Shown: in pieces, positions 1 to 64,000 of the stretch | How the letters are laid out: the number at the start of each line of letters is the position of its first letter | How positions within the stretch are numbered: the first letter of the stretch is position 1 | Assembly (NCBI GenBank): GCA_963815495.1 | Contig: CAWFGW010000007.1 | Coordinates: 193,531-257,530 of the forward strand | Direction: 5' to 3' | Origin: an uncultured Cytophagales bacterium | GTDB lineage: Bacteria > Bacteroidota > Bacteroidia > Cytophagales > JAAEPT01 | DNA: 64,000 nucleotides | The notes under the pieces: generated by a model | What the model saw: the letters and a program-made list of their open reading frames with translations, nothing else | The model's database searches: none | What the model was told of the DNA's origin: nothing | Translations under genes and position numbers: made by a program

Positions 1-637
1 CCATTCCAAAAATATCTACTTCGAAGGAAGTATGCTGACTTTTGTACTGTATGGGCTTTTCTAGCTCATGTACCGAGCTGATTCGGCTAATTTTAAAGGT
101 CTTCATCGTTTGTGTCGCTACTTCAAACGCATACAAACTTTCGTAATCATCAGAAAAACTTACGACTTCTACTCGTCTGTCGGTAATATTTCCTGAGTTA
201 GCGGAATGATATTTTTCTAAGATTACTTGATGATCATTATCTAACGCCATGCGCAGCTTTCTAATCAACAATCCCGCTCGAGCGGTGATGATTTCATTTG
301 AAATGGATTTGATATCGGAATGCGTAAACAGCTTCTTGATGATGGTGTCTTTCAGTGGGTGTTTGTTTGCTCCCGTTTCTACCAAGTCACTGACGAGTTG
401 TGCTTCTTCCTGTGTAAAGTCTAGTCCTTCTTTATGAGCTTCGTAGTTGGCGATGAAATAATTATCATCAAAATCCTTATCGATAATAAAACCCAAGTTT
501 TCAAGTAAGGTGAGGTAACGATATACTGTGCGGCTACTTACTTCAAAGGTATTCGAAAGGTAAGCAACTGATTGTGGACGTTTTTTCAACACACTGATCA
601 GCTTAAAGACACGAAGAATTTTAGCCTGTTCATTCAT
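1..637 (-). CDS. HTH + WYL-domain transcriptional regulator (partial; C-terminus runs off the left edge)
   Basis: Absent from the ORF track because it is open to the window edge. Manual minus-strand translation from ATG (complement of 635-637): MNEQAKILRVFKLISVLKKRPQSVAYLSNTFEVSSRTVYRYLTLLENLGFII (winged HTH), later DRRVEVVSFSDDYESLYAFEVATQTMKTFKISRISSV (WYL-domain-like strands). No stop before position 1. Confidence 0.6.
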   Translation of the reverse strand, partial: MNEQAKILRVFKLISVLKKRPQSVAYLSNTFEVSSRTVYRYLTLLENLGFIIDKDFDDNYFIANYEAHKEGLDFTQEEAQLVSDLVETGANKHPLKDTIIKKLFTHSDIKSISNEIITARAGLLIRKLRMALDNDHQVILEKYHSANSGNITDRRVEVVSFSDDYESLYAFEVATQTMKTFKISRISSVHELEKPIQYKSQHTSFEVDIFGM

Positions 638-724
638 TGATGAAAAGATAAACAAGTTTTGTAAAAATTAAGTCTTAAAAAATGATTTCAGCCTGAGTAG
701 ACGTAAACTAACATGCAAAAATCA

Positions 725-1384
725 TCACTTTTTCACCAAATCAGGATACTTCTCTTTTAGTTTATTTAACCTAGGAATTGACACTTGTCGAATGTAGCCA
801 TTGTCGGGGTGCAGTCGTTCATAGTCTTGATGGTATGCTTCTGCTACCCAGAATTTTTCAAACTTCTTCACCTCAGCCGCTATATCCGCATTAAGTTCTT
901 TAGCTAACGCAGCTTTTTTTGCTTCAATGATGCTTTTCTCTTCTTCGTTTTGATAAAAAAGAATCGACCGATATTGCGAACCATGGTCGGGACCTTGGCC
1001 ATTAACTTGTGTCTGGTTTTGTGTGGCAAAATAGATATCTATCAATTGGCTAAAACTAATCACCGAGGGATCATAGTGTACTTTTACGGCTTCGGCATGT
1101 CCCGTTGTGCCTGTGTTGCTTGACTCGTAAGTGGGGTTTTTAGTATGGCCACCAGAATAACCAGAAACTACCTCACCCACCCCTCTAGTATGTTCATAAA
1201 TGGCTTCTACACACCAAAAACAGCCACTAGCAAAATAGGCCGTTGCGGTTGCATTTAAATTAGGTTGCGGGGGCTTAGATATTTCAACAGCTTTGTTGTT
1301 CGCATTGCTTGTAGCATTGCAGGCAGACAAGGTAAATAAAAAAAGAAGGGTCCAAACCAAGTTTTTCAAATGTATTTTTCTCAT
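725..1384 (-). CDS. msrA: Peptide-methionine (S)-S-oxide reductase MsrA, lipoprotein-type signal
   Basis: ORF 725..1423. GCFWC active-site motif and YHQDY near the C-terminus. The likely true start is the internal MRKIHLKNLVWTLLFLFTLSAC (ATG complement at 1382-1384), giving a signal peptide with a lipobox Cys. Confidence 0.9.
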   Translation of the reverse strand: MRKIHLKNLVWTLLFLFTLSACNATSNANNKAVEISKPPQPNLNATATAYFASGCFWCVEAIYEHTRGVGEVVSGYSGGHTKNPTYESSNTGTTGHAEAVKVHYDPSVISFSQLIDIYFATQNQTQVNGQGPDHGSQYRSILFYQNEEEKSIIEAKKAALAKELNADIAAEVKKFEKFWVAEAYHQDYERLHPDNGYIRQVSIPRLNKLKEKYPDLVKK

Positions 1385-1513
1385 AGTGGATTTATATTGT
1401 AAAGTACTAACCACAAATTTCAAGTTTTTGTTATAATAAAAATGTCTTTTAGATTACTTATAGGGATTTAAGATAAAGGAGGCTTATGAAAACATATACG
1501 ATGGGTATGGTTA

Positions 1514-1550
1514 AACAAAAAAACCGATATGCTTTCACAAATCGGTTTTT
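1514..1550 (-). terminator. Rho-independent terminator downstream of the aminotransferase gene
   Basis: AAAAACCGAT / ATCGGTTTTT inverted repeat with a 12-nt loop. On the minus strand the stem is followed by a T-run. It lies 27 nt after the stop at 1577. Confidence 0.6.
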
Positions 1551-1576
1551 CTAACTCTATTTTCTTAATAAAAACA

Positions 1577-2878
1577 CTAAGAGGCACAATACTCTAATAT
1601 TGCTTCTTTAATTTTTGTAAACGTACTCTGCAACAATTCTTCGTTTTCCTCTAACAGTGTTACTCTAAAGCCTTTTAAATCAGAGTGAAAGGATGACAAA
1701 GGTACTACACACACTCCTTTTGAAGCCAACAAATAATAGACGAACCGCTTATCAAAGTCCATGTCCTTAGCCGTCCACTCTTCTGCTAATGCTCTACGTT
1801 TATCATCTTCGATGTGAATTTTTTGACCTGCTTTTAACACCCCTTCATTAAACACCATGGTATTATAAAAGGCACCAAAGGTCTCATTAAAAGTGATTTG
1901 AGGCACATCTTTCAAAATACCTGTAATGATCTTACTTCTTCGTCCGATGCTTTCATTCAACTCTTTACGATATTCTGCATAGTTTTCATCCGTCATAATT
2001 TTCGGAATAGCCAACTGTGGCAATGTCGTTGAACAAACCTCGATCATTTTCGCATCTTCCAAAGTCGAACACAAACGTGCAAATTCTGAATCTTTGTTTC
2101 GGTTATAAAACTCCATCCAGCCACAACGTGACCCTGGCCACGGCAATTCTTTTGAAATTCCCTTCATCGCAATTCCAGGTACATCACCAATTACTTCTGC
2201 GAGTGAAACAGCTGTTACACCATTGTAAGTGATGTTTTGATAGATTTCATCACTAATAATAAACAAATCAAACTCTTTCGCGATTTCCACAATGCGTTTC
2301 AACATTTCAATCGGATACACCATTCCGGTTGGATTATCAGGGTTGATAATCAAAATACCAATGATATTGGGGTTGTATTTGATTTGCATATACATCTCAT
2401 CCACATCTGGGTACCACGAGTTTTGTGGGTCCAAGCGGTAAGTGATGGGAACCTTATTTGCATGTGCTGCTTCTGCCGAGCTATGTGTAGAGTAAGCGGG
2501 CGATGGACCAATAACACGAGACGATGGATATAAATATTGGTATACTTTAGCTATGGCATCGCCCAACCCATTAAAAAACAATATATCCTGAGCATCTATT
2601 TGTACTCCACCTTTTTTGTTGGTGCGTTCTGCAAGAAATTGACGCGTCTTAAAATCACCTTTGGAGTGAGTATAACCATACGATCGATCTTCTTGAACTA
2701 AATTAGTTACTATATTTTTCATCCAGGCGGGAATCTTGGCGTTCTTTTGAATAGGATCTCCTATGTTTTCAAAAGTGATTTTCGTACCAATAGCTTCAAG
2801 CTTTTCAGCTTTCTTTACGATGTTACGAATTTCGTACTCCAACTCTTCTGCACCTTCGTATAGTAACTTTGTTCTCAT
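1577..2878 (-). CDS. PLP-dependent aminotransferase, class I/II (alanine-aminotransferase-like)
   Basis: 433-aa ORF. Motifs NPDNPTG and SKELPWPGSRCGW (PLP-lysine region, S-x-SK...G-x-R-x-G pattern) are typical of class I/II aminotransferases. Confidence 0.85.
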   Translation of the reverse strand: MRTKLLYEGAEELEYEIRNIVKKAEKLEAIGTKITFENIGDPIQKNAKIPAWMKNIVTNLVQEDRSYGYTHSKGDFKTRQFLAERTNKKGGVQIDAQDILFFNGLGDAIAKVYQYLYPSSRVIGPSPAYSTHSSAEAAHANKVPITYRLDPQNSWYPDVDEMYMQIKYNPNIIGILIINPDNPTGMVYPIEMLKRIVEIAKEFDLFIISDEIYQNITYNGVTAVSLAEVIGDVPGIAMKGISKELPWPGSRCGWMEFYNRNKDSEFARLCSTLEDAKMIEVCSTTLPQLAIPKIMTDENYAEYRKELNESIGRRSKIITGILKDVPQITFNETFGAFYNTMVFNEGVLKAGQKIHIEDDKRRALAEEWTAKDMDFDKRFVYYLLASKGVCVVPLSSFHSDLKGFRVTLLEENEELLQSTFTKIKEAILEYCAS

Positions 2879-3033
2879 TTATTTAAATGGTTTACGTTTT
2901 TAGCACACGCTAAAAGGCTGCAAATTTATGAATTTTTTATACAATCTATGGATGTTTATAATTCCTTCTAAAATTGATTGGTGAATAAGCCCAAGCAGCC
3001 TAACTTGCTTTGATTCTTACAAATAAGTTTTAA

Positions 3034-4155
3034 ATGCATTTATTCGATTTCATTACCTGGCAAGCAGACCCCGAAATTTTCTCCATCGGGTCATTTTCAA
3101 TTCGTTGGTATGGTTTACTTTTCGCCATGGGCTTTATTGTTGGTCAGCGCATCATTTCACGCTTTTTTAAATACAATGGTTATGATGAAAAAATGGTTGA
3201 TTCCTTTGTAATTTATTCGGTAATAGGTACCGTTGTAGGTGCTCGATTAGGTCATGTGTTCTTCTATGGCCCTTATTTTACTCCAGAAGGAACTGGGTAT
3301 TTTGACAACCCAATCTCTATTTTAAACCTGCGTGAAGGTGGTCTGGCTAGTCACGGTGCTTTAATTGGGTTATTAATTTCCACTTACCTTTTTTATAAAT
3401 ATAAAATCAAAGAAAGCTACTTGTGGATTACGGACCGCTTAGCAATTACAGTAGCGTTGGCTGGTTGTTTCATTCGTTTTGGCAATTTAATGAACTCGGA
3501 AATCATTGGAAAACCAACGAACTCTCCTACTGCATTTATTTTCGCCAAAGATGCAGCTCTAAATTGGGAAGAACATTTTGAAAATGTATTTGATGGTGTT
3601 GACTTTGAATCTACAGGTGAAATAAGAACTGAGAACGGGCAAGAATATGAGCGAATGAATGCTTCTGTAATTTTCAAAGATGAATTTCAAGATGAAGCGG
3701 TATGTGAAAAATATATTTCAAATACTGTAATTCCTTATCAAGCAACTTACTATAAATATAATCCAGACCGGAGTCATATTACCTTTTTTGAAAACCCTGA
3801 TAACATCAGATTTACCAAAGATGATGGTCGCTTAGTCGCTTCTTTTTCTACTTATGGTATTCCTCGTCATCCCTCTCAATTGTACGAATCCATTAGCTCA
3901 CTCTTTGTGTTTGTATTATTGTTCTATCTGATGGACAAAAGTAAAGGCAAACTCCCTGACGGCATGAGCACGGGGATCTTCTTAACCTTAGTGTTTGGTT
4001 TGCGCTTTGTTTACGAAATATTCAAGGAAAATCAGGTGGATATGGAAGATGGTTGGTTGCTGAACATGGGACAAATTTTAAGTATCCCTTCTCTCCTATT
4101 CGGTTTATTCTTGTTATTTAGAGCACTTAATCAACAGAAGAAAAGTGCCACGTAA
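3034..4155 (+). CDS. lgt: Prolipoprotein diacylglyceryl transferase Lgt (with a roughly 100-aa central insertion)
   Basis: 373-aa polytopic ORF. Contains IRWYGLLFAMGF, GGLASHGALIG and RHPSQLYES, matching the Lgt signature regions. Confidence 0.85.
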   Translation: MHLFDFITWQADPEIFSIGSFSIRWYGLLFAMGFIVGQRIISRFFKYNGYDEKMVDSFVIYSVIGTVVGARLGHVFFYGPYFTPEGTGYFDNPISILNLREGGLASHGALIGLLISTYLFYKYKIKESYLWITDRLAITVALAGCFIRFGNLMNSEIIGKPTNSPTAFIFAKDAALNWEEHFENVFDGVDFESTGEIRTENGQEYERMNASVIFKDEFQDEAVCEKYISNTVIPYQATYYKYNPDRSHITFFENPDNIRFTKDDGRLVASFSTYGIPRHPSQLYESISSLFVFVLLFYLMDKSKGKLPDGMSTGIFLTLVFGLRFVYEIFKENQVDMEDGWLLNMGQILSIPSLLFGLFLLFRALNQQKKSAT

Positions 4156-5666
4156 CTTTACAACACTTATTCTATGGCTCCTTACATTCAGTGTATTTAG
4201 TCAAACTGTCCCACTGAAACATGAGTTTCGTGGACTTTGGGTAACAACAGCCTTTAATTTGGACTGGCCATCATCCAATGATAGTAGTCCGGAAGAGCAG
4301 CAAAAAGAATTTATTACCCTACTCAATAAACACAAATCACTGGGCATCAACACAGTAATAGTGCAGGTGCGCGCTGCTGCCGATGCTTTTTATGAAAGTG
4401 ACTATGAACCGTGGTCGGTGTGGCTGACAGGTGAACAGGGTAAAAAACCAAAACCCTATTGGGATCCACTCGCATTTATGACGGAAGAGTGTCATAAACG
4501 TGGAATGGAAATTCATGCATGGTTCAACCTGTTTCAGAGCAGTATCCCATGAGCGTTTTTTCAAACCAGACCGTCACCATGTTTCAAGAAAACACCCTGA
4601 GTGGACCTATAAAATTGGGGAAAAAATATTTTTTAACCCAGGTGAACCTGACTTAAGAGAATACCTCACTAAAGTGGTAATTGATTGTGTTCAAAAGTAT
4701 GATATTGACGGGGTGCATTTAGATGACTACTTCTACCCTCAAGAAATCAATGGCGATAAAATAGATGACGACAAGACCTTCAAAACGTATGGCGATGGTT
4801 TTAAAAACAAAGGCGATTGGCGAAGAGACAACATTAACAAGTTAATCAAAATGTTGTCTGATAGCATTCATGCTAAAAAGTCATACATGAAGTTTGGAAT
4901 AAGTCCTGCCTGTGTATGGCGACACAAACATGACGACAAATTGGGATCAAACACGGAGCGCGCACTTACCAGTTATGATGACCTCTATGCGGACTCTAGA
5001 AAATGGTTACAAGAAGGCTGGATTGACTACCTCGCGCCACAACTATATTATAGTACTTTACATAAACGTGTCAATTACAACAATTTGTTAAACTGGTATG
5101 ATCAAAACAGCTTTGAACATCATGTATACATCGGTTTAGCTTATTATAAAGCACATGCACCTGATGAAGAAGGTTGGCATGATGCCAAAGAACTGCCTCG
5201 ACAAATATCCTTATTGCGATCAAAAGAAAACATTCAGGGATTTAGTTTCTTTCGAGCAAGCTCATTTCATGTCAACCCTTTACGCTTGGAAGACACACTC
5301 AAAAAGATGAATAATTATTTCTGTGTGCCTCCACCGATGTTATGGTTGGATTCTATTCCTGCTCAAGCACCATCAAATTTACATCTCATTCAAAACCAGG
5401 ATGGTGTATTGTTGCATTGGGATGAACCAGGCGCAGCTTTAGATGGTGAAACTCCCAAGTATTATTTTGTGTATCGCATAAAAAGAGGTGAACTGTTTGA
5501 TATCGCGACAGCTCAAAAAATAATAGGGCTGCCTCGTAAAAATTCGTTTCTAGATAATAATATCACACCTAATACTGAATATTATTATGTAATTACGTCT
5601 GCGGATCGATTAAATAATGAGAGCACGCACTTTATAGGTGGTTTATTTAGGACCAAAACAGAATAA
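4145..5666 (+). pseudogene. Glycosyl-hydrolase-like 10 (GHL10/DUF187, YngK-like) secreted protein, interrupted by one frameshift
   Basis: ORFs 4145..4552 and 4500..5666 are two halves of one protein. The first carries EFRGLWVTTAFNLDWPS ... EIHAWFNL, and the second continues FRAVSHERFF... HPEWTY ... GVHLDDYFYP. The frame changes within about 4523-4540 (ttcaacctgtttcagagc). Confidence 0.7.
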
Positions 5667-5701
5667 TATTTCGTTTAGTTAGTTTATTTTTTTAAGTTTT
5701 A

Positions 5702-7526
5702 ATGTATAAAATGCTACGAATAAGAATTTTTACGACTTTATTACTTTACTGGACAGTAATCTCTGTTTTTGCAGTGAAGCCAGCTATCCTGACTGACTCA
5801 CTGCATGAATTATGTCTGGCTCGGGAGTATGTGGAGTATTTAGAAGATCCCACACAACGCTTATCTATTGACTATATTAAAACGCTTGAGTGATACTTCC
5901 TCCTTATTTATCCCAAGCACCGCGCAGGATTTAATTAATACAAACATTTCATCTGCCTATTGGCTTCGTTTTAAACTAAAAGATAATAGTTCCCAAATCT
6001 TTAGAATTGAGTTATTTGACTACAACATTGATGAAATCAGTATTTATTACCCCACTAGAGACGGAAGATATATTACCAAAGAGGCTGGCTTTAATTACAC
6101 TTTTTCCCAACGAGAGATTAACCATAAAAATGTAAGCTTTAAGATTCCCCCTTCTATAGATTCTAGCTATACCTACATCCGTTTTTTTTCTGAAAAGAAA
6201 AATGTACTCGAACCTATGGTGCGATCTTATGACCACACGTTAAATTATGCAATTAATGAGTACATTTTTTTTGGTTTAGTATATGGTCTTTTACTCCTCA
6301 TAATTCTTTACAACTTCATTTATTTCGTTGTATTAAACAAGGCATATTATCTCTACATTATTTTATATGGTATTGGCATTTTAATTTATATCATGAGTCA
6401 TGATGGAACTGGTTTTCAATATATTTGGAATAACTATCCAGCAATTAATAACTACACGGGAGAAATAGGGTTAACTATTAGCACGATTTCGCTTCTACTC
6501 TTTACCAATAGCTTCCTGCAATTAAAAGAACTTAACAAAACCTATTTTAACATAATACAATGGAGTATTTATGCTAAAATCTTGCTATTTATCATTCAAC
6601 TGATTTTTACTAATTATAAAATTCTGGAGGTTTTTGATTTAACTTTCACGCTTTTACTTTTATGGTTAGCGGTAAAATTATATTTAGAAAAAATCCACTC
6701 GGCTCGTTGGCTGGTTGTCGGATATTCTGTTCTAAACCTATCATTTATTATTACTGCTCTTGAACGGACTACCCTTATACCTTCGAGTTTATTCACTGTG
6801 TATGCTTCCAATTTCGGGATTATCTTACAATTTCTATTGTTATCAATTGGTATCGCTGAAACTGTAAAACAAGTTTACAAGGAAAAAGCTCAAGGACAAG
6901 AAAAACTTATTATCCAACTATGGAAAAACGAACGTCTATCTGAAAAAGTAAACCGCGAATTGGAACAAAAAGTGAAAGAAAGAACTATTGAATTGGACAA
7001 TCTAAATGAAAGTTTGAAGAAAAAAGACGAAGAAAATATTCGAATGAATATCGCATTAGATTTGGCGAATAATGAATTGAAAAAACACATGAGTTCCTTT
7101 GCTCAATCAACTGTTGCCAAAGAGTTTCTAAGTTTTGAAGAGTTTAAAAAAGCCTTCCCCGATGAGATTTCGTGTCAACGCTATTTAAAAGAACTCAAAG
7201 AAGAGAAAGGCTTTGTATGCAGTAAATGCAATAGCACTAAAACCATCAAAGGCAAAGATAAATTTGATGTTCGGTGTGCCCAATGTAATTATAATGAATC
7301 CTTGACTGCAAACACCATCTTCCATAGATCCAAAATAGGATTACAAAAGGCTTTTTATATGCTTTATGTCGTTTTTAATCAAAAAGATCAAACTAACGCA
7401 AAGGAATTAGCCGAAACGCTTTCTCTTCAAAATAGCACTACTCAAAACTTTAAGAACAAAACACTGCTGAGACTAAAAACTCTAAAAAGAAAAAATTCTT
7501 CTTGGGAAAAATTAATTATTGATTAG
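5702..7526 (+). pseudogene. 7TMR-DISM sensor fused to a coiled coil and an IS1595-type zinc-ribbon/HTH domain, interrupted by one frameshift
   Basis: ORF 5702..5893 holds a signal peptide and the start of a 7TMR-DISMED2-like ectodomain. ORF 5868..7526 holds the rest of the ectodomain (SSAYWLRFKL), seven hydrophobic helices, a coiled coil, and a C-terminal CQRYLKELKEEKGFVCSKCNS...VRCAQCNYNESLTANTIFHRSKIGLQKAFYMLY. That C-terminus matches the N-terminal Zn-ribbon of IS1595-family transposases, but no DDE domain follows. The frameshift lies within 5868-5893. Confidence 0.65.
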
Positions 7527-7981
7527 AGCGCCCATTGTTCTAACAACCCCATGAGTTCATGTTTTTTGCGAACTGAGACCGGAACATTCTCTCCATTATC
7601 CAACACTAAATATCCCCCATCGCTTTTCACATATTTCGAAATTGAGTTAATATTAATCACAAACGATTTGTGTACACGTAAAAACTCATCATCAGGTAAT
7701 TTATCTGCGATAGCTTTAATGTTTTTACTAACTAACATTTTATTACCATTTGTTAGATATACATGCGTATAAGAGCCTGAAGCTTCTGCATATTGAATGT
7801 CATCGATTTTTAAGAATAGACATTCTTGTTTGTCCATCACAATAATTTTTCTTTTTAGGCGATGCTGAATGGGGTTCTTAAATTCAAAAGTTTGACACTT
7901 TTCTCCTTCAATAGGTTCTTTCTTAATAAAAGTAGGTCTTAGATTCATGTCCCGGTTGTTTTTTAATTCTGAATTATACAT
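7523..7981 (-). CDS. Stand-alone LytTR-family DNA-binding protein (no receiver domain)
   Basis: 152-aa ORF. FLKIDDIQYAEASGSYTHVYLTNGNKMLVSKNIKAIADKL...FLRVHKSFVINI matches the LytTR domain pattern. The N-terminal 45 aa are too short for a receiver domain. Confidence 0.8.
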   Translation of the reverse strand: MYNSELKNNRDMNLRPTFIKKEPIEGEKCQTFEFKNPIQHRLKRKIIVMDKQECLFLKIDDIQYAEASGSYTHVYLTNGNKMLVSKNIKAIADKLPDDEFLRVHKSFVININSISKYVKSDGGYLVLDNGENVPVSVRKKHELMGLLEQWAL

Positions 7982-8185
7982 AGTGGAATCAAACTAAGAA
8001 TAGAAAACCAAGTAGTGAAAATTAGCTATAGAAATTATCAAAAAATGGGTTTAAATAGCTGAGAATTTTCATGATAAAAGAATATTTCAATGACGCCAAA
8101 AACATGCTTAAAAACCCAAAAAAGACAGATTTTAAATTAAAAAAAAAGTTGAAAGACGTAAAAATTAATGGAGTAAAAAACTGAA

Positions 8186-9155
8186 TTACCAAAAAGATTT
8201 AGGACAGGTTTGCGGTTTCATATTGAAATCATATTTTAAGGTGATTTCATGGCTACCAGAAGTATATTGATTGATTTTAGAAACGGTGTAATCATACGAG
8301 TAGGCTATGTCAAAAATACCAGCATCATGAGCATTCAACCGTATTCCTGCTAATAATATAAAGGAGTCTAAATTTCTATAGGAGCTTCCTATCCAATAGT
8401 CTTTGTAGAAGTGAAATTTCATATTTAAATCCAAGGAAGGTAGTGAAGCGTTCCCCCCATATTTTAACATGATTGAAGGTACTAAATAGTGCTTAACCAC
8501 AGGGCTAGTTTGGTGCCACAAGGGTATTTTGTAGCCAGAAGTCAAATAATAGTGATGAACTAAATTTCCTTGCGAATTTTCTGTCTCAATAAAGTTAACT
8601 GAACGTTGAAATAGTTGGTTGATGGATAAACCAGTAAAAAAACGTCCATCATAGATCCAGAAACCAAAGCTAGCATCAGGAACTCGCTTTGAAATCAAGT
8701 TTACTGCTTCACCTTGTTGATCAAAATTCACTTCACTGAAATCTAACTTCACTTCTGTCATACCCAAAAACACGCCTGCTGCTAGTCGTACATCTTTATA
8801 AAGAGGGAAGTTATAGCTATATGAACCCATCATCGTTGTTTTGCTGATAGGTCCTGTTCTGATCGTTAAAGGCGATGCCTCCTATGGCATGAATCGGGTT
8901 ATTTTTATTTAGTCCAGGCTTTCGTTCGACTCCAATAGGAGCACTGCCGCTAATGTAATAGGAAGTGGGTCCACCTTTAAAATTCACCCATTGTTTACGG
9001 TAGCCTATTGCCAAATCCAAATCACCATCAGTACCGCCTACAGCCGGATTTAAGACATATTGATTGACCATGTATTGGGAAAACTGAACACGTTGCTGAC
9101 CAAACCCGTGCAGCGAGAAAGAAAATGCCAAAAGAAGGTAGAGCGATAACTTCAT
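8186..9155 (-). pseudogene. PorP/SprF-family T9SS outer-membrane protein, interrupted by one frameshift
   Basis: ORF 8817..9179 (true start probably MKLSLYLLLAF at 9155) carries QRVQFSQYMVNQYVLNPAVGG...LAIGYRKQW, typical of PorP/SprF. Another frame reads TGPISKTTMMGSYSYNF, continuous with ORF 8186..8833. The frame change is near 8860-8880. It lies directly downstream of a type-B CTD gene, which is the canonical pairing. Confidence 0.8.
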
Positions 9156-9157
9156 TT

Positions 9158-12100
9158 TTATTCGATAATTAATAACCAACCACTTTCAGAAAAATCAGTA
9201 TGATCGGTGCTACCTAAAAAATCAATCACGTAATAATAGGTTCCAAAAGGTACTTTTGTACCATTGGAATAGCCATCCCACGGGGTTTGATACCCATCAT
9301 CATCTTCAAAAAGGGTATCACCCCAACGATTGAAAATTTTCACATGAGTATGCAGGGTATTTAGGTAAGCCACGAATCACCCATGTATCATTTAAACCAT
9401 CGTTATTGGGCGAAAAGGCATTCGGTATATTTACTGCTTTATAGTTTCGAATTGTAATACTTGAACTTGACTCACAGCCTTGTCCTACGGGACCTGTAAA
9501 CACTGTTACTGGGTAAGTAGTCGTTACATTTTCATCCTGAATAGTATAGATTGGATTTTGAACTAATTCTTGGTTAACATCATAAGATAAAAAGCCAGGG
9601 GTTGTAGAACGGTAACTTAAATAATTATCTTCTTCCCAATGGATTAGTGAAACCGTATCATATTTCAAATCATCAATCTGAAGGGGCAATTGAATTTCCT
9701 TTTGATTACCATATGTCACATCCATGAACTCGATTGGAAATGAAGTAAACACTTGTTCATATATTTTTATAGTAATGGAATCGGTGTGAGACGGACAATA
9801 ATCATTGGAAACAGTTAAAAAATATTCACCCGATGCTGTGGGATGTTTTAAATCAAAAGGTACAATAGTGGATTCCGAAGGATAAAAGTTCAGTGACCAA
9901 ATTTCCACTCATAGTTAGAAATCTCCTCATTCTGAACACCTTTCAATGTGATTACCCTATCCGTTTCACAGATGATGGTATCCGAAGCTTTAATTTCAGC
10001 AAAAGGCATTTTTATTACGTCTTGAAACACCAGGTTAGAAACTGCTGTATCTTCATATAAGCATTTATAATTCGAGCGCACCTTTACATAAATAGACGTA
10101 TCAATGCTTGTGTTTAAGTCAAAATAAGGCAAGCTAAAATCGGTGTTAAGCAACTCACCCTTTTTATTGAAAAAATAATATTCAGGAGCATCCCCAGCAG
10201 CAAAATTAGTATGCGTTTGAAAACGAACACTTGTCCCGACACAAACAGGTAACATTTCATCCAGCGACACTTCTGGATAATAAGCCTGCTCTGGCACAAG
10301 TGTTAAAGCAGCTTTGGTTACAGGGCATACACCATTAGAGGTAATCCACTCCGCCACTAAGGTGTCTTCAATACTTAAAAAATTTGTAACTAAAGATGAA
10401 GCATCGTTTTCTTCTATTTCAATATCCCCAGTATTTTTTATTATCGTCCAACTACCATTACCAATAGCTGGAATATTTCCAGTCATTCGTTTATCATCAT
10501 CAGTGATACAGTAAACCAGCGTATCAGTAAGCGCATTGGAAACAAGAGCTTGTGTAGGTTTCAAATCGACTGGAATTTCAAAGTTACCGATATCCCCCAC
10601 ACAGCCTTCCCTGGTTGTTTCAACCACACTTCCTACTATATTCACGTTTCCAGCTATAAAGTGAATGGAGTCACGCTGGTCATCTTGATTAAAAACCTGA
10701 GCTCCGTTGTCAATCGCCCACGTAAAGGTACTTTCATCAAACCCAGAGACATATAACGAATCGTTGAAAGTTTCACAAACCGCATTAATAGGAAAAGGCT
10801 GTGGCGCTATTGGTGTAGTATCTACCACAACTTTTATTGGCGACAACTCACTTTCGCACAACCAATTTTTCTGACTCACAAAAAAGGAATCAACAGTGAC
10901 CTTGCGATAAAAATCAGGTTTTTGGGCAAGTAAAATAGTATCGCCACTATACCAACGAATGGAATTGAGCGGGTCGGTGGTTAGCACAAAGTCAGGCAAA
11001 GTCTCTACCTTTTGGCAATAGCGTATGGTGTCTTGTACTAAAGGTGCATCAGGTACATTGACGACTTCTACCTGACGAACTAGTGTATCACGGCAACCTT
11101 CCATGCTTGTAAATTCATATTTAACATCATAAAATCCTTCTGTTGCTGGGGGAATAAAATAGCCATTGCTTAAGGTTCCAGTACCTGAAAAGAAGCCACC
11201 TTCTGGGCTAACGTCTTGAATTTTTATGGTATCAGAAGATTCGCATGTTGGAGCTACGGGAGAAAAATCTACTTCCACATAATCATGTACAATAGTTTTA
11301 GCTTTTGCTCTACCTACTTCTGTTCCATCCAGACTGGTTATTTTCGCATAATAATCACTACTGTCAATCAAACTTATAGGTAGTGTTAAAGGAATTGTAA
11401 AATTACTATCGCTAAACCATTCCACCTTAGAGGTTACACCACCAATTACATGCGTATTAAACTCGGATAAATCAAAGCTGGAATAAACAGCGGGATTACT
11501 TTCGACATCCGAGCAGATTTTAAAAAGTGTATCTGTTGCATTCAAAGAACAAGGAAACACTTCTAAGGTATCCGTTGTGGTACAGTATTTTTGAGTGACG
11601 GTTAAGACGTATTTCCCTGCTGTTTTAACCGTCACAGCAGCGCTTAAATTATCAGGTAAAAATGGTTCACCTGAAGGCCCTTCCCATGAAAATGAAGTAT
11701 CTGCAGTAGTTGTAGAACCGAGAAGATTTGCCTCACCAGTAATACAGTCTAATTTAACATCGAGGCCAGCATCCGCTGTAGGCACGATTCCTGAAGTAGT
11801 GACAAGAACGGTATCCGTCATGTTGCATCCGCCATCTTTAGCTTTTAATACATATTCACCCGGAATATCTACATCGGTAAACAATGCTTCGGAGTTTGGT
11901 AAATAATTTACACCTGTTGGACCTTCCCAGAAATAGCTATCCGACTGAGACAGTGCTGAAACGGCTTTTAAAGAAGTATGTGTATCGCCACATTCGATGT
12001 TTGCATCTGGTCCGGCACTAATGCTATCCACCACAATTGAATCAGCTGCTGATAAAGTAATTTGACAACCTTCTGGACTTACCAGAATTAAGTTGGGAAG

Positions 12101-15100
12101 GTATTTTCCTGATTTTTGGTAATAATGATTAACTGAATCGCTATTGCTTAAATTAGAAGTGGGCGATAAATCACCAAAATCCCAAAAATAACCTGCTATA
12201 TTGCTACCCTCCACTTTTGCTACTAATGGTTCTCCTACACATAAAAAATCATCATCTACAAATAATTCTCCAACAGGCCCTTTTATGCGAATTGGCTTGG
12301 TAAGGGTATCTTTACAGCCATCAAGACCAGTGGCGATTAACCGCACGTTATAAGTACCTGCCGTATTGTAAAAATGACTTACTTCAACATTATTAGTCGC
12401 TGAAGTTTCCTCATCGCCAAAATCCCATGCATAAGAGGAACTATAAGTGGAAGTACTTACAAACGGTAAAGAAAAGGTACCTACACATTTTGCCGTATCA
12501 GCTCCTACATCAAAACTGGCAACAGGTTTTACCAATTTCACATAGTTGCTTCGTGAAATAGAATCCACACATCCACCATCATCGGTAACGACTAATTTTA
12601 CAGAAAACTTACCCGTATTCTCATATATGTGGGTATGAGAACTTCCTGAATAGCCATAGACCACCTCCCCATCACCATAAATCCATTTGAATTGATTAGG
12701 ATTGGATACCAATGCGTTAGAATTATTATAAAACCGAATGTTAAACAAATTACATCGTAAGGTGTCTCGCGTATAAAAATTTGCTTTAGGACTAAATGAT
12801 TCTGCCGTCAACGAATAGGAATCAGAACATCCTAGTTCGTCAGTCACGGTTAAAGTCGGAGTATATTTTTTATAATAGGAAGTTTGACTATAGGAATGGG
12901 AGACATCTGACGGATCAGTAGCAATTTCTTCGTGTCCATCACCAAAGTTCCACTTCCATTCAGTAATGGCTGTTGCACCATTTGCTAAGGAGCTATCAGA
13001 AAAATTGATGGTAAAATCACCACTGCAAAAACTGGAAGAATCCATTCCAAACTTAGCTTCTGGTCCTTTAACCACCACTGGTACTGGATCTTGGATAGAA
13101 TCTTTACAACCAAATTTATCCGTGATAATCAATTTCGGATAAAACACTCCTGTATCGGTGTAGATGTGATCAGTATTACCTTTTAAATATGTTCCGTATC
13201 GGGTAAAATTTAAAGTATTGTTAATCACCTTTCGTTCCGTACTATCACCATAGTCCCATACGTAAGATGCAATGTTGCTAGAATCTATCCCAACTGGATT
13301 AAAATTAACTTTTAACCCTTTACAAATGTTATCTTTATCTTTTGAAAAGGCCGCCTTTTCATCCACCGCAACCACCCTCACCTTATGTTCGAACGTAGTT
13401 AACGTGGTGAGGTCTCTTAAAGTAGTGGTAACCAAAAACTTTTTTTTAACCCCATCAGCAGGAAAGGTAAATGTAATGGGGTTTTCATCAGTCGTTCTTA
13501 CATCACCATCAAAATCCCAGGAAATGACTTCAGCATTTTGTGTAGTGTCTATGAATGTGAAGGTGTATTTTTGATCACAACCTCCTGAGCGATCTACCGA
13601 CATGGGACCACCGCCCCCACCTCCGCCTCCACCGCCTCCGCCTCCTCCATCGTCATCGCAAAACTCGTTCACGGTTACGTTTTGAGGATCAGCTACAGCT
13701 TCACAACCTTGTTCAGTAATTATTCTAACTCCGACAGTATAACTACCAGCAGTAGAAAAAGTATGTGTCGCCTCATTTGTAGCGAGTGTTTCAGTTTGTC
13801 CATCACCAAACGTATACACATAACTAGCAACGGGGTCCCGTGACGTAGGTGTAGCTTTCACTGTAATCGGAAAAGGAGCACAACCTTCAGGGTTTCCTAA
13901 ATTCATTTTTACCAATGGAGCACTATTTCTAATATATCTATACACGGTTGAGTTACTACATCCTGCCTCGTTAGTTGCCGTTAAACTAACTGTAAAATTG
14001 CCAAAGCTTGTATAGGAATGACTTACAGGGTCAGATGAGGTAACTGTTTCAGTGGTACCATCACCAAAGTTCCAGTTATATTCACTCGCATTTTGGCTGG
14101 TGTTTGTAAACGTAACTTCGTGAGGTATTTGACATCCATTTGGTAAATCAACTGCTAAACCCGCTGTTGGTGTCGGTAACACGTTTACCTCTCCTTCTGC
14201 TGTATCACTACTGCAACCGGAGAACGTATTAAAGTTCACATATTTCACTTTCCAGGTTCCTGGTGTTGTAAAGGTATGGTTTCGAGATTTCCCTAAATAG
14301 AAGTTAGTGTTTCCTTCAATCATCCACTTCCCCTGGTTACTTAATCCTGTTGCATCCGTTTCTGATCTTAAAGCTCCAGTCGCTCTCACACAGACATTTT
14401 CCGGAACAGTGATGGCAGCCTCTGGTTTTCCAATGTAGACATTTTTATCGCCACTAGTGGCGACAGATGTGGAGCAGTTCTCCGTCTCATTAATAGCTTG
14501 TAATTTAACCGTATAAATGCCTGGTGCTGTGTATTCGTGGGTGAGTGTTTCTTCGTTGTTTTCTACTATCGAACCGTCTCCAAAATCCCATTTAAAATTG
14601 AAATTGTCATTTTCAGGAGAAAAATTACTAAAGGTCACGGTATGAGGGGCTTCACAATTAAAATTATCTTCTACCCAAATTGCTGGTGTAATTTTGTTGT
14701 AAACCTTTATAGATTGTGCTATTGATAATGAATTGATACAACCATAACTATTTGTTAGAATAAGTTTGGGTAAGTAATTACCAACAGAATAAGTATGAGT
14801 TGGTGCTTCTAATTCAGTAAAAACATCTTTGGTGCCATCGCTGTAGTTCCATTCCCATTTAACGATTTCTCCATCTCCCGCAGTACTATGATCTTCGAAT
14901 TTTACATTTAATGGTGGACACCCCTCATTAACATCAAAAGAAAAGTCTACGGTGGGTAACGTATAGACACGAATATCTTTAGTAATTGTAGCGGTGTTAG
15001 CCCCATCTCCTACAGTTAACTTTACTTCATAAGTTCCGGGAGTTAAGAAGTTAGTGGTAGGCTTTACTTCATTTGTTGACCCATGGGGACTTCCATCTAC

Positions 15101-15292
15101 TTTATTAAAAAACTCCCACTTATAAGTTGTTACAGGTCCTGTTGAGATAGATGCATCTAATTGAACGACACGCATATCACATGAATCACCTGGAGTCGTG
15201 ATCGAAAAATTGGCTGTTAATTGTCCGTGACCGTTGAAACTTATCGTGATAAATAAAAATAGAATGAGAACATAGGGATATAACTTATTCAA
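9158..15292 (-). pseudogene. Giant PKD-repeat adhesin with T9SS type-B (gliding-motility-associated) C-terminal sorting domain, two frameshifts near the 3' end
   Basis: ORFs 9890..15292, 9318..9908 and 9158..9373 join into one roughly 2,045-codon frame. It has a signal peptide and at least 12 PKD-like repeats (W.[FW][DN]FGDG...H.Y...G.Y.V.L). The C-terminus reads NAFSPNNDGLNDTWVIRGL ... KIFNRWGDTLFE ... GTYYYVI, the type-B CTD signature. Frame changes lie near 9890-9908 and 9340-9373. Confidence 0.8.
13607..13648 (-). repeat. 14-codon poly-glycine tract inside the PKD adhesin
   Basis: Coding strand reads TGC GAT GAC GAT (GGA GGA GGC GGA GGC GGT GGA GGC GGA GGT GGG GGC GGT GGT) CCC ATG, giving C-DDD-G14-PM. 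All four Gly codons are used. Confidence 0.9.
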
Positions 15293-15379
15293 TTTTTTAT
15301 CTCAATTTTTTGAATATCAGGTTGTGTTAATTGTTTAGTGTACTTTGAATCATCGGAACACTAAATATCATTAAATGAT

Positions 15380-15435
15380 GCTTTCCCTTCTTTATGAATC
15401 ATGATAACACACCAATAAGAAAGGAAAGCTTTTTT
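15380..15435. terminator. Long-loop hairpin between the lipase-like gene and the PKD adhesin gene (possible terminator)
   Basis: GCTTTCCCTTCTT (15380-15392) pairs with AAGAAAGGAAAGC (15417-15429) with one mismatch, followed by TTTTTT on the plus strand. The flanking genes are both on the minus strand, so the role is uncertain. Confidence 0.35.
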
Positions 15436-15450
15436 AGACCTCAATATTAT

Positions 15451-18400
15451 TTACTTCGTGATAATTACCTTTTTCGAATAGCTTTCAGCAAGTGTGTTTA
15501 ACTGAACTACATATACTCCTGGTGTAATGAAACTTGGGAAATCAACGTTAATCGTATTTTCACCTTGGTGAAGTGTTATGTTACTCGCTTTAATTAACTC
15601 CCCTTGTAAGTTTTTAATTAATACTTGAGCAGATGAGGTCGCTGTCAGTGCGCTATAGGTTATGGAAATATTCCCTCCTTTATTCGGGTTAGGATAAATG
15701 TTAAAATCTTTCTTATCAAAATCGTCTTTGTCCACAGCTACTTCAATATCATCTGCAGGAAGTACTTCCCTTATTCGTGAGATCAAATTCACCGAAGCCA
15801 ACGAATCAATAATTCTCAAACGAAAATACATTTTTGTGTTGGCTGTAAACTCATCTTTAAAAAGGTAGCTGGTTTGTTCATAAGAAGTACCTGCAGCTGT
15901 GACAGTAAATAATTCAGTGAAGTCTATTCCATTTTCACTCTCTTCAATCACAATACTTTTCGTACGGTATTCCTGTAAAGTATTCCAATCAAAGATCAAC
16001 TCATTATCATCCGTTACACTTACATAAAAATCACCAAAAATCGTTTTGGTCAAGTTCTGGTTTTCATATACTACAAATTGTAAGGAGTCTATTTTATTAT
16101 CATATACTGCTACCAAATAGGTTTTACCTTGTTTTAAAGCTCTTACACTGTATGGTGTATCGAATTTCGCAACAGTCGTGTCAGTTAGGTAATAGAGCAC
16201 GGAAGGGTTAGTAGTAAAGTTTCTGACAGTAGAATCTGAATATAGTCCTTGCAAACTGATACTATACCTTTCCATTTGTTCCATTTCTACTACTTCTGAA
16301 AAAGAAGAGAAATAAATTTTAGTAAGATTAATTGAATCTGGAATTTCAACATTAAAGGTTAGAGAGTCCATGAAAAAATATTGGTCTTCTGTAGCACCAT
16401 ATGCTAACACAGTAATTTCTCCAAAATAATTAGTTGGAATAATATAGCTAAACAAGTTTGTGTCAGTAAATACTTCGATGTCATCTATTGTATTTTCAAA
16501 ATCCTCATTTGGACTTTCGAACATTATGAAACCAGTGGTGATTTTTTTTGCAATTAATTTCACCATAATTGTATCTCCTGGAAAGAAACTTTTTAAAGAA
16601 TCAGTTTGATCAAAATAAAACTCTACTCCTTCAGGAACTTCATCTGAACTTATCCTTGCTCCATTATTGACAGTCTCTTTTTCGTCTGCACCAAACAAGT
16701 TATAAATTAATTGATTCTTTGTATCTTCTCTTGGAGGGTTTAGACCTTCAAGAGAAAAGTTCGATGTAGGGCTATAGACATTTTGACCTAACAGTTCTAT
16801 TACTCTATTTTGAATAACGGGTGACGTTGCAACACCCTCTGAGCCTACTGGTCTAAATATATCTATGTGAGCTATATTGTACTCATGCATCGTAGTGATA
16901 TATGGATAAGGTAATCCTGCTTCCATACTACTTCTTGGTACTATAAAATCACTGTTTTCACCATTAAAAACTTTACGCATAAAATCATCTATAGCATTTG
17001 CTCCTCCTTTTTTTATACCATAGTGTAAAATTGACAGTTTAGTCAATTTGTTGAAGTTATATATATAACGACTTAGAGCAACTGATAAGTCAGCACTATC
17101 CAAATCAATTTTAGATAATTTAAAATCAGTTGCTACAGCATGAATAGGAACTTGGTATTCTTTTAATTTCACAAGGTAATCATGACTATTTAAATCGGTT
17201 ATAAACCCCTTATCAACCTGTAATACTTTTGCTCCATTTTTCTCTGTTTGATCTTCAGGTGCAGCTGACATGCCTGCTTTAGTAAATATAGTTCCTAGTT
17301 TAAACTCTATATTTTTATAAACCGGTATAGGGAATGTAGTTATCGGTACTTTTATAGTTACAATTCTTTCGTCCAGTACTGCGTTGGCGAGTTGAGAACC
17401 AGCATGTGGAGTATTTAAAGTTATCAATGAATGAATATCAAAATTATATTTTATTCCGGGTTGTAGCTCTTCGATATAGGCTCTGGAATACAAACCTCCC
17501 CTACTATGCACCACTAAACTTACTTTTCCAGCAGATAGGTTGTTTGAACTACAAATTTTTCTCAATCGATTGATACCATCAGGTATTTGATGTGCATCTC
17601 CAGCGAATGGTTTTTCTGCCGTATTTCCACCATCATCCTTATGCAGTTTATATATTTTAAGAACTTTAAAAGGTTGGTAGTTCCCATTTTCGCGGAGTGC
17701 TTTTTCAAAACTTATTAAGGAATTAATATTACTCCATACTCCATGAACTAACAACACTGGGGGAGTGGTGATTTTCACAAAGTTTTTGAAGAGAGGTTCG
17801 CTCAAAGCATTCTTCTTGCCAATAGTAAAATCGTAAATTGCGTCTTCGCCTTTACTCACAAAGGCTTCATCCACATACATAGGATGACGGAAGATAATAT
17901 CAACATATTCTTTTTTATCGTCTTCATAATCTTCTAACGGTTTAAGAATAAACTTACCATATTTTGCTGTATCTTCATTTCTGTATTTTCCTGCCAAACC
18001 AAACAAATAATTTTCTTCTTGCTGATAAAACCCGTCAAAATCATCCGTATAATATCTAAAAACTGATGAAGTAGTTCCATCTGCAGAAAACATAGGTAGG
18101 TCATCTTGATTATAAGAAATATTGTTCATCCCTTTTAATGTGGTCATGGATGACATTTCGATATAGTTTTCATCTTTTGAATCAAATGGTGCTTCTTTTC
18201 TATCTATATGAAAAACAGTTAAATCTGAAGGAATAAAAATTTGATCTACACCTTGGTCTGTCACTACATACACATACCCCCCTCCGGTAGTGACCCCTTT
18301 AATGTTGTTAGAAGAAAGACCGTCTAACGTAGTAATTAAAGTATACGAAGAATCTTGTTTCAAGTCACCATGTCCATCATACACTAACAATCCGCCTGTA

Positions 18401-19569
18401 GTACCTAAAAATACTCTCCTACCTGAACTGGCAATTAAACCTGGTGTTAAATTAAATGAAGGAATTTTCCCATTTGCAAACATTGAAGATACTTCATTTT
18501 CACCTGTTGTCTTGTTATAATGACTTAACGTATCTATATATACCCATTCCGCATTACTATATCCAAAGTTTTTCATCATAGCAAACCCTCTGTTTTGATT
18601 AAAGGTAAGCCAAGGTGTGTCATTTTTTTGAAAGTGGATTGAATAAGGTCTTGGGCTTGCAAAGCTATTCGTAAAAGGTAATTCAGGGGCATTCGTATAG
18701 TCTAGCTTCTCATAAAAATTTCCATTCAAATCATACTTAATGATGGCTGTGTTTGCGATGTTTCCACTTACATCTTCATAGGCTCCTACACTTACCCATA
18801 CTTGATCTTTGCCTACTCCCACCGATAAATGTTGGCGCGTTTGAGCTACTTTATCGATGGGCGCATTAACGGTATAAGCTGGATATTTGCTTTCATCTAC
18901 ATTAGATCGGTTATCAAAAACTGGTTTATCAGCTTTTTTCATGCCCAACCCTCCTGGAGTGACGAAATATCCCCCCCTAACTGAATAGTTATCATATTGA
19001 TTAGTAAATGGATTAAAAATATAATCAATATATCCTGTAGTTAACAAATCATGATAACCATGTGCTGACCATACTGTTCCATTTTTATCAACAGCTATTG
19101 ACTTACAATCACGAGTGGGTGTTCCGTCATTTTTTTTTGCTGGCATCAACATGCCTCTAGCCACTACTTTATCTCGTTCCGCCACATAATATTGAGCTTC
19201 TGTGGAACTTGTTGTTAAAAAATGATGAACACCACCTCCAGATGCTGTTCCACCTCCCATACCTCGAGAACCTACCCACACACTGGTTCTACCATTAACT
19301 GTGGGTGTAGCTATCGATTGAATTTGATATTTGTTAAAGTTTGCATCCGAAGAAAATAAAGAAAGCCCACCTGCTTCAATTATACCAGTAGCAGTATCTG
19401 ACGATGCTTTCCACAGTCCTTCACTTCGAGTTCCAGCCCATAAATTACCTTCAGCGTCATAGGAGAGACAAGTGAAACTAGTCCCTGTACCAATCTTTTT
19501 CACTGTTTGAGCTTGTGATTGAATAAAAACAGTTAAAATTAAAAGAGTACTTGTTAATAGATGTCTCAT
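15451..19569 (-). CDS. T9SS-secreted multidomain protein: beta-propeller repeats, alpha/beta-hydrolase (family-I-lipase-like), BIg-like domains, type-A CTD
   Basis: 1372-aa ORF with a signal peptide. The N-terminal region has repeated W.G[TS]/GL.. two-component-regulator-propeller-like units. The lipase core has PVLLVHG, nucleophile-elbow VVHSRGG and TLNTPHAGS. The C-terminus FNIYPNPNKGGNISITY...GVYVVQL...KKVIITK is a Por/T9SS type-A sorting domain. Confidence 0.75.
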   Translation of the reverse strand: MRHLLTSTLLILTVFIQSQAQTVKKIGTGTSFTCLSYDAEGNLWAGTRSEGLWKASSDTATGIIEAGGLSLFSSDANFNKYQIQSIATPTVNGRTSVWVGSRGMGGGTASGGGVHHFLTTSSTEAQYYVAERDKVVARGMLMPAKKNDGTPTRDCKSIAVDKNGTVWSAHGYHDLLTTGYIDYIFNPFTNQYDNYSVRGGYFVTPGGLGMKKADKPVFDNRSNVDESKYPAYTVNAPIDKVAQTRQHLSVGVGKDQVWVSVGAYEDVSGNIANTAIIKYDLNGNFYEKLDYTNAPELPFTNSFASPRPYSIHFQKNDTPWLTFNQNRGFAMMKNFGYSNAEWVYIDTLSHYNKTTGENEVSSMFANGKIPSFNLTPGLIASSGRRVFLGTTGGLLVYDGHGDLKQDSSYTLITTLDGLSSNNIKGVTTGGGYVYVVTDQGVDQIFIPSDLTVFHIDRKEAPFDSKDENYIEMSSMTTLKGMNNISYNQDDLPMFSADGTTSSVFRYYTDDFDGFYQQEENYLFGLAGKYRNEDTAKYGKFILKPLEDYEDDKKEYVDIIFRHPMYVDEAFVSKGEDAIYDFTIGKKNALSEPLFKNFVKITTPPVLLVHGVWSNINSLISFEKALRENGNYQPFKVLKIYKLHKDDGGNTAEKPFAGDAHQIPDGINRLRKICSSNNLSAGKVSLVVHSRGGLYSRAYIEELQPGIKYNFDIHSLITLNTPHAGSQLANAVLDERIVTIKVPITTFPIPVYKNIEFKLGTIFTKAGMSAAPEDQTEKNGAKVLQVDKGFITDLNSHDYLVKLKEYQVPIHAVATDFKLSKIDLDSADLSVALSRYIYNFNKLTKLSILHYGIKKGGANAIDDFMRKVFNGENSDFIVPRSSMEAGLPYPYITTMHEYNIAHIDIFRPVGSEGVATSPVIQNRVIELLGQNVYSPTSNFSLEGLNPPREDTKNQLIYNLFGADEKETVNNGARISSDEVPEGVEFYFDQTDSLKSFFPGDTIMVKLIAKKITTGFIMFESPNEDFENTIDDIEVFTDTNLFSYIIPTNYFGEITVLAYGATEDQYFFMDSLTFNVEIPDSINLTKIYFSSFSEVVEMEQMERYSISLQGLYSDSTVRNFTTNPSVLYYLTDTTVAKFDTPYSVRALKQGKTYLVAVYDNKIDSLQFVVYENQNLTKTIFGDFYVSVTDDNELIFDWNTLQEYRTKSIVIEESENGIDFTELFTVTAAGTSYEQTSYLFKDEFTANTKMYFRLRIIDSLASVNLISRIREVLPADDIEVAVDKDDFDKKDFNIYPNPNKGGNISITYSALTATSSAQVLIKNLQGELIKASNITLHQGENTINVDFPSFITPGVYVVQLNTLAESYSKKVIITK

Positions 19570-19714
19570 AAGGATAGTTTTAATACAAAATTATTATTCT
19601 TTATGAGCAACGAATTGATTACTTCACTAACGTAGGTTTTGAGTTGATTAACGTTGTTAAAAATAATTAAAAAAACACCACCTTAGAAGCACGAATACCC
19701 CTAAGGGGATTATA

Positions 19715-20125
19715 TTAATTTAACTTTTTAAAAAAACCTGATAAGTCTTCTATCATTTGTTTTTCTGCCTTATTTGTTCCTAAAAAAGAATCAGCGATTG
19801 CTGTGCAGGTATTCAAGGTTATTTCCATGATATATTCAGAAAACATTTTAGGGTTTGCTTTCGCATAGACTTTAAAGTCTTCAAACGCTTGTTGTGCTGA
19901 CTCTTTTGATTCATTCAAATACTGAAACATAAATTCAATATTGAACGCATTGTCCATACCAAATTCATCTTCTGTGTCTTCTAACGGTAGCCAAACAGTT
20001 TCTACAACCTTCTTCAATTCATCTATCTCCTCTTTTCTAACCACTTTATCAGCATAAGCTACAGCATAAAAAAGCTTTCCTACGTTCTGATAAAAAAGTT
20101 GCATTGTTTCATATGACTTCTTCAT
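19715..20125 (-). CDS. Hypothetical protein, TerB-like helical domain
   Basis: 136-aa ORF. LFYAVAYADKVVRKEEIDELKKVV resembles the TerB-family pattern (A.ADG.....E...L). This is weak, motif-level evidence only. Confidence 0.4.
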   Translation of the reverse strand: MKKSYETMQLFYQNVGKLFYAVAYADKVVRKEEIDELKKVVETVWLPLEDTEDEFGMDNAFNIEFMFQYLNESKESAQQAFEDFKVYAKANPKMFSEYIMEITLNTCTAIADSFLGTNKAEKQMIEDLSGFFKKLN

Positions 20126-20273
20126 TCTTTATTTCATTGGTTAACGAACATCGAAAATAGGAAAAACTATCATTTAGTAAAGCGCTTGTGGATAATTTAG
20201 AATAGTTAAAAACCACTTGTTAGTAATATGCATGCACACAAACACTGTAAATGTTATTTATCAAACTGATGTA

Positions 20274-21062
20274 TTATTCTTCACTTATTAGTAATGGGTC
20301 TTCAGGAACTTCTCCCCTAAACCCTGTTTTGCTTTCGTAAGTGAGGCATAAAATCAAATACCCTTTTTTTACCACCACATTATCTGGTGAAAACTCTACC
20401 AAATTACCATCAAAAGTCCAATTGGCTTTACCCCAGCGTCTGTCATCAAATTTATTAAAATCATCACGCCAATCCGCTGTAAAATCAGAACCATTATCAC
20501 CTTTTCCCGGAGTATATTTTGCATACGAAATCCAGTTCACATATTGATATTGAGGCATGGTTCCACCTAAAAACTCACCTACCCAATCAACCCACTCGGC
20601 TATCCAAATATTCATTCGAAAGGATTGTGGATTAGTTAGATGCTTCACTTGTTCTCCCTCAGATTTCCGAACTTCAACACCATCAATAGACCATGACACA
20701 TATTCTGGAGTCCATTCCAAGGTGTACGTATGGTATCCATCAGCAAAGGAAGAATCACCACGGTGAAGTTCCTCTGAAGTTTCACGTATATTTCCTGTAA
20801 TAATATTGGATTGCATAAACATTGCACGGTTTTTACCTAATACTTCAATATCAATTTCTTCCCAATAAGTACCCGGCTTTTCTGATCCATCTTTGTAAGT
20901 AAAGAAAGTAGATAATATTCCACCACCTGTAGCCATGCGCATACGGATATCGATTTTACCATACTTCCAACTTTCCTTGGTATAGATTTCGGCACCTTTA
21001 AATTCTTTTGAAGTTCCAATAAAGACGTACAGAAAGCAGATTGAACAGAATAATAATTTCAT
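20274..21062 (-). CDS. Glycoside hydrolase family 16 (laminarinase/beta-glucanase-like), secreted
   Basis: 262-aa ORF with a signal peptide and the GH16 catalytic motif E-I-D-I-E (WEEIDIEVLG). Confidence 0.85.
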   Translation of the reverse strand: MKLLFCSICFLYVFIGTSKEFKGAEIYTKESWKYGKIDIRMRMATGGGILSTFFTYKDGSEKPGTYWEEIDIEVLGKNRAMFMQSNIITGNIRETSEELHRGDSSFADGYHTYTLEWTPEYVSWSIDGVEVRKSEGEQVKHLTNPQSFRMNIWIAEWVDWVGEFLGGTMPQYQYVNWISYAKYTPGKGDNGSDFTADWRDDFNKFDDRRWGKANWTFDGNLVEFSPDNVVVKKGYLILCLTYESKTGFRGEVPEDPLLISEE

Positions 21063-21369
21063 GTATATCGATTTTTTTAGTTAATATTTTTTACTAGACT
21101 TCTATTATACCTTTAAAGTAAACGTTTCAGTCAGAAAATTATTAAAATTTAGATTTTAAATTCATTATATCAATATTATTAGCATCGTAAGAATTTAATA
21201 TATAGGCAATTGTAAATTATTAACACGTAATACGTTTGACTATATCTCAAAAGTCACGCTTATCAATTGAAAACCAACGTTTGTAAAATAACTTACTAAG
21301 GACTAGCAATTTTTTCATACCATTACCGGCTTAATCAAGTAACATACTTATTTAAAACACTTAAAAAAT

Positions 21370-24300
21370 ATGTATAGTTTAAACAAACTGATCCCATTTC
21401 TCACGCTTTGTTATTTTCTTATTCTAAAAACGCATGCTCAGCAATGCTTTGAACTCCATGACCCAGGCGCAAATACGTATACCTGTATTTCAATTGATAA
21501 TAACAATAATGTATGGGTAGGAACAGACAAACAAGGCTTGTATAGCTTTAAAAATAACACATGGCATAAATCTTCTTACCTCTCTGAAAATAAAATTACC
21601 CAAATTGCTCCTGACAAAAATGGCGGTATATGGGTTGGTCAATCGGGACGTAACTTTCAGGCCCACGGTGGTGGAGTAAGTTATATTGCAGCTGGAGAAT
21701 CCAGTGAAACACATTATACCTTTAGTTTTGTGAATAATGATCGAGAAGGTTATGGGCTTCCTACATCAAAAATTCAATCCGTTGCCATTGATTCCATTGG
21801 TAGAGTATGGGCTGCAGGATCTTATAACAACCTGTATGTTAGCGGTGTAGGTAATTATCATAATCCTGGTGGAGTTTCTATATTAACTCCTGGGGCTGAT
21901 CGCTTTAATGAGATTGCTTCCTCATCAATGAACTACTCAAGTGTAGGTTTAATAGATGGTCCACGAGGAAATAACGTCATACCAATAACTGGATCTGGAT
22001 GTATTAGGGACTGCATTACTTTAGCACCAGCTAAAGGAAAAATGTATTTAGGATGGAAAGGAGTTGGCGATTGTTCTTATGATGCTAGAATAAGAGCTTT
22101 TAATATTCCTGGTGGTGGTGCTGGGCTAAAAATGGCTCCACTTTATTCATTTGATACAAGAAATTCACCTTTTCCTTTTAGTGTAGCAATTAGCCCTGAA
22201 GCCATAGCTGTAGATAAATCTAACAATATTTGGGTTGGTCTACGAGCTGGAAATGGTTTTGGAGTATATGAGTATTTCCATGAACTGGATAAAACTAACA
22301 AATGGCATTACGTTGTCAGCGACTCCAATAACATTACTGTAAATCGACATGCGATTGGCGTATCAAAAAAATCCTCTATTGTAGCCATAGGAACAGACAA
22401 AGGGCTATACGTTTATAAGGGTGAAGGGAGTATAGGTGATCTAGCCAATTATCAGATTTTTAATTCAACGAATAGCAATATCCCAGGGGACAATGTAACT
22501 GGGGTTGCTATTGATAACAATGATCAAATCTGGATTACAACCGACAATGGTGTGGCTTCCCTAGTGTTAGGTGAGTTAGAAATGTATACACTAAAAACAA
22601 ACTACCGATTTTATGACCCAATTTATTATACTACGAGTGCTTTCAGTAGCGATAGTTTACGTTATCGTATTTCTAAGTTTGGTCGCTTTTCCTGCAACAA
22701 TAATGATGAAACGGAGGAATATGCAGAGATAGCAGCAGATGGGTCAAAATCCACTTTATTTCTTTGGAAAGGAGCAAACGCAGACAATGTAGCACTCAAA
22801 ATCAAAGAAGATGTGTCGGAAGACAAAGAGGAATACGGTTATTTCACGTTGATTCAAGAAAATAGTAATTCGGATAGTGTGAAATTTCTATACCACCACC
22901 CTACACACCTACCTACGTTATATTCTTTACCACAGCCACCAGTCCATCAAATTTTCACGATACAGGTCGTAGACAAAACAAGCTCCGAAGTTTATTATTC
23001 AGAAAAAGTAAAAATCGTACTTCCTCCAGTATTAATTGAACATGGCATCTTCAGTGATAAAAGTAAACTGAATGGTATTGTCAATCACCTCGTAGAAACG
23101 GGCAATTATAAAGAATACATGATCCGCAAAGGAGGTTTTGACAAAAGTACTATTGGCTTTTCTATTGAGGCAATGAGTTATCAAGTAAGGGAAGATTTAA
23201 ATGCACTACAGCAAACCTGTGCGGAAAATGGTTTATCAATGGGTAAGGCAATTGTCCTTGGTCATAGTACTGGCGGTCTGGGTGTGAGAGCTTATACTCA
23301 AAAAATGTATCAAGAAAACATCAATAAATTTATATCCATACATGTTCCTCATTCAGGTTCCCAGTATGTTGATTTATTAGCAGATTCACGAAAAATCAAT
23401 CTAGAAAATATTATCCCTGGTTTAAGTTCAACTGAAGTTGAAATTAATATAGGTGAGTTTATCATGTACCCTACTTTTTTCAACCAACGTAATGAGGGCT
23501 ATAAGGATATTAAAGATTTTATTCCTTTTCCAGGAAGATCAGGAAAGCTACTCTCCTATTATCTCGACCGAACACTTCCCATAGCTCCCACAAACATGGG
23601 GTTATATTATGAGCGAGAAATAAAAACAAATTCAGAAATCCTCGAAAGATTAAACAGCAGCTCAGGTTTAGCAGCTGAACGTGAACAAAACATCCCTACC
23701 CACGCAATAATTGATAATTATACTTATGGCATTACTGGACTTGAAGTGGATTTAATCGCTAAGATGACAGGGATAGATGACCTAGTTACTGCACCTATTC
23801 AATTATTAAAAATTGGTGGTGGAGTTGCTGGAATGTTTTTAAGGTATATTATTGTGCAGAAAGCAAGTGCAAAAACTGGCTCAACATTTCAAGATTTTGT
23901 GATATGGTCAGCTTCAAAAGCAGGGTTAAATAAAGGTGTGTCTGATTATGTCCTTGAAAAATATATTTTCAAAGATTTAAGTGATGGAGTTGTCTCTATT
24001 GAAAGTCAAAAAGGTGGTTTAGCTCCCAATGCGATTTCCTATGACACCGAATTTGATGTTGCCCATGAAAGTTCAAAAGACATCAAAGGCATGGAGAATT
24101 CATTTGATGATCAATTGTCGCAATTACGAATTTTTGATTTAGTGCGTGAGTTACCTAATTCAGATAAGTTTACAACTTCAGGATTTGACCCCCCGGTATT
24201 GAGTTATGACTTTTTGGAGTTTTTGGGTAAACCCGCACGAAAAGCTAAAACACAACGTGCTGCTAGAACCAGCTCCTTGGAAGTAGGTAAAATAACTTTT

Positions 24301-25161
24301 GGAAGAGAGGCTAAAGGTTTTAGTTATATGCCTGGTGATTCTGTTGAAGTGTCGATTACTAAGTTCAATTATGAAAATGCGCTAGGGTTAGTTTCATTAT
24401 ATGGTAAGAACTTTCAGCCTTTAGAAGCTTTTGTAGGTGATTCTACTACTGCAATTAAATTTCAAGTTCCTGCAAATGCTTTAGGGGAAATTATGTTAGT
24501 TGCAGAGGTGTTTGATACACTCAATGCAACCATCACACTGGATACATTGTCTTTGAATATTCAATTAGCACCAGGAGTTACCATTGATCGAATTGCTGTT
24601 GATGTGGAACAAGGGCGTGACCTGTATACGTTTGTTGATTCAACAACTAGTTTTCAAATCACTGCTTTTTATAGTGACTCATCCGTTCGGAACATCACCC
24701 CTAACGCAGGTTTTAAGTTAGAATCAGTACTTGGAAACTTTACAGTAGACTCCCTAGGAAACATAACGGGCGTAGAACAGGGGCTTGATATGCTAAAAAT
24801 AAACTACAATGGGTTAAGAGACTCTGTTTACGTCATTGTTTCAGCAAATCCTTTTAAAGAAAAACCTGGAATTATTACTAGCAATAATGATGAAAAAGCT
24901 AAAGAAATTCTAGTTTCTACATTCACAGTTTACCCCAACCCTACTGAAGATATGATGAAAATTGGCTTAGAAGGATTTAGTACTTCCATTCAATTAAAAC
25001 TAATAAATTCATTAGGTGTTGAAGTACTTGATGCAACAAAAGAAGTAAAAGGAAATGAAGTTTCTATTGACGCAAACTCGTTTTCTTCAGGAATATATAT
25101 ACTTCTAATTCATGACCTAAAAACAAGCCGAACGTACAAAAAAAGAGTCTTAATTAGATAG
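21370..25161 (+). CDS. Paralog of 15451..19569: propeller, lipase-like alpha/beta hydrolase, BIg, T9SS type-A CTD
   Basis: 1263-aa ORF. Same domain order as 15451..19569: PVLIEHG, nucleophile-elbow LGHSTGG, SIHVPHSGS, BIg-like region and the C-terminal FTVYPNPTEDMMKIGL...GIYILLI...KKRVLIR sorting domain. Confidence 0.75.
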   Translation: MYSLNKLIPFLTLCYFLILKTHAQQCFELHDPGANTYTCISIDNNNNVWVGTDKQGLYSFKNNTWHKSSYLSENKITQIAPDKNGGIWVGQSGRNFQAHGGGVSYIAAGESSETHYTFSFVNNDREGYGLPTSKIQSVAIDSIGRVWAAGSYNNLYVSGVGNYHNPGGVSILTPGADRFNEIASSSMNYSSVGLIDGPRGNNVIPITGSGCIRDCITLAPAKGKMYLGWKGVGDCSYDARIRAFNIPGGGAGLKMAPLYSFDTRNSPFPFSVAISPEAIAVDKSNNIWVGLRAGNGFGVYEYFHELDKTNKWHYVVSDSNNITVNRHAIGVSKKSSIVAIGTDKGLYVYKGEGSIGDLANYQIFNSTNSNIPGDNVTGVAIDNNDQIWITTDNGVASLVLGELEMYTLKTNYRFYDPIYYTTSAFSSDSLRYRISKFGRFSCNNNDETEEYAEIAADGSKSTLFLWKGANADNVALKIKEDVSEDKEEYGYFTLIQENSNSDSVKFLYHHPTHLPTLYSLPQPPVHQIFTIQVVDKTSSEVYYSEKVKIVLPPVLIEHGIFSDKSKLNGIVNHLVETGNYKEYMIRKGGFDKSTIGFSIEAMSYQVREDLNALQQTCAENGLSMGKAIVLGHSTGGLGVRAYTQKMYQENINKFISIHVPHSGSQYVDLLADSRKINLENIIPGLSSTEVEINIGEFIMYPTFFNQRNEGYKDIKDFIPFPGRSGKLLSYYLDRTLPIAPTNMGLYYEREIKTNSEILERLNSSSGLAAEREQNIPTHAIIDNYTYGITGLEVDLIAKMTGIDDLVTAPIQLLKIGGGVAGMFLRYIIVQKASAKTGSTFQDFVIWSASKAGLNKGVSDYVLEKYIFKDLSDGVVSIESQKGGLAPNAISYDTEFDVAHESSKDIKGMENSFDDQLSQLRIFDLVRELPNSDKFTTSGFDPPVLSYDFLEFLGKPARKAKTQRAARTSSLEVGKITFGREAKGFSYMPGDSVEVSITKFNYENALGLVSLYGKNFQPLEAFVGDSTTAIKFQVPANALGEIMLVAEVFDTLNATITLDTLSLNIQLAPGVTIDRIAVDVEQGRDLYTFVDSTTSFQITAFYSDSSVRNITPNAGFKLESVLGNFTVDSLGNITGVEQGLDMLKINYNGLRDSVYVIVSANPFKEKPGIITSNNDEKAKEILVSTFTVYPNPTEDMMKIGLEGFSTSIQLKLINSLGVEVLDATKEVKGNEVSIDANSFSSGIYILLIHDLKTSRTYKKRVLIR

Positions 25162-25220
25162 ATAGTGTTGAGAGCAATTTTATCAGAGATTGAAAAATTT
25201 CTATTTCTCTTCATAAAATA

Positions 25221-25266
25221 AAATCATCATTGTATTAACACAATTTTAATACAATGATGATTTTGT
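25221..25266. terminator. Bidirectional terminator hairpin between convergent genes
   Basis: Perfect 16-bp inverted repeat AAATCATCATTGTATT (25221-25236) / AATACAATGATGATTT (25248-25263) with an 11-nt loop. It is flanked by A-rich and T-rich sequence and sits between the stops at 25161 (+) and 25296 (-). Confidence 0.7.
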
Positions 25267-25295
25267 CTATTGCAAGTATTGTAAATATTAATAGC

Positions 25296-25874
25296 TTAAA
25301 CTCTTGAAGCAGCCATTTCATTTACTACTCCGCGAGCGACTTCTGTTAGTTTCTCATCAGCCGCCTTTTCTTCATTCAACGTCTCCTCTAACAAACGAGT
25401 GGCATCTGCAAAACCTAATGTCCTTGCAAAAGTTCTCAATGAACCATAAGAAGCTATTTCATAATGCTCTACTTTTTGAGCAGCAGTAATAATTCCAGCA
25501 TCACACATCGCTCCGCTTTTACTTTCTTTCATTATTTCTTCTGCTTCTTCGATTAAACCAGCCATCGCTTCACATTTCTTATCAGTTGGTTCCTTATCAA
25601 TGGATTCGAAAACTTTTTCGATGCGGTTAACATGTTCTTCTGTTTCTTTTAAATGATTTTGTAATCCATTAATTAGTTGCTCGTTCGATGCTTTGTCAAT
25701 CATTTTTGGAATAGCCTTAGTCAAAGCTTTTTCTGCCCAATAAATATCTTTTAATTCGTCTTCAAACAATTGCATTAATTGTGTGTTTTTGCTATTTTTT
25801 TCTTCCTGCTGATCTTTTTTTATCATTTCAGGAGAAGCTTTTCTATCTTTAGTTTTCATTGTTGAATCTTCCAT
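25296..25874 (-). CDS. Ferritin-like DUF892 (YciE/YciF-family) stress protein
   Basis: 192-aa ORF. LKDIYWAEKALTKAIPKM ... EHYEIASYGSL matches the DUF892 four-helix-bundle family. The start may be the internal MKTKD. Confidence 0.8.
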   Translation of the reverse strand: MEDSTMKTKDRKASPEMIKKDQQEEKNSKNTQLMQLFEDELKDIYWAEKALTKAIPKMIDKASNEQLINGLQNHLKETEEHVNRIEKVFESIDKEPTDKKCEAMAGLIEEAEEIMKESKSGAMCDAGIITAAQKVEHYEIASYGSLRTFARTLGFADATRLLEETLNEEKAADEKLTEVARGVVNEMAASRV

Positions 25875-25928
25875 TGTAATTATTATTTATATATAAGTGT
25901 TTAAATCTGTATGCAAATAATTTTAGGT

Positions 25929-26429
25929 TTAAAAAATCAATTTACCATCCTTCCCTAGATCAGCTTTTTGACCTGTCACAGCGCTTACCCCCATCTTAAA
26001 TAAGGTAATCAGTTTATTATTTTTTGAATCCCAGTAGTGAGCTTCCAAAGGCTTAACCATAATAGCACTTATATTAGGATCATCTATACCTTCAAACCAG
26101 GCATCATCACTTTTGTCATACAACTCTTCTATTATTGAATTCGCTTTAATAATAAAAGCTTCGCCATAGATAGTTAAAAATTGCATGGTGCTTGGTTTTG
26201 AATAAATCAGCTGAATATTGTGGTCTTGATGGATATCAGTGTTATGAGTTGAATCTCTTCCACTAAGAAACCAAATATTCCCTTCATGGTCTACTTTTTT
26301 GGTAGACATGGGTACCGTATTAAAAGGTTTTGTATCCAAATTAGTTGCTAACATTGTGAAATCTATCGAATCGACAAGTTCCTTAATTTTAAATATGGCA
26401 TCTTTATCGTAAAGGTTTTTAGTACTCAT
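25929..26429 (-). CDS. Pyridoxamine 5'-phosphate oxidase-like / general stress protein 26 family
   Basis: 166-aa ORF. The layout (MLATN..., NIWFLS, KPSTMQFLTIYGEA, HYWDS) is typical of the PNPOx-like GSP26 family. Confidence 0.7.
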   Translation of the reverse strand: MSTKNLYDKDAIFKIKELVDSIDFTMLATNLDTKPFNTVPMSTKKVDHEGNIWFLSGRDSTHNTDIHQDHNIQLIYSKPSTMQFLTIYGEAFIIKANSIIEELYDKSDDAWFEGIDDPNISAIMVKPLEAHYWDSKNNKLITLFKMGVSAVTGQKADLGKDGKLIF

Positions 26430-26780
26430 ACAAATCTGGTTTATTTATTGTGTTACAATAAAAACTGGCTAAAGCTGTGCCAAATGAAATAACGCCTGTA
26501 AGGCACTTTCTAAAAATTGTGCGGGGATAAATATCAACAACTTGCATTTATCTTGTTACCCACTTCTACAACTAACAACTATTATCAAAGATATTTATTC
26601 ATCCATGCTAAAAAGATGACTCCAGCTCTTATGTCATATTTCCCTTAAGGATGAAAGACAGGATATAATTTTTTAAGAATGTTTGTCATTCATCATTAAA
26701 CTTAACAACATATATAAATAGAAACTTTCATAATTGTTTATTAGAATTTAAATTCGTGTCTTATTAAATAATGAATATAC

Positions 26781-27491
26781 ATGGGAAGAGCGTTTGAATA
26801 CCGAAAAGCTGCAAAAGAAAAACGATGGGGCAAAATGTCTACTTTGTTTCCAAAATTGGCTACCGCTATACAAGTAGCTGCAAAAACTGGAGGAACCGAT
26901 CCTGACATGAATGGTGCTCTCCGCACAGCTATTCAAAATGCCAAAGCTCAAAATATGCCTAAAGATAATATTGAGGCAGCAATAAAAAGAGCTGAAGGCA
27001 AAGATGCCGCTACACTTCACGAGATGAACTATGAAGGCAAAGGACCACATGGTGTCTTGGTGTTTGTTGAATGTACTACAGATAACCCGAATCGTACGGT
27101 AGCTAACGTTAAATCGTATTTCAACAAAGCTGGAGGGAGTGTAGTACCTACTGGATCATTAGAATTCATGTTCTCACGTAAGGCTGTATTCAAAATTAAC
27201 AAAACCGATAAGATTGATTTAGAGGAATTAGAGTTAGAGTTAATCGATTTCGGTTTAGAAGAAATTGATGAAAATGACGACTTAATTTACATCTATGCCG
27301 ACTACACCAGTTTTGGTGAATTAAACAATAAAATTGAAGAATTAGGCTTAGAGATCAATAATGCTTCATTGCAGCGCATACCAACTACTCCCGTAGATTT
27401 CACAGAAGAACAACTCGTAGAAATTGAGAAAATGTTGGATAAAATGGATGACGATGAAGACGTTCAAGCTGTTTACACAAATATCAATTAA
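26781..27491 (+). CDS. YebC/PmpR-family DNA-binding transcriptional regulator
   Basis: 236-aa ORF starting [20 protein letters not shown], with [14 protein letters not shown] and YEGKGPHGV, which are near-invariant YebC-family motifs. Confidence 0.9.
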
Positions 27492-27496
27492 CAATT

Positions 27497-27520
27497 AAAG
27501 CTCCAAAAGGAGCTTTTTTT
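27497..27520 (+). terminator. Rho-independent terminator of the YebC-family gene
   Basis: AAAGCTCC-AAAA-GGAGCTTT followed by a T-run, starting 6 nt after the stop. Confidence 0.75.
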
Positions 27521-27578
27521 ATGTCATTTTTAAACAAAAGCTGCTTTCGGGTGTATAAGTAATGTAATTAACTTCCAT

Positions 27579-28022
27579 ATGAAAATAAAACTTACCACAC
27601 CTATAAACCGAGATTATAAAGAAGTCTACCAACTTTTTAACCGAGAACTCTTTGAATTTTTAAGTCCTGTATTCCCTAAAATTCAAGTCTTACGATTTGA
27701 TGGATCAAAAAAAGGAGATTTCATCCACTTAAAATTTGGGTTTCCTTTATACAAAAAATGGGTAAGTGAAATCACTGAAGATGATATCAATTTGGAAAGG
27801 TGTTATTTTATAGATGAAGGAAGGGAATTACCACCTGGTATCGTATATTGGAAACACAAACATATTGTTAAAAAAACGGGTGAAAATAGTTGCGAAATTA
27901 TTGATGACATCGAGTTTAAATCGTGGAATCGTCTTTTTTCCCGAATTTTTTATCCTATGTTATACATGAGTTTTTCTCCGAGGAAAGAACTTTACACAAA
28001 ATTCTTTTCTGCAAACAAATAA
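27579..28022 (+). CDS. Hypothetical protein (possibly SRPBCC-fold ligand-binding)
   Basis: 147-aa ORF with clean coding appearance. Size and strand/helix pattern resemble SRPBCC proteins, but no diagnostic motif was seen. Confidence 0.35.
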   Translation: MKIKLTTPINRDYKEVYQLFNRELFEFLSPVFPKIQVLRFDGSKKGDFIHLKFGFPLYKKWVSEITEDDINLERCYFIDEGRELPPGIVYWKHKHIVKKTGENSCEIIDDIEFKSWNRLFSRIFYPMLYMSFSPRKELYTKFFSANK

Positions 28023-28071
28023 ACATTAGGCGAAGAGTATTGTTATTTTTTTTTAAAATCCAGCGCTAATT

Positions 28072-28485
28072 ATGAATGAAGAAAAAAAAATGATTTCCGT
28101 TATCGACTCCTATTTTGTTCGTGGATGCTTTATACTTCCGTTAGGAGCATTCGGAGTCATGCATCTCATTTATCCTCATTTTTTCGATTACATGGTACCC
28201 CAGTTCTTAGGACCTCCTACACCTTGGGTTTATCTTTCTGGTATCATCTTAACTGGAACTTCTATTAGTATTTTTTTAAAAAAAGGAGCCTTTATTTCAT
28301 CGGGGTTGCTTGTTGTTTTTGTAGTAATCTTCATTACCTCTGTAGACATTCCTTTTGTAATAAATAACTCAGTGCAAGTAGAGTACTTTCTCATTAGCTT
28401 AATGAAAGATTTAAGCCTTTTAGCAGGGAGTTTAATCTATTTCGTTATCCATAGAGGTGATTCTAAACTCATTCCTTGGCTCTAG
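28072..28485 (+). CDS. Small integral membrane protein (DoxX-like, four predicted helices)
   Basis: 137-aa ORF with four hydrophobic segments. The family assignment is tentative. Confidence 0.35.
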   Translation: MNEEKKMISVIDSYFVRGCFILPLGAFGVMHLIYPHFFDYMVPQFLGPPTPWVYLSGIILTGTSISIFLKKGAFISSGLLVVFVVIFITSVDIPFVINNSVQVEYFLISLMKDLSLLAGSLIYFVIHRGDSKLIPWL

Positions 28486-28831
28486 CTCTCATGTAGTGTT
28501 CCATTATTTGCTCAACTAAAGAAAAAACGATAATACTTATCACAAAAATAATTGGCACACCTACCCAATCCATAATCCAATTAAAGTCGCGCTCACTAAT
28601 TTCCATCGTATCTATTTTATTAGGAGCAAACGTTTTTTTCAACCCATACTTGAGGTTGTTGTCAACTTTAAAAATTCCTCGAAGCATGGTATAAACAAAA
28701 TAGGCAATGAGTGCTGCTACACCGTTTGAAATTAACTCTCGGATAATACCTTCCTTACTAGGCTTTTGGAGGCGAGCTTTTTTTGCGCCTTGCATAAAAA
28801 ATGAGATTTCTCTTTTTATTATATCTAGCAT
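28469..28831 (-). CDS. Hypothetical membrane protein
   Basis: 120-aa ORF with two hydrophobic helices. Its 3' end overlaps the convergent gene 28072..28485 by 17 nt. Confidence 0.35.
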   Translation of the reverse strand: MLDIIKREISFFMQGAKKARLQKPSKEGIIRELISNGVAALIAYFVYTMLRGIFKVDNNLKYGLKKTFAPNKIDTMEISERDFNWIMDWVGVPIIFVISIIVFSLVEQIMEHYMRARAKE

Positions 28832-28893
28832 AATAACACCTTATTATCAAAAAAACTCCTCTATTGTACTTCCCTTTTTAATACTATTCACAT

Positions 28894-28925
28894 AAAAAAA
28901 GCGAAGAGTTGCTTCGCTTTTTTTA
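28894..28925. terminator. Bidirectional Rho-independent terminator
   Basis: AAAAAAA-GCGAAG-AGTTG-CTTCGC-TTTTTTT, 3 nt from the stop of the minus-strand gene 28928..30418. Confidence 0.65.
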
Positions 28926-28927
28926 TT

Positions 28928-30418
28928 TTAATGTTCGTGATCATGACTTTCTTCCTCCTCTTCCTCTTTCTCTTGAGGAAGACCAAGTTTATCATTGAGG
29001 ATTTTTTTAATGATACCCACATCTACTTTCTTCCCAATTATCTTTTTATCCTTATCTAAGATATAGATGGTTGGTGTACTAAACACATTATATACCGTTC
29101 TGTACGCATGCTGGCTGGCAAACATGTCCATATTTTTAGCACCTTCATCCCGAGTATTTATCCATGTGAAACCATATTTATTAATAAACTTTTTATACTC
29201 CTTATCTTCTTTATCTATTGAGACGGTATATACTTCAACACCTTTATCTTTCACTTTCTGATAATATTCCCAAAGTTTCGGTGTCGCTTTTTTACAGTGA
29301 CCACATGTTGCAGACCAGAAATATAAAATTGTATAATCTGCATCAACATCATGTAAGGAATAACTTTTACCTAAAGTATCACGAAAGAAAATGTTCGGAG
29401 GAACGTCTCCACATAAGTTATAACGCTTTTTTGCCACTTCCTCTTCTAACTTCACACGTTGAGTTGAGTCAATCCAATCGACTCGTTTGTCTTGTAAGTA
29501 ATAATTTTTGTATAGATACCAAGGTACTTCATCCATACACATGATTTTAGAATCACCGTATTTTGAAGTTAGATGATTTAACATATATCTAAACATGGCG
29601 TAGTTACCAGATTTACCAACTTTATCATTTAACAAATAATTACTTTCTTTAATCAATGAATCCCAATGCTGGGCAACAAGTTTATCTAAGTAGTAATCAA
29701 TTTTTCCTTCAAAAACAGGTGTGCGTAACATCCGCTCATCTTTAAAATCAATATTGTCAAAAAAGTGGGTTTTAAAATATTGATATTTAAAATTTTGAAC
29801 CAAGCTATCCGCCATGCCTTCTGGAGCATCTGGAATTGCTACATCTTCCATGGATTTGAACAAGACAGCGGCAAAAGTATTGGGGTTTTCAGCAATAAAA
29901 TTCTTTTTATAATCAATTAACTTCTTATCCAACGCTCTTAACTCCACTAACCGTTTTTCAGCTTCAGCAGGATTAGTTTCTTTCAACTTACGGTACTCAT
30001 CTGATTTTTGGCTAATCGATTTACTGATAGGAGTGATGAAATTTAAGTATTTATAAAAAAGTACATTTTCGGGCGACCCCTCAAACACCATGTTTTTCAC
30101 ATAGTCTGAAGTATCTGTTTTCATACTAAATTTGGTAGCATCATTGACAATGAAGTCAAAGTATTTACCATCTGGAGCAACCACTAAATAAATACCTTTA
30201 GGTAATTTTTTATCACCTTCAAATACTAAATTCCCTTTATTATCTAACACTCTTGCAGAATCTTGAAGCAATTTTTTTTCACCATAATAATAGGCTAACT
30301 GACATAAACTGTCTTTGGGAGCTCCTTTAATTTGAAGATTGATTTTATAGCCTTGTGAAAAAGCATTTACGAAACTCACCAAGATTGCTAATAATAGAAC
30401 TCGCTTCATTTTTATCAT
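28928..30418 (-). CDS. Secreted thioredoxin-fold (TlpA/AhpC-TSA-like) thiol-disulfide oxidoreductase with a long N-terminal domain
   Basis: 496-aa ORF with a signal peptide. The CxxC motif WSATCGHCKK sits in a C-terminal thioredoxin fold. The tail is acidic and His-rich: EEEEEESHDHEH. Confidence 0.8.
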   Translation of the reverse strand: MIKMKRVLLLAILVSFVNAFSQGYKINLQIKGAPKDSLCQLAYYYGEKKLLQDSARVLDNKGNLVFEGDKKLPKGIYLVVAPDGKYFDFIVNDATKFSMKTDTSDYVKNMVFEGSPENVLFYKYLNFITPISKSISQKSDEYRKLKETNPAEAEKRLVELRALDKKLIDYKKNFIAENPNTFAAVLFKSMEDVAIPDAPEGMADSLVQNFKYQYFKTHFFDNIDFKDERMLRTPVFEGKIDYYLDKLVAQHWDSLIKESNYLLNDKVGKSGNYAMFRYMLNHLTSKYGDSKIMCMDEVPWYLYKNYYLQDKRVDWIDSTQRVKLEEEVAKKRYNLCGDVPPNIFFRDTLGKSYSLHDVDADYTILYFWSATCGHCKKATPKLWEYYQKVKDKGVEVYTVSIDKEDKEYKKFINKYGFTWINTRDEGAKNMDMFASQHAYRTVYNVFSTPTIYILDKDKKIIGKKVDVGIIKKILNDKLGLPQEKEEEEEESHDHEH

Positions 30419-30505
30419 AATTTTCTATCCAACAATTATATTACCAACTATTAATTATATACTGATTAAAGTTAACAAATTTAAAAAAAAGCAGTTATTA
30501 AGTCA

Positions 30506-32506
30506 CTAATTAGAGTCATTCTTTAGTTTCGATTGTAATTCTTTATTCTCTTTTTTCAATTTCATTATAATATTTTGAGCTCGTTTAAACTCTTCTTTTA
30601 ATAACTCTTGTTCCTCTTCTACTTTCAACTGGCGTATTTTCAATTCTTCCTCTTTCTGTTGCAAATTATCCGCAATATCTTGTGATTCTTTAAGTAGTTT
30701 TTGAGTTTGTTCGTTCGTTTTAACTGCGAGTATTGATGATGCAACACTTTCCCCAAGTTTTTCAATGAAATCTATTTGATATGATTCTAATTCTTGAAAA
30801 GAAGCTAACTCAAGAACACCAAGTACTCTATTTTGTATCTTCAAAGGAATTATTAATATATAGCCAGGAGGTGCCTCTCCTAATCCCGAAGAGATTTTAG
30901 TCAGAGTTGCCGGTGCTTCTTTAATGTAAATTGTATTTTTTTCTTCAGCACATTGTCCGATTAAACCTTGACCTAATTTAAAATTAGTATTCTTCTTCTC
31001 ATCAATTTCGTAAGCGTAACTTGCTACTAAGTCAAATGATACATCTTCTGAATCTAGGCTTTTAATGGAAAAAAAGCCTCCGTGTCGAGCGCCTACATAT
31101 TCAACTATACTTGAAATAAAAGCTTTACCTAGTTGATTTATATTTGTCGAGTTGTTTCTCAATAGTTCGCCATGCATGGCAATTCCTTCTGTTGCCCATT
31201 TACGCTTTAAACTATCGGCCTCAACTTTTGAAAGGTTTTCGCGCATTGTTAATAACGACTTACTCAATACATCAGAACCAAGCTTTACTTCCGTATCTGT
31301 ATCAGCTATTTCCCCTTTACCTATCTTTTGAGCAAAATCAGTAGATATTTTAAGTCTATAAATAAACTCATTCATGGCCTCTACAGTATCGTATATCTCA
31401 TCGTAATTATCATATTCAATTTCTGGAGGAAACTCACCTTTTGCAAGGCTAATCATATTATCTCTTAAATCAATGATTGGTTTTAGAAAACGTTTTACAA
31501 AAATTGCTATAATTATTATTGAGAAAAATATGAATAATGAACAGAGAAAAACAGTCCAATTGCGTAAATCATCAATAGCTTTAAATGACTCTGCATGATC
31601 AATTTTTGTAACTACACCCCAATCTAATTCTGGTAAGTAACTATGTACAGCGTCTACTACTTCACCACTATGATCAATAATTTCAGATTTAAATGCAGCA
31701 TGGGTAGGTGAAACGCTCATTTGGACTTCTTGCCCTTTGACATCTCCTATATCAAAAACTGGCACTGTATTATTTCGGTATTGATTTCTCAAAGGACTTA
31801 GTATCATAATACCGCCATCTTCGAGAGTTCTTTTTGTTATAAACGACTCTCCTGTGGTTCCAAGACCTGTTGTATCAGCAATCTCATCAAATAGTGTTTT
31901 CAAATTCATTTCACACACTATTACACACATGGTAATATTATTCTGATATTTTAGTGGATATAATGCAGATACATAATACTCATTTTCATGAAACCGTGGA
32001 CGGTAAATTTCACTATAAGACAATTGATGTTTTGAGTTAATAAAAAGTTTTGAACCTGGATTAAAATTCTCTGCATCATATTCATCTAAATAATGAATAC
32101 TATTTGTCTCAAAAATTTTTCTTCCTTTAGGGGTTATTATTGAAATTCTTGTCAATTCAAATGACTCTCTTAAGTTGGTAAGACGTCTTCTTAAAAAAGC
32201 TTCTGAGGATTGATGTATTTGGATTGCGGAATCACTATTTACATTTTGTGTGTTCAAATATTCTGACACATTAGTCAATAAATCTTTGTCTTTTTCCATA
32301 ATCGAAAAACAAGATTTAAATGTGTCAAAATGTGATTGAATTTTATTTTCCTTATAGTTATTTACTACTTGAAGTTTTTCCCTAACCTTCCCTAACAACT
32401 CAGTCTTACTTCTAAAAAAGGTTAACGCACCTATAAAAACCATCGACAATGCAAGTAGCACTGAGATGTAAATAATTAGTTTAACACCAAGCTTGAGTTT
32501 CCCCAT
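30506..32506 (-). CDS. Membrane sensor: Cache-like periplasmic domain, TM, HAMP, GAF, C-terminal coiled coil; no recognisable output domain
   Basis: 666-aa ORF. An N-terminal TM helix and a roughly 290-aa extracytoplasmic region are followed by a second TM (VFLCSLFIFFSIIIIAIFV), a HAMP-like segment (KRFLKPIIDLRDNMISLAKGEF) and a GAF-like segment (GLIGQCAEEKNTIYI...LGVLELAS). The protein ends in a heptad-rich K/E tail. Confidence 0.65.
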   Translation of the reverse strand: MGKLKLGVKLIIYISVLLALSMVFIGALTFFRSKTELLGKVREKLQVVNNYKENKIQSHFDTFKSCFSIMEKDKDLLTNVSEYLNTQNVNSDSAIQIHQSSEAFLRRRLTNLRESFELTRISIITPKGRKIFETNSIHYLDEYDAENFNPGSKLFINSKHQLSYSEIYRPRFHENEYYVSALYPLKYQNNITMCVIVCEMNLKTLFDEIADTTGLGTTGESFITKRTLEDGGIMILSPLRNQYRNNTVPVFDIGDVKGQEVQMSVSPTHAAFKSEIIDHSGEVVDAVHSYLPELDWGVVTKIDHAESFKAIDDLRNWTVFLCSLFIFFSIIIIAIFVKRFLKPIIDLRDNMISLAKGEFPPEIEYDNYDEIYDTVEAMNEFIYRLKISTDFAQKIGKGEIADTDTEVKLGSDVLSKSLLTMRENLSKVEADSLKRKWATEGIAMHGELLRNNSTNINQLGKAFISSIVEYVGARHGGFFSIKSLDSEDVSFDLVASYAYEIDEKKNTNFKLGQGLIGQCAEEKNTIYIKEAPATLTKISSGLGEAPPGYILIIPLKIQNRVLGVLELASFQELESYQIDFIEKLGESVASSILAVKTNEQTQKLLKESQDIADNLQQKEEELKIRQLKVEEEQELLKEEFKRAQNIIMKLKKENKELQSKLKNDSN

Positions 32507-33106
32507 TAATTTTTAACTATACGAAGTAAATTAAATATACTAATAACTTAAGAATTTAATAAATGTACCTGCAAAAGATTATCACAAAATCAATAATTTG
32601 GTCAACTCCTCACATTTACGAAAAAACAGGTTACTGTTACAGTAATTACTTAAAGGTAGCTAACGTAAGAAAGAATTGTATAAAAACTGCCTTACAATCA
32701 AACTATTAAACACATTATCTTCCGAGAGTTTTAAACAAATACAATATTTCTAGTTGATATTACTGGTAATATATTAATAAATAAATCAAACCATACTGAT
32801 TACCTATTACAAGATTTAACTAGTAGCTATTACAAGTGGAGTTTGTTGTGCAGAGCTAAATAGGACTTGTCTACTTTTAGTAAGTTATAATTGCGCTATT
32901 AAGATGTTTTTATCAAGTAGCACCTATCATAATGGAAAGTCCATAAATTTATTCTTACATTTAATCAACTAAAGCGTTATTAAACGCTTTACTATCCTCC
33001 TATCAAATGTTCTGACAAAAGAACTCAAAAAGATAGTCTACAACCTCAAACAAGCTTATTGAAATTCAAAATTAAAACCAGTTTTTACTTAACTATCCTG
33101 TTATCT

Positions 33107-35215
33107 ATGAACAAAATTTTAAGATTAATTTTCTTACCTCTACTCATTCTCTTTTCCGCTAACAGATCTTATGCACAAGATATTCAGTCGTTAGATTCAC
33201 TTTCGGTTGAAATTGAAATCGTTAATCCCACAACCTCAATCAACGATGGTCAAGTTAGGGTTATGGCAAAAGGAGGCCTTCCACCCTACAACTATCTTTG
33301 GTCCAACCCAAACACCCCTTTAACTGCTGCAAATGCTTCTGGCTTGATTGAAGGTGTGGAATATATGGTAACAGTTACAGATTCTAAAAACCTCCAAGTT
33401 AACCAAACTTTTATTATTGAAGCATCGTCTATCACCGAAAATTTCAATGCCGTATTCAGTCCGTTAGTGACGGTTATGAGCAAAGTTTTGTTTTGGGACC
33501 CTTTTGCAGCGATTGGTTTGTACGACCCCGTGGTCTACACCAATAAAGAAATGGTTAAAACACCCCGTTGGACTGCTACCACAGATAGTATCTTCATTTT
33601 AAAAAAGCAACTTGTTCAAAATGGTGATTTGGTGGAAAAAGGCGATGAAATTGCCATCGTTTCTTTTGCTGAGGGTGTAGTAGACACTGCTAAAGCAACA
33701 ACTGCAGGCAAGGTTAATTTCAATGTCGAGGAGGGTAACGTAATTTTCAGTCCTTACAACACTAAAGACCTAATTGAACAAGGCGCTCAATACTTTGCTA
33801 GCATCTCATTTGAGGAAAAAAGGCCGCTTTTATATCCTAATGGAGAAATTCACAAAAATAGCATTCCCTTTATTGTGGTTTGGTTGATTGTAGGCGCTGC
33901 TTTTTTTACGGTCAAAATGGGCTTCATCAACATTCGTGGGTTTAAGCATGCTATCGACTTAGCCAGAGGAAAATATAATGACCCAAATGCACCGGGAAAA
34001 GTAACACACTTTCAAGCTTTGTCCACTGCAGTGTCGGCAACCGTAGGTTTAGGTAACATAGCTGGGGTGGCTGTAGCTATTTCAATTGGCGGTGCTGGAG
34101 CAACTTTTTGGATGATTTTAGCTGGTCTACTCGGCATGTCCTCTAAATTTGTAGAGTGTACTCTAGGCGTTAAGTATCGCCAAATATCACCAGATGGTAA
34201 GATTTTCGGTGGGCCAATGAACTACCTACGTTATGGACTTGAAAAACGTAAAATCAAAGGATTAGGGAAAGTTTTAGCTGGTATTTTTGCGGTGCTGTGT
34301 ATCGGTGCTTCCTTTGGTGCAGGTAACATGTTTCAGTCTAACCAATCGTATGAGATTATGGCTTCTCAGTTCCCTGTTTTAGAAGGACTTGGCTTTTGGT
34401 TCGGAATTGCATTATCTGTTTTGGTTGGGATTGTGATTATTGGCGGCATTGAAAGCATAGCCAAAGTGACTGAAAAGGTGGTGCCACTTATGGCATTAGT
34501 TTATGTGGTCGCTGCACTTATTATCATTGGAATAAATATCGAAAATGTTGGTGCGGCCTTTTCTGCAATTTACAATGGTGCCTTACACTCCAGCGCCTTA
34601 AAAGGAGGATTTATTGGTGTGCTGATTATTGGATTCCAGCGAGCGGCCTTTTCTAATGAAGCAGGAGTCGGCTCTGCTGCCATAGCCCACAGTGCAACTA
34701 AAACCCATGATGCTCCCTCAGAAGGCTTTGTCGGACTGATGGAGCCTTATATAGACACCGTGGTTGTGTGTACGCTTACCGCTTTGGTGCTTATTTTTAC
34801 TGGCATGCATGAAGTGCCCGGGGTTACTGGTGTGAAACTAACTGCCAAAGCCTTTGGATCAGTAATTTCATGGTTCCCTTATATATTAGCAATAGCAGTA
34901 TTCTTATTTGCTTTTTCTACCATGATTTCTTGGTCGTACTATGGAATGCGGGGTTGGACCTATCTCTTCGGCAAAACCAACCAATCGGAATTAGCTTATA
35001 AAATAATGTTCTTAATTTTTGTGGTTATTGGGGCTTCTGTAAGTTTAGGTGCCGTGCTGGATTTTTCTGATATGATGATACTGGCAATGTCCGTACCCAA
35101 CATGACTGGCTTATATATTATGTCGGGTGAAGTTAAAAAGGATTTAGCAGATTATTTACTTAAAAAGAAAGCTGGTAATTTGGGGAAACCTAATGCAGAA
35201 GTAACTTTAGATTAA
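33107..35215 (+). CDS. Alanine/glycine:cation symporter (AGCS) family transporter with a roughly 260-aa N-terminal extension
   Basis: The track ORF starts at TTG 33059, but ATG 33107 gives a clean signal peptide, MNKILRLIFLPLLILFSANRSYAQ. The core motif GKVTHFQALSTAVSATVGLGNIAGVAVAISIGGAGATFWM is the AGCS signature region. The extension contains a SprB-repeat-like unit (NDGQVRVMAKGGLPPYNYLWSN...YMVTVTDSKN). Confidence 0.85.
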   Translation: MNKILRLIFLPLLILFSANRSYAQDIQSLDSLSVEIEIVNPTTSINDGQVRVMAKGGLPPYNYLWSNPNTPLTAANASGLIEGVEYMVTVTDSKNLQVNQTFIIEASSITENFNAVFSPLVTVMSKVLFWDPFAAIGLYDPVVYTNKEMVKTPRWTATTDSIFILKKQLVQNGDLVEKGDEIAIVSFAEGVVDTAKATTAGKVNFNVEEGNVIFSPYNTKDLIEQGAQYFASISFEEKRPLLYPNGEIHKNSIPFIVVWLIVGAAFFTVKMGFINIRGFKHAIDLARGKYNDPNAPGKVTHFQALSTAVSATVGLGNIAGVAVAISIGGAGATFWMILAGLLGMSSKFVECTLGVKYRQISPDGKIFGGPMNYLRYGLEKRKIKGLGKVLAGIFAVLCIGASFGAGNMFQSNQSYEIMASQFPVLEGLGFWFGIALSVLVGIVIIGGIESIAKVTEKVVPLMALVYVVAALIIIGINIENVGAAFSAIYNGALHSSALKGGFIGVLIIGFQRAAFSNEAGVGSAAIAHSATKTHDAPSEGFVGLMEPYIDTVVVCTLTALVLIFTGMHEVPGVTGVKLTAKAFGSVISWFPYILAIAVFLFAFSTMISWSYYGMRGWTYLFGKTNQSELAYKIMFLIFVVIGASVSLGAVLDFSDMMILAMSVPNMTGLYIMSGEVKKDLADYLLKKKAGNLGKPNAEVTLD

Positions 35216-35432
35216 AAAGAGACAACTTATAGGCTAAGGTACTAATCAACTTATCGACTTAAATTCTAAATCTAAAGAAGCAATTTTCAGTGAAATAAAA
35301 ATATCTTCAAAATCAAAATAACAATACTTTTCACCTAATAGGTAAACTTACAGTTATGTGATATACCGAAACTATATTACAAGAAAAACGGTTGCGTTCA
35401 ATGAATTATAAATAACAAAACTGAGCCAGCTC

Positions 35433-35810
35433 ATGAACCTCGAAGAAAACAAACGCAACGCCATTGCATTTTACAGAACAGCTTATGAAGGAAATCCTTC
35501 AGCTGCGATAGCACAGTATGTTGGAAACGAATACATTCAACATAACCCCGAAGTTGCGGACGGCAAACAAGGGTTTATCAATTACTTTGAACGCATGCAG
35601 CACGAATATGCTGATAAATCCATCGAGTTTGTACGCTGTGTGGCTGAAGGTGATTTAGTCGCATTACACACCCATCAGATATGGCCAGACAATGATCAGT
35701 ATATCACCATGGACTTCTTTCGATTTGATGAAAAAGGTAAAATATGTGAACATTGGGATACGGTTCAACAAATCCCAAAGCACTCCGCCAATCCAAATAC
35801 TATGTATTAA
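35433..35810 (+). CDS. SnoaL-like / NTF2-fold protein
   Basis: 125-aa ORF. NKRNAIAFYRTAYEGNP...YIQHNP...G...F resembles the SnoaL-like (COG4922) family. Confidence 0.7.
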   Translation: MNLEENKRNAIAFYRTAYEGNPSAAIAQYVGNEYIQHNPEVADGKQGFINYFERMQHEYADKSIEFVRCVAEGDLVALHTHQIWPDNDQYITMDFFRFDEKGKICEHWDTVQQIPKHSANPNTMY

Positions 35811-35911
35811 CTAAGCCCATAAGGAATGTAAAAGCAATAAATGATTTGTTAAAATTATTTCTAACCCCAATCAAAAAACTTAATTTTGCCAAAACAACAA
35901 TCAATTGAATT

Positions 35912-36682
35912 ATGGATATCTTTGCGGACTTTAACACTTGGGTAGCGCTTTTAACGCTAATTTTTCTAGAAATAGTGCTAGGTATTGACAACATCATCTT
36001 TATTTCAATTACCACATCCAAACTACCACAGGAATCACAAAAAAAAGCTACCAATCTAGGGTTATTGCTTGCTATGGTGATGCGAATTATTTTGTTATTG
36101 GGTGTATCTTATCTCATTGCCATGAAAGATCCATTTTTCAGCTTTGACCTCGATTACCTTAAAGCAGATATAACGGGGCAAAGTTTAATTCTTCTACTAG
36201 GAGGGATTTTTCTGCTTTACAAAAGTACCAGCGAAATACACCATAAAGTGGAAGGAGCTACTGAAGAAAACACTATAAAAAAAGCTTCAAGTTCATTTAT
36301 CAGCGTCATCATTCAAATTATATTAATAGATATTGTCTTCTCATTTGATTCTGTTCTAACCGCTGTAGGTATGACCAATGGCATCGATGGTGCGTTAACT
36401 ATTATGGTAATTGCTGTGGTGATTTCAGTATTAATTATGATGTTGTTTGCACAACCCGTAAGTAAGTTTGTAAACAAACATCCTACGATTCAGATGTTGG
36501 CGTTGTCATTCTTAATTCTAATTGGCTTTATGTTGGTGACCGAAGGAGCACATTTAGCACATGCTGAGGTGTTTCATCAAGAAGTTGGAGCTATTCCTAA
36601 AGGGTATCTTTATTTCGCTATTGCCTTTTCGCTCGGAATTGAAGCACTGAACTTTAAGATTAGGAAAAATAATAAAAAATAA
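35912..36682 (+). CDS. TerC-family integral membrane protein
   Basis: 256-aa polytopic ORF with LEIVLGIDNIIFISI and a second DIVFSFDSVLTAVG repeat, characteristic of TerC. Confidence 0.85.
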   Translation: MDIFADFNTWVALLTLIFLEIVLGIDNIIFISITTSKLPQESQKKATNLGLLLAMVMRIILLLGVSYLIAMKDPFFSFDLDYLKADITGQSLILLLGGIFLLYKSTSEIHHKVEGATEENTIKKASSSFISVIIQIILIDIVFSFDSVLTAVGMTNGIDGALTIMVIAVVISVLIMMLFAQPVSKFVNKHPTIQMLALSFLILIGFMLVTEGAHLAHAEVFHQEVGAIPKGYLYFAIAFSLGIEALNFKIRKNNKK

Positions 36683-36708
36683 ATCTCTAAAATTCTAGAT
36701 AAACAAAA

Positions 36709-36740
36709 AGACCACCCCTGATGAGGGGTGGTCTTTTTTT
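36709..36740. terminator. Bidirectional Rho-independent terminator between TerC and dapD
   Basis: AAAAA-GACCACCCC-TGATGA-GGGGTGGTC-TTTTTTT, a perfect 9-bp GC-rich stem between convergent stops at 36682 and 36763. Confidence 0.85.
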
Positions 36741-36762
36741 GATTATTAGTTATACAAAAAGA

Positions 36763-37572
36763 TTAAACAGCAACATTGTTCTCTCTTAAAGCCTCATTCA
36801 ACGAAGTTTTCTTGTCTGTAGACTCCTTTCTTTTACCAATTATTAAGGCACAAGGCACATTGTATTTCCCGGACGGAAACTCTTTTTCATACGATCCTGG
36901 AATGACCACTGCACGTTCAGGAACTACCCCCATATGAATGACTGGTTCTGGTCCTGTTACATCGATAATTTTTGAACTCATTGTGAGTGTTACACCAGCT
37001 CCTAAAACGGCTTCTTTACAGACACGAACACCTTCCACAACGATGCATCTGGAGCCGATAAACGCACCGTCCTCAATAATCACTGGAGCTGCTTGTACCG
37101 GTTCTAAAACCCCACCAATTCCAACACCTCCACTTAGGTGAACATCTTTTCCAATTTGAGCACAACTTCCAACAGTAGCCCAAGTATCGACCATCGTTCC
37201 ACTCGAAACATAGGCGCCAATGTTTACATAACTTGGCATTAAAACCGCACCACTTTCGATGTGTGCTCCATACCTTGCAACCGCGTGAGGCACCACTCTA
37301 ACACCTTGTGCTGCGTAATCTTTTTTCAAGGCAATCTTGTCATGAAACTCAAACGGCCCCACTTCAATGGTCTCCATTTTATTAATAGGAAAATATAAAA
37401 TTACTGCTTTCTTCACCCAATCATTTACCTGCCAAGTACCATCACTTTTTGGTTCAGCAGTTCTTAATTTTCCTTTATCTAAAAGTTCAATTACTTCTCT
37501 AATTGTTTGTTGAGATTCTGGCTTTTCTAACAAACTTCTATCCTCCCAAATCTTCTCAATTACCTCTTTCAT
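36763..37572 (-). CDS. dapD: 2,3,4,5-tetrahydropyridine-2,6-dicarboxylate N-succinyltransferase
   Basis: 269-aa ORF with left-handed beta-helix hexapeptide repeats (GAYVSSGTMVDTWATVGSCAQIGKDVHLSGGVGIGGVLEP) and the N-terminal helical domain typical of the short DapD form. Confidence 0.85.
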   Translation of the reverse strand: MKEVIEKIWEDRSLLEKPESQQTIREVIELLDKGKLRTAEPKSDGTWQVNDWVKKAVILYFPINKMETIEVGPFEFHDKIALKKDYAAQGVRVVPHAVARYGAHIESGAVLMPSYVNIGAYVSSGTMVDTWATVGSCAQIGKDVHLSGGVGIGGVLEPVQAAPVIIEDGAFIGSRCIVVEGVRVCKEAVLGAGVTLTMSSKIIDVTGPEPVIHMGVVPERAVVIPGSYEKEFPSGKYNVPCALIIGKRKESTDKKTSLNEALRENNVAV

Positions 37573-37773
37573 TTTTCTCTTTTTCTAATGAACATTTGAC
37601 TTTAAGATTCTAAAATACAACTTTATTTTTGAAGCGACATGATAGACTTTTTAATAATCGTTTAATCTGATTTTTACAGGTATTAAAACCCCTATCAAAG
37701 TCTCTATATAAAAGTTAAATTAGTGCCCTTAAAAGGTTTATAGTATCTTGCAAAAAAGCCCCATATTTCTCGC

Positions 37774-38883
37774 GTGAAAAAAGTCAAAAAAAAAGTGCTC
37801 ATTTCTTCGGTTTTAAAACCGATCAACGACACGCGACTCTATGAAAAAATTGGTCAATCACTTGCGAAGAAAGAAACACTTGAAGTACACATTTGTGGCT
37901 TCCATTCCGACCTACCATCCGACCAAAACATTACCTTTCACCCCCTTTTTCAGTTTAAAAGATTGTCTATAAGTCGCTTTTTACCCTATTGGAAATATGC
38001 AATTTTATTATTTAAAGTAAAACCTGATATAATAATATGTAACACTTTTGAATTACAATTGTTTAACTCATTATACAAAATATTATTTGGTGCGGAATAT
38101 TACTATAATTTAGAAGAAAATTACTTTAAAAACATACGTTACACCACCAATTTCCCAATAGCAGTGCGTTTTGTCTTAGCTCACGCTGTACGACTGAAAG
38201 AGCGCCTACTCCACCCCTTTGTCAACAACTACTTTTCAGCGGAAACCGGTTACCTTTCTGAGATGCCGTTTATACAAAATAAAGCTACTCTTATACTCAA
38301 TAAATTTGCTCCAACCCTCCTCCCAATTGAGCGGTACAAAAGTAGTACAAAAAACCATTTTCTTTACTCGGGGACTATCGCTGAACATTACGGTATTTTT
38401 GATATCATTAAATTCATAAAATCATTACAAATAATCAACCCTGAAATAAAACTTACTATCATAGGTTATTGTGCTAACGAAAAAACATTAAGCGTTGTAA
38501 AAGACATAATCAAAAATCATAATTTCATCGAGCTCATAGGTGGCGATGAACGCGTCAATCATCAGCAAATTTTAGATCAAATTCAAGTAGCTGATTTTGG
38601 GATTATTTGTTACAAAAACAACCCAAGCACAAACAACTGCTTCCCCACAAAACTATATGAGTATTTACATTACCAACTCCCCATCATTAACCTAACAACC
38701 AACACATGGTCAAACCAAAAATTAGTTTCATCAGCCATCTTGGAAATTAACACAGATATTGAAAACACAACTAATGTTTTAGAAAAAATCACATCACACC
38801 TTTTTTACAAAAACAATTACTCCCAAGATATCTACTGGGAGAGTGAAGAGAAAAAATTATTCACCATTTTACGATTAGACTAA
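37774..38883 (+). CDS. Glycosyltransferase (GT-B fold, group-1-like)
   Basis: 369-aa ORF with a GTG start. The C-terminal half has the FPTKLYEY motif (E-x7-E-like region) seen in GT4-type enzymes. The family call is tentative. Confidence 0.5.
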   Translation: MKKVKKKVLISSVLKPINDTRLYEKIGQSLAKKETLEVHICGFHSDLPSDQNITFHPLFQFKRLSISRFLPYWKYAILLFKVKPDIIICNTFELQLFNSLYKILFGAEYYYNLEENYFKNIRYTTNFPIAVRFVLAHAVRLKERLLHPFVNNYFSAETGYLSEMPFIQNKATLILNKFAPTLLPIERYKSSTKNHFLYSGTIAEHYGIFDIIKFIKSLQIINPEIKLTIIGYCANEKTLSVVKDIIKNHNFIELIGGDERVNHQQILDQIQVADFGIICYKNNPSTNNCFPTKLYEYLHYQLPIINLTTNTWSNQKLVSSAILEINTDIENTTNVLEKITSHLFYKNNYSQDIYWESEEKKLFTILRLD

Positions 38884-38890
38884 TTCATTT

Positions 38891-38906
38891 TTTAGAGTTA
38901 CCTAAA
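38891..38906 (+). promoter_or_regulatory. Candidate DtxR/MntR-family operator upstream of the metal-uptake operon
   Basis: Inverted repeat TTTAG-AGTTAC-CTAAA about 20 nt upstream of the regulator start. It only loosely resembles the DtxR-type consensus TTAGGTTAGCCTAACCTAA. Confidence 0.25.
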
Positions 38907-38927
38907 CTTTTCCTTATCTTTACTTTG

Positions 38928-39584
38928 ATGCTTAGTCAAACAGAAGAAAATTACATTAAAGCTATCTACCATTTAACAAATGGAAAAGAGCAAAGTGCTA
39001 CTACAAATGCATTATCAGAAGCGCTAAAAACAAAGCCAGCTTCCGTAAGCGATATGCTAAAAAAGCTGTCGAGCAAAGACCTCATTAACTACGAGAAATA
39101 TAAAGGGGTTTACCTTACCAAAGAAGGCTTAAAAGACGCCTTAAAAATCATTCGAAAACACCGCTTATGGGAAGTCTTTTTAGTGGACAAACTCAATTTC
39201 GCATGGGATGAAGTACATGATATCGCTGAACAGCTGGAGCACATTCAGTCGACCACGCTAACCAACAAACTCGACAAGTTTTTGGGTTACCCAAAGAACG
39301 ACCCACATGGTGACCCCATCCCTACTGCAGAAGGAGAAATCAGTAAACATTATCAACTGACTGTTACTGATCTGGAACCGGACAACAAAGCGGTGGTAGT
39401 CGGTGTGAAAGATTCTTCTGCGTCCTTTTTGCAATACCTTAATAAAATTGGTATCTCCTTAGGTTCCGAACTTTTTGTGCTTGAACAAATCGCCTACGAC
39501 CAAAGCTTAGAAATTCAACTTGAAAACAACAAACAAATCATTTCAAAAGAGGTAGCCAAAAACATCTATGTATCCACTCATTAA
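38928..39584 (+). CDS. DtxR/MntR-family metal-dependent transcriptional repressor
   Basis: ORF 38925..39584, with ATG at 38928. TEENYIKAIYHL, the HTH segment ALSEALKTKPASVSDMLKKL, and RKHRLWEVFL plus a C-terminal FeoA/SH3-like domain match the DtxR family. Confidence 0.85.
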   Translation: MLSQTEENYIKAIYHLTNGKEQSATTNALSEALKTKPASVSDMLKKLSSKDLINYEKYKGVYLTKEGLKDALKIIRKHRLWEVFLVDKLNFAWDEVHDIAEQLEHIQSTTLTNKLDKFLGYPKNDPHGDPIPTAEGEISKHYQLTVTDLEPDNKAVVVGVKDSSASFLQYLNKIGISLGSELFVLEQIAYDQSLEIQLENNKQIISKEVAKNIYVSTH

Positions 39585-40473
39585 AATTTGCCTAATATCT
39601 ACCCTACTTGTATTTTGTTCTTGTTCAGATAACAAACCCAGGTCTGGTAAATTAAAAATTGTGACCACCACAGGAATGATTGCTGATGCGGTAGAAAACT
39701 TGGTAGGCACGCAAGCAGAAGTCACTGCCTTAATGGGACCTGGTGTGGATCCGCACTTGTACAAAGCCGCTCAAGGGGATTTAAAACTCTTACAAGAAGC
39801 AGACATCATTATTTATAACGGATTACATCTAGAAGGGAAGATGACCGACATATTCGAGAAATTATCGCGAATTAAATCGGTGTACGCCATCTCAACAGGT
39901 TTACCCAAAGATCGATTACGCAAGGCAAGCGAACAGGACGCAGTAGACCCTCATATTTGGTTTGACATTGACTTGTGGTCATTAGGTGTTAAAAACCTAA
40001 ATGAGTGGCTTAAAAAGACACAACCAACTATAACTATTTCCACAACTGGCAATGGCTATTTCCAACAACTCGATAGCTTACATCAGGCAACCTTAGCGTC
40101 TATCAATACTATCCCAGAAGGCCAACGCCTCCTTATCACCGCGCATGATGCTTTTGGTTATTTTGGCGATGCGTATGGCATTGAAGTAAAAGGCATTCAA
40201 GGCATCTCCACGGTGGCGCAAGCCGGACTACGGGATGTCAACAACCTCATCAACCTCATTATTGAAAGAAAAATCAAAGCAATTTTTGTGGAGTCGTCCG
40301 TGCCCAAGAAACAAATTGACGTGATTGTTGAATCATGTAAAGCACAAGGACATCAACTCGTGATTGGTGGCACACTGTACTCAGACGCTATGGGTGCTCC
40401 ACAGACCCCTGAAGGTAACTATATCGGTATGGTCACACATAATGTATCTGTCATCGTTAACTCATTAAAATGA
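39568..40473 (+). CDS. Metal (Mn/Zn/Fe) ABC transporter solute-binding lipoprotein, TroA/ZnuA cluster
   Basis: 301-aa ORF with a lipoprotein signal (LLVFCSCS) and metal-ligand motifs DPHLY and DPHIWFD. It overlaps the regulator gene by 17 nt. Confidence 0.85.
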   Translation: MYPLIKICLISTLLVFCSCSDNKPRSGKLKIVTTTGMIADAVENLVGTQAEVTALMGPGVDPHLYKAAQGDLKLLQEADIIIYNGLHLEGKMTDIFEKLSRIKSVYAISTGLPKDRLRKASEQDAVDPHIWFDIDLWSLGVKNLNEWLKKTQPTITISTTGNGYFQQLDSLHQATLASINTIPEGQRLLITAHDAFGYFGDAYGIEVKGIQGISTVAQAGLRDVNNLINLIIERKIKAIFVESSVPKKQIDVIVESCKAQGHQLVIGGTLYSDAMGAPQTPEGNYIGMVTHNVSVIVNSLK

Positions 40474-41258
40474 TAATTCAAGTAGAAAATCCTGCCATTG
40501 AAGTTCATGACTTAACGGTGAGCTATCAAAACAAACCCGTCTTATGGGCGATTGACTTCAGCATTCCCGAAGGAACTTTAGGAGGAATTATTGGACCCAA
40601 TGGTGCTGGTAAATCAACTTTGGTGAAGTCCATTATGGGCTTAATCGAAACCTCCAGTGGTTATGTTAAAATACTGAATCAGGACTTAGCTGATGTGCGC
40701 TTAAAGGTGAGTTATGTGCCCCAACGTGAATCGGTGGATTGGGATTTTCCTGCTTCGGTGTTGGATATTGTGATGATGGGGCGATACGGTAAACTAGGAC
40801 TTTTTAAACGGCCTCAGAAGGCGGATAAAGAAGCAGCAATCGAATGTCTCAATGATGTAGGTATGGCTGAATATGCCAACCGACAAATTGCGCAGCTATC
40901 TGGCGGACAACAGCAACGTGTGTTTTTAGCGCGTGCACTAGCACAAAATGCGGATATCTACTTTATGGATGAACCATTTGCTGGCGTAGATGTAGCAACA
41001 GAACAAGCCATCATTACGCTACTTCAAAAAATGCGTGACGCGGGAAAAACTGTTTTAGTAGTCCACCATGACTTACAGTCTGCTCAACATTATTTTGATT
41101 GGATTGTTTTGCTCAACCAACGCCTTATTGCTTCAGGTCCTATTGAAAAGGTATTTACAGCTGAATTGTTGCAAGAAACTTATGGCGGTAAATTAACTTT
41201 CTTAAGTCAATTAGGAAACTTATTTAAACGAGAGGATTTACCTCCGAGGAAAGCTTAA
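40470..41258 (+). CDS. Metal ABC transporter ATP-binding protein
   Basis: 262-aa ORF with Walker A GPNGAGKST, signature LSGGQQQR and Walker B IYFMDEP. It overlaps the SBP gene by 4 nt. Confidence 0.9.
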   Translation: MIIQVENPAIEVHDLTVSYQNKPVLWAIDFSIPEGTLGGIIGPNGAGKSTLVKSIMGLIETSSGYVKILNQDLADVRLKVSYVPQRESVDWDFPASVLDIVMMGRYGKLGLFKRPQKADKEAAIECLNDVGMAEYANRQIAQLSGGQQQRVFLARALAQNADIYFMDEPFAGVDVATEQAIITLLQKMRDAGKTVLVVHHDLQSAQHYFDWIVLLNQRLIASGPIEKVFTAELLQETYGGKLTFLSQLGNLFKREDLPPRKA

Positions 41259-41285
41259 GTAGTCTTGAGCTTCTTCTCTGTACTT

Positions 41286-41508
41286 GTCATTTCAATCCCA
41301 ATGGATCTGTGGTTATTCTTTCCAATCCCGATGGCTATCGCGGAGAGGAATCTAACTGAGCCAAAGACAACCATCTGTCTCTCAACTATTAGTCAACAGG
41401 AACGCGTTGCAAACGCGCTCCATCGTCTTACTAAATGCAGTTACAAACTGCTAGTACATCAGTAGACTTAAGTTACGCTGAAAAAGCTAAACTTAAGCCA
41501 GAGAGGGG
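41286..41508. repeat. Intergenic mosaic repeat block A1 (partial R1, R5, R3 modules)
   Basis: Starts 28 nt after the ATPase stop. Contains GAGAGGAATCTAACTGAG (41344-41360), GGAACGCGTTGCAAACGCGCTCCAT (41399-41423, identical to 49221-49245) and the roughly 75-nt R3 module (41434-41508, near-identical to 42225-42298). Confidence 0.85.
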
Positions 41509-41745
41509 AGTGATTACAAACAACAAAAAGTAATTGAAGAATGTATTGAAACAGATGAAGAGTTACTCGATGAATACCGCGATACGTTGGATGAGACAGG
41601 CTTAACAGAGGATATGATAGCAATCATTTCTCGACATATGAAAGAAATTGAAGAAACTATCACTGAATTAAAAGAACTACATAAAAAAGGTGACCATGAA
41701 GATTCAAATGCATATAGTACTAAAATTTTAGATGCTGGTGTATAA
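41497..41745 (+). pseudogene. Orphan 3' gene fragment (acidic helical peptide) without a credible start
   Basis: The frame is open from the in-frame TAA at 41494-41496, inside repeat R3, to TAA 41743-41745. It translates AREGSDYKQQKVIEECIETDEELLDEYRDTLDETGLTEDMIAIISRHMKEIEETITELKELHKKGDHEDSNAYSTKILDAGV. The first possible starts are TTG 41587 and ATG 41614. It is followed by its own strong terminator. Confidence 0.35.
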
Positions 41746-41784
41746 TATTCACTGTCATCGATAATTTAAAGCTGGATAAAAAAG

Positions 41785-41824
41785 AACCCCACTTATCGTG
41801 GATGATAAGTGGGGTTTTGTGTTT
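41785..41824 (+). terminator. Rho-independent terminator
   Basis: AACCCCACTTATC (41785-41797), loop GTGGAT, GATAAGTGGGGTT (41804-41816), then TTTTGTGTTT. The 13-bp stem is perfect. Confidence 0.75.
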
Positions 41825-42150
41825 ATAGAACTGTCATTTGCGGATTTTAGGAGCTCTCGGGATGGAAATAATATTGGTGTTTTGCGATGGGTGGATTCCA
41901 GAATATTGTCATTCCTTTTCAGTAGTGTCATTCGTTTTAAATACTGTCATTCCTAGCCTGCCTTGCCGGCAGGCAGGGAACGAGGATCCAACTGAGGCGG
42001 AGACGGATTTTAGACTTACGATTGGTGGATTCTTCCTTCGTCAGAATGACAAATAGGATTTGAATTGTCATTCCTTTCCATCACTGTCATCATTCCGAGC
42101 CCGCCTTGCCTGCAGGCAGGGGACGAGGAATCTAACTGAGGTGGAGACGG

Positions 42151-42215
42151 GTAACATTCGTTTTCAGTACTATTAAGGTCACAAGGACCGCTACGCTTAA
42201 CCTTGCGCCATAGGG
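42151..42215 (+). repeat. R2 module copy A (65 nt)
   Basis: GTAACATTCGTTTTCAGTACTATTAAGGTCACAAGGACCGCTACGCTTAACCTTGCGCCATAGGG. It differs from copy D only at TATT-AA-GG versus TATT-GTA-GG. Confidence 0.95.
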
Positions 42216-42341
42216 TGTGTATTAAACGCAGTTACAAACTGCTACAACATCTGTAGACTTAAGTTACGCTGAAATAGCTAAACTTAAGCCAGAGGGGGTT
42301 AGTCACGCATTACCGTTGCACTCAAATGCGCGCCAGCAGGG

Positions 42342-42397
42342 GTTTCAGTACTATTGTAGGTCACAAGGACCGCTACGCTTAACCTTGCGCCATAGGG
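42342..42397 (+). repeat. R2 module copy B (5'-truncated)
   Basis: TTTCAGTACTATTGTAGGTCACAAGGACCGCTACGCTTAACCTTGCGCCATAGGG, identical to the corresponding part of copy D. Confidence 0.95.
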
Positions 42398-42533
42398 TGA
42401 ATTTGACTCATGGCCATCAATTGCTTTTCACCTCATTCAAATTGACCCGAAAAGTGGTGCGGAACCTACCTTCATCAAAAAACTATTTACTGCCAAGGCA
42501 AAAAACTTCTTTAAAAACAAAATAAGTAGTCCC

Positions 42534-42941
42534 TTGCGAAACAACCCCGCTTATGTGTTTAACCTATTAGACACCAGCACAAAGGTGGATGCAGGTAAAC
42601 TCACCGAACAGCTAAACGAGAAGAAAGAGGAACCTACTATTACCAAAAACCCTTACTCACCTATTAAAGAGGTAGATTTACACATCGAAAACCTACGCGA
42701 AGACTTTGAGTTTTTAAAACCCGAAGAGATTCTCCCTATCCAGCTTGAATTATTTGAAAAAGCACTAGACTCTGCCATTGCTGACAACTGTGATGAAATC
42801 ACGTTTATTCATGGTGTTGGTGCTGGTAAGTTGAAATACGAAATCAGTAAAGTACTCAGCAAACACCCGCATGTGAAGTTTTATCAAGATGCTGATAAAC
42901 AAAAGTTTGGTTATGGTGCAACTAAGGCAACACTTGCGTGA
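42534..42941 (+). CDS. Smr-domain protein, apparently 5'-truncated at a repeat boundary
   Basis: 135-aa ORF from TTG 42534. The C-terminal EITFIHGVGAGKLKYEISKVLSKHPHVKFY matches the Smr domain. The same frame is open upstream to 42396, immediately after an in-frame TAG inside the R2 copy. Confidence 0.7.
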   Translation: MRNNPAYVFNLLDTSTKVDAGKLTEQLNEKKEEPTITKNPYSPIKEVDLHIENLREDFEFLKPEEILPIQLELFEKALDSAIADNCDEITFIHGVGAGKLKYEISKVLSKHPHVKFYQDADKQKFGYGATKATLA

Positions 42942-42964
42942 TAGTTAATTTTAATAGAAGCGAA

Positions 42965-43176
42965 CCTTAGACTTACGATTGGTAGATTCCGGACAAGCTC
43001 CATTCCATTACCGTCATTCCGTAAAATGTGAGAAACGAGCATTTATGCAGAATCTAACTGAGGCGGAGACGAGGTTCTGGCTTACGATGGGCAGATTCCG
43101 GACCTGCCTTGCCAGCAGGCTGGCATGTTTCACTTCGTTGCACAATTCCGGAATGACGTGTGAGAGATGAATGACG
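42965..43176. repeat. Intergenic mosaic repeat block B (R4-type hairpins, partial R1)
   Basis: Contains TTAGACTTACGATTGGTAGATTCCGGAC, CCGTCATTCCG, GAATCTAACTGAGGCGGAGACGAGG, and CTTACGATGGGCAGATTCCGGACCTGCCTTGCCAGCAGGCTGGCATGTTTCACTTCGTTGCACAATTCCGGAATGACG (43081-43158). Confidence 0.9.
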
Positions 43177-43183
43177 TGCTAGA

Positions 43184-44584
43184 CTATTTATTCCCTTGTA
43201 CTAAATACCAATCTACCCATGCATCCATTTGCTTTACTGAGTTGGGTCTTAATAAAATCTCTCGTTTTTCATTTAATAAATACATGGTTGGTGTGCCGAA
43301 AACATAGTAATCTTTTACGGGTGTGCTATTCCATTTTTGATAATCGCAACTGGAAATAAAAGGAAATTCAGATGTGAAATTCTCAAATAACTCTTTGCTT
43401 TCATCGAGCGATATATAGACTACTTCAACACCTTGTGCATTCCATTTTGAATACTGGTTGGCGATTTCAGGAAGCTCTTCTGTACATTTCTGACACCAAC
43501 TAGCCCCAAAAACAACAACCATGTATTTATTCTTTAGGTCAGAGAGTTTATTGGGAGCTTTATTTTGTCCGTATCCTGGAGCAAAATTATCGCCACTGAA
43601 AAGTATGTCAGGTGCTATATTTCCCTTTTTCATGGCTCGGTAACTTTCTAGCTGATTTGCAAGGTCGCTGTTTATGGTGCAGCTTGTTTCATTTAATACT
43701 TTTAATGCTAAATACTCTGAAGCCTTAAACAAACTATGGCGCTCCAATAAATCGAACAGGTAATCGGTAACTTCGTTGAGTTTTTTCTCGTCTTTTGTGA
43801 GACGTTCCATCATGGCATCAATGGAAATTTTCATTTCAATAAACACAGAATCTAAGGAACGACCGCTATTTTCTAATAACCAAAAGTGGTTATCTATGGC
43901 ATCTTTAAATAAACCGCTTTTGTACAATCGCTGATCTGTGTAATCTATCGCTCTAAAGGCGGCTATCGTTGCCGGCATTTCTTCTGGGCGGTATTGTGCA
44001 ACAACGGATACGGAACTTACTAACTTACGTGTAGGCAAAAACCAACTAATGTAGCTGTCGTTAGGTAGCTGATTTAAAAATGATTCATCTTCATCTTTTA
44101 TACGTTGTTTTTCTGATTGAATGGCTTTGTTGGGTGTTTTTTGAACTGTAAATAAAGTGTCTAATTTATAAATTTTCTCTAGGTACACCCAAGCACTCAA
44201 CGCTTGTTCCCTTCGAGGATGCTCTCTGGCGTATTGCTCAAACCATATATTTTCTTGTCCTTTGGCGATTTTTATGGATGCTATATTACTCAAAGACGCT
44301 CCAACTAATTCAATATCCTCGCCACTTAAAATTACAAACAATGGTTTTTCATCAGCCGACATTAGGTAACCGACTCCATAATCGGCTTTAGAATAGGTGA
44401 GTTTAAAATTGCCTTTATCATCAATGGTTGATGATGAAATTGGGTAGGTTGTGAGACCGTTGAAACCTTCAAGTTTAATGGGCTGGTTGGCGAGTTGCGA
44501 TAAATTGCCGATGATGTTTTGTGCACTTAAAAAAGTAGTGCAAAATAGACTTATTAATAGTATTGATAGTATTTTTTTCATCAC
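43184..44584 (-). CDS. Secreted thioredoxin-fold (TlpA-like) thiol-disulfide oxidoreductase
   Basis: 466-aa ORF with a signal peptide and CxxC motif FGASWCQKCTEELPE in the C-terminal thioredoxin fold. The architecture parallels 28928..30418. Confidence 0.8.
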   Translation of the reverse strand: MMKKILSILLISLFCTTFLSAQNIIGNLSQLANQPIKLEGFNGLTTYPISSSTIDDKGNFKLTYSKADYGVGYLMSADEKPLFVILSGEDIELVGASLSNIASIKIAKGQENIWFEQYAREHPRREQALSAWVYLEKIYKLDTLFTVQKTPNKAIQSEKQRIKDEDESFLNQLPNDSYISWFLPTRKLVSSVSVVAQYRPEEMPATIAAFRAIDYTDQRLYKSGLFKDAIDNHFWLLENSGRSLDSVFIEMKISIDAMMERLTKDEKKLNEVTDYLFDLLERHSLFKASEYLALKVLNETSCTINSDLANQLESYRAMKKGNIAPDILFSGDNFAPGYGQNKAPNKLSDLKNKYMVVVFGASWCQKCTEELPEIANQYSKWNAQGVEVVYISLDESKELFENFTSEFPFISSCDYQKWNSTPVKDYYVFGTPTMYLLNEKREILLRPNSVKQMDAWVDWYLVQGNK

Positions 44585-44668
44585 GTGCTAATTAAACAGG
44601 GTTGTTGCCAGCATATTTAATCATAATCGGCTAATTATTTCATTCGACCCTGTCTCGTTACAAATATC

Positions 44669-45092
44669 GACATTCCTTTTCAATACTGTCATTCCGTTTC
44701 CATTATTGTTATTCTGCTAGCCTTGCCAACAGGCAGGACAAAGGAGGAATCTAATTGAGGAAGAGACGGGTAACATTCGTTTTCAGTACTATTGTAGATT
44801 ACAAGAACCGCTACGCTTAACCTTGCGCCATAGGGGATTCCGGACAAACACTCGTTCCTCGTATTTTCCGGAATGACGTGGTATATTAATCTTGTAACGT
44901 CATTCCGGAATTTCGCAACGAAGTGAAGAAATGTCCGGAATCTCCCTATCGACAACCAGAATGGATTAAAACAAAAAGGAATGCTTTCTTCAAACATTCC
45001 CTTTCTTACTACTTTCCAATAACCGAAGCTACAAGCTTCTCTCGTATTAAAAGACTTAAGCTCACTTCGTAAAGCTTAAGCCAGTTGAGGGG
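44669..45092. repeat. Intergenic mosaic repeat block C (R1, R2, R4 direct, R4 inverted, degenerate R3)
   Basis: R1 ends at 44769, R2 is 44770-44835, R4(+) is 44836-44878, R4(-) is 44898-44961, and an R3-like CTTAAGC...GCTTAAG hairpin is at 45045-45092. Confidence 0.9.
44770..44835 (+). repeat. R2 module copy C (66 nt)
   Basis: GTAACATTCGTTTTCAGTACTATTGTAGATTACAAGAACCGCTACGCTTAACCTTGCGCCATAGGG, with 3 substitutions relative to copy D. Confidence 0.95.
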
Positions 45093-45117
45093 ACAAATCG
45101 CTTCGCTAATCAAAGTA

Positions 45118-46308
45118 TCATTCCTTAAGGCAACGAACAGAGACCCCGACCGCTCGGAGGCTGGTGCCCATGCCGGCATTGCTGCTAATGAAGAAGAGGT
45201 GGCGCGAACTAGTGCTGCTAACCGAACTGCTCCAATAGAGGCCGAAGGTACCGACATTGCTGAGCGAACCATTGCTGTCGAGGCGGCGGCCCGCCATGGG
45301 CAATTTAAGCAGAGAGGCAAAAGCACCTACTCCGTTGTTGCTGCTCCAACTTGTGCGTTCTGCGTTTAATTCTTCTTCTGTAGGTAAACGATACCCACTT
45401 GGGCAAGGGTTGTTTACCCCATTTACGCCTTCCCAAAGATTTAAGTTTTGTGTACTGCGCCAATCGTAATTCCCTGAGTTTACAGTTATAAAGTTACCAT
45501 GCCCTGGCTGATCCGTAGTGCTTAATGTACTAGTAGTTGATGATGTGCGACACTGATGCCCATCTGCACCGCGTCCCCATTGGTATAAATCTCCATAAGA
45601 AGCTGCATCGGTGCTGCTTGTGGCTACCTGTGTAGCACCAAGGTTTCTATCCATCCATGTTTTTCCTGTAATTGGGTTGGTAACATCCACTATTTCAGTT
45701 GGTTCTCCACAATGAACCGTACCAACTGGCCATGGATCCGTTACAGTTCCTCCCCCATTCTCCAAGGCCTCAATTCGCGCAATCAAAGCATCTACATATC
45801 CTTTTGTTACTGCGTCTTTCGCCTCAGTAGGATCAGCTAAATTTTTAATTTGAACAGCACCAGCATCGTTTCCTTGGGTTAATACATTTGTTAACGAAAC
45901 ATTAACGCTACCTGCACTTTTTGCATATTCTGCATAAGGCACTGTCGCAAATTGCATGGTTCCCATTACTACGTAGTTGGTTCCACCGGCTAAGTCCATT
46001 TCGGTGCGTAAGAAGGTGCTGCTTGCGCCCCAGTTAATGGCGTTAAAGTCGTTGCTGCTTGTTCCTTTGCCTACTACTAAGTTGATGATGCCATTCGCAT
46101 CGGAAGTTACGGTATGGGTTTCTGTATAGACTACTGTTCCATTTACTGAACCGGTGGTAATGGATAACCGCAAACCGATGGCTTGGTTGGCTACTAAGTC
46201 GTTGTTGGCGTTGCGAGCCACCGCTTGGTAATTGATTCCTTCGGTTACTTGAGCGAAGGAGAGAACAGCGGTTAAATAAGCTAGGAGAAGGATGGGGATT
46301 TTTTTCAT
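45118..46308 (-). CDS. Secreted Fib_succ_major (FISUMP) lectin-like domain protein with the shared N-terminal GINYQA module
   Basis: 396-aa ORF with a signal peptide. The N-terminal module is GINYQAVARNANNDLVANQAIGLRLSI. The C-terminal half (WMDRNLGA ... YGDLYQWGR ... GYRLPT.EEL ... LKLPMAGRR ... GLYWSSS ... GVSVRC) matches the Fibrobacter succinogenes major paralogous domain pattern. Confidence 0.8.
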   Translation of the reverse strand: MKKIPILLLAYLTAVLSFAQVTEGINYQAVARNANNDLVANQAIGLRLSITTGSVNGTVVYTETHTVTSDANGIINLVVGKGTSSNDFNAINWGASSTFLRTEMDLAGGTNYVVMGTMQFATVPYAEYAKSAGSVNVSLTNVLTQGNDAGAVQIKNLADPTEAKDAVTKGYVDALIARIEALENGGGTVTDPWPVGTVHCGEPTEIVDVTNPITGKTWMDRNLGATQVATSSTDAASYGDLYQWGRGADGHQCRTSSTTSTLSTTDQPGHGNFITVNSGNYDWRSTQNLNLWEGVNGVNNPCPSGYRLPTEEELNAERTSWSSNNGVGAFASLLKLPMAGRRLDSNGSLSNVGTFGLYWSSSVSSTSSRHLFFISSNAGMGTSLRAVGVSVRCLKE

Positions 46309-46353
46309 GGTGGTGGTATTGTTTGGTAATGTTATGTTCGTTTTTATGATTGG

Positions 46354-46532
46354 GAGATCCTTCGTTGCACTCAGGATGACGGTTAAAATTTTAATTTCGT
46401 TTTTATTATTTAAAGATTCTTCACTACGCTCCTGCCTCGCGGCAAGGCGGGCGGTTTCGAGTTTTTATTTCGTTTTCAATATTTACAGATTCCGGACATT
46501 TCTTCACTGCGTTACGAAATTCCGGAATGACG
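46354..46532. repeat. Intergenic mosaic repeat block D
   Basis: Contains GAGATCCTTCGTTGCACTCAGGATGACGG, AGATTCTTCACTACGCTCCTGCCTCGCGGCAAGGCGGGCGG, and R4(+) AGATTCCGGACATTTCTTCACTGCGTTACGAAATTCCGGAATGACG (46487-46532). Confidence 0.9.
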
Positions 46533-46543
46533 TTTCTAGACTA

Positions 46544-48880
46544 TTATTGTTTCACAATTTTATGAAATTCAGACAGCCCTTGGTCGTCTGTTATTCTTAA
46601 GTAATAAACACCTGAAGACAAATCAGTAGGTACGGTCACCTGACCTGCTCCTTGTATTGTTTCTGTGTATTGGGTAACTCCGTTTAAGTCTATTAATTGA
46701 ATGCTGAGGTGTTGGTCTGAGTCTCGTGTATTGTTTATCGTGATATACTCCTGAAATGGGTTGGGTGAAATACTGATACGTTTAGTTTCATAATTGCCAA
46801 CACGTGTGCTCGGAAGCGAATTGGTTATAAAAAACTCATTATTAGAACGATAGCCAGAATTCACCTCACAATATGCCATAATAGCCCATTTGTATGATGT
46901 TGAAGGTAATAATGATGGTAATTCAAATTCGATATCTGTGGTTTCAACATATTTCCAATTCGTATGAGCCGTTTCTGAATAGCGAATATTATACCTTATA
47001 GCACCGTCAACACTATTCCACCTCAATGTGGCAGTATTATCATTCGTTAAAACTTCTCTCCTGTTTATAGGTGTTTCACAAATATCACCATTTGTAACAA
47101 ACACATGGTTTAATGTAGTAAAACTAGTCGGAATATATGCTCCGTCATCACAAACAGTAACGATTTGCCATCGATAGTAAGTAGCTGAAATTAGGTTTGA
47201 AATTTTGATGGTAGTTGCTCCAGATACTCTCAGATAATTCCATTGATCGATTCCAACTGCCTTTTTATAGCGTATACGATAGGTTTTCCCTGGGCTCCCA
47301 GACCATGATAAATAAGCTGATGTTTCTGTTATACTAGTTGCTGAAAGATTATAGGGTGCTCCACAAACCGAAGTATTCCTAGTGTTGAAAGTAGCTGTCG
47401 CTGATTCTATTGTTTGATATTCAGTGCAATAAGTTAACACCTTCCATTCATATTGAGTACCAGTATTGAGGTCAGCTCCTAAAATTAATAGCTCTTGATT
47501 TGATGAATTAATTTCAAGCCAAACAGATTCATTTACACTTTTATACTTTATCGTGTTGGGCAGTAAATCAGAAGTATTACTCCAGTTCAATTTTACTGAA
47601 TTATCATTATAAACAATTGATTCTAAATCCGTTGATTGATTGCATGGTTTGTTCTCTGTTTGTAAAAAGCCTTGGTTTAACTTGGCATCTGTTTGTTGAA
47701 AATAAGCGTTCACTGCGCCTCCGATGGCTATGGTTACCATTGCTGAGCTCTTTGTGTAGGTTGTACCACCTGAATTAACCGTTTGGTGATAGGGTTTTTC
47801 AAGACAAAAATTAGATGTTTCAAAAACATGTTCTTTAGAAACAGTACAACCCGTTGAAGACGTGTATTGAACAATCACTTTTTCTGCGGTGGTGATTTCA
47901 GTTCCAAAATGTACCGATACGGTTTCACCCTGAGTAGATAATAATGAACCTTCGCCTGTGTACACCCAATTATATACACCAGCATCGGTATGGTTGGCAG
48001 CAACGGATACTTCTATGGTGCTGTTGGGGCAAACTTGGTTGTCTCCAACCACATCAAATTCATATACTGGAATTGTAATTGATGTTGATGCGCTAACACT
48101 ACAGGCTGCCACTGTTCCTACAACTTCAACAGATTCAGACGACAAAGGAGCATACGTTATGGTCCGACTAGCACCTATTAGCTCGCCTGCAACAAACCAT
48201 TGATAAGTATCAAAGGTTGTTTCATTGGCAGTGAAACTTATTGCTTCACCTGCACAAGCACTCAATTGGGTATAGTCAATACTAATTCCTGTCGTCAGGC
48301 AATTAAGAATACTTGCATAGGCCTCTTGTGTATCATCTTCTGTATTATCCAACACCTGATCGGCAGCTGTTATTTCTGCTACCAAGTGGACATTATTCAT
48401 TTCCCCTTGAACACCTGATGTTGCGTCTATAGTAATAATTAACTCAAAAGTTGCTCCTGCAGCAATTTGTGGCACAACTACGTTTGGTGAGTTTAAGTTT
48501 GAACTCACTCCACTAGGTAGTTCGAGGTTTATCGTCACATTGACATTCGTTGCCGTTGTAGTGCTTACATTGGAAACGGTGATTTTAAAAAATTCTACTC
48601 CCGTAAATGGCGCCTGACCTACTTCTGTCATTACTTCAATAGCAACTGCCAAGTCTATTTCATTATCACTCCCTAATTGAAAACCTTGATTTAACGCATT
48701 TTGATAGGAAGCATCCACAGCTCCACCTAGTGAAACGGACAAGTAACCTGCTGAATTTGAAAGTGTGCCACCACCAGAATTCACGGTTTGATGAGGCATA
48801 TTTTGGGCAAAGGAAAGCTCGCTTAAAACTAAAAGTGCTATTGAGACTAAAAATACACGAACAAAATTTCCGCTGGTCAT
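46544..48880 (-). CDS. T9SS cargo: Ig-like region plus four FN3-like domains plus type-A CTD
   Basis: 778-aa ORF with a signal peptide. FN3-like units are present (e.g. APYNLSATSITETSAYLSWSG...YRIRYK). The C-terminus ISISPNPFQEYITINN...GVYYLRITDDQG...HKIVKQ is a T9SS sorting domain. The N-terminal motif QTVNSGGGT...LNQGFQ recurs internally. Confidence 0.75.
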   Translation of the reverse strand: MTSGNFVRVFLVSIALLVLSELSFAQNMPHQTVNSGGGTLSNSAGYLSVSLGGAVDASYQNALNQGFQLGSDNEIDLAVAIEVMTEVGQAPFTGVEFFKITVSNVSTTTATNVNVTINLELPSGVSSNLNSPNVVVPQIAAGATFELIITIDATSGVQGEMNNVHLVAEITAADQVLDNTEDDTQEAYASILNCLTTGISIDYTQLSACAGEAISFTANETTFDTYQWFVAGELIGASRTITYAPLSSESVEVVGTVAACSVSASTSITIPVYEFDVVGDNQVCPNSTIEVSVAANHTDAGVYNWVYTGEGSLLSTQGETVSVHFGTEITTAEKVIVQYTSSTGCTVSKEHVFETSNFCLEKPYHQTVNSGGTTYTKSSAMVTIAIGGAVNAYFQQTDAKLNQGFLQTENKPCNQSTDLESIVYNDNSVKLNWSNTSDLLPNTIKYKSVNESVWLEINSSNQELLILGADLNTGTQYEWKVLTYCTEYQTIESATATFNTRNTSVCGAPYNLSATSITETSAYLSWSGSPGKTYRIRYKKAVGIDQWNYLRVSGATTIKISNLISATYYRWQIVTVCDDGAYIPTSFTTLNHVFVTNGDICETPINRREVLTNDNTATLRWNSVDGAIRYNIRYSETAHTNWKYVETTDIEFELPSLLPSTSYKWAIMAYCEVNSGYRSNNEFFITNSLPSTRVGNYETKRISISPNPFQEYITINNTRDSDQHLSIQLIDLNGVTQYTETIQGAGQVTVPTDLSSGVYYLRITDDQGLSEFHKIVKQ

Positions 48881-48970
48881 TGACTTACTTAATAATAATG
48901 TAGCTAAAGTAGCTGGTCTTTATTTTATAAACAAACGTTATTGTTGTTTTTTAAAGATGGCGTTAATTAC

Positions 48971-49318
48971 CGACATTCCGCCCGCCTTGCCACGAGGTAG
49001 GGAACGAGGAATCTAACTGAGGCGGAGACGGGTAACATTCGTTTTCAGTACTATTGTAGGTCACAAGGACCGCTACGCTTAACCTTGCGCCATAGGGATT
49101 CCGCAACAAACGCACGGAATGACGTTACATACCCTACCGTCATTCCGGAATTGTGTAGTGTAACGGAAGATGCCTGCCTGCCGGCAAGGCAGGTCCGGAA
49201 TCTCTTGGTCGAAAACTACGGGAACGCGTTGCAAACGCGCTCCATTGGGGGGGGCTGGCTTACGATGGACAGATTCCAGATATTGTTTCTCTTCGTTGCA
49301 CAATTCCGGAATGACGTG
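48971..49318. repeat. Intergenic mosaic repeat block E (R1, R2, short R4, inverted R4, R5, R4), the most complete array
   Basis: R1 is 48971-49031, R2 is 49032-49097, ATTCCGCAACAAACGCACGGAATGACG is 49098-49124, R4(-) is 49138-49203, R5 is 49221-49245 and R4(+) is 49259-49316. Confidence 0.9.
49032..49097 (+). repeat. R2 module copy D (66 nt, reference copy)
   Basis: GTAACATTCGTTTTCAGTACTATTGTAGGTCACAAGGACCGCTACGCTTAACCTTGCGCCATAGGG. Confidence 0.95.
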
Positions 49319-49352
49319 AGAGAGAGGAATAACGTTATGGGTTGGGTTTGTG

Positions 49353-49655
49353 TCATAAAAACTCCCTTACCTCTTCGAATAAATCTTTCCATTCTGGGTT
49401 AAGCTTATTTATCAAGTTTTCTTTCCATTCCCTTCGCCATTTTTTGAGTTCTTTTTCTCTTTCGATGGCTTCTTCTATTGTTTGAAAAATTTCATAATAG
49501 ACTAGGTCTGTACAGTTGTACTTACTGGAAAACGCTGAGCCTTCGCCATTTTTGTGTTGCCAACTGCGAGCTGAAATATTTGATGTCACTCCTGTGTAAA
49601 GGGTTGTTCTGTTTTTGTTTGTGACAATGTAAATATAGCCTCCTTTTGGGTTCAT
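49353..49655 (-). CDS. Small stand-alone GIY-YIG nuclease-family protein
   Basis: 100-aa ORF. GGYIYIVTNKNRTTLYTGVTSNISARSWQHKNG ... EEAIEREKELKKWRREWK has the GIY...YIG/YTG, R, E and N elements of the GIY-YIG (COG2827-like) family. Confidence 0.85.
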   Translation of the reverse strand: MNPKGGYIYIVTNKNRTTLYTGVTSNISARSWQHKNGEGSAFSSKYNCTDLVYYEIFQTIEEAIEREKELKKWRREWKENLINKLNPEWKDLFEEVREFL

Positions 49656-49756
49656 CGTTTTCTATAAAAGTGAAAAGTGAATTTATGATTAAGGTGTTTA
49701 TTTAAATTGTAAATAACAAATTTCTAAAACGTCATTGCATTTTTGTTTAGCGATTG

Positions 49757-49867
49757 AGAGATTCCAGACTTCCGCTACACTGCACCTGCCTGCCGGCAAG
49801 GCTGGTCCGGAATCTGACTGGGATGGAAACAATTGTTTCACTTCGCTACACAATTCCGAAATGACGG
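49757..49867. repeat. Intergenic mosaic repeat block F (composite R4 with embedded GC hairpin)
   Basis: AGATTCCAGACTTCCGCTACACTGCACCTGCCTGCCGGCAAGGCTGGTCCGGAATCTGACTGGGATGGAAACAATTGTTTCACTTCGCTACACAATTCCGAAATGACGG. Confidence 0.9.
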
Positions 49868-49883
49868 TTCTCCTACTTACATA

Positions 49884-50939
49884 CTAATACAACGACTTCG
49901 ACTTCATCAAGTTGATGCGCACACCAACTTTAAAGGTCATAAAATTCAAATTAGACTGATGCGCTGGGAAAAATTCTAAAATCTCGGCTTGGTTTTTTGC
50001 AAAGCTACTGTGGTAATCTAGCTCAGCATAAATCGACCAGTTAGCACTCACCTGATAATCGGCACCGAGACCTGCTTTATAACCTATCATGGAAAATAAA
50101 CCTGTTTGAATTTCTGGTTCTTCACGCTCTATTGATTCTACTAAAATATCGTCTTCCGTTTCCACGCTATATGTTGGCTGAAGTTTACCATTTTCCAATG
50201 ATCGCACATTATAAAACCCTTTTTGGTTGACACCTGCAAAGGAATAGGTTAACCCCACCAAACCGTATGGTCGGAACTTAGCACGTTTGTTCCCGAGATA
50301 ATATTTTGCTTCAACGGCTAGTGAAACTGCTCGAACTTTTAGGTTTTCTTTGGACAGCGGCAACACTTGAATGTTTGCTCCAAAGGAAACATTTGGCGTG
50401 TAATTATATTCACCCCCTAAGCCTAGTGATGGTGCAGGTTGGTAGTTTGCAAATAGGTTTTCAGTTTGCCCTGCACTGTTAAGTTGTTCTTGCTGACCAG
50501 TAACGACCACACCGCTAAACACCGACATACTTACTTTGCTGCCTAAGTCCGATTTGCGCTTTGGATAACTCCCTCTTTTTTTCCGCTTTTTAGCGTGTTT
50601 TCCTCCGTAAAGTGATTTCGATTTCCCTTTTAATGAGTGTTTTCGCTTTCGCTTCACGTAGTTGTCACGCTTTTTACGCTGCGCTTTTCTTTTCTTTAGG
50701 CGTTTATTATTTATTTTAGCCTTTGCTTTTCCTTTCTTGGTAGTCGGTTTATAGGACTTATTTTTCTTTCCTGACTGTCGTCCGATATACTTTTTCTTCG
50801 CGCCATACACCCCTTTTCTGGTATTATTTACACTAAATTGGGCGTGGCTTGATTGGATACTGATAATTACTAACAGTATGACGAGTATTAACTTTGTGAA
50901 AAAGCTAACTAATATTCGTTTATCCCAACCTTTACTCAT
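49884..50939 (-). CDS. Outer-membrane beta-barrel (OmpA-N/OMP_b-brl-like) protein with an extremely Lys/Arg-rich N-terminal region
   Basis: The track ORF starts at TTG 50954. ATG at 50939 gives MSKGWDKR followed by a hydrophobic signal (LILVILLVIISIQSSHAQ). Residues about 45-135 are a K/R-dominated low-complexity tract (KKGKAKAKINNKRLKKRKAQRKKRDNYVKRKRKHSLKGKSK...KKRKKRGSYPKRK). The C-terminal roughly 200 aa show alternating beta-strand patterns ending in an aromatic residue. Confidence 0.6.
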   Translation of the reverse strand: MSKGWDKRILVSFFTKLILVILLVIISIQSSHAQFSVNNTRKGVYGAKKKYIGRQSGKKNKSYKPTTKKGKAKAKINNKRLKKRKAQRKKRDNYVKRKRKHSLKGKSKSLYGGKHAKKRKKRGSYPKRKSDLGSKVSMSVFSGVVVTGQQEQLNSAGQTENLFANYQPAPSLGLGGEYNYTPNVSFGANIQVLPLSKENLKVRAVSLAVEAKYYLGNKRAKFRPYGLVGLTYSFAGVNQKGFYNVRSLENGKLQPTYSVETEDDILVESIEREEPEIQTGLFSMIGYKAGLGADYQVSANWSIYAELDYHSSFAKNQAEILEFFPAHQSNLNFMTFKVGVRINLMKSKSLY

Positions 50940-50950
50940 ATCGGTGGCTA

Positions 50951-51949
50951 TCAATCACACCCCTGTATCTCTACGGGGGTGTTGTTACAGCCTTCTTTAA
51001 TCTCTATTGTTTTTACCAAAACACATCCATCTACATCATTGGATTTCACACTCAGGACATAAGTCCCTACTGGTCTTGTTATTCGCAGTAGGTTAGCTGG
51101 ATTTGTGTCACAATTACCTGGTGCTGCTGCACGTCCTGCAGGAATAGTTCCAACAGCATCGTTATCGTTAAGAGTAACGGTAAAATTACCCCACGAGCCA
51201 AAGGTAGCATTATTCATCCAAAAGTTGACATGTCCAAAGCCACATTGTGAAATAGGGACCAATATAAGTTTGTTTTTTGCATTAGTGACATCGATTTCTC
51301 CCTGCCACACACAACCGTTATTACCCACAGCATAGTAGGTATGTTTCACCGCATCGGATTGGTATAGCACAGGAACAACGTTAGCATCTGTGATACTTGT
51401 TGGTGCTGTCTCACTGAGGTTTATGATGGAACCGACCGAATTTCCGTCAAAGAAAATTTCTATTTCCAAGTCATCACTATTTGCTCCGACTAAAGAATAG
51501 AATCCGATATTGGTTCGTTCAAAAGGTGTCAGGGTAATAATTACACTAGTTGTAGTTCCGTTTTCGAGTAGGTTTTTGAGGGTGTTTTGGGTGAAGTAGT
51601 TATTTAATGGAATGGATTGACCACCAACATTTTTATTGTATTCGATTAAAATCCAATAGTTTTTGTCAGAGTCTAAATCTGTGAAAGTGACTTGACTTCC
51701 GTTTAAAAGTTGATTGTTTATATTCGTACCGTAAATGCCATTTTGCCAGGCGTTTCTAAAGTTAGTGGAATCATCAAAAAGATATACTTGCACATTATTA
51801 CCAGGGATATCTAGTCCTTGATCATCTTTTACTTTGATGATTAAGTTGGTTGCTTCTGGCTCTATTTCGGTTTTCTTACAGCTTGTGAAGTAAACTAGTA
51901 GGCCTACTAAGCTGAGGTAAAGAAAACCGTATTTTATGTTTTTGGTCAT
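50951..51949 (-). CDS. Hypothetical lipoprotein (Cys-containing C-terminal domain)
   Basis: 332-aa ORF with signal plus lipobox (LLVYFTSCKK). No family motif was recognised. Its stop lies 11 nt from the downstream ATG, or overlaps the alternative TTG by 4 nt. Confidence 0.5.
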   Translation of the reverse strand: MTKNIKYGFLYLSLVGLLVYFTSCKKTEIEPEATNLIIKVKDDQGLDIPGNNVQVYLFDDSTNFRNAWQNGIYGTNINNQLLNGSQVTFTDLDSDKNYWILIEYNKNVGGQSIPLNNYFTQNTLKNLLENGTTTSVIITLTPFERTNIGFYSLVGANSDDLEIEIFFDGNSVGSIINLSETAPTSITDANVVPVLYQSDAVKHTYYAVGNNGCVWQGEIDVTNAKNKLILVPISQCGFGHVNFWMNNATFGSWGNFTVTLNDNDAVGTIPAGRAAAPGNCDTNPANLLRITRPVGTYVLSVKSNDVDGCVLVKTIEIKEGCNNTPVEIQGCD

Positions 51950-51982
51950 TTTTGTTCTAATTTTTTCGTTTTCACGATTAAG

Positions 51983-52050
51983 AGATTCCAGACAAATGCT
52001 CGTACCTCACATTTTCCGGAATGACGTCAAGGGCAGAAAGGAATGACGTG
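51983..52050. repeat. Intergenic mosaic repeat block G (R4 plus extra GGAATGACG head)
   Basis: AGATTCCAGACAAATGCTCGTACCTCACATTTTCCGGAATGACG (51983-52026) and AGGAATGACGTG (52039-52050), ending 9 nt from the stop of the 3,036-aa gene. Confidence 0.9.
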
Positions 52051-52059
52051 TTTTAAATA

Positions 52060-55000
52060 TTACTCCATCATTACCTTTTCATAGTTGACAGCGTCTCCGT
52101 CTACTATTTTAATTAAATAGATTCCTGCGTTTAGTTCCTTATTTAAATCATACACGTGAACAGTTGTGGTGAAACCGTCTTTGTATAGGCTTTCACTCAT
52201 TACCTCTACCCCATTCATATCGATGATGGATAATAACAATGAACCTGTTGTGCCTGATGTATAAGTAACATCAAAATCTTCTAATGCCGGGTTTGGTATC
52301 ACTTGAATTGAAGAGGAAACAGATGCTACTGGTATGTAAATAGATGTTGAAGTAGTGTTTAAACTTACTCTGGCAATATCAATTCCAGATGAGCTATTTG
52401 CTGCAAATCCACTTGATATTCGTGTACATGTTGCTTTACCAGTGTTGATACTTAAATAATAAGTACCGGAGTAGATTGGTAAGTAGGTTGAGTTGGTTGC
52501 TCCTACTATTGCTAATACTTTGCCTTCGTATGACACATACCATTGGTAGGTATATCCATTTCCTGTTTGAGTAGTTAACACACTAGCCGGCTGAGAAACT
52601 ATTGGATCTATTGCTGAGGCATCATATTCTACGTCTAACGCATTGGATTGACCACCACAACTAGCGCTTAGATTCTCAACGGTATAATCTCCCTCGATGA
52701 AAGCGGTAATACTTTGTTTAGTTTCTCCAATTGCTTTTCGACCATCAATGTACCATTGGTAGGTATCTGTTGCGTTTCCTGATGCGGTAAGCTCTGTAGT
52801 ATTGTTTGCGCATAAATCTATCGGGCCTGAAATAGTTGGGCCTGCTGTTGGACTCACTGTTACTAAAATGCTATTCGTGAAAACTGTATCTACACCATCG
52901 GTTACTGCTCTTCGGAAATAAGTGGATGCCGTTAATGCTCCTGATGTGTAGGCTGGGCTGTTAGATGCTCCAACACTTGACCAATTCGTACCATTTATTG
53001 ATTGCTCCCATGAGTAAGTTAAAGGAGGTGTTCCTCCGCTTGCATCGGCACTACTTGTAAATGAAGCAGTGCTATTAGTACATATCGTTGTTTCATCAGT
53101 GGCAATGGTTCCTGGAATGAGTGTACTAATAGTAGTATTTGAATCGATGACTGTGACCGTATCAGAAATCACTTCACATCCGTTTACATATTTTATAAAT
53201 GAATAATTGCCAGGAGTGTTTGTTGTTAATTCAAAGGCTGTTGAATTATCGTTCCAAACTATGCTTTGAACTTCAGGCTCTTGTACTGTGGTAAGTGTAA
53301 CAGGAACTCCATCGATAATAACTGTATCACCTGTAATGGTTGTGCTAATTCCATTAACATCAACTGCTGTGACCTGAACAGTATCGGTGGTATACACGCA
53401 ACCGTTCAGTACACGTACTGTGGCATACACTTCGGATGTCTTATTAATTGGCAATGTGGTAGCTGCTGTATCTGAAAGCGTTTGTTCACTACCATTGACG
53501 TACCACGTAACTCGTGCGAAAGCTCCAGTTAATTCCACATCTTCTGCAGATGCTGCACATATTGTTATGCTGTCACGTGCAAATTGTATCGTGGTATCTG
53601 CGCATAGCTTTACGAACTCCGAAGCCACATCACAGAAAGCCGTATCTTTTCTTACACGATAATTTCCAGAGCTTGTAACATCTAATTCGTTTATGATTGT
53701 CGTGGCTACAGGTGTAATACCACGATACCAACTATACTCCGTGGCATCGGCATCAGTCGTTAAGGTAGCTGGCAAAACTGTTTGATTACTAGTAAGTGTG
53801 GTTGAACCGGCCGATTTAATTTCAAATTTTTGTTGTACTAACACCGTATCGGCACAACTTGCTGTGTCTAGTATTGCTCGGAACTCATAGAATCCAGCAG
53901 TTAATGTTGTAAGTATGTAAGGGTTAGTTGTTCCTTGGGTTATCCAATTACTACCATCAAACCATTCCCATATAATTGGCAAATTATCGTTTGAGGTAAT
54001 TACTATATTATCACCCAAACAAATGGATGTATCAGCAATGGTGAATGTGGTGTCTTGTTCGCGGCAAGGGTTATTGCTATCTGTTACTTCTAGAGTATCT
54101 GAAACTACAGAGCAAGTACCAGTTATGCTTGAACGAACAAAATAATATAAACCTGCTCCATAGAGGTTTGTAATTAATGTTTCATTTGTTTCCGGAATCA
54201 TTCCTTGATTTACCTCATACCACTCAATCGAAGTATTCAAGCCAAAATCAGTTCGTAAAGTTACCGTTCCATTGGCTATATCATTTCCAGCATCAAAGGA
54301 AATTCCATCTTCTAAAGCCTCAGCACTTTCGAAGTAAAATGAATCAACAGCACTACATGTTGTATTCGTTATCGTTGCGAAATACCATTGGGGGCCATTG
54401 TCAAAACTTATATCCAATGTATCTTGAGTACTTAGTACAACACCGCTAGTATTAGTCCAACTGATTGTTGTTGGTGCAACCACCGTATATTGTACCAATG
54501 TATCATCTCCACAAAGCCTTAAAGTATCTAAACCTAAATCAAAAACAGGTGGCTGAGCAAAATAGACAACCATGGTATCTGGATTTACCTTACACCCGCC
54601 CAAACCTGTAGGTGTAAAGACAAACAACAATGAATCATTATTAAAATCAGCAGAGTCAAATGTATAGGTAGCTAGTGAATCATTAGGGTTTGAGAAAATT
54701 CCATCGCCAGCAGTCCAAGTTCCAGAAGTTGCTGGAGCTATTACACCACCATCTAATTGAATGCTTGTAGGATTACATAAAGTAGTATCATTACCTGCAT
54801 CAGCGGTGTGTTGGCAAGGAAAGATGGCAAATGGTTTTGATAATTCTGAGGTGTTATTATTAAAAGTAGCAGTAGCCGTTAATGAATCCAAACCATACGA
54901 TAACAGGTTTGGCACTGTAACTGACCACGCAGGATTTTGACCTGGTGAAACAATGATGCTTGTGTCTGCTTGATTGGTAGCTGTCGCGAACAATTCTATT

Positions 55001-58000
55001 CTAAAACCAGGTAATGGGGTAGATAAGTTAAGTGTTCCTGTAACTACACCTGTTACAGTGTTTACAGTAAGAATAGTTGGAAAATAATTCGCATTTGAAC
55101 TTTGTTGAATTGGTTTTTTAGGGCTAATACCAGAAATGGAGTTTCCAGATAAATCCATTTTAGAAGTTGTGATATCTAGTTCATCAATTCCACCCATGGC
55201 AACGCCAAGTGCACCACCTACTATTTTATTATTTTCTATAGTCACTGTAGAATTGTCAAAAACTGTTATTGCACCAAAAAAGTTATCGATAATTAAGTTA
55301 TTACTCACTGTTGCGCCAGTAACGCCTGAAGCAAAATTAATTGGCAAACCTACGATTGAAATAGTGCCATCACTCGTTCTACCGAAAACGTTATCCGTAA
55401 TTTTAATATCAGTTGCGTTATGAATCGTCATTCCGTTATTTCCAATGTTTGAAAAATATGAATTTGAAATATTCAAAGTTCCACCTGACGATTCAAAATA
55501 CACTGCTTCATCACCTGTTATACTTCCCAATGTGCCGTCTTTAGCATAACCAAAATGACTTCCATCTATCGATACGTTCCAATTTTGCCCGCTAAAATAT
55601 AAAGGACTAAATAGGGTATGAAAATACGTTTTATTGATAGTCATTGTCTTATTTCCACCAATAGTCTCAATTCCTGATGAAGCACCACTTATTTCACCAT
55701 TATTTATGGTGAAATTATCTCCACTCACAAAAACTAAAACCTGAGTATTCCCACTTGCATCTTCTATGTTAATATTGTTGAACGTTATATTATCCCCATC
55801 TATTCCAACAACAGTTTGTGCTGTAGTTGTGATAGGAATAAATCCTGGAGCAGTTGATATGGTTATATTATTAAGCTCAGCATCGATAACAATATTGTCC
55901 TGATTAATTTCGATGCCATTATCCAATAAAACTGTAGCACTTGCAGGCAAACTAAATCTTATGGTATCTTCTAATCCATTAGCTTCTAGATATTCAACCG
56001 CTCCTCGTAAGGTTCCGCAAGAGCCATCATCTGTGGTTTTAGTTACGATAAGTGGGTCACATGACACAAGCGAAACAGGCTCTGAGAATTCAGATGAACT
56101 GAGTCCATAGAACGTACCTTCTCCTTGAATAGCGGTTAAGCTATCTAAACCATAGTTTATTATATCAACTGAATCTTGAACTGTTAATTGATATTCAAAA
56201 AAGTTCCCTATTGTACGCGTTGCACGACCTAATGGTATATAACCTTGGGTATTGAAATCGGCATAAACAATTACTGTATCAATAGATATATCGCTAGCTT
56301 CTATTGTCACAATACCTGTTAAAGCATCAAAACTATTAATTACTGGTTTTGGTATCAAAGACTGTACAGTGTTGTCTTCAAACAAAACACCTCCTCCTAG
56401 ATTTCTATGAAAATAGTTTCGGTAATGAACATTTCGATTAGAATTGTTGCTATAAGCTATTCCTGATCCACCATTAAACCCTATTAAGTTGTAAAGCATA
56501 TTTTGAGACACCCCATTATTAATATGAATCCCATCCCCTCCATTAGCTCTGTTTACATCTGACAAATCCGTACCAATGAAGTTGAAATCAATGTTATTAA
56601 TTTGATTTACGTTTTCAATTAAAATACCGTGTTGCTGATTGTAATGAATATGGTTTACCTGCGACAAGTTGATGGCATCATAATTACCTATCGTATTTGA
56701 GTTTGCATTATTTCGTATAACAACTCCAGATTCTCCGTTACCGAGATCATTAAATGAGTTATCTGTACCTAGATAGTTACCATAAACTTCATTACCAAAA
56801 GCAGTAGCTCCATCTATTATTAAACCATGGGTTAAATTTGAGCCTATAATATTATTAATAATCATATTGTCAATGGAGCTTAATATCATGACTCCACTAT
56901 ATTGATTTAGTATAACATTATGAGCAATTAAATTTTCACTTGAATTTTGGTTTATACTTATTCCAACAGCATTATCAGGTATCGTATTTACAGTACCATT
57001 CGTAGTTGTACCTATTAAGTTGTGATGAATATTACAGTTCCAAGTTAAATCATCAATGCTTATTTGAGCAGTTTGCGCAGCATCAGCTAAATTTCCTATT
57101 CCGTTTCCAATAAAAAGATTAGAGTGAATGAATGTATAATCCGCTTCGTTTTCTAAGGAGATACCATGTCCGCCATTCCCCACTCCCAAATCTTGATTGG
57201 TGGTTGTTCCAATATAGTTATGACGAATGGTATTGTTTGTAGCGTTATTAATAGATATACCTCTTCCTCCACTTGAAAAACTTGATAAAATATCCACTGG
57301 CATATTATATATAGCCAAACCTTGAATAATATTTTCGTTGGAACGTACTTCCAAGCCATTTACCAGCTGGGACGAAGCCAATAAAACTAGACCTGAACCA
57401 TCAATATTAATATCAGGTAGTGTATCTGTATTGACTAATCCATTTATAAATGTACGATCATCCGTTAATACAGGTAAAACATCCGTTAAAAGAATTGTTT
57501 CACCAATAATAGAATTGGAGAACCGAATTGTATCTGCTCCTGTGTTATTATTAGCATGATTAATAGCAAATCGTAGCGTACCACAAGTATTAACATCACT
57601 AGTTTTAGTAACCAAAAGTGGATTACAGGTAGGGCATGTCGTACTGGTTGCAATTGTACCGGGAGTAACAGCACCGGGAGCTACCCAGTTAGACGTAGTA
57701 TCTGATAAGGCAAATCCAACTAATGTCCCGTTATAAGTTGCATCAACAGAGTCTACTAACGTAGTAACAGTACTATTATCTACACCAACATAGCCTTGAT
57801 TGAAACTATACTGCGCAGTAAGGTTTGTTTTGTTAGGAAGTAAGTCAGCATTCATATAGGCATTTATTTCTTCTTCGCAAAGCGCGCGATTCCAAATGCG
57901 GAATTCATCTATTTTACCTTTATAAGCACCCCTGATTTCACAAAAATCCTCTAAGCCAATAAACCTATTTACGCTTGAGGGGATAATCATTCCCGGTTTA

Positions 58001-61000
58001 TTGATCTGACCGGATTGTAATACTCCATTGATATACATCTTAAAATCTATCCCATCATAAGTTACACCTACATGAGTCCACATATTAAGAGGTAGTTCTT
58101 GGTCAGAACTAAGATTAATATCAGAACCTTGAATAGCTGAAAAATTAATTTTATTTGCTTCACTTGGAAACCCACAAGTAACTTCGTTACCAATATATAA
58201 ACTCCAACTCGCACATCCCATATTGCAACCATTAGTATAAGTGAGGATTTGATTATTTAGTGATCGAGGATAAATCCACATCTCTACAGTAAAGTTGGAT
58301 TCTAAATTCCAAGCTGGTGCATTATCGGGTATAGTTACTTTATCATCAAGACCATCAAAATCTAGTGCTTCGCCTGCACTTACTACTGGATCTGTTAATA
58401 TCACACTAGCTACCGTATCTGAACTACAACCATTTAACTCGACAAAGATGTCAGTATAGGTTTCTGCGGGTAAGTTCGAAATGATTATTTCACCAGATGT
58501 AGATACTTCATTTGCTAGTTGAACTGATCCATTATAATACACATCATACGTTTCTCCATCATCCAAACCACCAATAGTAATACTCCCGTCATTTCCGCCT
58601 ACGGTAGTCGGGTTGCTTGGTGTAACAGTGATGGTGGGTACAGGAAGGATGGTGATAGTGAAGTCTCCTTGATCAGAACAGCCTGGCCCTGTTTCATGAT
58701 AAACATAGATTGTTTGAGTAGAAGTTATTTCTTCCCCTGGATTAAATTGTACCCCGCCACCATTAGGTGCAGTAAAATATTCATTATCGGTATAGCCTAC
58801 TGAAAATGATGGTAATGTATAACTACCACATTCGGTAAGATTGCTAAAAGATTGTGTTTCGGGAGTATCATAAAAATCAACAACAATACTATCTTCCGCT
58901 ATACAGTTGGGATTAGTACCCGATTCGGCATAAATATACACGGTTTTTTCACCTTCAGAGCTATTCACTGAATTATTGGAAAATGTTCCTACTCCTCCAG
59001 ATTGAGGATGGAAAGAACCAACACTTAAAGTGGGGAATGTATAATCATCACATGCCGTGGTGTCAGACAACGGGTCTAATACGGGTATTTCATGGATTGT
59101 AACCTCAAAACTCTCTTCCGAAAAACAGCTAGGCGTGGCGGTTACGGAGTCGTAGATAAAAACTGTTTGAGATGTTATAATAACATCGCCTGGAGTGTAT
59201 GGTGTCCCCATTCCTCCCGATGCTGAATAATAAGCTTCATTTCCAGTGAGGTCAGTACCTGTAATTGCTGGTAGGGTATATTGCCTACAGCTATCCGCAT
59301 CTGCCAGGTTATTAATTACTGGTGGAACTGGTTGGGTTAGGGTTAGTGATGTAATCGTATCGCTAAAACAACCTGCAGAGTCTATATAGATATCGGTATA
59401 TGTGCCATCTGACAAAGATGAAAAAACTATGCTATCACCATCTGCTGTAGCAGTATTAGTTACTACAGATGCATCAATGGTTTTGTAATAGTAATCGTAT
59501 TCTACTCCCTCAGACAATCCTTTTATAACTATTAATCCATCACCACCCGCACACGTAGGGTCTATGCCGTATGATGCTGAAAGGTCTTTTGGGGGACAAA
59601 TCGAAAATTCGTAAGGAGCTGAAAACTCCGAAGTTCTATGACCCATAGAAGGTGTATACGATTCGGTATAAGTCAAGTATTTAGTCGTAGAAAGACCTAA
59701 CAAACTATTCATTCGATCCAACATGGCTTTGGTGAATGTTAACTCCCAGGAATTATCACTTTCAGGTACTACTTCTCCTAGGTATACTCTACCTTGATCA
59801 TTTAAATCAGCATATACCTGGATTAGTGAAACATCATCGTGTGCCGTACCTCGAATTAATGTATCGCCTGCTTCTATAAATAAGCCTAAAATTGCAGATG
59901 GAATTGGATCAAAGGCATTGCTAATGCCCTTATTGGTATTGGAAAAAATGGCGTTTTTATAAATTAAAGTGGAAGGACTAGTGCCCACTTCGATACCATT
60001 GTTAGTTCCTGCGATATAATTAGAATATCTTAATTCTGAATTACCAACCACCACTGTTCCCAATGCCTCAGAATGAATACCATCGCCTACACTTGTAGCC
60101 AATGTACCATCTGCAAACAAACCTATTCTGTTATGAGAAATGACAATATCGCTACTACTCCCTTCAATAAAAATTTGATGGTTAAAGCTAGAGGAACCAT
60201 TCCCCGCTATAAAATTAAAACCTCCAGGTAAGTCTACACCTATTTGGATATTTTCAGAATCTACGAGGTTAATACCATCACCCTCATTTTGAATAATGGT
60301 TGTCAAGTTTGGACTTAATCCTATAAAGTTTCGAGCAAAAGTAAGTCCTTGACAGTTTTCCAGACGAATACCATCACTACTGTTTCCCGAAATCACATTG
60401 ATATCCTTGGGTGAGCCCCCACCTATTCGGCTAGAATACAATGAAGAATTAGTTGCGCTAACCCCTACTAGGTGAACACCGATTGCATTCCCCGCCCCTG
60501 TTCCATCCGGGTGAATCCCAATAAAACAACCTTCAATTATTAAGTCTTTGACATTTTCAGCATAAACACCAGCCGATTTAGCATTAATGATTGAAAGCCC
60601 TCGTATAGTCACGTTGTCACTTGCGATTTCTAAACCATATTCAAAATTATCTGCAGCATTGATTATAATTCGTATACCATGATTCGCATTCAAAGAATCA
60701 GTTGAACCAATTGCAGTATTTTGACTTCTTCCTTTAATAGTTAACGCATCCGTTATTGCTGGTAAAGGATTTAACAAACCAATACTATAGACAGGACCAC
60801 CAACTTCGGTTATTTTAAACGTAATTGAATCAGGAACACCAGCAATAAGATCATTATCATTCGCCCAATTGATCGCATAACGTAAATCGCCACATTCACC
60901 GGAACCATCACTCTGGGGGTCATTATCTGTTGCTTTTGTAACAATTAAAGGGGCTGGACAACTACTTAAAGGCTGATTAAACCCTTGAGTTAAAATAGGG

Positions 61001-61170
61001 TTAGTTCCTACAGTATAAATAAAGGTCTCCCCTATGGAATATTGCCAATGTTGGTTAGCTCCAACTGTAGCCGCTCCACCACCTGCGTTGAGTGTTGTGG
61101 GTGCGGTTGATTGCGCATAACCTTCAAACGCAAACAGGAATAGAGAAAGATAGAGATATAGCTGTTTCAA
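52060..61170 (-). CDS. Giant T9SS cargo (3,036 aa): three right-handed beta-helix modules, LamG/ConA-like domain, SprB-/Ig-like repeats, type-A CTD
   Basis: TTG start with the signal peptide MKQLYLYLSLFLFAFEGYAQ. Three head motifs (CGDLRYAINWAN, CGTLRFAINHANNN, CGTLRGAVEYLEAN) are each followed by parallel-beta-helix-like repeats rich in N/G/I. A LamG-like block runs ALDFDGLDDKVTIP...DEFRIWNRAL. The C-terminus IQVIPNPALEDFDVTY...GIYLIKIVDG...EKVMME is a T9SS sorting domain. Confidence 0.8.
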   Translation of the reverse strand: MKQLYLYLSLFLFAFEGYAQSTAPTTLNAGGGAATVGANQHWQYSIGETFIYTVGTNPILTQGFNQPLSSCPAPLIVTKATDNDPQSDGSGECGDLRYAINWANDNDLIAGVPDSITFKITEVGGPVYSIGLLNPLPAITDALTIKGRSQNTAIGSTDSLNANHGIRIIINAADNFEYGLEIASDNVTIRGLSIINAKSAGVYAENVKDLIIEGCFIGIHPDGTGAGNAIGVHLVGVSATNSSLYSSRIGGGSPKDINVISGNSSDGIRLENCQGLTFARNFIGLSPNLTTIIQNEGDGINLVDSENIQIGVDLPGGFNFIAGNGSSSFNHQIFIEGSSSDIVISHNRIGLFADGTLATSVGDGIHSEALGTVVVGNSELRYSNYIAGTNNGIEVGTSPSTLIYKNAIFSNTNKGISNAFDPIPSAILGLFIEAGDTLIRGTAHDDVSLIQVYADLNDQGRVYLGEVVPESDNSWELTFTKAMLDRMNSLLGLSTTKYLTYTESYTPSMGHRTSEFSAPYEFSICPPKDLSASYGIDPTCAGGDGLIVIKGLSEGVEYDYYYKTIDASVVTNTATADGDSIVFSSLSDGTYTDIYIDSAGCFSDTITSLTLTQPVPPVINNLADADSCRQYTLPAITGTDLTGNEAYYSASGGMGTPYTPGDVIITSQTVFIYDSVTATPSCFSEESFEVTIHEIPVLDPLSDTTACDDYTFPTLSVGSFHPQSGGVGTFSNNSVNSSEGEKTVYIYAESGTNPNCIAEDSIVVDFYDTPETQSFSNLTECGSYTLPSFSVGYTDNEYFTAPNGGGVQFNPGEEITSTQTIYVYHETGPGCSDQGDFTITILPVPTITVTPSNPTTVGGNDGSITIGGLDDGETYDVYYNGSVQLANEVSTSGEIIISNLPAETYTDIFVELNGCSSDTVASVILTDPVVSAGEALDFDGLDDKVTIPDNAPAWNLESNFTVEMWIYPRSLNNQILTYTNGCNMGCASWSLYIGNEVTCGFPSEANKINFSAIQGSDINLSSDQELPLNMWTHVGVTYDGIDFKMYINGVLQSGQINKPGMIIPSSVNRFIGLEDFCEIRGAYKGKIDEFRIWNRALCEEEINAYMNADLLPNKTNLTAQYSFNQGYVGVDNSTVTTLVDSVDATYNGTLVGFALSDTTSNWVAPGAVTPGTIATSTTCPTCNPLLVTKTSDVNTCGTLRFAINHANNNTGADTIRFSNSIIGETILLTDVLPVLTDDRTFINGLVNTDTLPDINIDGSGLVLLASSQLVNGLEVRSNENIIQGLAIYNMPVDILSSFSSGGRGISINNATNNTIRHNYIGTTTNQDLGVGNGGHGISLENEADYTFIHSNLFIGNGIGNLADAAQTAQISIDDLTWNCNIHHNLIGTTTNGTVNTIPDNAVGISINQNSSENLIAHNVILNQYSGVMILSSIDNMIINNIIGSNLTHGLIIDGATAFGNEVYGNYLGTDNSFNDLGNGESGVVIRNNANSNTIGNYDAINLSQVNHIHYNQQHGILIENVNQINNIDFNFIGTDLSDVNRANGGDGIHINNGVSQNMLYNLIGFNGGSGIAYSNNSNRNVHYRNYFHRNLGGGVLFEDNTVQSLIPKPVINSFDALTGIVTIEASDISIDTVIVYADFNTQGYIPLGRATRTIGNFFEYQLTVQDSVDIINYGLDSLTAIQGEGTFYGLSSSEFSEPVSLVSCDPLIVTKTTDDGSCGTLRGAVEYLEANGLEDTIRFSLPASATVLLDNGIEINQDNIVIDAELNNITISTAPGFIPITTTAQTVVGIDGDNITFNNINIEDASGNTQVLVFVSGDNFTINNGEISGASSGIETIGGNKTMTINKTYFHTLFSPLYFSGQNWNVSIDGSHFGYAKDGTLGSITGDEAVYFESSGGTLNISNSYFSNIGNNGMTIHNATDIKITDNVFGRTSDGTISIVGLPINFASGVTGATVSNNLIIDNFFGAITVFDNSTVTIENNKIVGGALGVAMGGIDELDITTSKMDLSGNSISGISPKKPIQQSSNANYFPTILTVNTVTGVVTGTLNLSTPLPGFRIELFATATNQADTSIIVSPGQNPAWSVTVPNLLSYGLDSLTATATFNNNTSELSKPFAIFPCQHTADAGNDTTLCNPTSIQLDGGVIAPATSGTWTAGDGIFSNPNDSLATYTFDSADFNNDSLLFVFTPTGLGGCKVNPDTMVVYFAQPPVFDLGLDTLRLCGDDTLVQYTVVAPTTISWTNTSGVVLSTQDTLDISFDNGPQWYFATITNTTCSAVDSFYFESAEALEDGISFDAGNDIANGTVTLRTDFGLNTSIEWYEVNQGMIPETNETLITNLYGAGLYYFVRSSITGTCSVVSDTLEVTDSNNPCREQDTTFTIADTSICLGDNIVITSNDNLPIIWEWFDGSNWITQGTTNPYILTTLTAGFYEFRAILDTASCADTVLVQQKFEIKSAGSTTLTSNQTVLPATLTTDADATEYSWYRGITPVATTIINELDVTSSGNYRVRKDTAFCDVASEFVKLCADTTIQFARDSITICAASAEDVELTGAFARVTWYVNGSEQTLSDTAATTLPINKTSEVYATVRVLNGCVYTTDTVQVTAVDVNGISTTITGDTVIIDGVPVTLTTVQEPEVQSIVWNDNSTAFELTTNTPGNYSFIKYVNGCEVISDTVTVIDSNTTISTLIPGTIATDETTICTNSTASFTSSADASGGTPPLTYSWEQSINGTNWSSVGASNSPAYTSGALTASTYFRRAVTDGVDTVFTNSILVTVSPTAGPTISGPIDLCANNTTELTASGNATDTYQWYIDGRKAIGETKQSITAFIEGDYTVENLSASCGGQSNALDVEYDASAIDPIVSQPASVLTTQTGNGYTYQWYVSYEGKVLAIVGATNSTYLPIYSGTYYLSINTGKATCTRISSGFAANSSSGIDIARVSLNTTSTSIYIPVASVSSSIQVIPNPALEDFDVTYTSGTTGSLLLSIIDMNGVEVMSESLYKDGFTTTVHVYDLNKELNAGIYLIKIVDGDAVNYEKVMME

Positions 61171-61171
61171 A

Positions 61172-63022
61172 TTACTGACGTTTTAGTGCGCTTAACTCTT
61201 CTTGAAGCAGTTGAATTTGCTTCTGGTTTTGGTCAATCAGCACTTGTTGTTCTTGAATGGCTTTAGTGAGGAGAGGTGTTAACTTTGAATAGTCAATCAT
61301 CATTGGGTCTGTATTAACATCACCATCTGGATCACCTGAAACTATGTTAGGGTATACCTCTAACATTTCTTGTGCTATAAACCCATCACTTGTGAACGAA
61401 GAATTAGCCTTAAACTCGTATGATCTAGGTTTAATTTTTTTCACTACACTTAAAGCATTGTCTAGGTCAACAATATTTTGTTTTAAGCGACTATCAGATG
61501 TTTGGTTATACGAAATACCTCCTGAACCATTTGCTCGAATAGACCCAGAAGGTAGTCCTGCGCCCCCGTTATGAGTAAAAAGAATATAGTAAGCCCCAGT
61601 AGATGGTACAGCCCCACCTACTCCAACCACAATTCCATCACTAGCAACATCTGTATTGTAATTATAAAAACGTGCTACATAACCAGTTGAAGCATCGTTT
61701 TGAACTTGTAATCGCGTACCAGTAGTAGGCACATCAACTCCTATTCCGACTGATCCATTGCCTCTGAAAGAAACTATATTTCCTAAACCAGAATAAAAAA
61801 CATTCAAATTAGCATTATTTGTAGTTTCAGTACCGATTTGAGCATGAGAACTTAACAGCCAATGTTCGGTTGAGGTGCCATTTTCTAACCGAATACGATT
61901 GTATCCATTTGATGATGTATAAAGACCGTTTGACGTCATAGTTACTGTAAATGGATAATTATTAGAAGTTTGTATTTGTAAGGAAGAAGAAGGTGTAGTA
62001 GTACCAATCCCCACTCTATTCGTAGATTTATCAACGTATAAATTATTACCTCCAATAGCTATATCTGCGGTAGTAGTAGATGTATTAATATTAAGATTGC
62101 TGGTATATTGTATAAATGCCTGTTGAACACTTGAAGCATCTCGAAACCTTAGCGTTGGTGTGCCAGAGTCTATGTTTAAATCCCCTGACAGACGAGTGGT
62201 ACCAGTGACCTGTAGTCTATCGGTTCCAGAGGGCACTTCTCCTATTCCAACATTCCCAGTAGAATAATAAATAGCAGAACCACTCTGAGTCCAAAGTTGA
62301 CTGTTTGCTGGTAAATCCTGCCAAGTAGCATTCCCAAATTTATCAGACGTAAGCACTCTTTTATCATCTTCATTTCCATCTACATAAGTTAATTCTGCAT
62401 TATTTGCTGCTGTTCCAAAAAGTATGCGATTAGAAGCCATAGAAAATGTAAAAACTTGCTCATCTGAATTATTAAACAACTGAAGTTCTTCTGCTTTAAC
62501 TTCAAAAAATTTTCCATCAGTAAAACTTACATTTTGACCATTTTGAATAATTTCGACATCTTCTCCCAACTTGCCTCCTAACCTAATTTCATTACCTACT
62601 CTATTCAAACCATTTGCACCATCAATGTTTGCTACAGGGGTAGTTAATGCATCAGCTGTGGCACAATGTAAGGCATAAGGTACAGATTGTAGAGGTTGAG
62701 CAGAACCCATACTCACCGTGTTTACAAATATTTCAATGGTTGTTGGGGAAATTGTCCAATCAAAAGCAGCAAACTGTGTTGTATTTTCACTTCCTATAAC
62801 TAAGTTAACTAAACCAAAAGTACTTGGTGTTATATTCAAATGATCCTCAACAAAATTACCACTACCATTCAATAAGCTTATTCGAATGTCTACTGTACCA
62901 GTTGTAATGGGTTGTCCACTACCATCACGCACGATTGCTTGGTAATTTATTCCTTGTGGGACTTGGGCTAAGCCAACAGAACACAATGCAAAAACAAACA
63001 ACAGGCTAATGAACAATTTCAT
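61172..63022 (-). CDS. Secreted tail-fibre-like protein with a C-terminal peptidase-S74 intramolecular-chaperone domain
   Basis: 616-aa ORF with a signal peptide. It carries the N-terminal GINYQAIVRDGSGQPI module. The C-terminus SDSRLKQNIVDLDNALSVVKKIKPRSYEFK...GFIAQEMLEVYPNIV...MIDYSKLTPLLTKAIQEQQ plus a coiled coil matches the S74 chaperone-domain pattern (SD.R.K.NI ... GfiAQE ... vdY..L). Confidence 0.8.
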   Translation of the reverse strand: MKLFISLLFVFALCSVGLAQVPQGINYQAIVRDGSGQPITTGTVDIRISLLNGSGNFVEDHLNITPSTFGLVNLVIGSENTTQFAAFDWTISPTTIEIFVNTVSMGSAQPLQSVPYALHCATADALTTPVANIDGANGLNRVGNEIRLGGKLGEDVEIIQNGQNVSFTDGKFFEVKAEELQLFNNSDEQVFTFSMASNRILFGTAANNAELTYVDGNEDDKRVLTSDKFGNATWQDLPANSQLWTQSGSAIYYSTGNVGIGEVPSGTDRLQVTGTTRLSGDLNIDSGTPTLRFRDASSVQQAFIQYTSNLNINTSTTTADIAIGGNNLYVDKSTNRVGIGTTTPSSSLQIQTSNNYPFTVTMTSNGLYTSSNGYNRIRLENGTSTEHWLLSSHAQIGTETTNNANLNVFYSGLGNIVSFRGNGSVGIGVDVPTTGTRLQVQNDASTGYVARFYNYNTDVASDGIVVGVGGAVPSTGAYYILFTHNGGAGLPSGSIRANGSGGISYNQTSDSRLKQNIVDLDNALSVVKKIKPRSYEFKANSSFTSDGFIAQEMLEVYPNIVSGDPDGDVNTDPMMIDYSKLTPLLTKAIQEQQVLIDQNQKQIQLLQEELSALKRQ

Positions 63023-63031
63023 AACTTATTT

Positions 63032-64000
63032 TTATGGTTGAAATACGGTAAAGGAAAAAGAAGTATCTATAAAGTCACCAGACACCTCTTGTAAAAGAAT
63101 TACTAAATTATTATTCTTTTGTATGTAACTAGTAATTACAGGAACACCTGAAATTGCTAATGGAGTAACAGAAACAACAAATTTCTCTAAATTAAAATTA
63201 AGACCATCAAAGGCAACTTCATACTCTCCTGTAGCTATTTTAGTGACAGAAAAATTATTACTACCTGTATAAATTGAACCTCCTTCTTTTATTGAGCCAT
63301 GAGCAAAACAAAGCATGTTTGCAGTACCCGTGTTAGTTGTACGCACTTTACCAGTGAGTAAAATATTTCCATTAGCCTCAACCCTCATTCTCTCTGTGTC
63401 GTTTGTGGAAAATATAATTGGACCTGAAACATATTTTGTAAACAAATGTAAACCTTCAGGTCTACCATTTAAATAATCACCAGCGTAATGATGTATAATA
63501 CCTGCAGTTCTATTATTATTTGTCATGAGTAAACCACCAGTCATATCTGTAGTATGTGTCTCAAAAAAAGCATCATCGCCATCACTCGATATCATTACGG
63601 TATAATCGGGACTTCCCCCTATAGGGTTATGAATGTTTTCGCCCAAATCAAGCTTAGTTTTAGGATTATTATGTCCTACCCCAATATTTCCACCATCATA
63701 ATAAATAGCTGAACCAGCATCTGTCCATAAACCCAAAGGGGAAGATGTAGTTAAAGCATCTGCAGTAGCACAGTGTAATGCATAAGGTACTGCTTGCAAT
63801 GGTTGAGCTGAACCCATACTAATTCCATCGACTTTTACTTCTACAGTAATCGGAATACTTGTATTCGCCCAATCAATTTCTGCAAATGTTTTAGAAATCG
63901 CAGTACCATTTCCTATGACTAAATTCACTAAACCATATTCTCCAATGGTTACACCGGAGTGTATTTCTTGAAAAATACTACTTAATCCAAAATTTACAGT
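63032..64000 (-). CDS. Paralogous tail-fibre-like secreted protein (partial; N-terminus beyond the right edge)
   Basis: The track ORF 63032..63928 begins at an internal GTG. The same frame stays open to position 64000 (TVNFGLSSIFQEIHSGVTIGEYGLVNLVIGNG...). It shares SMGSAQPLQAVPYALHCATADALTT with the neighbouring gene and lacks the S74 domain. Confidence 0.7.
   Translation of the reverse strand, partial: TVNFGLSSIFQEIHSGVTIGEYGLVNLVIGNGTAISKTFAEIDWANTSIPITVEVKVDGISMGSAQPLQAVPYALHCATADALTTSSPLGLWTDAGSAIYYDGGNIGVGHNNPKTKLDLGENIHNPIGGSPDYTVMISSDGDDAFFETHTTDMTGGLLMTNNNRTAGIIHHYAGDYLNGRPEGLHLFTKYVSGPIIFSTNDTERMRVEANGNILLTGKVRTTNTGTANMLCFAHGSIKEGGSIYTGSNNFSVTKIATGEYEVAFDGLNFNLEKFVVSVTPLAISGVPVITSYIQKNNNLVILLQEVSGDFIDTSFSFTVFQP

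What the first reader, a model, noticed from the sequence alone, without database searches (positions are those of the whole stretch)
5702..7981. 7TMR-DISM receptor fused to a domesticated IS1595 transposase zinc-ribbon/HTH, converging on an orphan LytTR gene
The sensor has the 7TMR-DISMED2 ectodomain and a 7-TM module, which normally feed kinase, cyclase or phosphatase outputs. Here the cytoplasmic part is a coiled coil followed by CQRYLKELKEEKGFVCSKCNS..VRCAQCNY..TANTIFHRSKIGLQKAFYMLY and a helix-turn-helix-like tail. That is the N-terminal DNA-binding module of IS1595-type transposases, without any DDE catalytic domain. This would make a membrane-tethered one-component DNA-binding receptor, a fusion I do not recognise as described.

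Its 3' end overlaps by 4 nt (7523-7526) the 3' end of a stand-alone LytTR DNA-binding protein that lacks a receiver domain. The two may form a non-phosphorelay signalling pair next to the adhesin/PorP locus. One caveat is that the sensor gene carries a frameshift near its 5' end.
Basis: partly seen in the sequence, partly recalled or inferred. Interest (0 to 1): 0.55.

Follow-up and report, generated by a model that had tools for sequence, protein, structure and literature searches.

The report
Membrane sugar-sensor with transposase-derived DNA-binding tail
This is a bacterial membrane receptor whose inner end is a DNA-binding module borrowed from a jumping-gene enzyme; it belongs to a large, undescribed family in Cytophagales that appears to switch genes on or off directly, without a phosphorylation relay.

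Summary
Window 5702-7526 (+) encodes a 7TMR-DISMED2 ectodomain, a 7-TM bundle, an ~85-residue helical stalk and a 135-residue Cys4 zinc-ribbon plus helix-turn-helix module. That module is 38% identical, without gaps, over 121 residues to the N-terminus of true IS1595 transposases. No DDE domain lies in the window or in 85 related loci.

The fusion is not a one-off. The 150 best-scoring representatives are mostly 580-650 aa proteins with the module at the C-terminus, and 425 genome stretches encode relatives, mainly in Cytophagales. dN/dS against a 95%-identical relative is 0.04.

The frameshift is one extra T at 5886-5887. It is one of seven single-base insertions in four neighbouring genes, so it is probably an assembly error.

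The family splits into two clades:
- **Window's clade:** a stand-alone LytTR gene abuts the sensor in 10 of 11 loci with different flanks. A conserved ACGTCTTT motif lies upstream of LytTR in all 9 loci scanned.
- **Larger clade:** the sensor sits directly upstream of SusC/SusD genes in 49 of 80 loci, with a conserved 21-bp element between them.

The same module also ends HTCS-like Reg_prop/Y_Y_Y sensors. The best reading is a membrane-tethered one-component regulator. It resembles SusR and BguR in function but has a new, transposase-derived DNA-binding domain. I found no paper describing it.

The parts
5702..5887 (+). 5' part of the sensor gene. It encodes the signal peptide and the first strand of the 7TMR-DISMED2 ectodomain, and in this assembly is read in a different frame from the rest of the gene.
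   Evidence: ORF 5702..5893. Weak DISMED2 match to profile positions 2-19. Collinear with the 5' end of the intact 604-aa L001 gene.
5886..5887 (+). Frameshift site: TT here against a single T in the 95%-identical relative. Probably an assembly insertion error.
   Evidence: Alignment to L001. Six further uncompensated 1-nt insertions lie in the neighbouring genes, at ~4532, 8862, 9155, 9353, 9875 and 9895. All of these genes are intact in L001.
5898..6212 (+). 7TMR-DISMED2 periplasmic beta-sandwich sensor domain (residues 11-115 of the 552-aa ORF).
   Evidence: Pfam PF07696, E 1.1e-17. AF2 strands 30-120, pLDDT 83-93.
6228..6872 (+). Seven-transmembrane module (AF2 helices between residues 121 and ~335).
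   Evidence: Pfam PF07695, residues 131-330, E 1.5e-35. AF2 model, pLDDT >90.
6873..7121 (+). Cytoplasmic helical stalk that continues from TM7 (residues ~336-418). It contains the conserved VNRELEQKVKERT junction at which relatives carry a SpoIIE phosphatase instead.
   Evidence: AF2 shows a single helix 313-418 with a low-confidence hinge at 404-416. L357, E364, L365, R372 and T373 are invariant. The 48% identity to the SpoIIE-output protein P0034 ends at residue 377.
7122..7523 (+). IS1595-transposase-derived module (residues 419-552): two leader helices, a Cys4 zinc ribbon (C451, C454, C470, C473 at nt 7218-7286) and a three-helix HTH (residues 492-538). There is no DDE domain.
   Evidence: The four cysteines are invariant. 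PF12760 hits 26 of 30 members. BLASTP to IS1595 transposase P0141: 38% over 121 aa, E 1e-27. AF2 pLDDT 92, pTM 0.84. No DDE found. dN/dS 0.06.
7523..7981 (-). Stand-alone LytTR DNA-binding protein (152 aa, no receiver domain). It converges on the sensor gene, and the two 3' ends overlap by 4 nt.
   Evidence: Pfam PF04397, residues 55-147, E 4.4e-21. A LytTR gene is adjacent in 10 of 11 clade-A loci. dN/dS 0.044.
8141..8165 (-). Conserved motif TTTTTACGTCTTTCAACTTTTTTT, 168 nt upstream of the LytTR start. It is a candidate operator or autoregulatory site.
   Evidence: It is the only match to ACGTCYTTHWA in the 64-kb window. The same motif, in the same orientation, lies 118-218 nt upstream of LytTR in 9 of 9 clade-A loci. 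A second copy lies 63-64 nt further upstream in three of them.

Best explanation
The gene encodes a membrane-tethered one-component transcription regulator.

**Shown.** The architecture runs from signal peptide to periplasmic 7TMR-DISMED2 beta-sandwich, then a 7-TM bundle. TM7 continues as an ~85-residue cytoplasmic helix, followed by a Cys4 zinc-ribbon plus HTH module. That module is homologous to the whole N-terminal DNA-binding region of IS1595 transposases and has no catalytic domain. The fusion is old, widespread in Cytophagales and under purifying selection. The module sits where close relatives carry a SpoIIE/PP2C phosphatase output.

**Inferred.**
- An extracytoplasmic ligand, probably a glycan, changes the packing of the 7-TM bundle and of a dimeric stalk.
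- That change sets the spacing or orientation of two zinc-ribbon/HTH modules, so that they bind or release an operator while the protein stays in the inner membrane. ToxR, CadC, ChiS, SusR and BguR work or are proposed to work this way.
- In the larger clade the target is the adjacent susC/susD operon, through a conserved 21-bp element (AATCGTTTGAAATCAATGTTT).
- In the window's clade the conserved partner is the abutting stand-alone LytTR gene. The sensor most likely controls LytTR expression or activity, and LytTR in turn controls the neighbouring T9SS cargo/PorP-SprF adhesin genes.
- This would be a two-tier circuit without phosphorelay.

The frameshift in this assembly is most likely a sequencing insertion, not a dead gene.
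For: **Architecture and homology**
- Domain hits.
- AF2 full-length model with a single helix 313-418 leading into the module.
- C-terminal model at pLDDT 92.
- BLASTP to a true IS1595 transposase, E 1e-27 over 121 aa.
- Residues nearly invariant in the receptors (C19, K27, the four Cys, S61, T63, T66, F68, H69, F79, L101, T107, F111, K114) are also present in transposases P0121, P0141 and P0143.

**Not an IS**
- No DDE domain in the window or in 85 loci.
- Conserved single-copy contexts.
- dN/dS 0.04-0.06.

**Spread**
- About 60 full-length 90%-identity clusters.
- The best 150 representatives are mostly 580-650 aa with the module at the C-terminus; 459 representatives score E<1e-30.
- 425 genome stretches encode relatives.

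**Output-domain position**
- 48% identity to a 7TMR-DISM-SpoIIE protein, ending at the stalk junction.
- The same module also ends Reg_prop + Y_Y_Y sensors.

**Regulatory context**
- SusC-like gene ~320 nt downstream on the same strand in 49 of 80 loci; SusD-like gene in 42 of 80.
- The 21-bp element occurs 24 times at <=3 mismatches in 1.07 Mb. All are on the sensor's strand, and 23 of 24 lie ~110-230 nt after the sensor stop.
- LytTR is adjacent in 10 of 11 clade-A loci with at least four different flanks.
- A conserved motif lies upstream of LytTR in 9 of 9 loci.

**Functional precedent**
Against: - No DNA binding has been shown for this module, nor to my knowledge for any IS1595 N-terminus by structure. 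Foldseek found no significant PDB match (best E 0.88), and the profile found no related solved structure.
- The window protein's own PF12760 score is below the gathering threshold.
- The conserved DNA elements could belong to promoters or to other regulators. The LytTR-upstream motif could be a LytTR autoregulatory site rather than the sensor's operator.
- The enrichment p-value is inflated, because the pattern was derived from the same regions.
- Many clade-B loci are orthologous, so part of the 21-bp conservation could be phylogenetic inertia.
- In the window's clade there is no SusC/SusD, so the ligand is unknown.
- The gene is frameshifted in this assembly.
- One clade-A locus (P0030) has a convergent 112-aa ORF with no Pfam LytTR hit.
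Confidence: 0.65

Rival explanations
1. LytTR regulatory system (LRS)-like pair. The 7-TM receptor would act mainly as a membrane inhibitor that sequesters the stand-alone LytTR regulator and releases it on signal. The zinc-ribbon/HTH module would serve as a protein-protein interface rather than a DNA binder.
For: - LRS consist of a receiver-less LytTR regulator plus a transmembrane inhibitor, with repeats upstream of the operon promoter (PMC6193735).
- Here LytTR lacks a receiver and is adjacent to the membrane protein in 10 of 11 clade-A loci.
- In the Sporocytophaga-type loci the order is LytTR then membrane protein on one strand, as in LRS.
- A conserved motif, duplicated in three loci, lies upstream of LytTR.
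Against: - The same C-terminal module, with the same conserved residues, is present in the much larger clade that has no LytTR neighbour. It is also present in Reg_prop/Y_Y_Y sensors, stand-alone 144-aa proteins and active transposases. A LytTR-specific binding role therefore cannot be its general function.
- In most clade-A loci the genes converge and so are not an operon.
- The repeat spacing (63-64 nt) is unlike the closely spaced LRS repeats.
Confidence: 0.15
2. The protein is activated by regulated proteolysis. Ligand binding triggers cleavage in the stalk or hinge, releasing a soluble zinc-ribbon/HTH regulator of about 135 aa that acts away from the membrane.
For: - A low-confidence hinge at residues 404-416 separates the stalk from the module.
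- Free-standing 144-aa homologues exist in conserved non-IS contexts, so the module can work as a soluble protein.
Against: - No protease gene is conserved next to the sensor.
- The stalk is highly conserved and continuous with TM7, as in receptors that signal by helix movement.
- Exchange with a SpoIIE output at the same junction argues for conformational coupling.
Confidence: 0.1
3. The module still serves transposon biology. It would bind IS1595 ends, for instance as a membrane-anchored inhibitor or recruiter of related insertion sequences, rather than regulating host genes.
For: - Closely related true IS1595 elements (41% identity to the module) live in the same order, for example the multicopy Cyclobacterium element P0117 plus its DDE ORF.
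- N-terminal transposase fragments are known inhibitors in some IS families (own knowledge, e.g. IS1 InsA).
Against: - Fusion to an extracytoplasmic glycan-type sensor, tight linkage to SusC/SusD or LytTR, and locus-specific conserved DNA elements all point to host gene regulation.
- No IS1595 copy occurs in the window or in the 85 loci.
Confidence: 0.04
4. Recent IS1595 insertion or a decayed chimeric pseudogene. On this reading the C-terminal module is a transposase remnant fused by accident, and the frameshift marks a dead gene.
For: - The gene is frameshifted in this assembly.
- NCBI labels fragments of such proteins 'transposase' (P0093, P0127).
Against: - The fusion is conserved from 25% to 100% identity in dozens of clusters and hundreds of genomes.
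- dN/dS is 0.04 for the whole gene and 0.06 for the module.
- There is no DDE remnant anywhere.
- The gene is intact in the 95%-identical L001.
- The frameshift is one of seven 1-nt insertions in four adjacent genes, the pattern expected of assembly errors.
Confidence: 0.02

Closest known systems
7TMR-DISM receptors (for example LadS/RetS-type histidine kinases, and GGDEF, cyclase and PP2C/SpoIIE-output members)
   Same: The 7TMR-DISMED2 ectodomain and 7TMR-DISM_7TM module match Pfam well above threshold. Residues 7-377 are 48% identical to a 7TMR-DISM-SpoIIE protein.
   Different: The cytoplasmic output is not an enzyme. It is a zinc-ribbon/HTH module, with no kinase, cyclase, GGDEF or phosphatase domain. 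No paper in the searchable library links 7TMR-DISM to IS1595 or to PULs.
IS1595-family transposases (ISXO2-like): N-terminal zinc-ribbon + HTH region
   Same: 38-42% identity over about 120 residues, covering the leader helices, the Cys4 ribbon and the HTH. The conserved residues are shared.
   Different: No DDE_Tnp_IS1595 domain, no multicopy behaviour and a conserved chromosomal context. The module is at the C-terminus of a membrane receptor.
BguR and SusR: membrane-spanning one-component PUL regulators of Bacteroidota
   Same: A periplasmic sensor, a membrane span and a helical linker lead straight to a DNA-binding domain with no phosphorelay. The gene lies next to susC/susD-type genes, with a conserved motif in the intergenic region. 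Some relatives even carry BguR's Reg_prop/Y_Y_Y sensor type.
   Different: BguR has one TM helix and a GerE/LuxR HTH. This protein has a DISMED2 sensor, seven TM helices and a transposase-derived zinc-ribbon/HTH. The window's own clade is linked to LytTR and T9SS adhesin genes rather than to a PUL.
LytTR regulatory systems (HdrRM, BrsRM)
   Same: A receiver-less LytTR regulator is encoded next to a membrane protein, with conserved repeats upstream of the LytTR gene.
   Different: The membrane partner here is a large 7-TM receptor with its own putative DNA-binding domain. The genes usually converge rather than forming an operon, and the repeats are 63-64 nt apart.
ChiS-family and ToxR/CadC-type membrane-bound transcription factors
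   Same: These are inner-membrane sensors that bind DNA directly. The ChiS-type DNA-binding domain has also been found fused to 7TMR-DISM in Proteobacteria (bioRxiv 10.1101/2020.11.18.389122).
   Different: The DNA-binding fold and its origin are unrelated, and the phylum is different.

Membership tests
7TMR-DISM receptor family | 7TMR-DISMED2 extracellular domain | tested here: met
   PF07696, E 1.1e-17, 64.7 bits against a cutoff of 22. Beta-sandwich in the AF2 model.
7TMR-DISM receptor family | 7TMR-DISM_7TM seven-helix membrane module | tested here: met
   PF07695, E 1.5e-35, 123.5 bits against a cutoff of 29. Seven helices between residues 121 and 335.
7TMR-DISM receptor family | Cytoplasmic enzymatic signalling output (kinase, cyclase, GGDEF or PP2C) | tested here: not met
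   No such domain was found at E<=1. A zinc-ribbon/HTH module replaces it. Relatives with the same sensor carry SpoIIE.
IS1595-family transposase | N-terminal Zn_ribbon_IS1595 (PF12760) with four Cys | tested here: met
   The window protein scores 20.7-23.6 bits, below the 25.4-bit cutoff. However, 26 of 30 family members hit the model (best E 2.2e-9), the four Cys are invariant, and BLASTP to transposase P0141 gives E 1e-27.
IS1595-family transposase | HTH region following the ribbon | tested here: met
   The ungapped alignment runs through residues 64-124 of the module. AF2 shows three helices at 75-121 with pLDDT ~90. Foldseek gave only weak, non-significant HTH and homeodomain hits.
IS1595-family transposase | DDE_Tnp_IS1595 catalytic domain (PF12762) | tested here: not met
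   The protein ends 14 residues after the HTH. tblastn with three DDE domains found nothing below E 0.6 in the window or in 85 loci.
IS1595-family transposase | Mobile, multicopy element bounded by terminal inverted repeats | tested here: not met
   Chromosomal contexts are conserved across genera. By contrast, the true IS copy P0117 is found on 13 contigs with an adjacent DDE ORF.
Membrane-tethered one-component regulators (SusR/BguR/ToxR type) | Extracytoplasmic sensor, membrane span and cytoplasmic DNA-binding domain in one polypeptide, with no phosphorelay domains | tested here: met
   The DNA-binding role of the module is inferred from homology.
Membrane-tethered one-component regulators (SusR/BguR/ToxR type) | Encoded next to the regulated operon, with a conserved operator-like element | tested here: inconclusive
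   Met for the larger clade: SusC/SusD in 49 and 42 of 80 loci, and a 21-bp element found almost only in that intergenic region. In the window's clade the neighbour is LytTR, with a conserved upstream motif. Which protein binds these elements is unknown.
Membrane-tethered one-component regulators (SusR/BguR/ToxR type) | Sequence-specific DNA binding and ligand-dependent transcription control | not testable with these tools
   Needs EMSA, DAP-seq and genetics.
LytTR regulatory system (LRS) | LytTR regulator without a receiver domain | tested here: met
   152 aa, with PF04397 at residues 55-147 only.
LytTR regulatory system (LRS) | Co-transcribed operon of the LytTR regulator followed by a small transmembrane inhibitor | tested here: not met
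   In the window and in 6 other loci the genes converge. Same-strand order occurs only in Sporocytophaga-type loci. The partner is a 600-aa receptor.
LytTR regulatory system (LRS) | Membrane protein inhibits the LytTR regulator by direct interaction | not testable with these tools
   No complex prediction or experiment was available.

The most novel reading that the evidence does not exclude
The N-terminal zinc-ribbon/HTH of IS1595 transposases has been domesticated in Bacteroidota into a general signal-output DNA-binding domain. It would replace the entire phosphorelay on at least two unrelated sensor types: 7TMR-DISM receptors and HTCS-like Reg_prop/Y_Y_Y sensors. It also exists as a free 144-aa regulator. 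Together these would form an unrecognised major class of membrane-embedded one-component regulators of polysaccharide utilisation loci in Cytophagales. In the window's clade, the receptor would form a phosphorelay-free two-protein circuit with a stand-alone LytTR regulator that controls T9SS-secreted adhesins.
Probability: 0.45. Interest if true: 0.75.

Novelty: new variant of a known kind. Interest (0 to 1): 0.62.

Why it matters
**PUL regulation outside gut Bacteroides.** Regulators of polysaccharide utilisation loci are poorly known outside gut Bacteroides. A 2026 preprint presents the first marine membrane one-component PUL regulator, BguR, as a previously unrecognised mechanism. The family described here would add a second, structurally different class for soil and aquatic Cytophagales. 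It comes with predicted operators that can be tested directly.

**Transposase domestication.** It is also a clear bacterial case of a transposase DNA-binding domain recruited as a signalling output, which is well known in eukaryotes but rarely documented in bacteria.

**Annotation.** PF12760 is used as a transposase marker (for example in PMC13639185), and NCBI names fragments of these receptors 'transposase'. These host regulators are therefore likely to be miscounted as mobile elements.

Tried and rejected
- **Solved structures.** The module profile against PDB sequences gave only generic zinc ribbons at E>0.01. Foldseek of the high-confidence model against PDB gave nothing better than E 0.88. 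No structural homologue can be cited.
- **NCBIfam.** It gave no meaningful family for the sensor.
- **LytTR across the whole family.** LytTR is absent from 77 of the 80 genome loci, so the pairing is not a family-wide feature.
- **Terminal inverted repeats of the related Cyclobacterium IS (L091).** I looked for these to compare with the candidate operators. The repeats found were weak and ambiguous, so I dropped this line.
- **Similarity between the clade-A motif (ACGTCTTT...) and the clade-B 21-mer.** Only a short TTGAAA overlap appears in some copies. I judged this to be chance.
- **The clade-A motif as an ECF-sigma promoter.** No consistent -35 AAC element lies at the right spacing (by inspection).
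- **Known RNA families.** Rfam found none in window 5000-9500 or in a clade-B intergenic region.
- **Context of a Reg_prop/Y_Y_Y + module protein (P0233).** It was uninformative because the gene lies at a contig end.
- **The 112-aa ORF next to P0030.** It is only marginally LytTR-like (pairwise E 0.003, no Pfam hit).
- **Literature.** Searches for 7TMR-DISM with IS1595, 7TMR-DISM with PUL, IS1595 domestication, and PF12760 found no description of this fusion.
Full report
**1. What is in the sequence**

The ORF list shows three relevant ORFs:
- 5702..5893 (+, 63 aa, hydrophobic signal-peptide-like start).
- 5868..7526 (+, 552 aa).
- 7523..7981 (-, 152 aa).

The two long ORFs converge, and their stop codons overlap by 4 nt (7523-7526).

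Pfam assigns the 552-aa product as follows:

| Domain | Residues | E-value | Note |
|---|---|---|---|
| 7TMR-DISMED2 | 11-115 | 1.1e-17 | |
| 7TMR-DISM_7TM | 131-330 | 1.5e-35 | |
| Zn_ribbon_IS1595 | 431-475 | 4.2e-4 | 20.7 bits, below the 25.4-bit cutoff |

The 152-aa product is a LytTR domain (E 4.4e-21) with no receiver. NCBIfam adds nothing for the sensor.

**2. The frameshift**

- A 95%-identical relative from a Cytophagales MAG (L001) has one T where the window has TT at 5886-5887. It encodes an intact 604-aa protein.
- Over the shared 11.9 kb (93% nucleotide identity) the window carries seven uncompensated single-base insertions. All are in coding sequence, and they split four consecutive genes: GHL10, the sensor, PorP/SprF and a PKD-repeat adhesin. 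All four are intact in L001.
- dN/dS between the two genomes is 0.041 for the sensor, 0.060 for its C-terminal module and 0.044 for LytTR.
- This pattern fits assembly insertion errors, or at most very recent decay. The family itself is clearly functional.

**3. The C-terminal module is the IS1595 N-terminal region**

- The homologue search returned about 60 clusters of 600-650 aa that cover more than 95% of the query. Thirteen of them already carry a precomputed PF12760 hit.
- In an alignment of 45 members, C451, C454, C470 and C473 are invariant and much of the tail is nearly invariant.
- Of 30 isolated C-terminal modules, 26 match PF12760, with a best E of 2.2e-9.
- A profile of the module finds true IS1595 transposases carrying both PF12760 and the DDE domain PF12762 (P0121, P0141, P0143 and others) at E ~1e-38 to 1e-40.
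- The window's own module aligns to residues 8-128 of P0141 without a gap, at 38% identity and E 1e-27. The homology therefore spans the leader helices, the ribbon and the HTH.
- AlphaFold2 models the module at pLDDT 92 and pTM 0.84. It shows two helices, a three-stranded ribbon and a three-helix bundle.
- No solved structure resembles it significantly by sequence or by fold.
- tblastn with three DDE domains found no remnant in the window or in 85 related loci. The 'recent IS insertion' alternative is refuted.

**4. Whole-protein architecture**

The full-length model (pLDDT 84) shows:
- a beta-sandwich ectodomain;
- seven membrane helices;
- a single helix from TM7 through residue 418;
- a low-confidence hinge at 404-416;
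- the zinc-ribbon/HTH module.

With an N-terminal signal peptide and seven spans, the module is cytoplasmic. This rests on the established topology of the family and was not tested here.

Residues 7-377 are 48% identical to a 7TMR-DISM protein with a SpoIIE phosphatase output. The similarity stops at the conserved VNRELEQKVKERT segment of the stalk. The module therefore occupies the position of a bona fide signalling output.

**5. Spread and other architectures**

- The exhaustive profile search found 12,351 representatives at E<=1e-3 and 459 at E<=1e-30. Most of the best 150 are 580-650 aa with the module at the very C-terminus.
- The genome scan found 425 stretches. The best 80 all reach the C-terminus of the query. 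They come mainly from Cytophagales, often with several paralogues per genome.
- Nine roughly 1000-aa hits were scanned in Pfam. All nine carry Reg_prop repeats plus a Y_Y_Y domain, and the profile search places the module at the C-terminus of each; eight also reach PF12760 at E<=0.001. This is the periplasmic sensor type of Bacteroides hybrid two-component systems and of BguR.
- Stand-alone 144-aa versions sit in a conserved thioredoxin/radical-SAM/methyltransferase context with no DDE gene nearby.
- The 163-aa Cyclobacterium protein P0117 is the first ORF of a multicopy true IS with an adjacent DDE ORF.
- Active IS1595 elements and several domesticated forms therefore coexist in the same lineage.

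**6. Genomic context: two clades**

*Clade B (25-36% identity to the window protein)*
- In 49 of 80 loci a SusC-like gene of about 1000 aa starts ~320 nt downstream on the same strand. It carries CarbopepD_reg_2 and Plug domains.
- In 42 of 80 loci a SusD_RagB gene follows it.
- A PF10091 'glucoamylase' gene lies nearby in 12 loci, mostly just upstream.
- The sensor-susC spacer contains a 21-bp element, AATCGTTTGAAATCAATGTTT, inside otherwise unconserved DNA, 124-180 nt before the susC start.
- In 1.07 Mb of loci, all 24 matches at <=3 mismatches are on the sensor's strand, and 23 of them lie ~110-230 nt after the sensor stop.
- Short locus-specific repeats that covary between loci flank the core element.

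*Clade A (42-100% identity; includes the window)*
- A stand-alone LytTR gene is adjacent in 10 of 11 loci examined.
- In seven loci it converges on the sensor and abuts it, from a 4-nt overlap to a 4-nt gap.
- In four Sporocytophaga-type loci it lies upstream on the same strand.
- The flanking genes differ between loci: LGT/GHL10, Omp85, OEP/DUF748 and Polysacc_synt.
- The eleventh locus has a 112-aa convergent ORF with only marginal LytTR similarity.
- T9SS cargo, PorP/SprF and CHU_C or PKD giant proteins recur nearby, as they do in the window.
- All nine loci scanned carry a motif with consensus TTTTWACGTCTTTYAACTATTTTT, 118-218 nt upstream of LytTR and in the same orientation. A second copy lies 63-64 nt further upstream in three of them.
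- In the window the motif is at 8149-8159 (-). It is the only match in 64 kb.
- The pattern was derived from these same regions, so the nominal p-value is inflated. The positional consistency is the real evidence.

**7. Mechanism**

The best-supported reading is a membrane-tethered one-component regulator. Ligand binding at the DISMED2 domain would be transmitted through the 7-TM bundle and a probably dimeric stalk to two zinc-ribbon/HTH modules, which would then bind DNA near the membrane.

Support for this reading:
- the module's homology to a transposase DNA-binding region, with the conserved residues retained;
- its interchange with enzymatic outputs at the same stalk junction;
- its tight linkage to susC/susD with a private conserved element;
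- the experimental precedent of BguR, plus SusR and ChiS.

In the window's clade the immediate partner is LytTR. I cannot tell whether the sensor controls LytTR transcription, or sequesters the protein as LRS inhibitors do. The module's presence in LytTR-free clades argues that DNA binding is its general function. None of this is shown biochemically.

**8. Comparison with what is known, and novelty**

- The protein is a member of the 7TMR-DISM family by its sensor and membrane modules, but it lacks any of that family's known outputs.
- It is not an IS1595 transposase: it has no DDE domain and is not mobile. It is derived from one.
- It works like SusR and BguR-type regulators but shares neither sensor, membrane topology nor DNA-binding fold with them.
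- The architecture is visible in precomputed domain tables.
- Searches of 8 million full texts found no description of it.
- I rate it a new variant of a known kind. Interest is moderate to high because the family is large, is tied to glycan utilisation in environmental Bacteroidota, and is directly testable.

Noticed in passing
window ~4532, 5886, 8862, 9155, 9353, 9875, 9895: There are seven uncompensated single-base insertions relative to the 93%-identical L001. They split four consecutive genes (GHL10, sensor, PorP/SprF, PKD adhesin) that are intact in L001. This suggests that the whole assembly carries insertion-type errors, so other 'pseudogenes' in the window should be treated with caution.
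   Followed up: partly
loci L013-L080, sensor-susC intergenic regions (e.g. L053 ~7754-7774, L038, L063, L077): A conserved 21-bp element, AATCGTTTGAAATCAATGTTT, lies 124-180 nt upstream of susC. It is flanked by a roughly 13-nt direct repeat (one copy just 3' of the core, one ~66 nt upstream) whose sequence differs between loci, with the two copies changing together. These repeats may be locus-specific operator half-sites.
   Followed up: partly
P0233, P0235, P0242, P0298, P0318, P0332, P0340, P0348, P0328 (~1000 aa): These are HTCS-like periplasmic sensors (Reg_prop repeats + Y_Y_Y) that end in the same IS1595-derived module instead of kinase, receiver and AraC domains. They look like BguR with a different DNA-binding domain. 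The one context examined (L094) was uninformative.
   Followed up: partly
L090 4001-4435 and L093 4001-4435 (P0149, P0163): Stand-alone 144-aa zinc-ribbon/HTH proteins are annotated by sources as 'transposase'. They sit in a conserved thioredoxin/radical-SAM/methyltransferase neighbourhood with no DDE gene. They are probably free-standing domesticated regulators, and many such clusters exist.
   Followed up: partly
window 7122-7981 (3' ends of both convergent genes): Synonymous divergence from L001 is several-fold lower at the two abutting 3' ends (dS 0.16 for the sensor's module, 0.25 for LytTR) than in the 7-TM and stalk regions (0.92, 0.73). This could reflect a nucleotide-level constraint such as overlapping antisense transcripts, or a recent recombination event.
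   Followed up: no
L081 10220-10651 and L082 10038-10475: A second stand-alone LytTR paralogue lies ~3 kb from the first, next to PorP_SprF and after a T9SS-secreted S8 peptidase. In L081 it carries the same ACGTCTTT motif 198 nt upstream (10849). The window has only one LytTR gene in this region.
   Followed up: no
P0031, P0032, P0035, P0038, P0042 (529-530 aa): These are 7TMR-DISM proteins 42-45% identical to the window's sensor part. They have a C-terminal region of about 140 residues with no Pfam assignment, which may be yet another unrecognised output.
   Followed up: no
P0093, P0127, P0165, P0183 (names given by sources): Fragments of these receptors and the stand-alone forms are named 'transposase' or 'IS1595 family transposase' in NCBI records. 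PF12760 is also used as a transposase marker in mobile-element surveys (PMC13639185). This is a likely source of false mobile-element calls in Bacteroidota.
   Followed up: no
window 9318-19569 (-): Downstream of PorP/SprF on the minus strand lie a PKD-repeat protein of about 1800 aa (nine or more PKD_4 repeats) and a 1371-aa protein with a Por_Secre_tail and an esterase-like domain. This sprF/sprB-like T9SS adhesin cluster is the likely regulatory target of the LytTR/sensor pair.
   Followed up: no

Follow-up and report, generated by a model that had tools for sequence, protein, structure and literature searches.

The BIMEs of Escherichia coli are mosaics of REP units, and their counterparts in Neisseria are the NIMEs, dRS3 and the Correia elements. 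Such BIME and NIME mosaics are built from short hairpin-forming modules of 20-120 nt, which are combined in varying order and are strictly intergenic. They are clustered between convergent or co-directional genes, and they have been tied to rearrangement breakpoints and to truncated gene copies. A tract of repeats whose architecture appears alike, and which is likewise associated with breakpoints and truncated genes, was found in a stretch of 64,000 nucleotides (64 kb, below called the window) of low-GC (about 37%) Bacteroidota DNA from the genome of an uncultured Cytophagales bacterium. Unlike those of the systems named, its repeats resemble no described family in sequence, and a search of Rfam left all of them unmatched, whether the gathering threshold or E ≤1 was applied. 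The tract also differs from the BIME/RAYT association, since neither a RAYT-type transposase nor an IS element is encoded in the 64 kb of genome covered by the window.

A second comparison is offered by the pseudogene remnants that arise from IS- or repeat-mediated events. The locus shares with them genes that are truncated on the 5' side but keep 3' end and terminator, breakpoints located exactly at repeat edges, and a gene order permuted with respect to relatives. It differs in the lack of any IS or transposase, the repeats being small non-coding modules, and in the state of one fragment, from an Smr-family gene, which is undecayed in appearance and unusually divergent. The interval of 1.9 kb between the gene of an ABC transporter ATPase and that of a thioredoxin-like protein would represent a non-coding mosaic of young hairpin-forming modules at a synteny breakpoint. 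Two dead gene fragments would be embedded in it, namely the last ~79 codons and the terminator of a gene of the DUF2383/PA2169 family, and the last ~181 codons of an Smr-family gene of about 315 aa. The locus is probably an ordinary repeat-associated rearrangement scar which holds these two displaced dead 3' fragments, while the lack of permease genes next to the ATPase would be older and the permeases would be encoded elsewhere.

Three genes of a metal-uptake operon precede the tract on the plus strand. They encode a metal-dependent regulator of the DtxR/MntR family (38925-39584; domains Fe_dep_repress, Fe_dep_repr_C and FeoA), a solute-binding protein (SBP) of the ZnuA/TroA/MntC type (39568-40473; PF01297, E 6.5e-67, full-length profile match) and an intact ATPase of a Mn/Fe/Zn-type ABC transporter (40470-41258). 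Their assignment to a TroA/ZnuA-type importer, proposed earlier in a sequence-only reading of this DNA, was borne out by the Pfam and NCBIfam searches. The best NCBIfam match of the ATPase was PRK15056 (manganese/iron ABC transporter ATP-binding protein), below the equivalog cut-off. The window thus shares with the cluster A-I importers (TroABCD, MntABC, SitABCD) an MntR/DtxR regulator, an SBP of the ZnuA family and an ATPase of the Mn/Fe type, and the order regulator-SBP-ATPase is the same as in Pontibacter, Ekhidna and other Cytophagales. Those importers carry one or two ABC-3 permeases (PF00950) in the operon, whereas the operon of the window has none.

The comparison with the closest relative (contig L049) showed protein identities of 95% for the regulator and 98% for the ATPase. 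The dN/dS values were 0.026 for the regulator, 0.040 for the SBP and 0.013 for the ATPase, with dS of 0.76-0.98, and by this measure the three genes appear to be under strong purifying selection. They belong to a syntenic block of 5.5 kb (TerC-dapD-GT-regulator-SBP-ATPase, window 35803-41257) which is 85.6% identical to L049 at the nucleotide level, and synteny with this relative breaks at both ends of the block. The ATPase gene closes the block: its stop codon occupies positions 41256-41258, nucleotide synteny stops at 41257, and 1.9 kb without any long ORF comes next.

The repeats of this interval are arranged in three clusters. Repeat cluster 1 (41259-41506) contains a degenerate GTCATTC...GAATCTAACTGAG module (about 41287-41380), hairpin H (41399-41423), which is identical to 49221-49245, and the first copy of R3 (41429-41507, 79 nt). 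Repeat cluster 2 (41825-42395) contains 19-nt GTCATTC units (41905-41957), A modules (41947-42006 and 42090-42150), one copy of R2 (42161-42217) and the second copy of R3 (42220-42298), which is separated by a unique spacer of 44 nt from another copy of R2 (42343-42397) at the end of the cluster. Repeat cluster 3 (42961-43183) is composed of CTTACGATNGG-GATTCCGGAC, GAATCTAACTGAGGCGGAGACG and TCCGGAATGACG modules and reaches the stop of a convergent gene of 466 codons on the minus strand (43184-44584), assigned by Pfam to a thioredoxin-like protein of the TlpA/AhpC type. This is the first intact gene past the tract.

It was found that the repeats are real, lie at the positions given for them in the sequence-only reading and occur far above chance expectation. 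The 28-nt core of R2 is present in 4 exact copies against 0 expected, and TCCGGAATGACG in 9 copies against 0.05 expected. The two copies of R3 (79 nt) are 91% identical, a composite of 118 nt formed by an A module and R2 recurs at 93% identity, and 42 nt of R2 (42176-42217) recur at 42358-42399 with 100% identity. The repeats recur in further intergenic regions, limited to the part of the window between 41.3 and 52.0 kb, and are absent from every fetched locus of relatives; they are judged to be young and lineage-specific. Folding against shuffled controls gave z = -3.95 for R3 and z = -3.05 for hairpin H, and the structure of the R2 unit by itself was not significant (z -0.40). Short, imperfectly palindromic units were found in varying combinations and in intergenic DNA only, as in a mosaic of the REP/BIME or NIME type.

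No pair of terminal inverted repeats (TIR) bounding R2 or R3, as would be expected of a MITE, was found in a repeat search of the window; L049, by contrast, has an element of 341 nt bounded by inverted repeats of 30 nt. Target-site duplications, which would point to mobile repeat units, were not evident at the two junctions between repeats and gene fragments. The cores of R2, R3 and the A module gave no match in viral contigs, and a phage origin is therefore not indicated. Inside the repeat clusters a single nuclease gene was seen, a GIY-YIG ORF of 100 aa on the minus strand (49353-49655). A literature search returned nothing specific on these repeats or on DUF2027-Smr proteins.

The region between repeat clusters 1 and 2 contains the 3' remnant of a gene of the DUF2383/PA2169 family (41507-41745, plus strand), which codes for a four-helix bundle and of which codons ~84-162 of 162 are left. 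An in-frame TAA (41494-41496), followed by an orphan frame open to 41745 with a TTG start at 41587 and by a terminator with a perfect stem of 13 bp, had been described here, and each of these elements was found again, the terminator hairpin with its T-run at 41783-41824. The frame of 82 aa (41497-41745) shows 87% protein identity to about residues 81-162 of a 162-aa protein encoded in a related contig (L081:11085-11573), and the remnant is 85.4% identical at the nucleotide level to L081 11335-11580. The 162-aa protein was assigned by Pfam and NCBIfam to PF09537 and TIGR02284, with the full domain at residues 3-112 (profile positions 1-110); the fragment retains only a partial domain and alone gives no match to PF09537. 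The homologue search carried out with the 82-aa orphan peptide returned nothing, despite the existence of the 87% identical L081 protein, so that the family assignment was made via the locus of the relative. Nucleotide homology begins at 41506/7, i.e. at the last base or two of R3, and a start codon is absent at the homologous position. The stop codon and the intrinsic terminator are retained; a terminator is also present at the equivalent position of L081, with a different sequence.

The second remnant (42396-42941, plus strand) comprises codons ~135-315 of an Smr-family gene of about 315 codons, with the Smr domain intact. Its frame is closed upstream by an in-frame TAG (42393-42395) and is open from 42396, as had been read from the sequence before, and the only ORF which can be called in it starts at the TTG at 42534 and runs to 42941 (135 aa). 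The frame of 181 aa shows 83-85% identity to the closest three Smr proteins of ~315 aa. The search with this extended frame, suggested in the sequence-only reading, returned homologues of 315 aa at 99% query coverage. The Smr domain (PF01713) is located at residues 119-180 of the frame (E 2.3e-11), and many more distant members of the ~315-aa family carry DUF2027 together with Smr. Homology begins at 42396 and shares two bases with the end of the R2 copy. On the 3' side the stop and about 20 nt are kept, and repeats restart at ~42961. The N-terminal ~134 codons were found nowhere in the window on comparison with the loci of relatives. The idea that both open frames derive from real genes truncated at their 5' ends is supported by these data, the full-length proteins having 315 aa (Smr) and 162 aa (DUF2383) and the homology starting in both cases at the repeat edge.

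The Smr fragment is unusual in its divergence. Its nucleotide identity is 74-76% to each of three related contigs (L081, L082 and L083), while the 3' part of the gene is 79.5% identical between L081 and L082, and the shared loci of these two contigs are ~81% identical. The DUF2383 fragment is 85% identical to L081, against 74% for the Smr fragment and the closest relative; the genome average is 85.6%. Synonymous sites of the Smr fragment are saturated with respect to L081, yet its 181 codons contain zero stops or frameshifts and only 3 unique residue changes, all conservative, at positions otherwise invariant in five homologues. Slow decay of an orthologous copy does not fit a fragment which is divergent yet undecayed, and it may be that the fragment is not the in-lineage orthologue. 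The pattern would fit a divergent allele that was truncated very recently, or else an additional copy from a foreign or paralogous source. An intact protein of 315 aa (P0104), 92% identical to that of L049 over the C-terminal 181 residues compared, hints at an intact Smr copy elsewhere in the genome from which the window comes.

The parent genes are found together in relatives. An intact Smr gene followed by DUF2383 was observed in four related contigs (L081, L082, L083 and L084), of which L081 belongs to the same MAG contig as L049, and the context TamB-DUF2279-(...)-Smr-DUF2383-LTD is conserved. None of the flanking genes TamB, DUF2279 and LTD occurs in the window. In the contig of the closest relative about 62 kb separate the Smr locus, at 488 kb, from the ATPase, at 552 kb. 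The order in the window is swapped with respect to the relatives, the DUF2383 remnant preceding the Smr remnant on the same strand, and the 5' ends of the fragments lie 0-2 nt from the 3' edge of R3 (DUF2383) or R2 (Smr). Since the parent genes are located at another locus and their order is swapped, the fragments appear to have been brought here rather than truncated in place. No gene remnants besides these two were detected in 41259-43183 when this interval was compared by tblastx with all fetched loci.

Displacement is not limited to the tract. A GAF gene (30506-32506) lies 3.3 kb upstream of the syntenic block (start 35803) in the window; in the closest relative it is ~69 kb away, and the Smr-DUF2383 locus falls inside those 69 kb. 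The thioredoxin-like gene has no match in L049 or L081, and the downstream genes of the window show no synteny at the protein level with those downstream in either contig. Judged from this gene order, the region is a rearrangement hot spot.

The absence of permease genes was considered separately. A tblastn search of the 64 kb with two ABC-3 permeases of Pontibacter detected no such gene, the sole match being the Fe_dep_repr_C domain of the regulator, similar to one that permease 1 carries as a fusion, and no PF00950 or other permease was present among the 16 ORFs scanned with Pfam out of 32 of at least 150 aa. The earlier statement that the window lacks a permease ORF therefore stands. Genome loci with the ATPase were retrieved in a number of 80, and in ~70 of them two permease genes follow directly after it, the first permease being fused to a DtxR-like metal-binding domain. 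The full order dapD-GT-regulator-SBP-ATPase-perm1-perm2 is present in two metagenome contigs (L088 and L090). In Ekhidna one locus (L034) keeps the order as far as the ATPase, and another (L037) has perm1 and perm2 right behind the ATPase. This full order appears to be ancestral for the wider group. A permease profile search built on 12 sequences gave 7,411 matches, the best 120 of which all belonged to Ekhidna, Reichenbachiella, Pontibacter and related Cytophagales lineages. Solitary ATPase genes of the same family were seen in other Bacteroidota contigs (L019, L029, L052, L086 and L087).

In L049, too, the ATPase stop codon marks the end of synteny, and the gene is not followed by a permease; the 341-nt MITE-like element mentioned above, unrelated to the repeats of the window, is found there, and then a PorP/SprF gene. 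A metagenome scan returned no relative closer than L049, the best match being ~71% identical. Another contig (L044) has kept the order dapD-GT-regulator-SBP-ATPase, with dapD 85% identical; a small ORF begins 13 nt past the ATPase stop, and neither repeats after the ATPase nor a permease within 10 kb were found. The transporter proteins of L044 are not nearer to those of the window than the Ekhidna proteins are, and it is uncertain whether its permeases disappeared in an independent event or in one ancestral loss common to L044, L049 and the window. The repeats were proposed in the sequence-only reading to have removed the permease, with the proviso that relatives without repeats should have it. 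L044 without repeats, and L049 with a different repeat element, both lack it, and this part of the proposal is not supported. Permeases do follow the ATPase in most relatives, L049 and L044 are without them, and Smr sits at another locus in all relatives examined. Because the repeat copies are 91-100% identical and dS for the split between window and L049 is ~0.8-1.0, the repeats appear younger than the permease loss. The absence of permeases is judged to be a separate and older feature, common to the closest relative, which would predate the current repeat copies of the window. The regulator, SBP and ATPase genes seem to stay functional, and for this reason permeases are expected at another site in the genome.

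The history of the tract can be proposed as follows. Repeat units were most likely inserted into, or recombined with, the Smr and DUF2383 genes. Recombination between dispersed repeat copies would then have split the 3' parts from the 5' parts and joined the 3' parts at the present site. At least three events would be required, i.e. two breaks at repeat edges and a permutation or translocation. The breakpoints, the homologies and the permuted order are observed; from them we infer the order and the type of the events.

The most direct alternative was that repeats entered an original ATPase-permease-...-Smr locus, deleted the permease(s) and truncated the neighbours in place, which corresponds to the earlier view that at least three genes had been deleted or truncated here. 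The repeat tract begins 28 nt past the ATPase stop, exactly where most relatives have two permease genes, and both remnants adjoin repeat edges. This explanation has nevertheless become very improbable, since the repeat-free L044 and L049 with its unrelated MITE-like element are likewise without permeases, since the repeat copies are far younger than the split between the window and L049, and since Smr and DUF2383 neighbour this operon in no relative examined. From the earlier view the two truncations at repeat edges are retained, and neither the permease loss nor truncation in place is. A chimeric join at the repeats, introduced by the assembly, deserves mention as the source looks like a MAG contig and as frameshift errors occur in related assemblies of the same project. 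It is barely credible, however, because long-read assemblies are not misjoined by modules as short as 20-120 nt, because such a join would still need repeats inside intact genes, and because L049 and L044 independently show the synteny break past the ATPase.

The origin and fate of the fragments leave more room for other explanations. It is possible, though doubtful, that both are duplicated or horizontally acquired extra copies which the repeat array trapped or carried along, and that the native locus still has Smr and DUF2383 in intact form. Three relatives are about equally distant from the Smr fragment, whereas L081/L049 are nearest to the genome as a whole (85.6%). The saturated synonymous sites of the fragment are combined with very few and conservative unique changes and no stops, and the intact protein P0104 would be the product of the native gene. 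The link between P0104 and the genome of the window is circumstantial, however, the DUF2383 fragment behaves as an ordinary orthologue, and a second copy of neither gene is visible in the 64 kb. It is tempting to speculate further that the modules form an active non-autonomous mobile system which captures and shuffles 3' gene fragments by a Pack-MITE-like transduplication, perhaps mobilised by the GIY-YIG protein (49353-49655), with a foreign or paralogous Smr fragment imported together with the repeats and an intact Smr-DUF2383 locus elsewhere, but such a system is considered very unlikely. The 135-aa ORF might, on the other hand, be a functional stand-alone Smr-domain gene which was kept by selection after loss of the N-terminal domain. 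Its Smr domain is intact, the 181 codons are free of stops and frameshifts and show few unique substitutions, and the public record lists it as a gene (P0005). Conservation extends undiminished over the 46 codons that precede the TTG, which a recent truncation explains better than a new start; the start itself is a TTG, with 138 nt of remnant coding sequence directly upstream and repeats before that. Two apparent short homologues (P0061 and P0105) were rejected as natural stand-alone Smr proteins, as both are frameshift-split full-length genes, P0061 having an ORF of 137 aa directly upstream; another short homologue (P0077) has just a 43-aa ORF upstream. A stand-alone function is on these grounds unlikely, and the scar with two displaced dead fragments is the reading preferred here.

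As regards annotation, the publicly recorded 135-aa "Smr" ORF would be a truncated remnant, and the 52-aa ORF at 41587-41745 would be the tail of a DUF2383 gene. The pattern of missing permeases in the clade may reflect an old split of the ABC importer operon that is tolerated by selection, so that the metal-uptake operon would be split rather than broken. Neither the annotation nor the biology would surprise a specialist, as this is a known kind of genome scar in a fresh example. The locus would provide a clean, base-resolved case in which short intergenic repeats specific to one lineage mark a rearrangement hot spot in the genome of an uncultured Cytophagales bacterium.

The R2 copies at 42176-42217 and 42358-42399 of the window, which lie 182 nt apart, were found to be 100% identical over 42 nt, and this identity takes in the dinucleotide 'TG' that at the second copy is part of the Smr reading frame. 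The remaining two R2 copies continue differently after the shared part. The identity weakly suggests, on the basis of just two extra nucleotides, that local duplication or conversion took place here very recently, once the junction between R2 and the Smr remnant already existed. A degenerate third R3-like copy, GACTTAAGCTCACTTCGTAAAGCTTAAGCCAGTTGAGGGG, spotted by eye only, is located at 45050-45095, just downstream of the stop codon of the minus-strand gene 45118-46308.

The closest relative carries, directly 3' of the ATPase gene, a 341-nt element unrelated to the repeats of the window (L049, the ATPase locus, 10927-11267). This element has 30-nt inverted repeats at its ends (93% complementary) and 77-nt direct repeats inside, and it resembles a MITE. 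Comparison with this locus and with the intact Smr-DUF2383 locus, L081 (contig_10399, 547 kb and 478 kb, respectively), showed a second synteny break at 32592-35802 of the window. The GAF-domain gene (30506-32506) is separated from the block running from TerC to the ATPase by 3.3 kb in the window, with a Na:alanine symporter gene between them, and by about 69 kb in the closest relative, where the intact Smr-DUF2383 locus sits within this interval.

In the related operons the first ABC-3 permease is fused at its C-terminus to Fe_dep_repr_C, a DtxR-like metal-binding/dimerisation domain, giving a product of about 427 amino acids (L002:10959-12242 in one relative, with an equivalent gene in most related loci). 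This fusion explains why the sole tblastn match of the permease query in the window was the DtxR/MntR-type regulator (38925-39584).

Frameshift-split Smr-family genes are present in related long-read metagenome assemblies, namely at L165:2572-3543, a locus of another relative (137 and 180 amino acids), and in the homologue P0105 (ENA contig of 23,691 bp), whose N-terminus is out of frame. Both frameshifts are probably sequencing errors, and short gene calls from these assemblies should be treated with caution.

The repeat cluster at 48980-49885 encloses a minus-strand ORF of 100 amino acids for a GIY-YIG nuclease (49353-49655; PF01541, E 1.4e-17), flanked by modules of the same families as those of the tract at 41259-43183. 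Neither the rest of the window nor any of the retrieved loci contained another copy of this ORF. The GIY-YIG ORF could be a selfish element tied to the repeats.

Follow-up and report, generated by a model that had tools for sequence, protein, structure and literature searches.

We found that between positions 41,259 and 52,059 of the window, the whole 64-kb stretch of DNA analysed here, all eight intergenic gaps are filled with re-used modules that are richer in GC (0.36-0.46) than gaps elsewhere in the window (0.17-0.38). No module was found in the window outside this zone of ~11 kb, and in a self-BLAST both partners of all 27 repeat pairs lie within 41.3-52.05 kb; a preliminary description of the stretch, which named five modules R1 to R5, had claimed both the complete filling and the confinement. 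The window has 11 copies of the box CGTCATTCC vs 0.23 expected, ten of these inside the zone, and if up to one mismatch is allowed the 11 kb of the zone contain 22 copies vs 8 in the remaining 53 kb, close to the earlier count of roughly twenty. The earlier view that the array is neither coding nor a CRISPR also stands, with no Pfam support for the ORFs overlapping the zone's gaps and no match in the Rfam and tRNA scans.

Mid-array, with repeat units on both sides, sits an ssn-like gene that the preliminary description had overlooked (Table 1). In the family alignment of its product the residues Y9, Y20, R30, H34, E67 and N86 vary hardly or not at all, and Y9, Y20 and E67 correspond to Y6, Y17 and E64 of SsnA from Neisseria meningitidis shifted by three positions. 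The protein has 3005 homologs; among those listed nearly all are of ~99 aa and all are single-domain, and neither NCBIfam nor PADLOC returned a named family for it.

Table 1. Repeat units, spacer modules and the ssn-like gene, in window coordinates
Feature	Position	Strand	Remarks
U1	41285-41353	+	degenerate NTS-like unit (TGTCATTTC...GGAATCT), R6 inside
R6	41319-41346	+	TTTCCAATCCCGATGGCTATC; common to window and L121 (10392-10420)
R5 hairpin copy 1	41399-41423	+	fold z -2.75
R3 copy 1	41429-41507	+	double-hairpin module; ssDNA fold z -3.95
U2	41945-41989	+	R1-type, GC hairpin in loop; 5' half-boxes 41907, 41926; z -2.5
U3	42088-42132	+	R1-type; half-box 42066
R2 copy 1	42151-42215	+	spacer; unstructured as ssDNA, z ~0
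R3 copy 2	42220-42298	+	91% identical to R3 copy 1
R2 copy 2	42342-42397	+	5'-truncated
U4	43012-43055	+	right arm decayed (CAGAATC)
U9	43094-43158	-	R4-type, nested GC hairpin; half-box 43168-43176; z -2.0
U5	44687-44751	+	R1-type; half-box 44668; left end of U5-R2-U10 composite
R2 copy 3	44770-44835	+	between U5(+) and U10(-)
U10	44836-44878	-	R4-type; closes U5-R2-U10 composite
U6	44898-44942	+	R4-type hairpin CGTC-(ATTCCGGAATTTC...GAAATGTCCGGAAT)-C; z -3.0
Degenerate R3-like CTTAAG hairpin	45045-45092		seen in sequence; terminator scan flags 45082-45053
U16	46349-46381	-	variant unit (CGTCATCCTG...AGGATC)
GC hairpin, stand-alone	46431-46454		CCTGCCTCGCGGCAAGGCGGGCGG
U11	46488-46532	-	R4-type; z -3.4
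U7	48971-49014	+	R1-type (CGACATTCC); left end of U7-R2-U12 composite
R2 copy 4	49032-49097	+	between U7(+) and U12(-)
U12	49097-49124	-	compact, 28 nt, NTS size (CGTCATTCCGTGCGTTTGTTGCGGAATC); closes U7-R2-U12 composite
U8	49138-49202	+	R4-type, nested GC hairpin; inverted vs ssn, 151 nt 3' of ssn; z -3.2
R5 hairpin copy 2	49221-49245	+	between U8 and U13
U13	49272-49316	-	R4-type, gene's strand, 37 nt 3' of ssn stop; half-box 49326
ssn-like gene	49353-49655	-	100-aa single-domain GIY-YIG; Pfam PF01541 1.4e-17
U14	49760-49866	-	long composite unit, gene's strand, ~105 nt 5' of ssn start
U15	51984-52026	-	R4-type; half-box 52040-52048; right edge of array; z -2.3

Hairpin units and spacer modules

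We observe about 16 oriented units in the zone, of the form (C/T)GTCATTCC-stem-loop-stem-GGAATC and with flanks of the type of the Neisseria Transformation Sequence (NTS), the flanks CGTCATTCC and GGAATC being retained, with GTC present in at least 13 of the 16 units and the 3' C in at least 14. The modules R1 and R4 had been listed separately; their sequences are real, but they are variants of a single type of oriented hairpin unit, with the stem ATTCCGGA/TCCGGAAT and loops of 9-60 nt. Under a strict single gapped pattern seven R4 units were matched, vs 0.00 expected from shuffles. As single-stranded DNA the R4-type units fold in the NTS register (z -1.6 to -3.4), the R1-type units fold weakly (z +0.6 to -2.5), and the latter may be decayed. 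Tails of R1 end at 42006, 42150, 43072, 44769 and 49031, with a partial R1 copy at 41348-41380, and six units carry an extra 5' half-box 18-22 nt upstream. The R4 copies originally assigned to the plus orientation are present, but they lie on the minus strand when read in the functional NTS orientation. The GC hairpin attributed to R1 likewise exists, but as an element of its own that lies within the loops of several units.

The modules R2, R3 and R5 are spacers, and their arrangement is that of the intergenic mosaic elements of Neisseria. The 27-nt core of R2 is identical in all four copies and the two R5 copies agree at 25 of 25 positions; the R1 tails, R2, R3 and R5 all lie where the preliminary description had placed them. 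The two composites of a unit, R2 and an inverted unit, U5-R2-U10 and U7-R2-U12, in which the inverted terminal units are ~150-190 nt apart, could be read as non-autonomous MITEs that a DDE or IS110-type transposase mobilises, a reading to which the 95-100% identity of the R2 and R5 copies, suggesting recent copying, and the targeting of dRS3 by a phage recombinase in Neisseria would lend themselves. We regard it as very unlikely, given that inspection revealed no consistent target-site duplication at the composite ends, that no R2 copy occurs beyond the 11-kb zone in the window or in the sampled genomes, nor any exact match in JGI metagenome contigs, and that no transposase was detected in the ORFs of the zone.

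A search of the proteins and ORFs of the zone for RAYT-like or other transposase domains was negative, so that neither a REP/RAYT system nor a classical MITE is the best fit. The earlier suggestion of a REP/BIME- or MITE-like system holds in that this is a mosaic whose hairpin modules lie in either orientation, but not in the nature of its flanks, which are of the NTS/dRS3 type, nor of its enzyme, an Ssn-family GIY-YIG protein. That the units are repetitive extragenic palindromes which owe their spread to a RAYT (an IS200/IS605-like Y1 transposase) encoded elsewhere in the genome is the least probable of the explanations considered; like REP/BIME sequences of E. coli and Pseudomonas they form intergenic mosaic clusters of oriented imperfect palindromes, in both cases thought to be linked to a domesticated nuclease recognising ssDNA hairpins, but they bear the NTS box and not the REP-type 5' head, which is GTAG-like, and the gene with which they are strongly and repeatedly associated encodes a GIY-YIG nuclease, not an HUH/Y1 transposase.

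The position of stable stems between genes could also mean that the hairpins act as RNA, namely as terminators, attenuators, mRNA stabilisers or small RNAs, and the terminator scan did flag the minus strand of R5 and one R3-like hairpin. Terminator-like sites are nevertheless not enriched (13 found vs 8.9±3.1 expected), the scan showed no T-runs at the NTS-like units, the units may point either way with respect to the adjacent genes, and the conservation of the unpaired 5' box and of the 3' C suggests a site for a sequence-specific protein; together with the empty Rfam search, this makes a role at the RNA level highly improbable.

Association of the gene with its repeats

Next, we compared 82 loci encoding homologs of the 100-aa protein at 45-90% identity. 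A GTCWY-hairpin lies no more than 500 nt from the gene in 58 of the 82 (71%), on both sides in 44, and the density of such hairpins is 4.4 per kb within 250 nt of the gene vs ~0.2 per kb beyond 500 nt, the latter being the shuffle background. The literal Neisseria NTS, at up to one mismatch, was found in 12 of the 82 loci, mostly 15-27 nt upstream of the gene and, inverted, 5-26 nt downstream. In the locus of the closest relative, L121, only the gene and its 3' unit are shared with the window (~420 nt, 79% identical) and the remaining DNA is unrelated; U13 is conserved there together with the gene, and a variant resembling U16 lies upstream of it. Another locus (L170) has an ssn homolog of its own, and a comparable mosaic fills the gaps that surround it.

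The unit class CGTCATTCCGGAA...TCCGGAATC is present at a minimum of 120 sites in Alpha-, Gamma- and Deltaproteobacteria, Bdellovibrionales and Bacteroidota. Compensatory changes, for which the preliminary description had suggested looking, were found in its inner stem, where all five free pairs covary, with 90 compensated cells vs 25±4 in shuffles and none of 500 shuffles reaching as high.

These data bear on a further possibility, that the array is older than the ssn cassette, which would be a passenger inserted into it, the hairpins being a preferred landing site of a selfish GIY-YIG element, with array growth and any function independent of the nuclease. The unrelated surroundings of the gene and 3' unit in the window and L121 would agree with this, as would the NTS-ssn-NTS layout, which resembles an insertion sequence, and the rarity of an ssn gene within the same 8-kb block as the dispersed units in other genomes (2 of 120 among the matches listed). 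However, across the 82 loci the units show a ~20-fold peak in the 250 nt next to the gene and their sequence changes together with the gene lineage, so that cognate pairs fit better than a generic landing pad, and biochemistry in four species has each Ssn enzyme cutting its own repeat; we therefore consider a passenger origin unlikely.

Finally, the association with a surface-protein island put forward earlier holds in part. The array lies near surface-protein genes, but at 9.9-25.2 kb of the same window T9SS genes and genes for surface proteins have ordinary, AT-rich and module-free gaps, indicating that the array goes with the nuclease gene rather than with surface genes in general.

Relation to the Neisseria systems and proposed function

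Overall, the locus is most probably an Ssn/SRM locus, in which an Ssn-family GIY-YIG gene is surrounded by its cognate oriented hairpin repeats, and it is a Bacteroidota counterpart of the NTS/dRS3 mosaic arrays of Neisseria. The Ssn nuclease/SRM system was first described in 2025 (Chenal et al., Nat Commun 2025; PMC11893778), with the NTS published as CGTCATTCCCGCGMAVGCGGGAATCYRG, in which the GTC immediately 5' of the palindrome is important for cleavage and the C that directly follows the palindrome for binding, and with ssDNA cleavage and an effect on transformation reported for Neisseria Ssn (PMC11893778). Shared with that system are a single-domain GIY-YIG protein of ~94-100 aa with the same catalytic spacing, intergenic hairpin repeats flanking the gene on both sides and clustering near surface-protein genes, repeat flanks of CGTCATTCC ... 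GGAATC followed by C or T, and the literal NTS beside homologs of the protein. In contrast to Neisseria, the stem is not ATTCCCGCG/CGCGGGAAT, the loops are far longer than ~3 nt, a GC hairpin is nested in several of them, half-boxes are added, and the host is a member of the Bacteroidota with T9SS genes. The published degenerate SRM search pattern has no match in the window and misses all units, because it permits loops of at most 5 nt.

The array, with its units, R2, R3, R5, R6 and nested GC hairpin, has the architecture of a Neisseria intergenic mosaic element (NIME). NIMEs consist of dRS3 inverted repeats flanking RS elements and were described as Neisseria-specific (Bentley et al. 2007; PMC1797815). 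In both cases short, GC-richer hairpin repeats alternate with re-used spacer families of 50-150 bp in variable order, beside surface-protein genes and with single genes bracketed by repeats, whereas the repeats here differ in sequence from dRS3 (ATTCCC-N8-GGGAAT) and the set of RS families is much smaller (R2, R3, R5 and R6).

We infer cleavage of these long-loop units by the 100-aa protein, an effect on gene exchange and the route of array growth as follows. By analogy with Neisseria SsnA, the nuclease would bind the hairpin only in single-stranded DNA, on the strand reading CGTCATTCC, and cleavage would follow a few nucleotides to the 5' side of the box. Most Bacteroidota are not known to be naturally transformable; incoming ssDNA bearing units, whether from transformation or conjugation, would be shortened, which would alter the frequency at which the flanked genes are replaced and thereby modulate recombination of incoming DNA. 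The repeats may additionally serve as homology for recombination, shuffling both the modules and the neighbouring genes.

Distribution and anatomy of the repeat modules

We analysed the window with a repeat finder over the 64 kb, fuzzy module searches, strict patterns with shuffles, and self-BLAST. The modules of the preliminary description, namely R1 and R4, which are variants of one oriented hairpin unit, and the spacer modules R2, R3 and R5, were each recovered by the repeat finder and the fuzzy and strict searches where they had been placed, or a few bases away. Their reported confinement to a zone at 41.26-52.06 kb was borne out, with 27 of the 27 significant repeat pairs in the self-BLAST of the window having both members in 41.3-52.05 kb, and so was their presence in every gap of the zone, since on a crude gene map all eight intergenic gaps carry them. 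These gaps are also GC-richer, as had been noticed (GC 0.36-0.46, against 0.17-0.38 in about 30 gaps elsewhere in the window). Of the 9-mer CGTCATTCC we find 11 copies in the window compared with 0.23 expected, ten of them lying inside the zone; at up to one mismatch, the 11-kb zone has 22 copies and the other 53 kb has 8, in agreement with the earlier estimate of roughly twenty. The array had been described as non-coding, and the mechanical ORFs across its gaps are indeed devoid of Pfam support. Searching the window with Rfam at gathering thresholds and with ARAGORN for tRNAs gave zero matches. A further module, R6, is common to the window and to L121, the closest relative among the loci that we collected.

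Upon examining the hairpins, we counted about 16 units (U1-U16), eight per strand and all inside the eight gaps, of the form (C/T)GTCATTCC ... GGAATC. Read in the orientation of the Neisseria Transformation Sequence (NTS), R4 is CGTC-(ATTCCGGA…TCCGGAAT)-C and R1 is (T/C)GTCATTCC-[GC hairpin]-GACGAGGAATC. Window units have the 5' CGTCAT-type box, the palindromic arms and the C directly after the palindrome that mark an oriented unit, with GTC kept in at least 13 of 16 units and the C in at least 14 of 16, and their 3' flank comes in two subtypes, TAACTGAGGCGGAGACGG and TGCCCATCGTAAGCC. When folded as ssDNA, R4-type units adopt the exact NTS register (z-scores of -1.6 to -3.4), whereas R1-type units fold more weakly and have a decayed appearance; R3 and R5 form hairpins of their own, and R2 lacks structure. 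The spacer modules R2, R3 and R5 are re-used in differing orders. An origin of R2 or other modules as decayed copies of the nuclease gene described below found no support in tblastn or blastn.

Seven NTS-like units hold in their loops a separate GC-rich hairpin, which looks like a second element nested within the first. We also observe half-boxes, extra GTCATTC copies that sit 18-22 nt 5' of six units and that could be a footprint of unit copying. By analogy with the Neisseria enzyme, this is approximately the position where an Ssn-enzyme cut would be expected. Orphan left arms resembling half-boxes are present in two other loci (L149 and L152) as well.

Coordinates of features in the window and in two related loci
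Feature	Position	Orientation	Remark
GC-rich hairpin (CCTGCCTTGCCGGCAGGCAGG and variants)	41957, 42100, 43103, 44717, 48981, 49173, 49785	either	in loops of seven NTS-like units
GC-rich hairpin, lone copy	46431		outside any unit
GTCATTC half-box	41907, 41926, 42066, 44668	+	window
GTCATTC half-box	43168, 49326, 52040	-	window
GTCATTC half-box	10313		L121
R6 (TTTCCAATCCCGATGGCTATC)	41319-41346		window
R6	10392-10420		L121
R6, partial copies	~41859, ~49820	inverted	window
Metal-uptake operon	38925-41285 (to start of array)		DtxR-like repressor, ZnuA-like binding protein, ABC ATPase
Weak GIY-YIG-like match	38964-39221		DtxR-family repressor
82-codon open frame	41497-41818 (with terminator)		no start codon before ~41612; no real Pfam match
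Strong intrinsic terminator	41783-41818	bidirectional	after the 82-codon frame
Smr-domain ORF	42534-42941		small; start uncertain
FISUMP gene	45118-46308		fibre-like N-terminus
ssn (GIY-YIG gene)	49353-49655	-	100 aa
Re-used modules around ssn homolog	1900-9200		L170

A GIY-YIG nuclease gene and its associated hairpins

Pfam annotation of the zone genes revealed in the array a gene that the preliminary description had overlooked, ssn, encoding a single-domain GIY-YIG protein. PF01541 spans residues 6-80 (E 1.4e-17) and the protein contains no second domain. Residues Y9, Y20, R30, H34, E67 and N86 show no or almost no variation in an alignment of 16 homologs, and the Y9-Y20-E67 spacing is that of Y6-Y17-E64 in Nm SsnA, shifted by 3. 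At E≤1e-5 the protein has 3005 homologs; among the matches listed, nearly all are ~99 aa and all are single-domain. Membership in the Ssn nuclease family (cd10448, SsnA-like) appears well supported, if not formally closed. In the PDB, UPF0213 structures match only distantly (E 4.6e-6), and neither PADLOC nor NCBIfam supplied a named family for the nuclease. A GIY-YIG protein reported in a Bacteroidetes SOS paper proved to belong to a different family, COG0847, and the weak GIY-YIG-like match upstream of the array is a DtxR-family repressor.

SsnA itself is a 94-aa single-domain GIY-YIG protein, whose target, the NTS (CGTCATTCCCGCGMAVGCGGGAATCYRG), contains dRS3 (Chenal et al. 2025, PMC11893778). 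It binds the NTS hairpin as ssDNA only and on one strand only, cuts a few nt upstream of it and reduces transformation by NTS-bearing DNA; GTC matters for cleavage and the C after the palindrome for binding (PMC11893778). SsnA homologs across phyla are flanked by Ssn-related motifs (SRMs), the Neisseria system having been characterised no earlier than 2025 (PMC11893778). By analogy, the window protein would act by cutting ssDNA.

The window gene is flanked by U13, 37 nt 3', by the inverted U8, 151 nt 3', and by U14, ~105 nt 5'. Across 82 loci encoding relatives of its product at 45-90% identity, an oriented GTCWY-hairpin lies within 500 nt of the gene in 58 (71%), and on both sides in 44. The density of such hairpins falls from 4.4 per kb within 250 nt of the gene to ~0.2 per kb past 500 nt, which is the shuffle background, so this generic detector is informative only near the gene. 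For the published SRM pattern, 33 of the 82 loci have a match no farther than 500 nt from the gene. The literal Neisseria NTS, with up to one mismatch, occurs in 12; there the gene typically has NTS(+) 15-27 nt upstream of it and NTS(-) 5-26 nt downstream, and the encoded proteins are 46-59% identical to that of the window (tblastn E 1e-28 to 1e-35), which lends indirect support to its placement in the Ssn family. Most relatives have their units no more than about 500 nt from the gene; the window, whose strict boxes reach as far as 6.3 kb, stands at the high end. The serious rival explanation is insertion of the ssn cassette into a hairpin array that already existed; against this, gene and unit sequences co-vary by lineage.

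When the window was compared with L121, whose protein is 90% identical, the common stretch amounted to ~420 nt at 79% identity, comprising the gene and its 3' unit together with ~20 nt upstream of the gene. The downstream order in L121 is that of the window, namely half-box, gene-strand unit, ATCGTAAGC flank, spacer and inverted unit, and the remaining 20 kb are unrelated to the window, at the protein level as well. In L121 and a further locus, L123, the ssn homolog also lies amid T9SS cargo genes. In L170, a JGI metagenome contig, re-used modules with the unit head GTCTTTGCGAGC occupy all the gaps next to the ssn homolog and to the genes beside it. L170 provides a second array of NIME type outside Neisseria (NIME, Neisserial intergenic mosaic element, dRS3 plus RS), and the window array is not unique.

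Relation to known repeat families

The published SRM search sequence, HGTCWYN(0-2)YYVSBRHN(0-5)WNVSBRGN(0-2)RNCYNB, has 0 matches in the window. The pattern fails on loop and stem length, the loops of the units exceeding its limit, and not on the flanks; the units fall outside it, yet they retain its functional flanks. In Neisseria, NIMEs are defined by the layout dRS3-RS-dRS3, with RS elements of 50-150 bp (PMC1797815). R2 is enclosed by a forward and an inverted unit in two window composites, U5(+)-R2-U10(-) and U7(+)-R2-U12(-), which have this inverted-repeat and spacer layout and are clustered in an array. The arms, however, are not dRS3 ATTCCC-N8-GGGAAT, being instead ATTCCGGA/TCCGGAAT with loops of 9-60 nt. 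The window array works like a NIME and is not a member of that family.

When 185,579 species genomes were searched for the R4 pattern, at least 120 sites were recovered, spread over Alpha-, Gamma- and Deltaproteobacteria, Bdellovibrionales and Bacteroidota. The class is multi-copy elsewhere, for example with at least 3 loci in each of several MAGs, and its commonest form among the matches listed is 37 nt long. Hairpins of this 37-nt class, CGTCATTCCGGAA-N15-TCYGGAATC, are widely distributed among Alpha-, Gamma- and Deltaproteobacteria and Bacteroidota (L001-L120) and are not matched by the published SRM pattern. Hairpin formation by the units gained support from compensatory changes: across 56 distinct copies from diverse genomes, all five inner-stem pairs left free by the pattern covary, with 90 compensated cells against 25±4 in shuffled alignments, a value that none of 500 shuffles reached, and with pairing in 97% of cells. 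A homolog of the window nuclease was encoded in only 2 of the 120 blocks among the matches listed, the gene lying 60-123 nt from the unit in both, which fits many dispersed copies per gene. In BLAST comparisons, the window gaps and the at least 120 scan loci had the hairpin termini alone in common.

The preliminary description had pointed to a REP/BIME- or MITE-like system, a proposal upheld in part: the hairpin modules do form a REP/BIME-like mosaic, but a REP/RAYT system or classical MITEs fit the locus less well. REP/BIME elements with a RAYT would involve a Y1 (IS200/IS605-like) transposase flanked by repeats, and the zone proteins contain no Y1 transposase domain. As MITEs, the composites would be expected to have terminal inverted repeats, target-site duplications and dispersed copies; the two composites do have inverted terminal units, but inspection revealed no consistent target-site duplication, there is no transposase among the zone ORFs, and no R2 copy was found beyond the zone in the window, in the at least 120 genome-scan loci (BLAST) or, with zero exact matches to a 27-mer of R2, in JGI metagenome contigs. 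A terminator or other RNA-level role of the hairpins is similarly not supported: the NTS-like units have no T-runs, and we rejected the terminator hypothesis because terminator-like sites are not enriched. We consider the finding largely explained: this is an Ssn nuclease locus of a Bacteroidota bacterium, in which cognate NTS-type hairpins with unusually long loops make up a NIME-like array.

Neighbouring genes and implications

The genes flanked by units are heterogeneous, comprising Smr-domain, thioredoxin-like, FISUMP/fibre-like, T9SS fn3 and outer-membrane beta-barrel genes, and are followed by the gene of a 3036-aa adhesin-like protein. The association with a surface-protein island drawn in the preliminary description is partly upheld: several flanked genes do encode surface proteins, but the gaps of the T9SS genes at 9.9-25.2 kb are free of modules, and for this reason proximity to ssn, rather than surface-protein function, is the best predictor of repeat location. 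The FISUMP gene, with units on both sides, has a GC content of 0.47-0.57 compared with 0.37 for the window and is therefore probably foreign DNA. At the left edge, the metal-uptake operon has no permease gene after the ATPase and the array begins 27 nt past the ATPase stop, so this edge may coincide with an operon truncation. The 82-codon open frame is possibly the remnant of a gene, left between two blocks of repeats. The Smr-domain ORF, of the nicking endonuclease type, lies inside the array directly after an R2 copy.

A more ambitious reading, which we regard as rather unlikely, is that the ssn cassette is an active IS-like Bacteroidota element, which places hairpin and spacer modules in every intergenic gap within ~8 kb of itself and reshuffles them. 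It would thereby generate NIME-type arrays outside Neisseria and, by cleaving ssDNA that enters through conjugation or otherwise, the arrays would control how adjacent genes for surface proteins (T9SS cargo) are exchanged, with the long loops, nested GC hairpin and half-boxes as footprints of copying. To our knowledge, natural transformation is not established for most Bacteroidota.

For annotation, several spurious 'hypothetical protein' ORFs in the zone are repeat DNA, and for biotechnology the nuclease and repeat pair is, by analogy with the Neisseria system, a candidate new ssDNA cleavage specificity. The published SRM pattern overlooks a whole class of longer-stem and long-loop units, including the CGTCATTCCGGAA…TCCGGAATC class of many proteobacterial and Bacteroidota genomes, and repeat counts obtained with it are therefore probably underestimates. 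Overall, the locus is a clear Bacteroidota case of the full Ssn architecture, in which the nuclease gene has units on both sides and a mosaic array brackets single genes, of which several encode surface proteins; together with L170, it indicates that NIME-like arrays, once held to be Neisseria-specific, recur elsewhere with Ssn genes.
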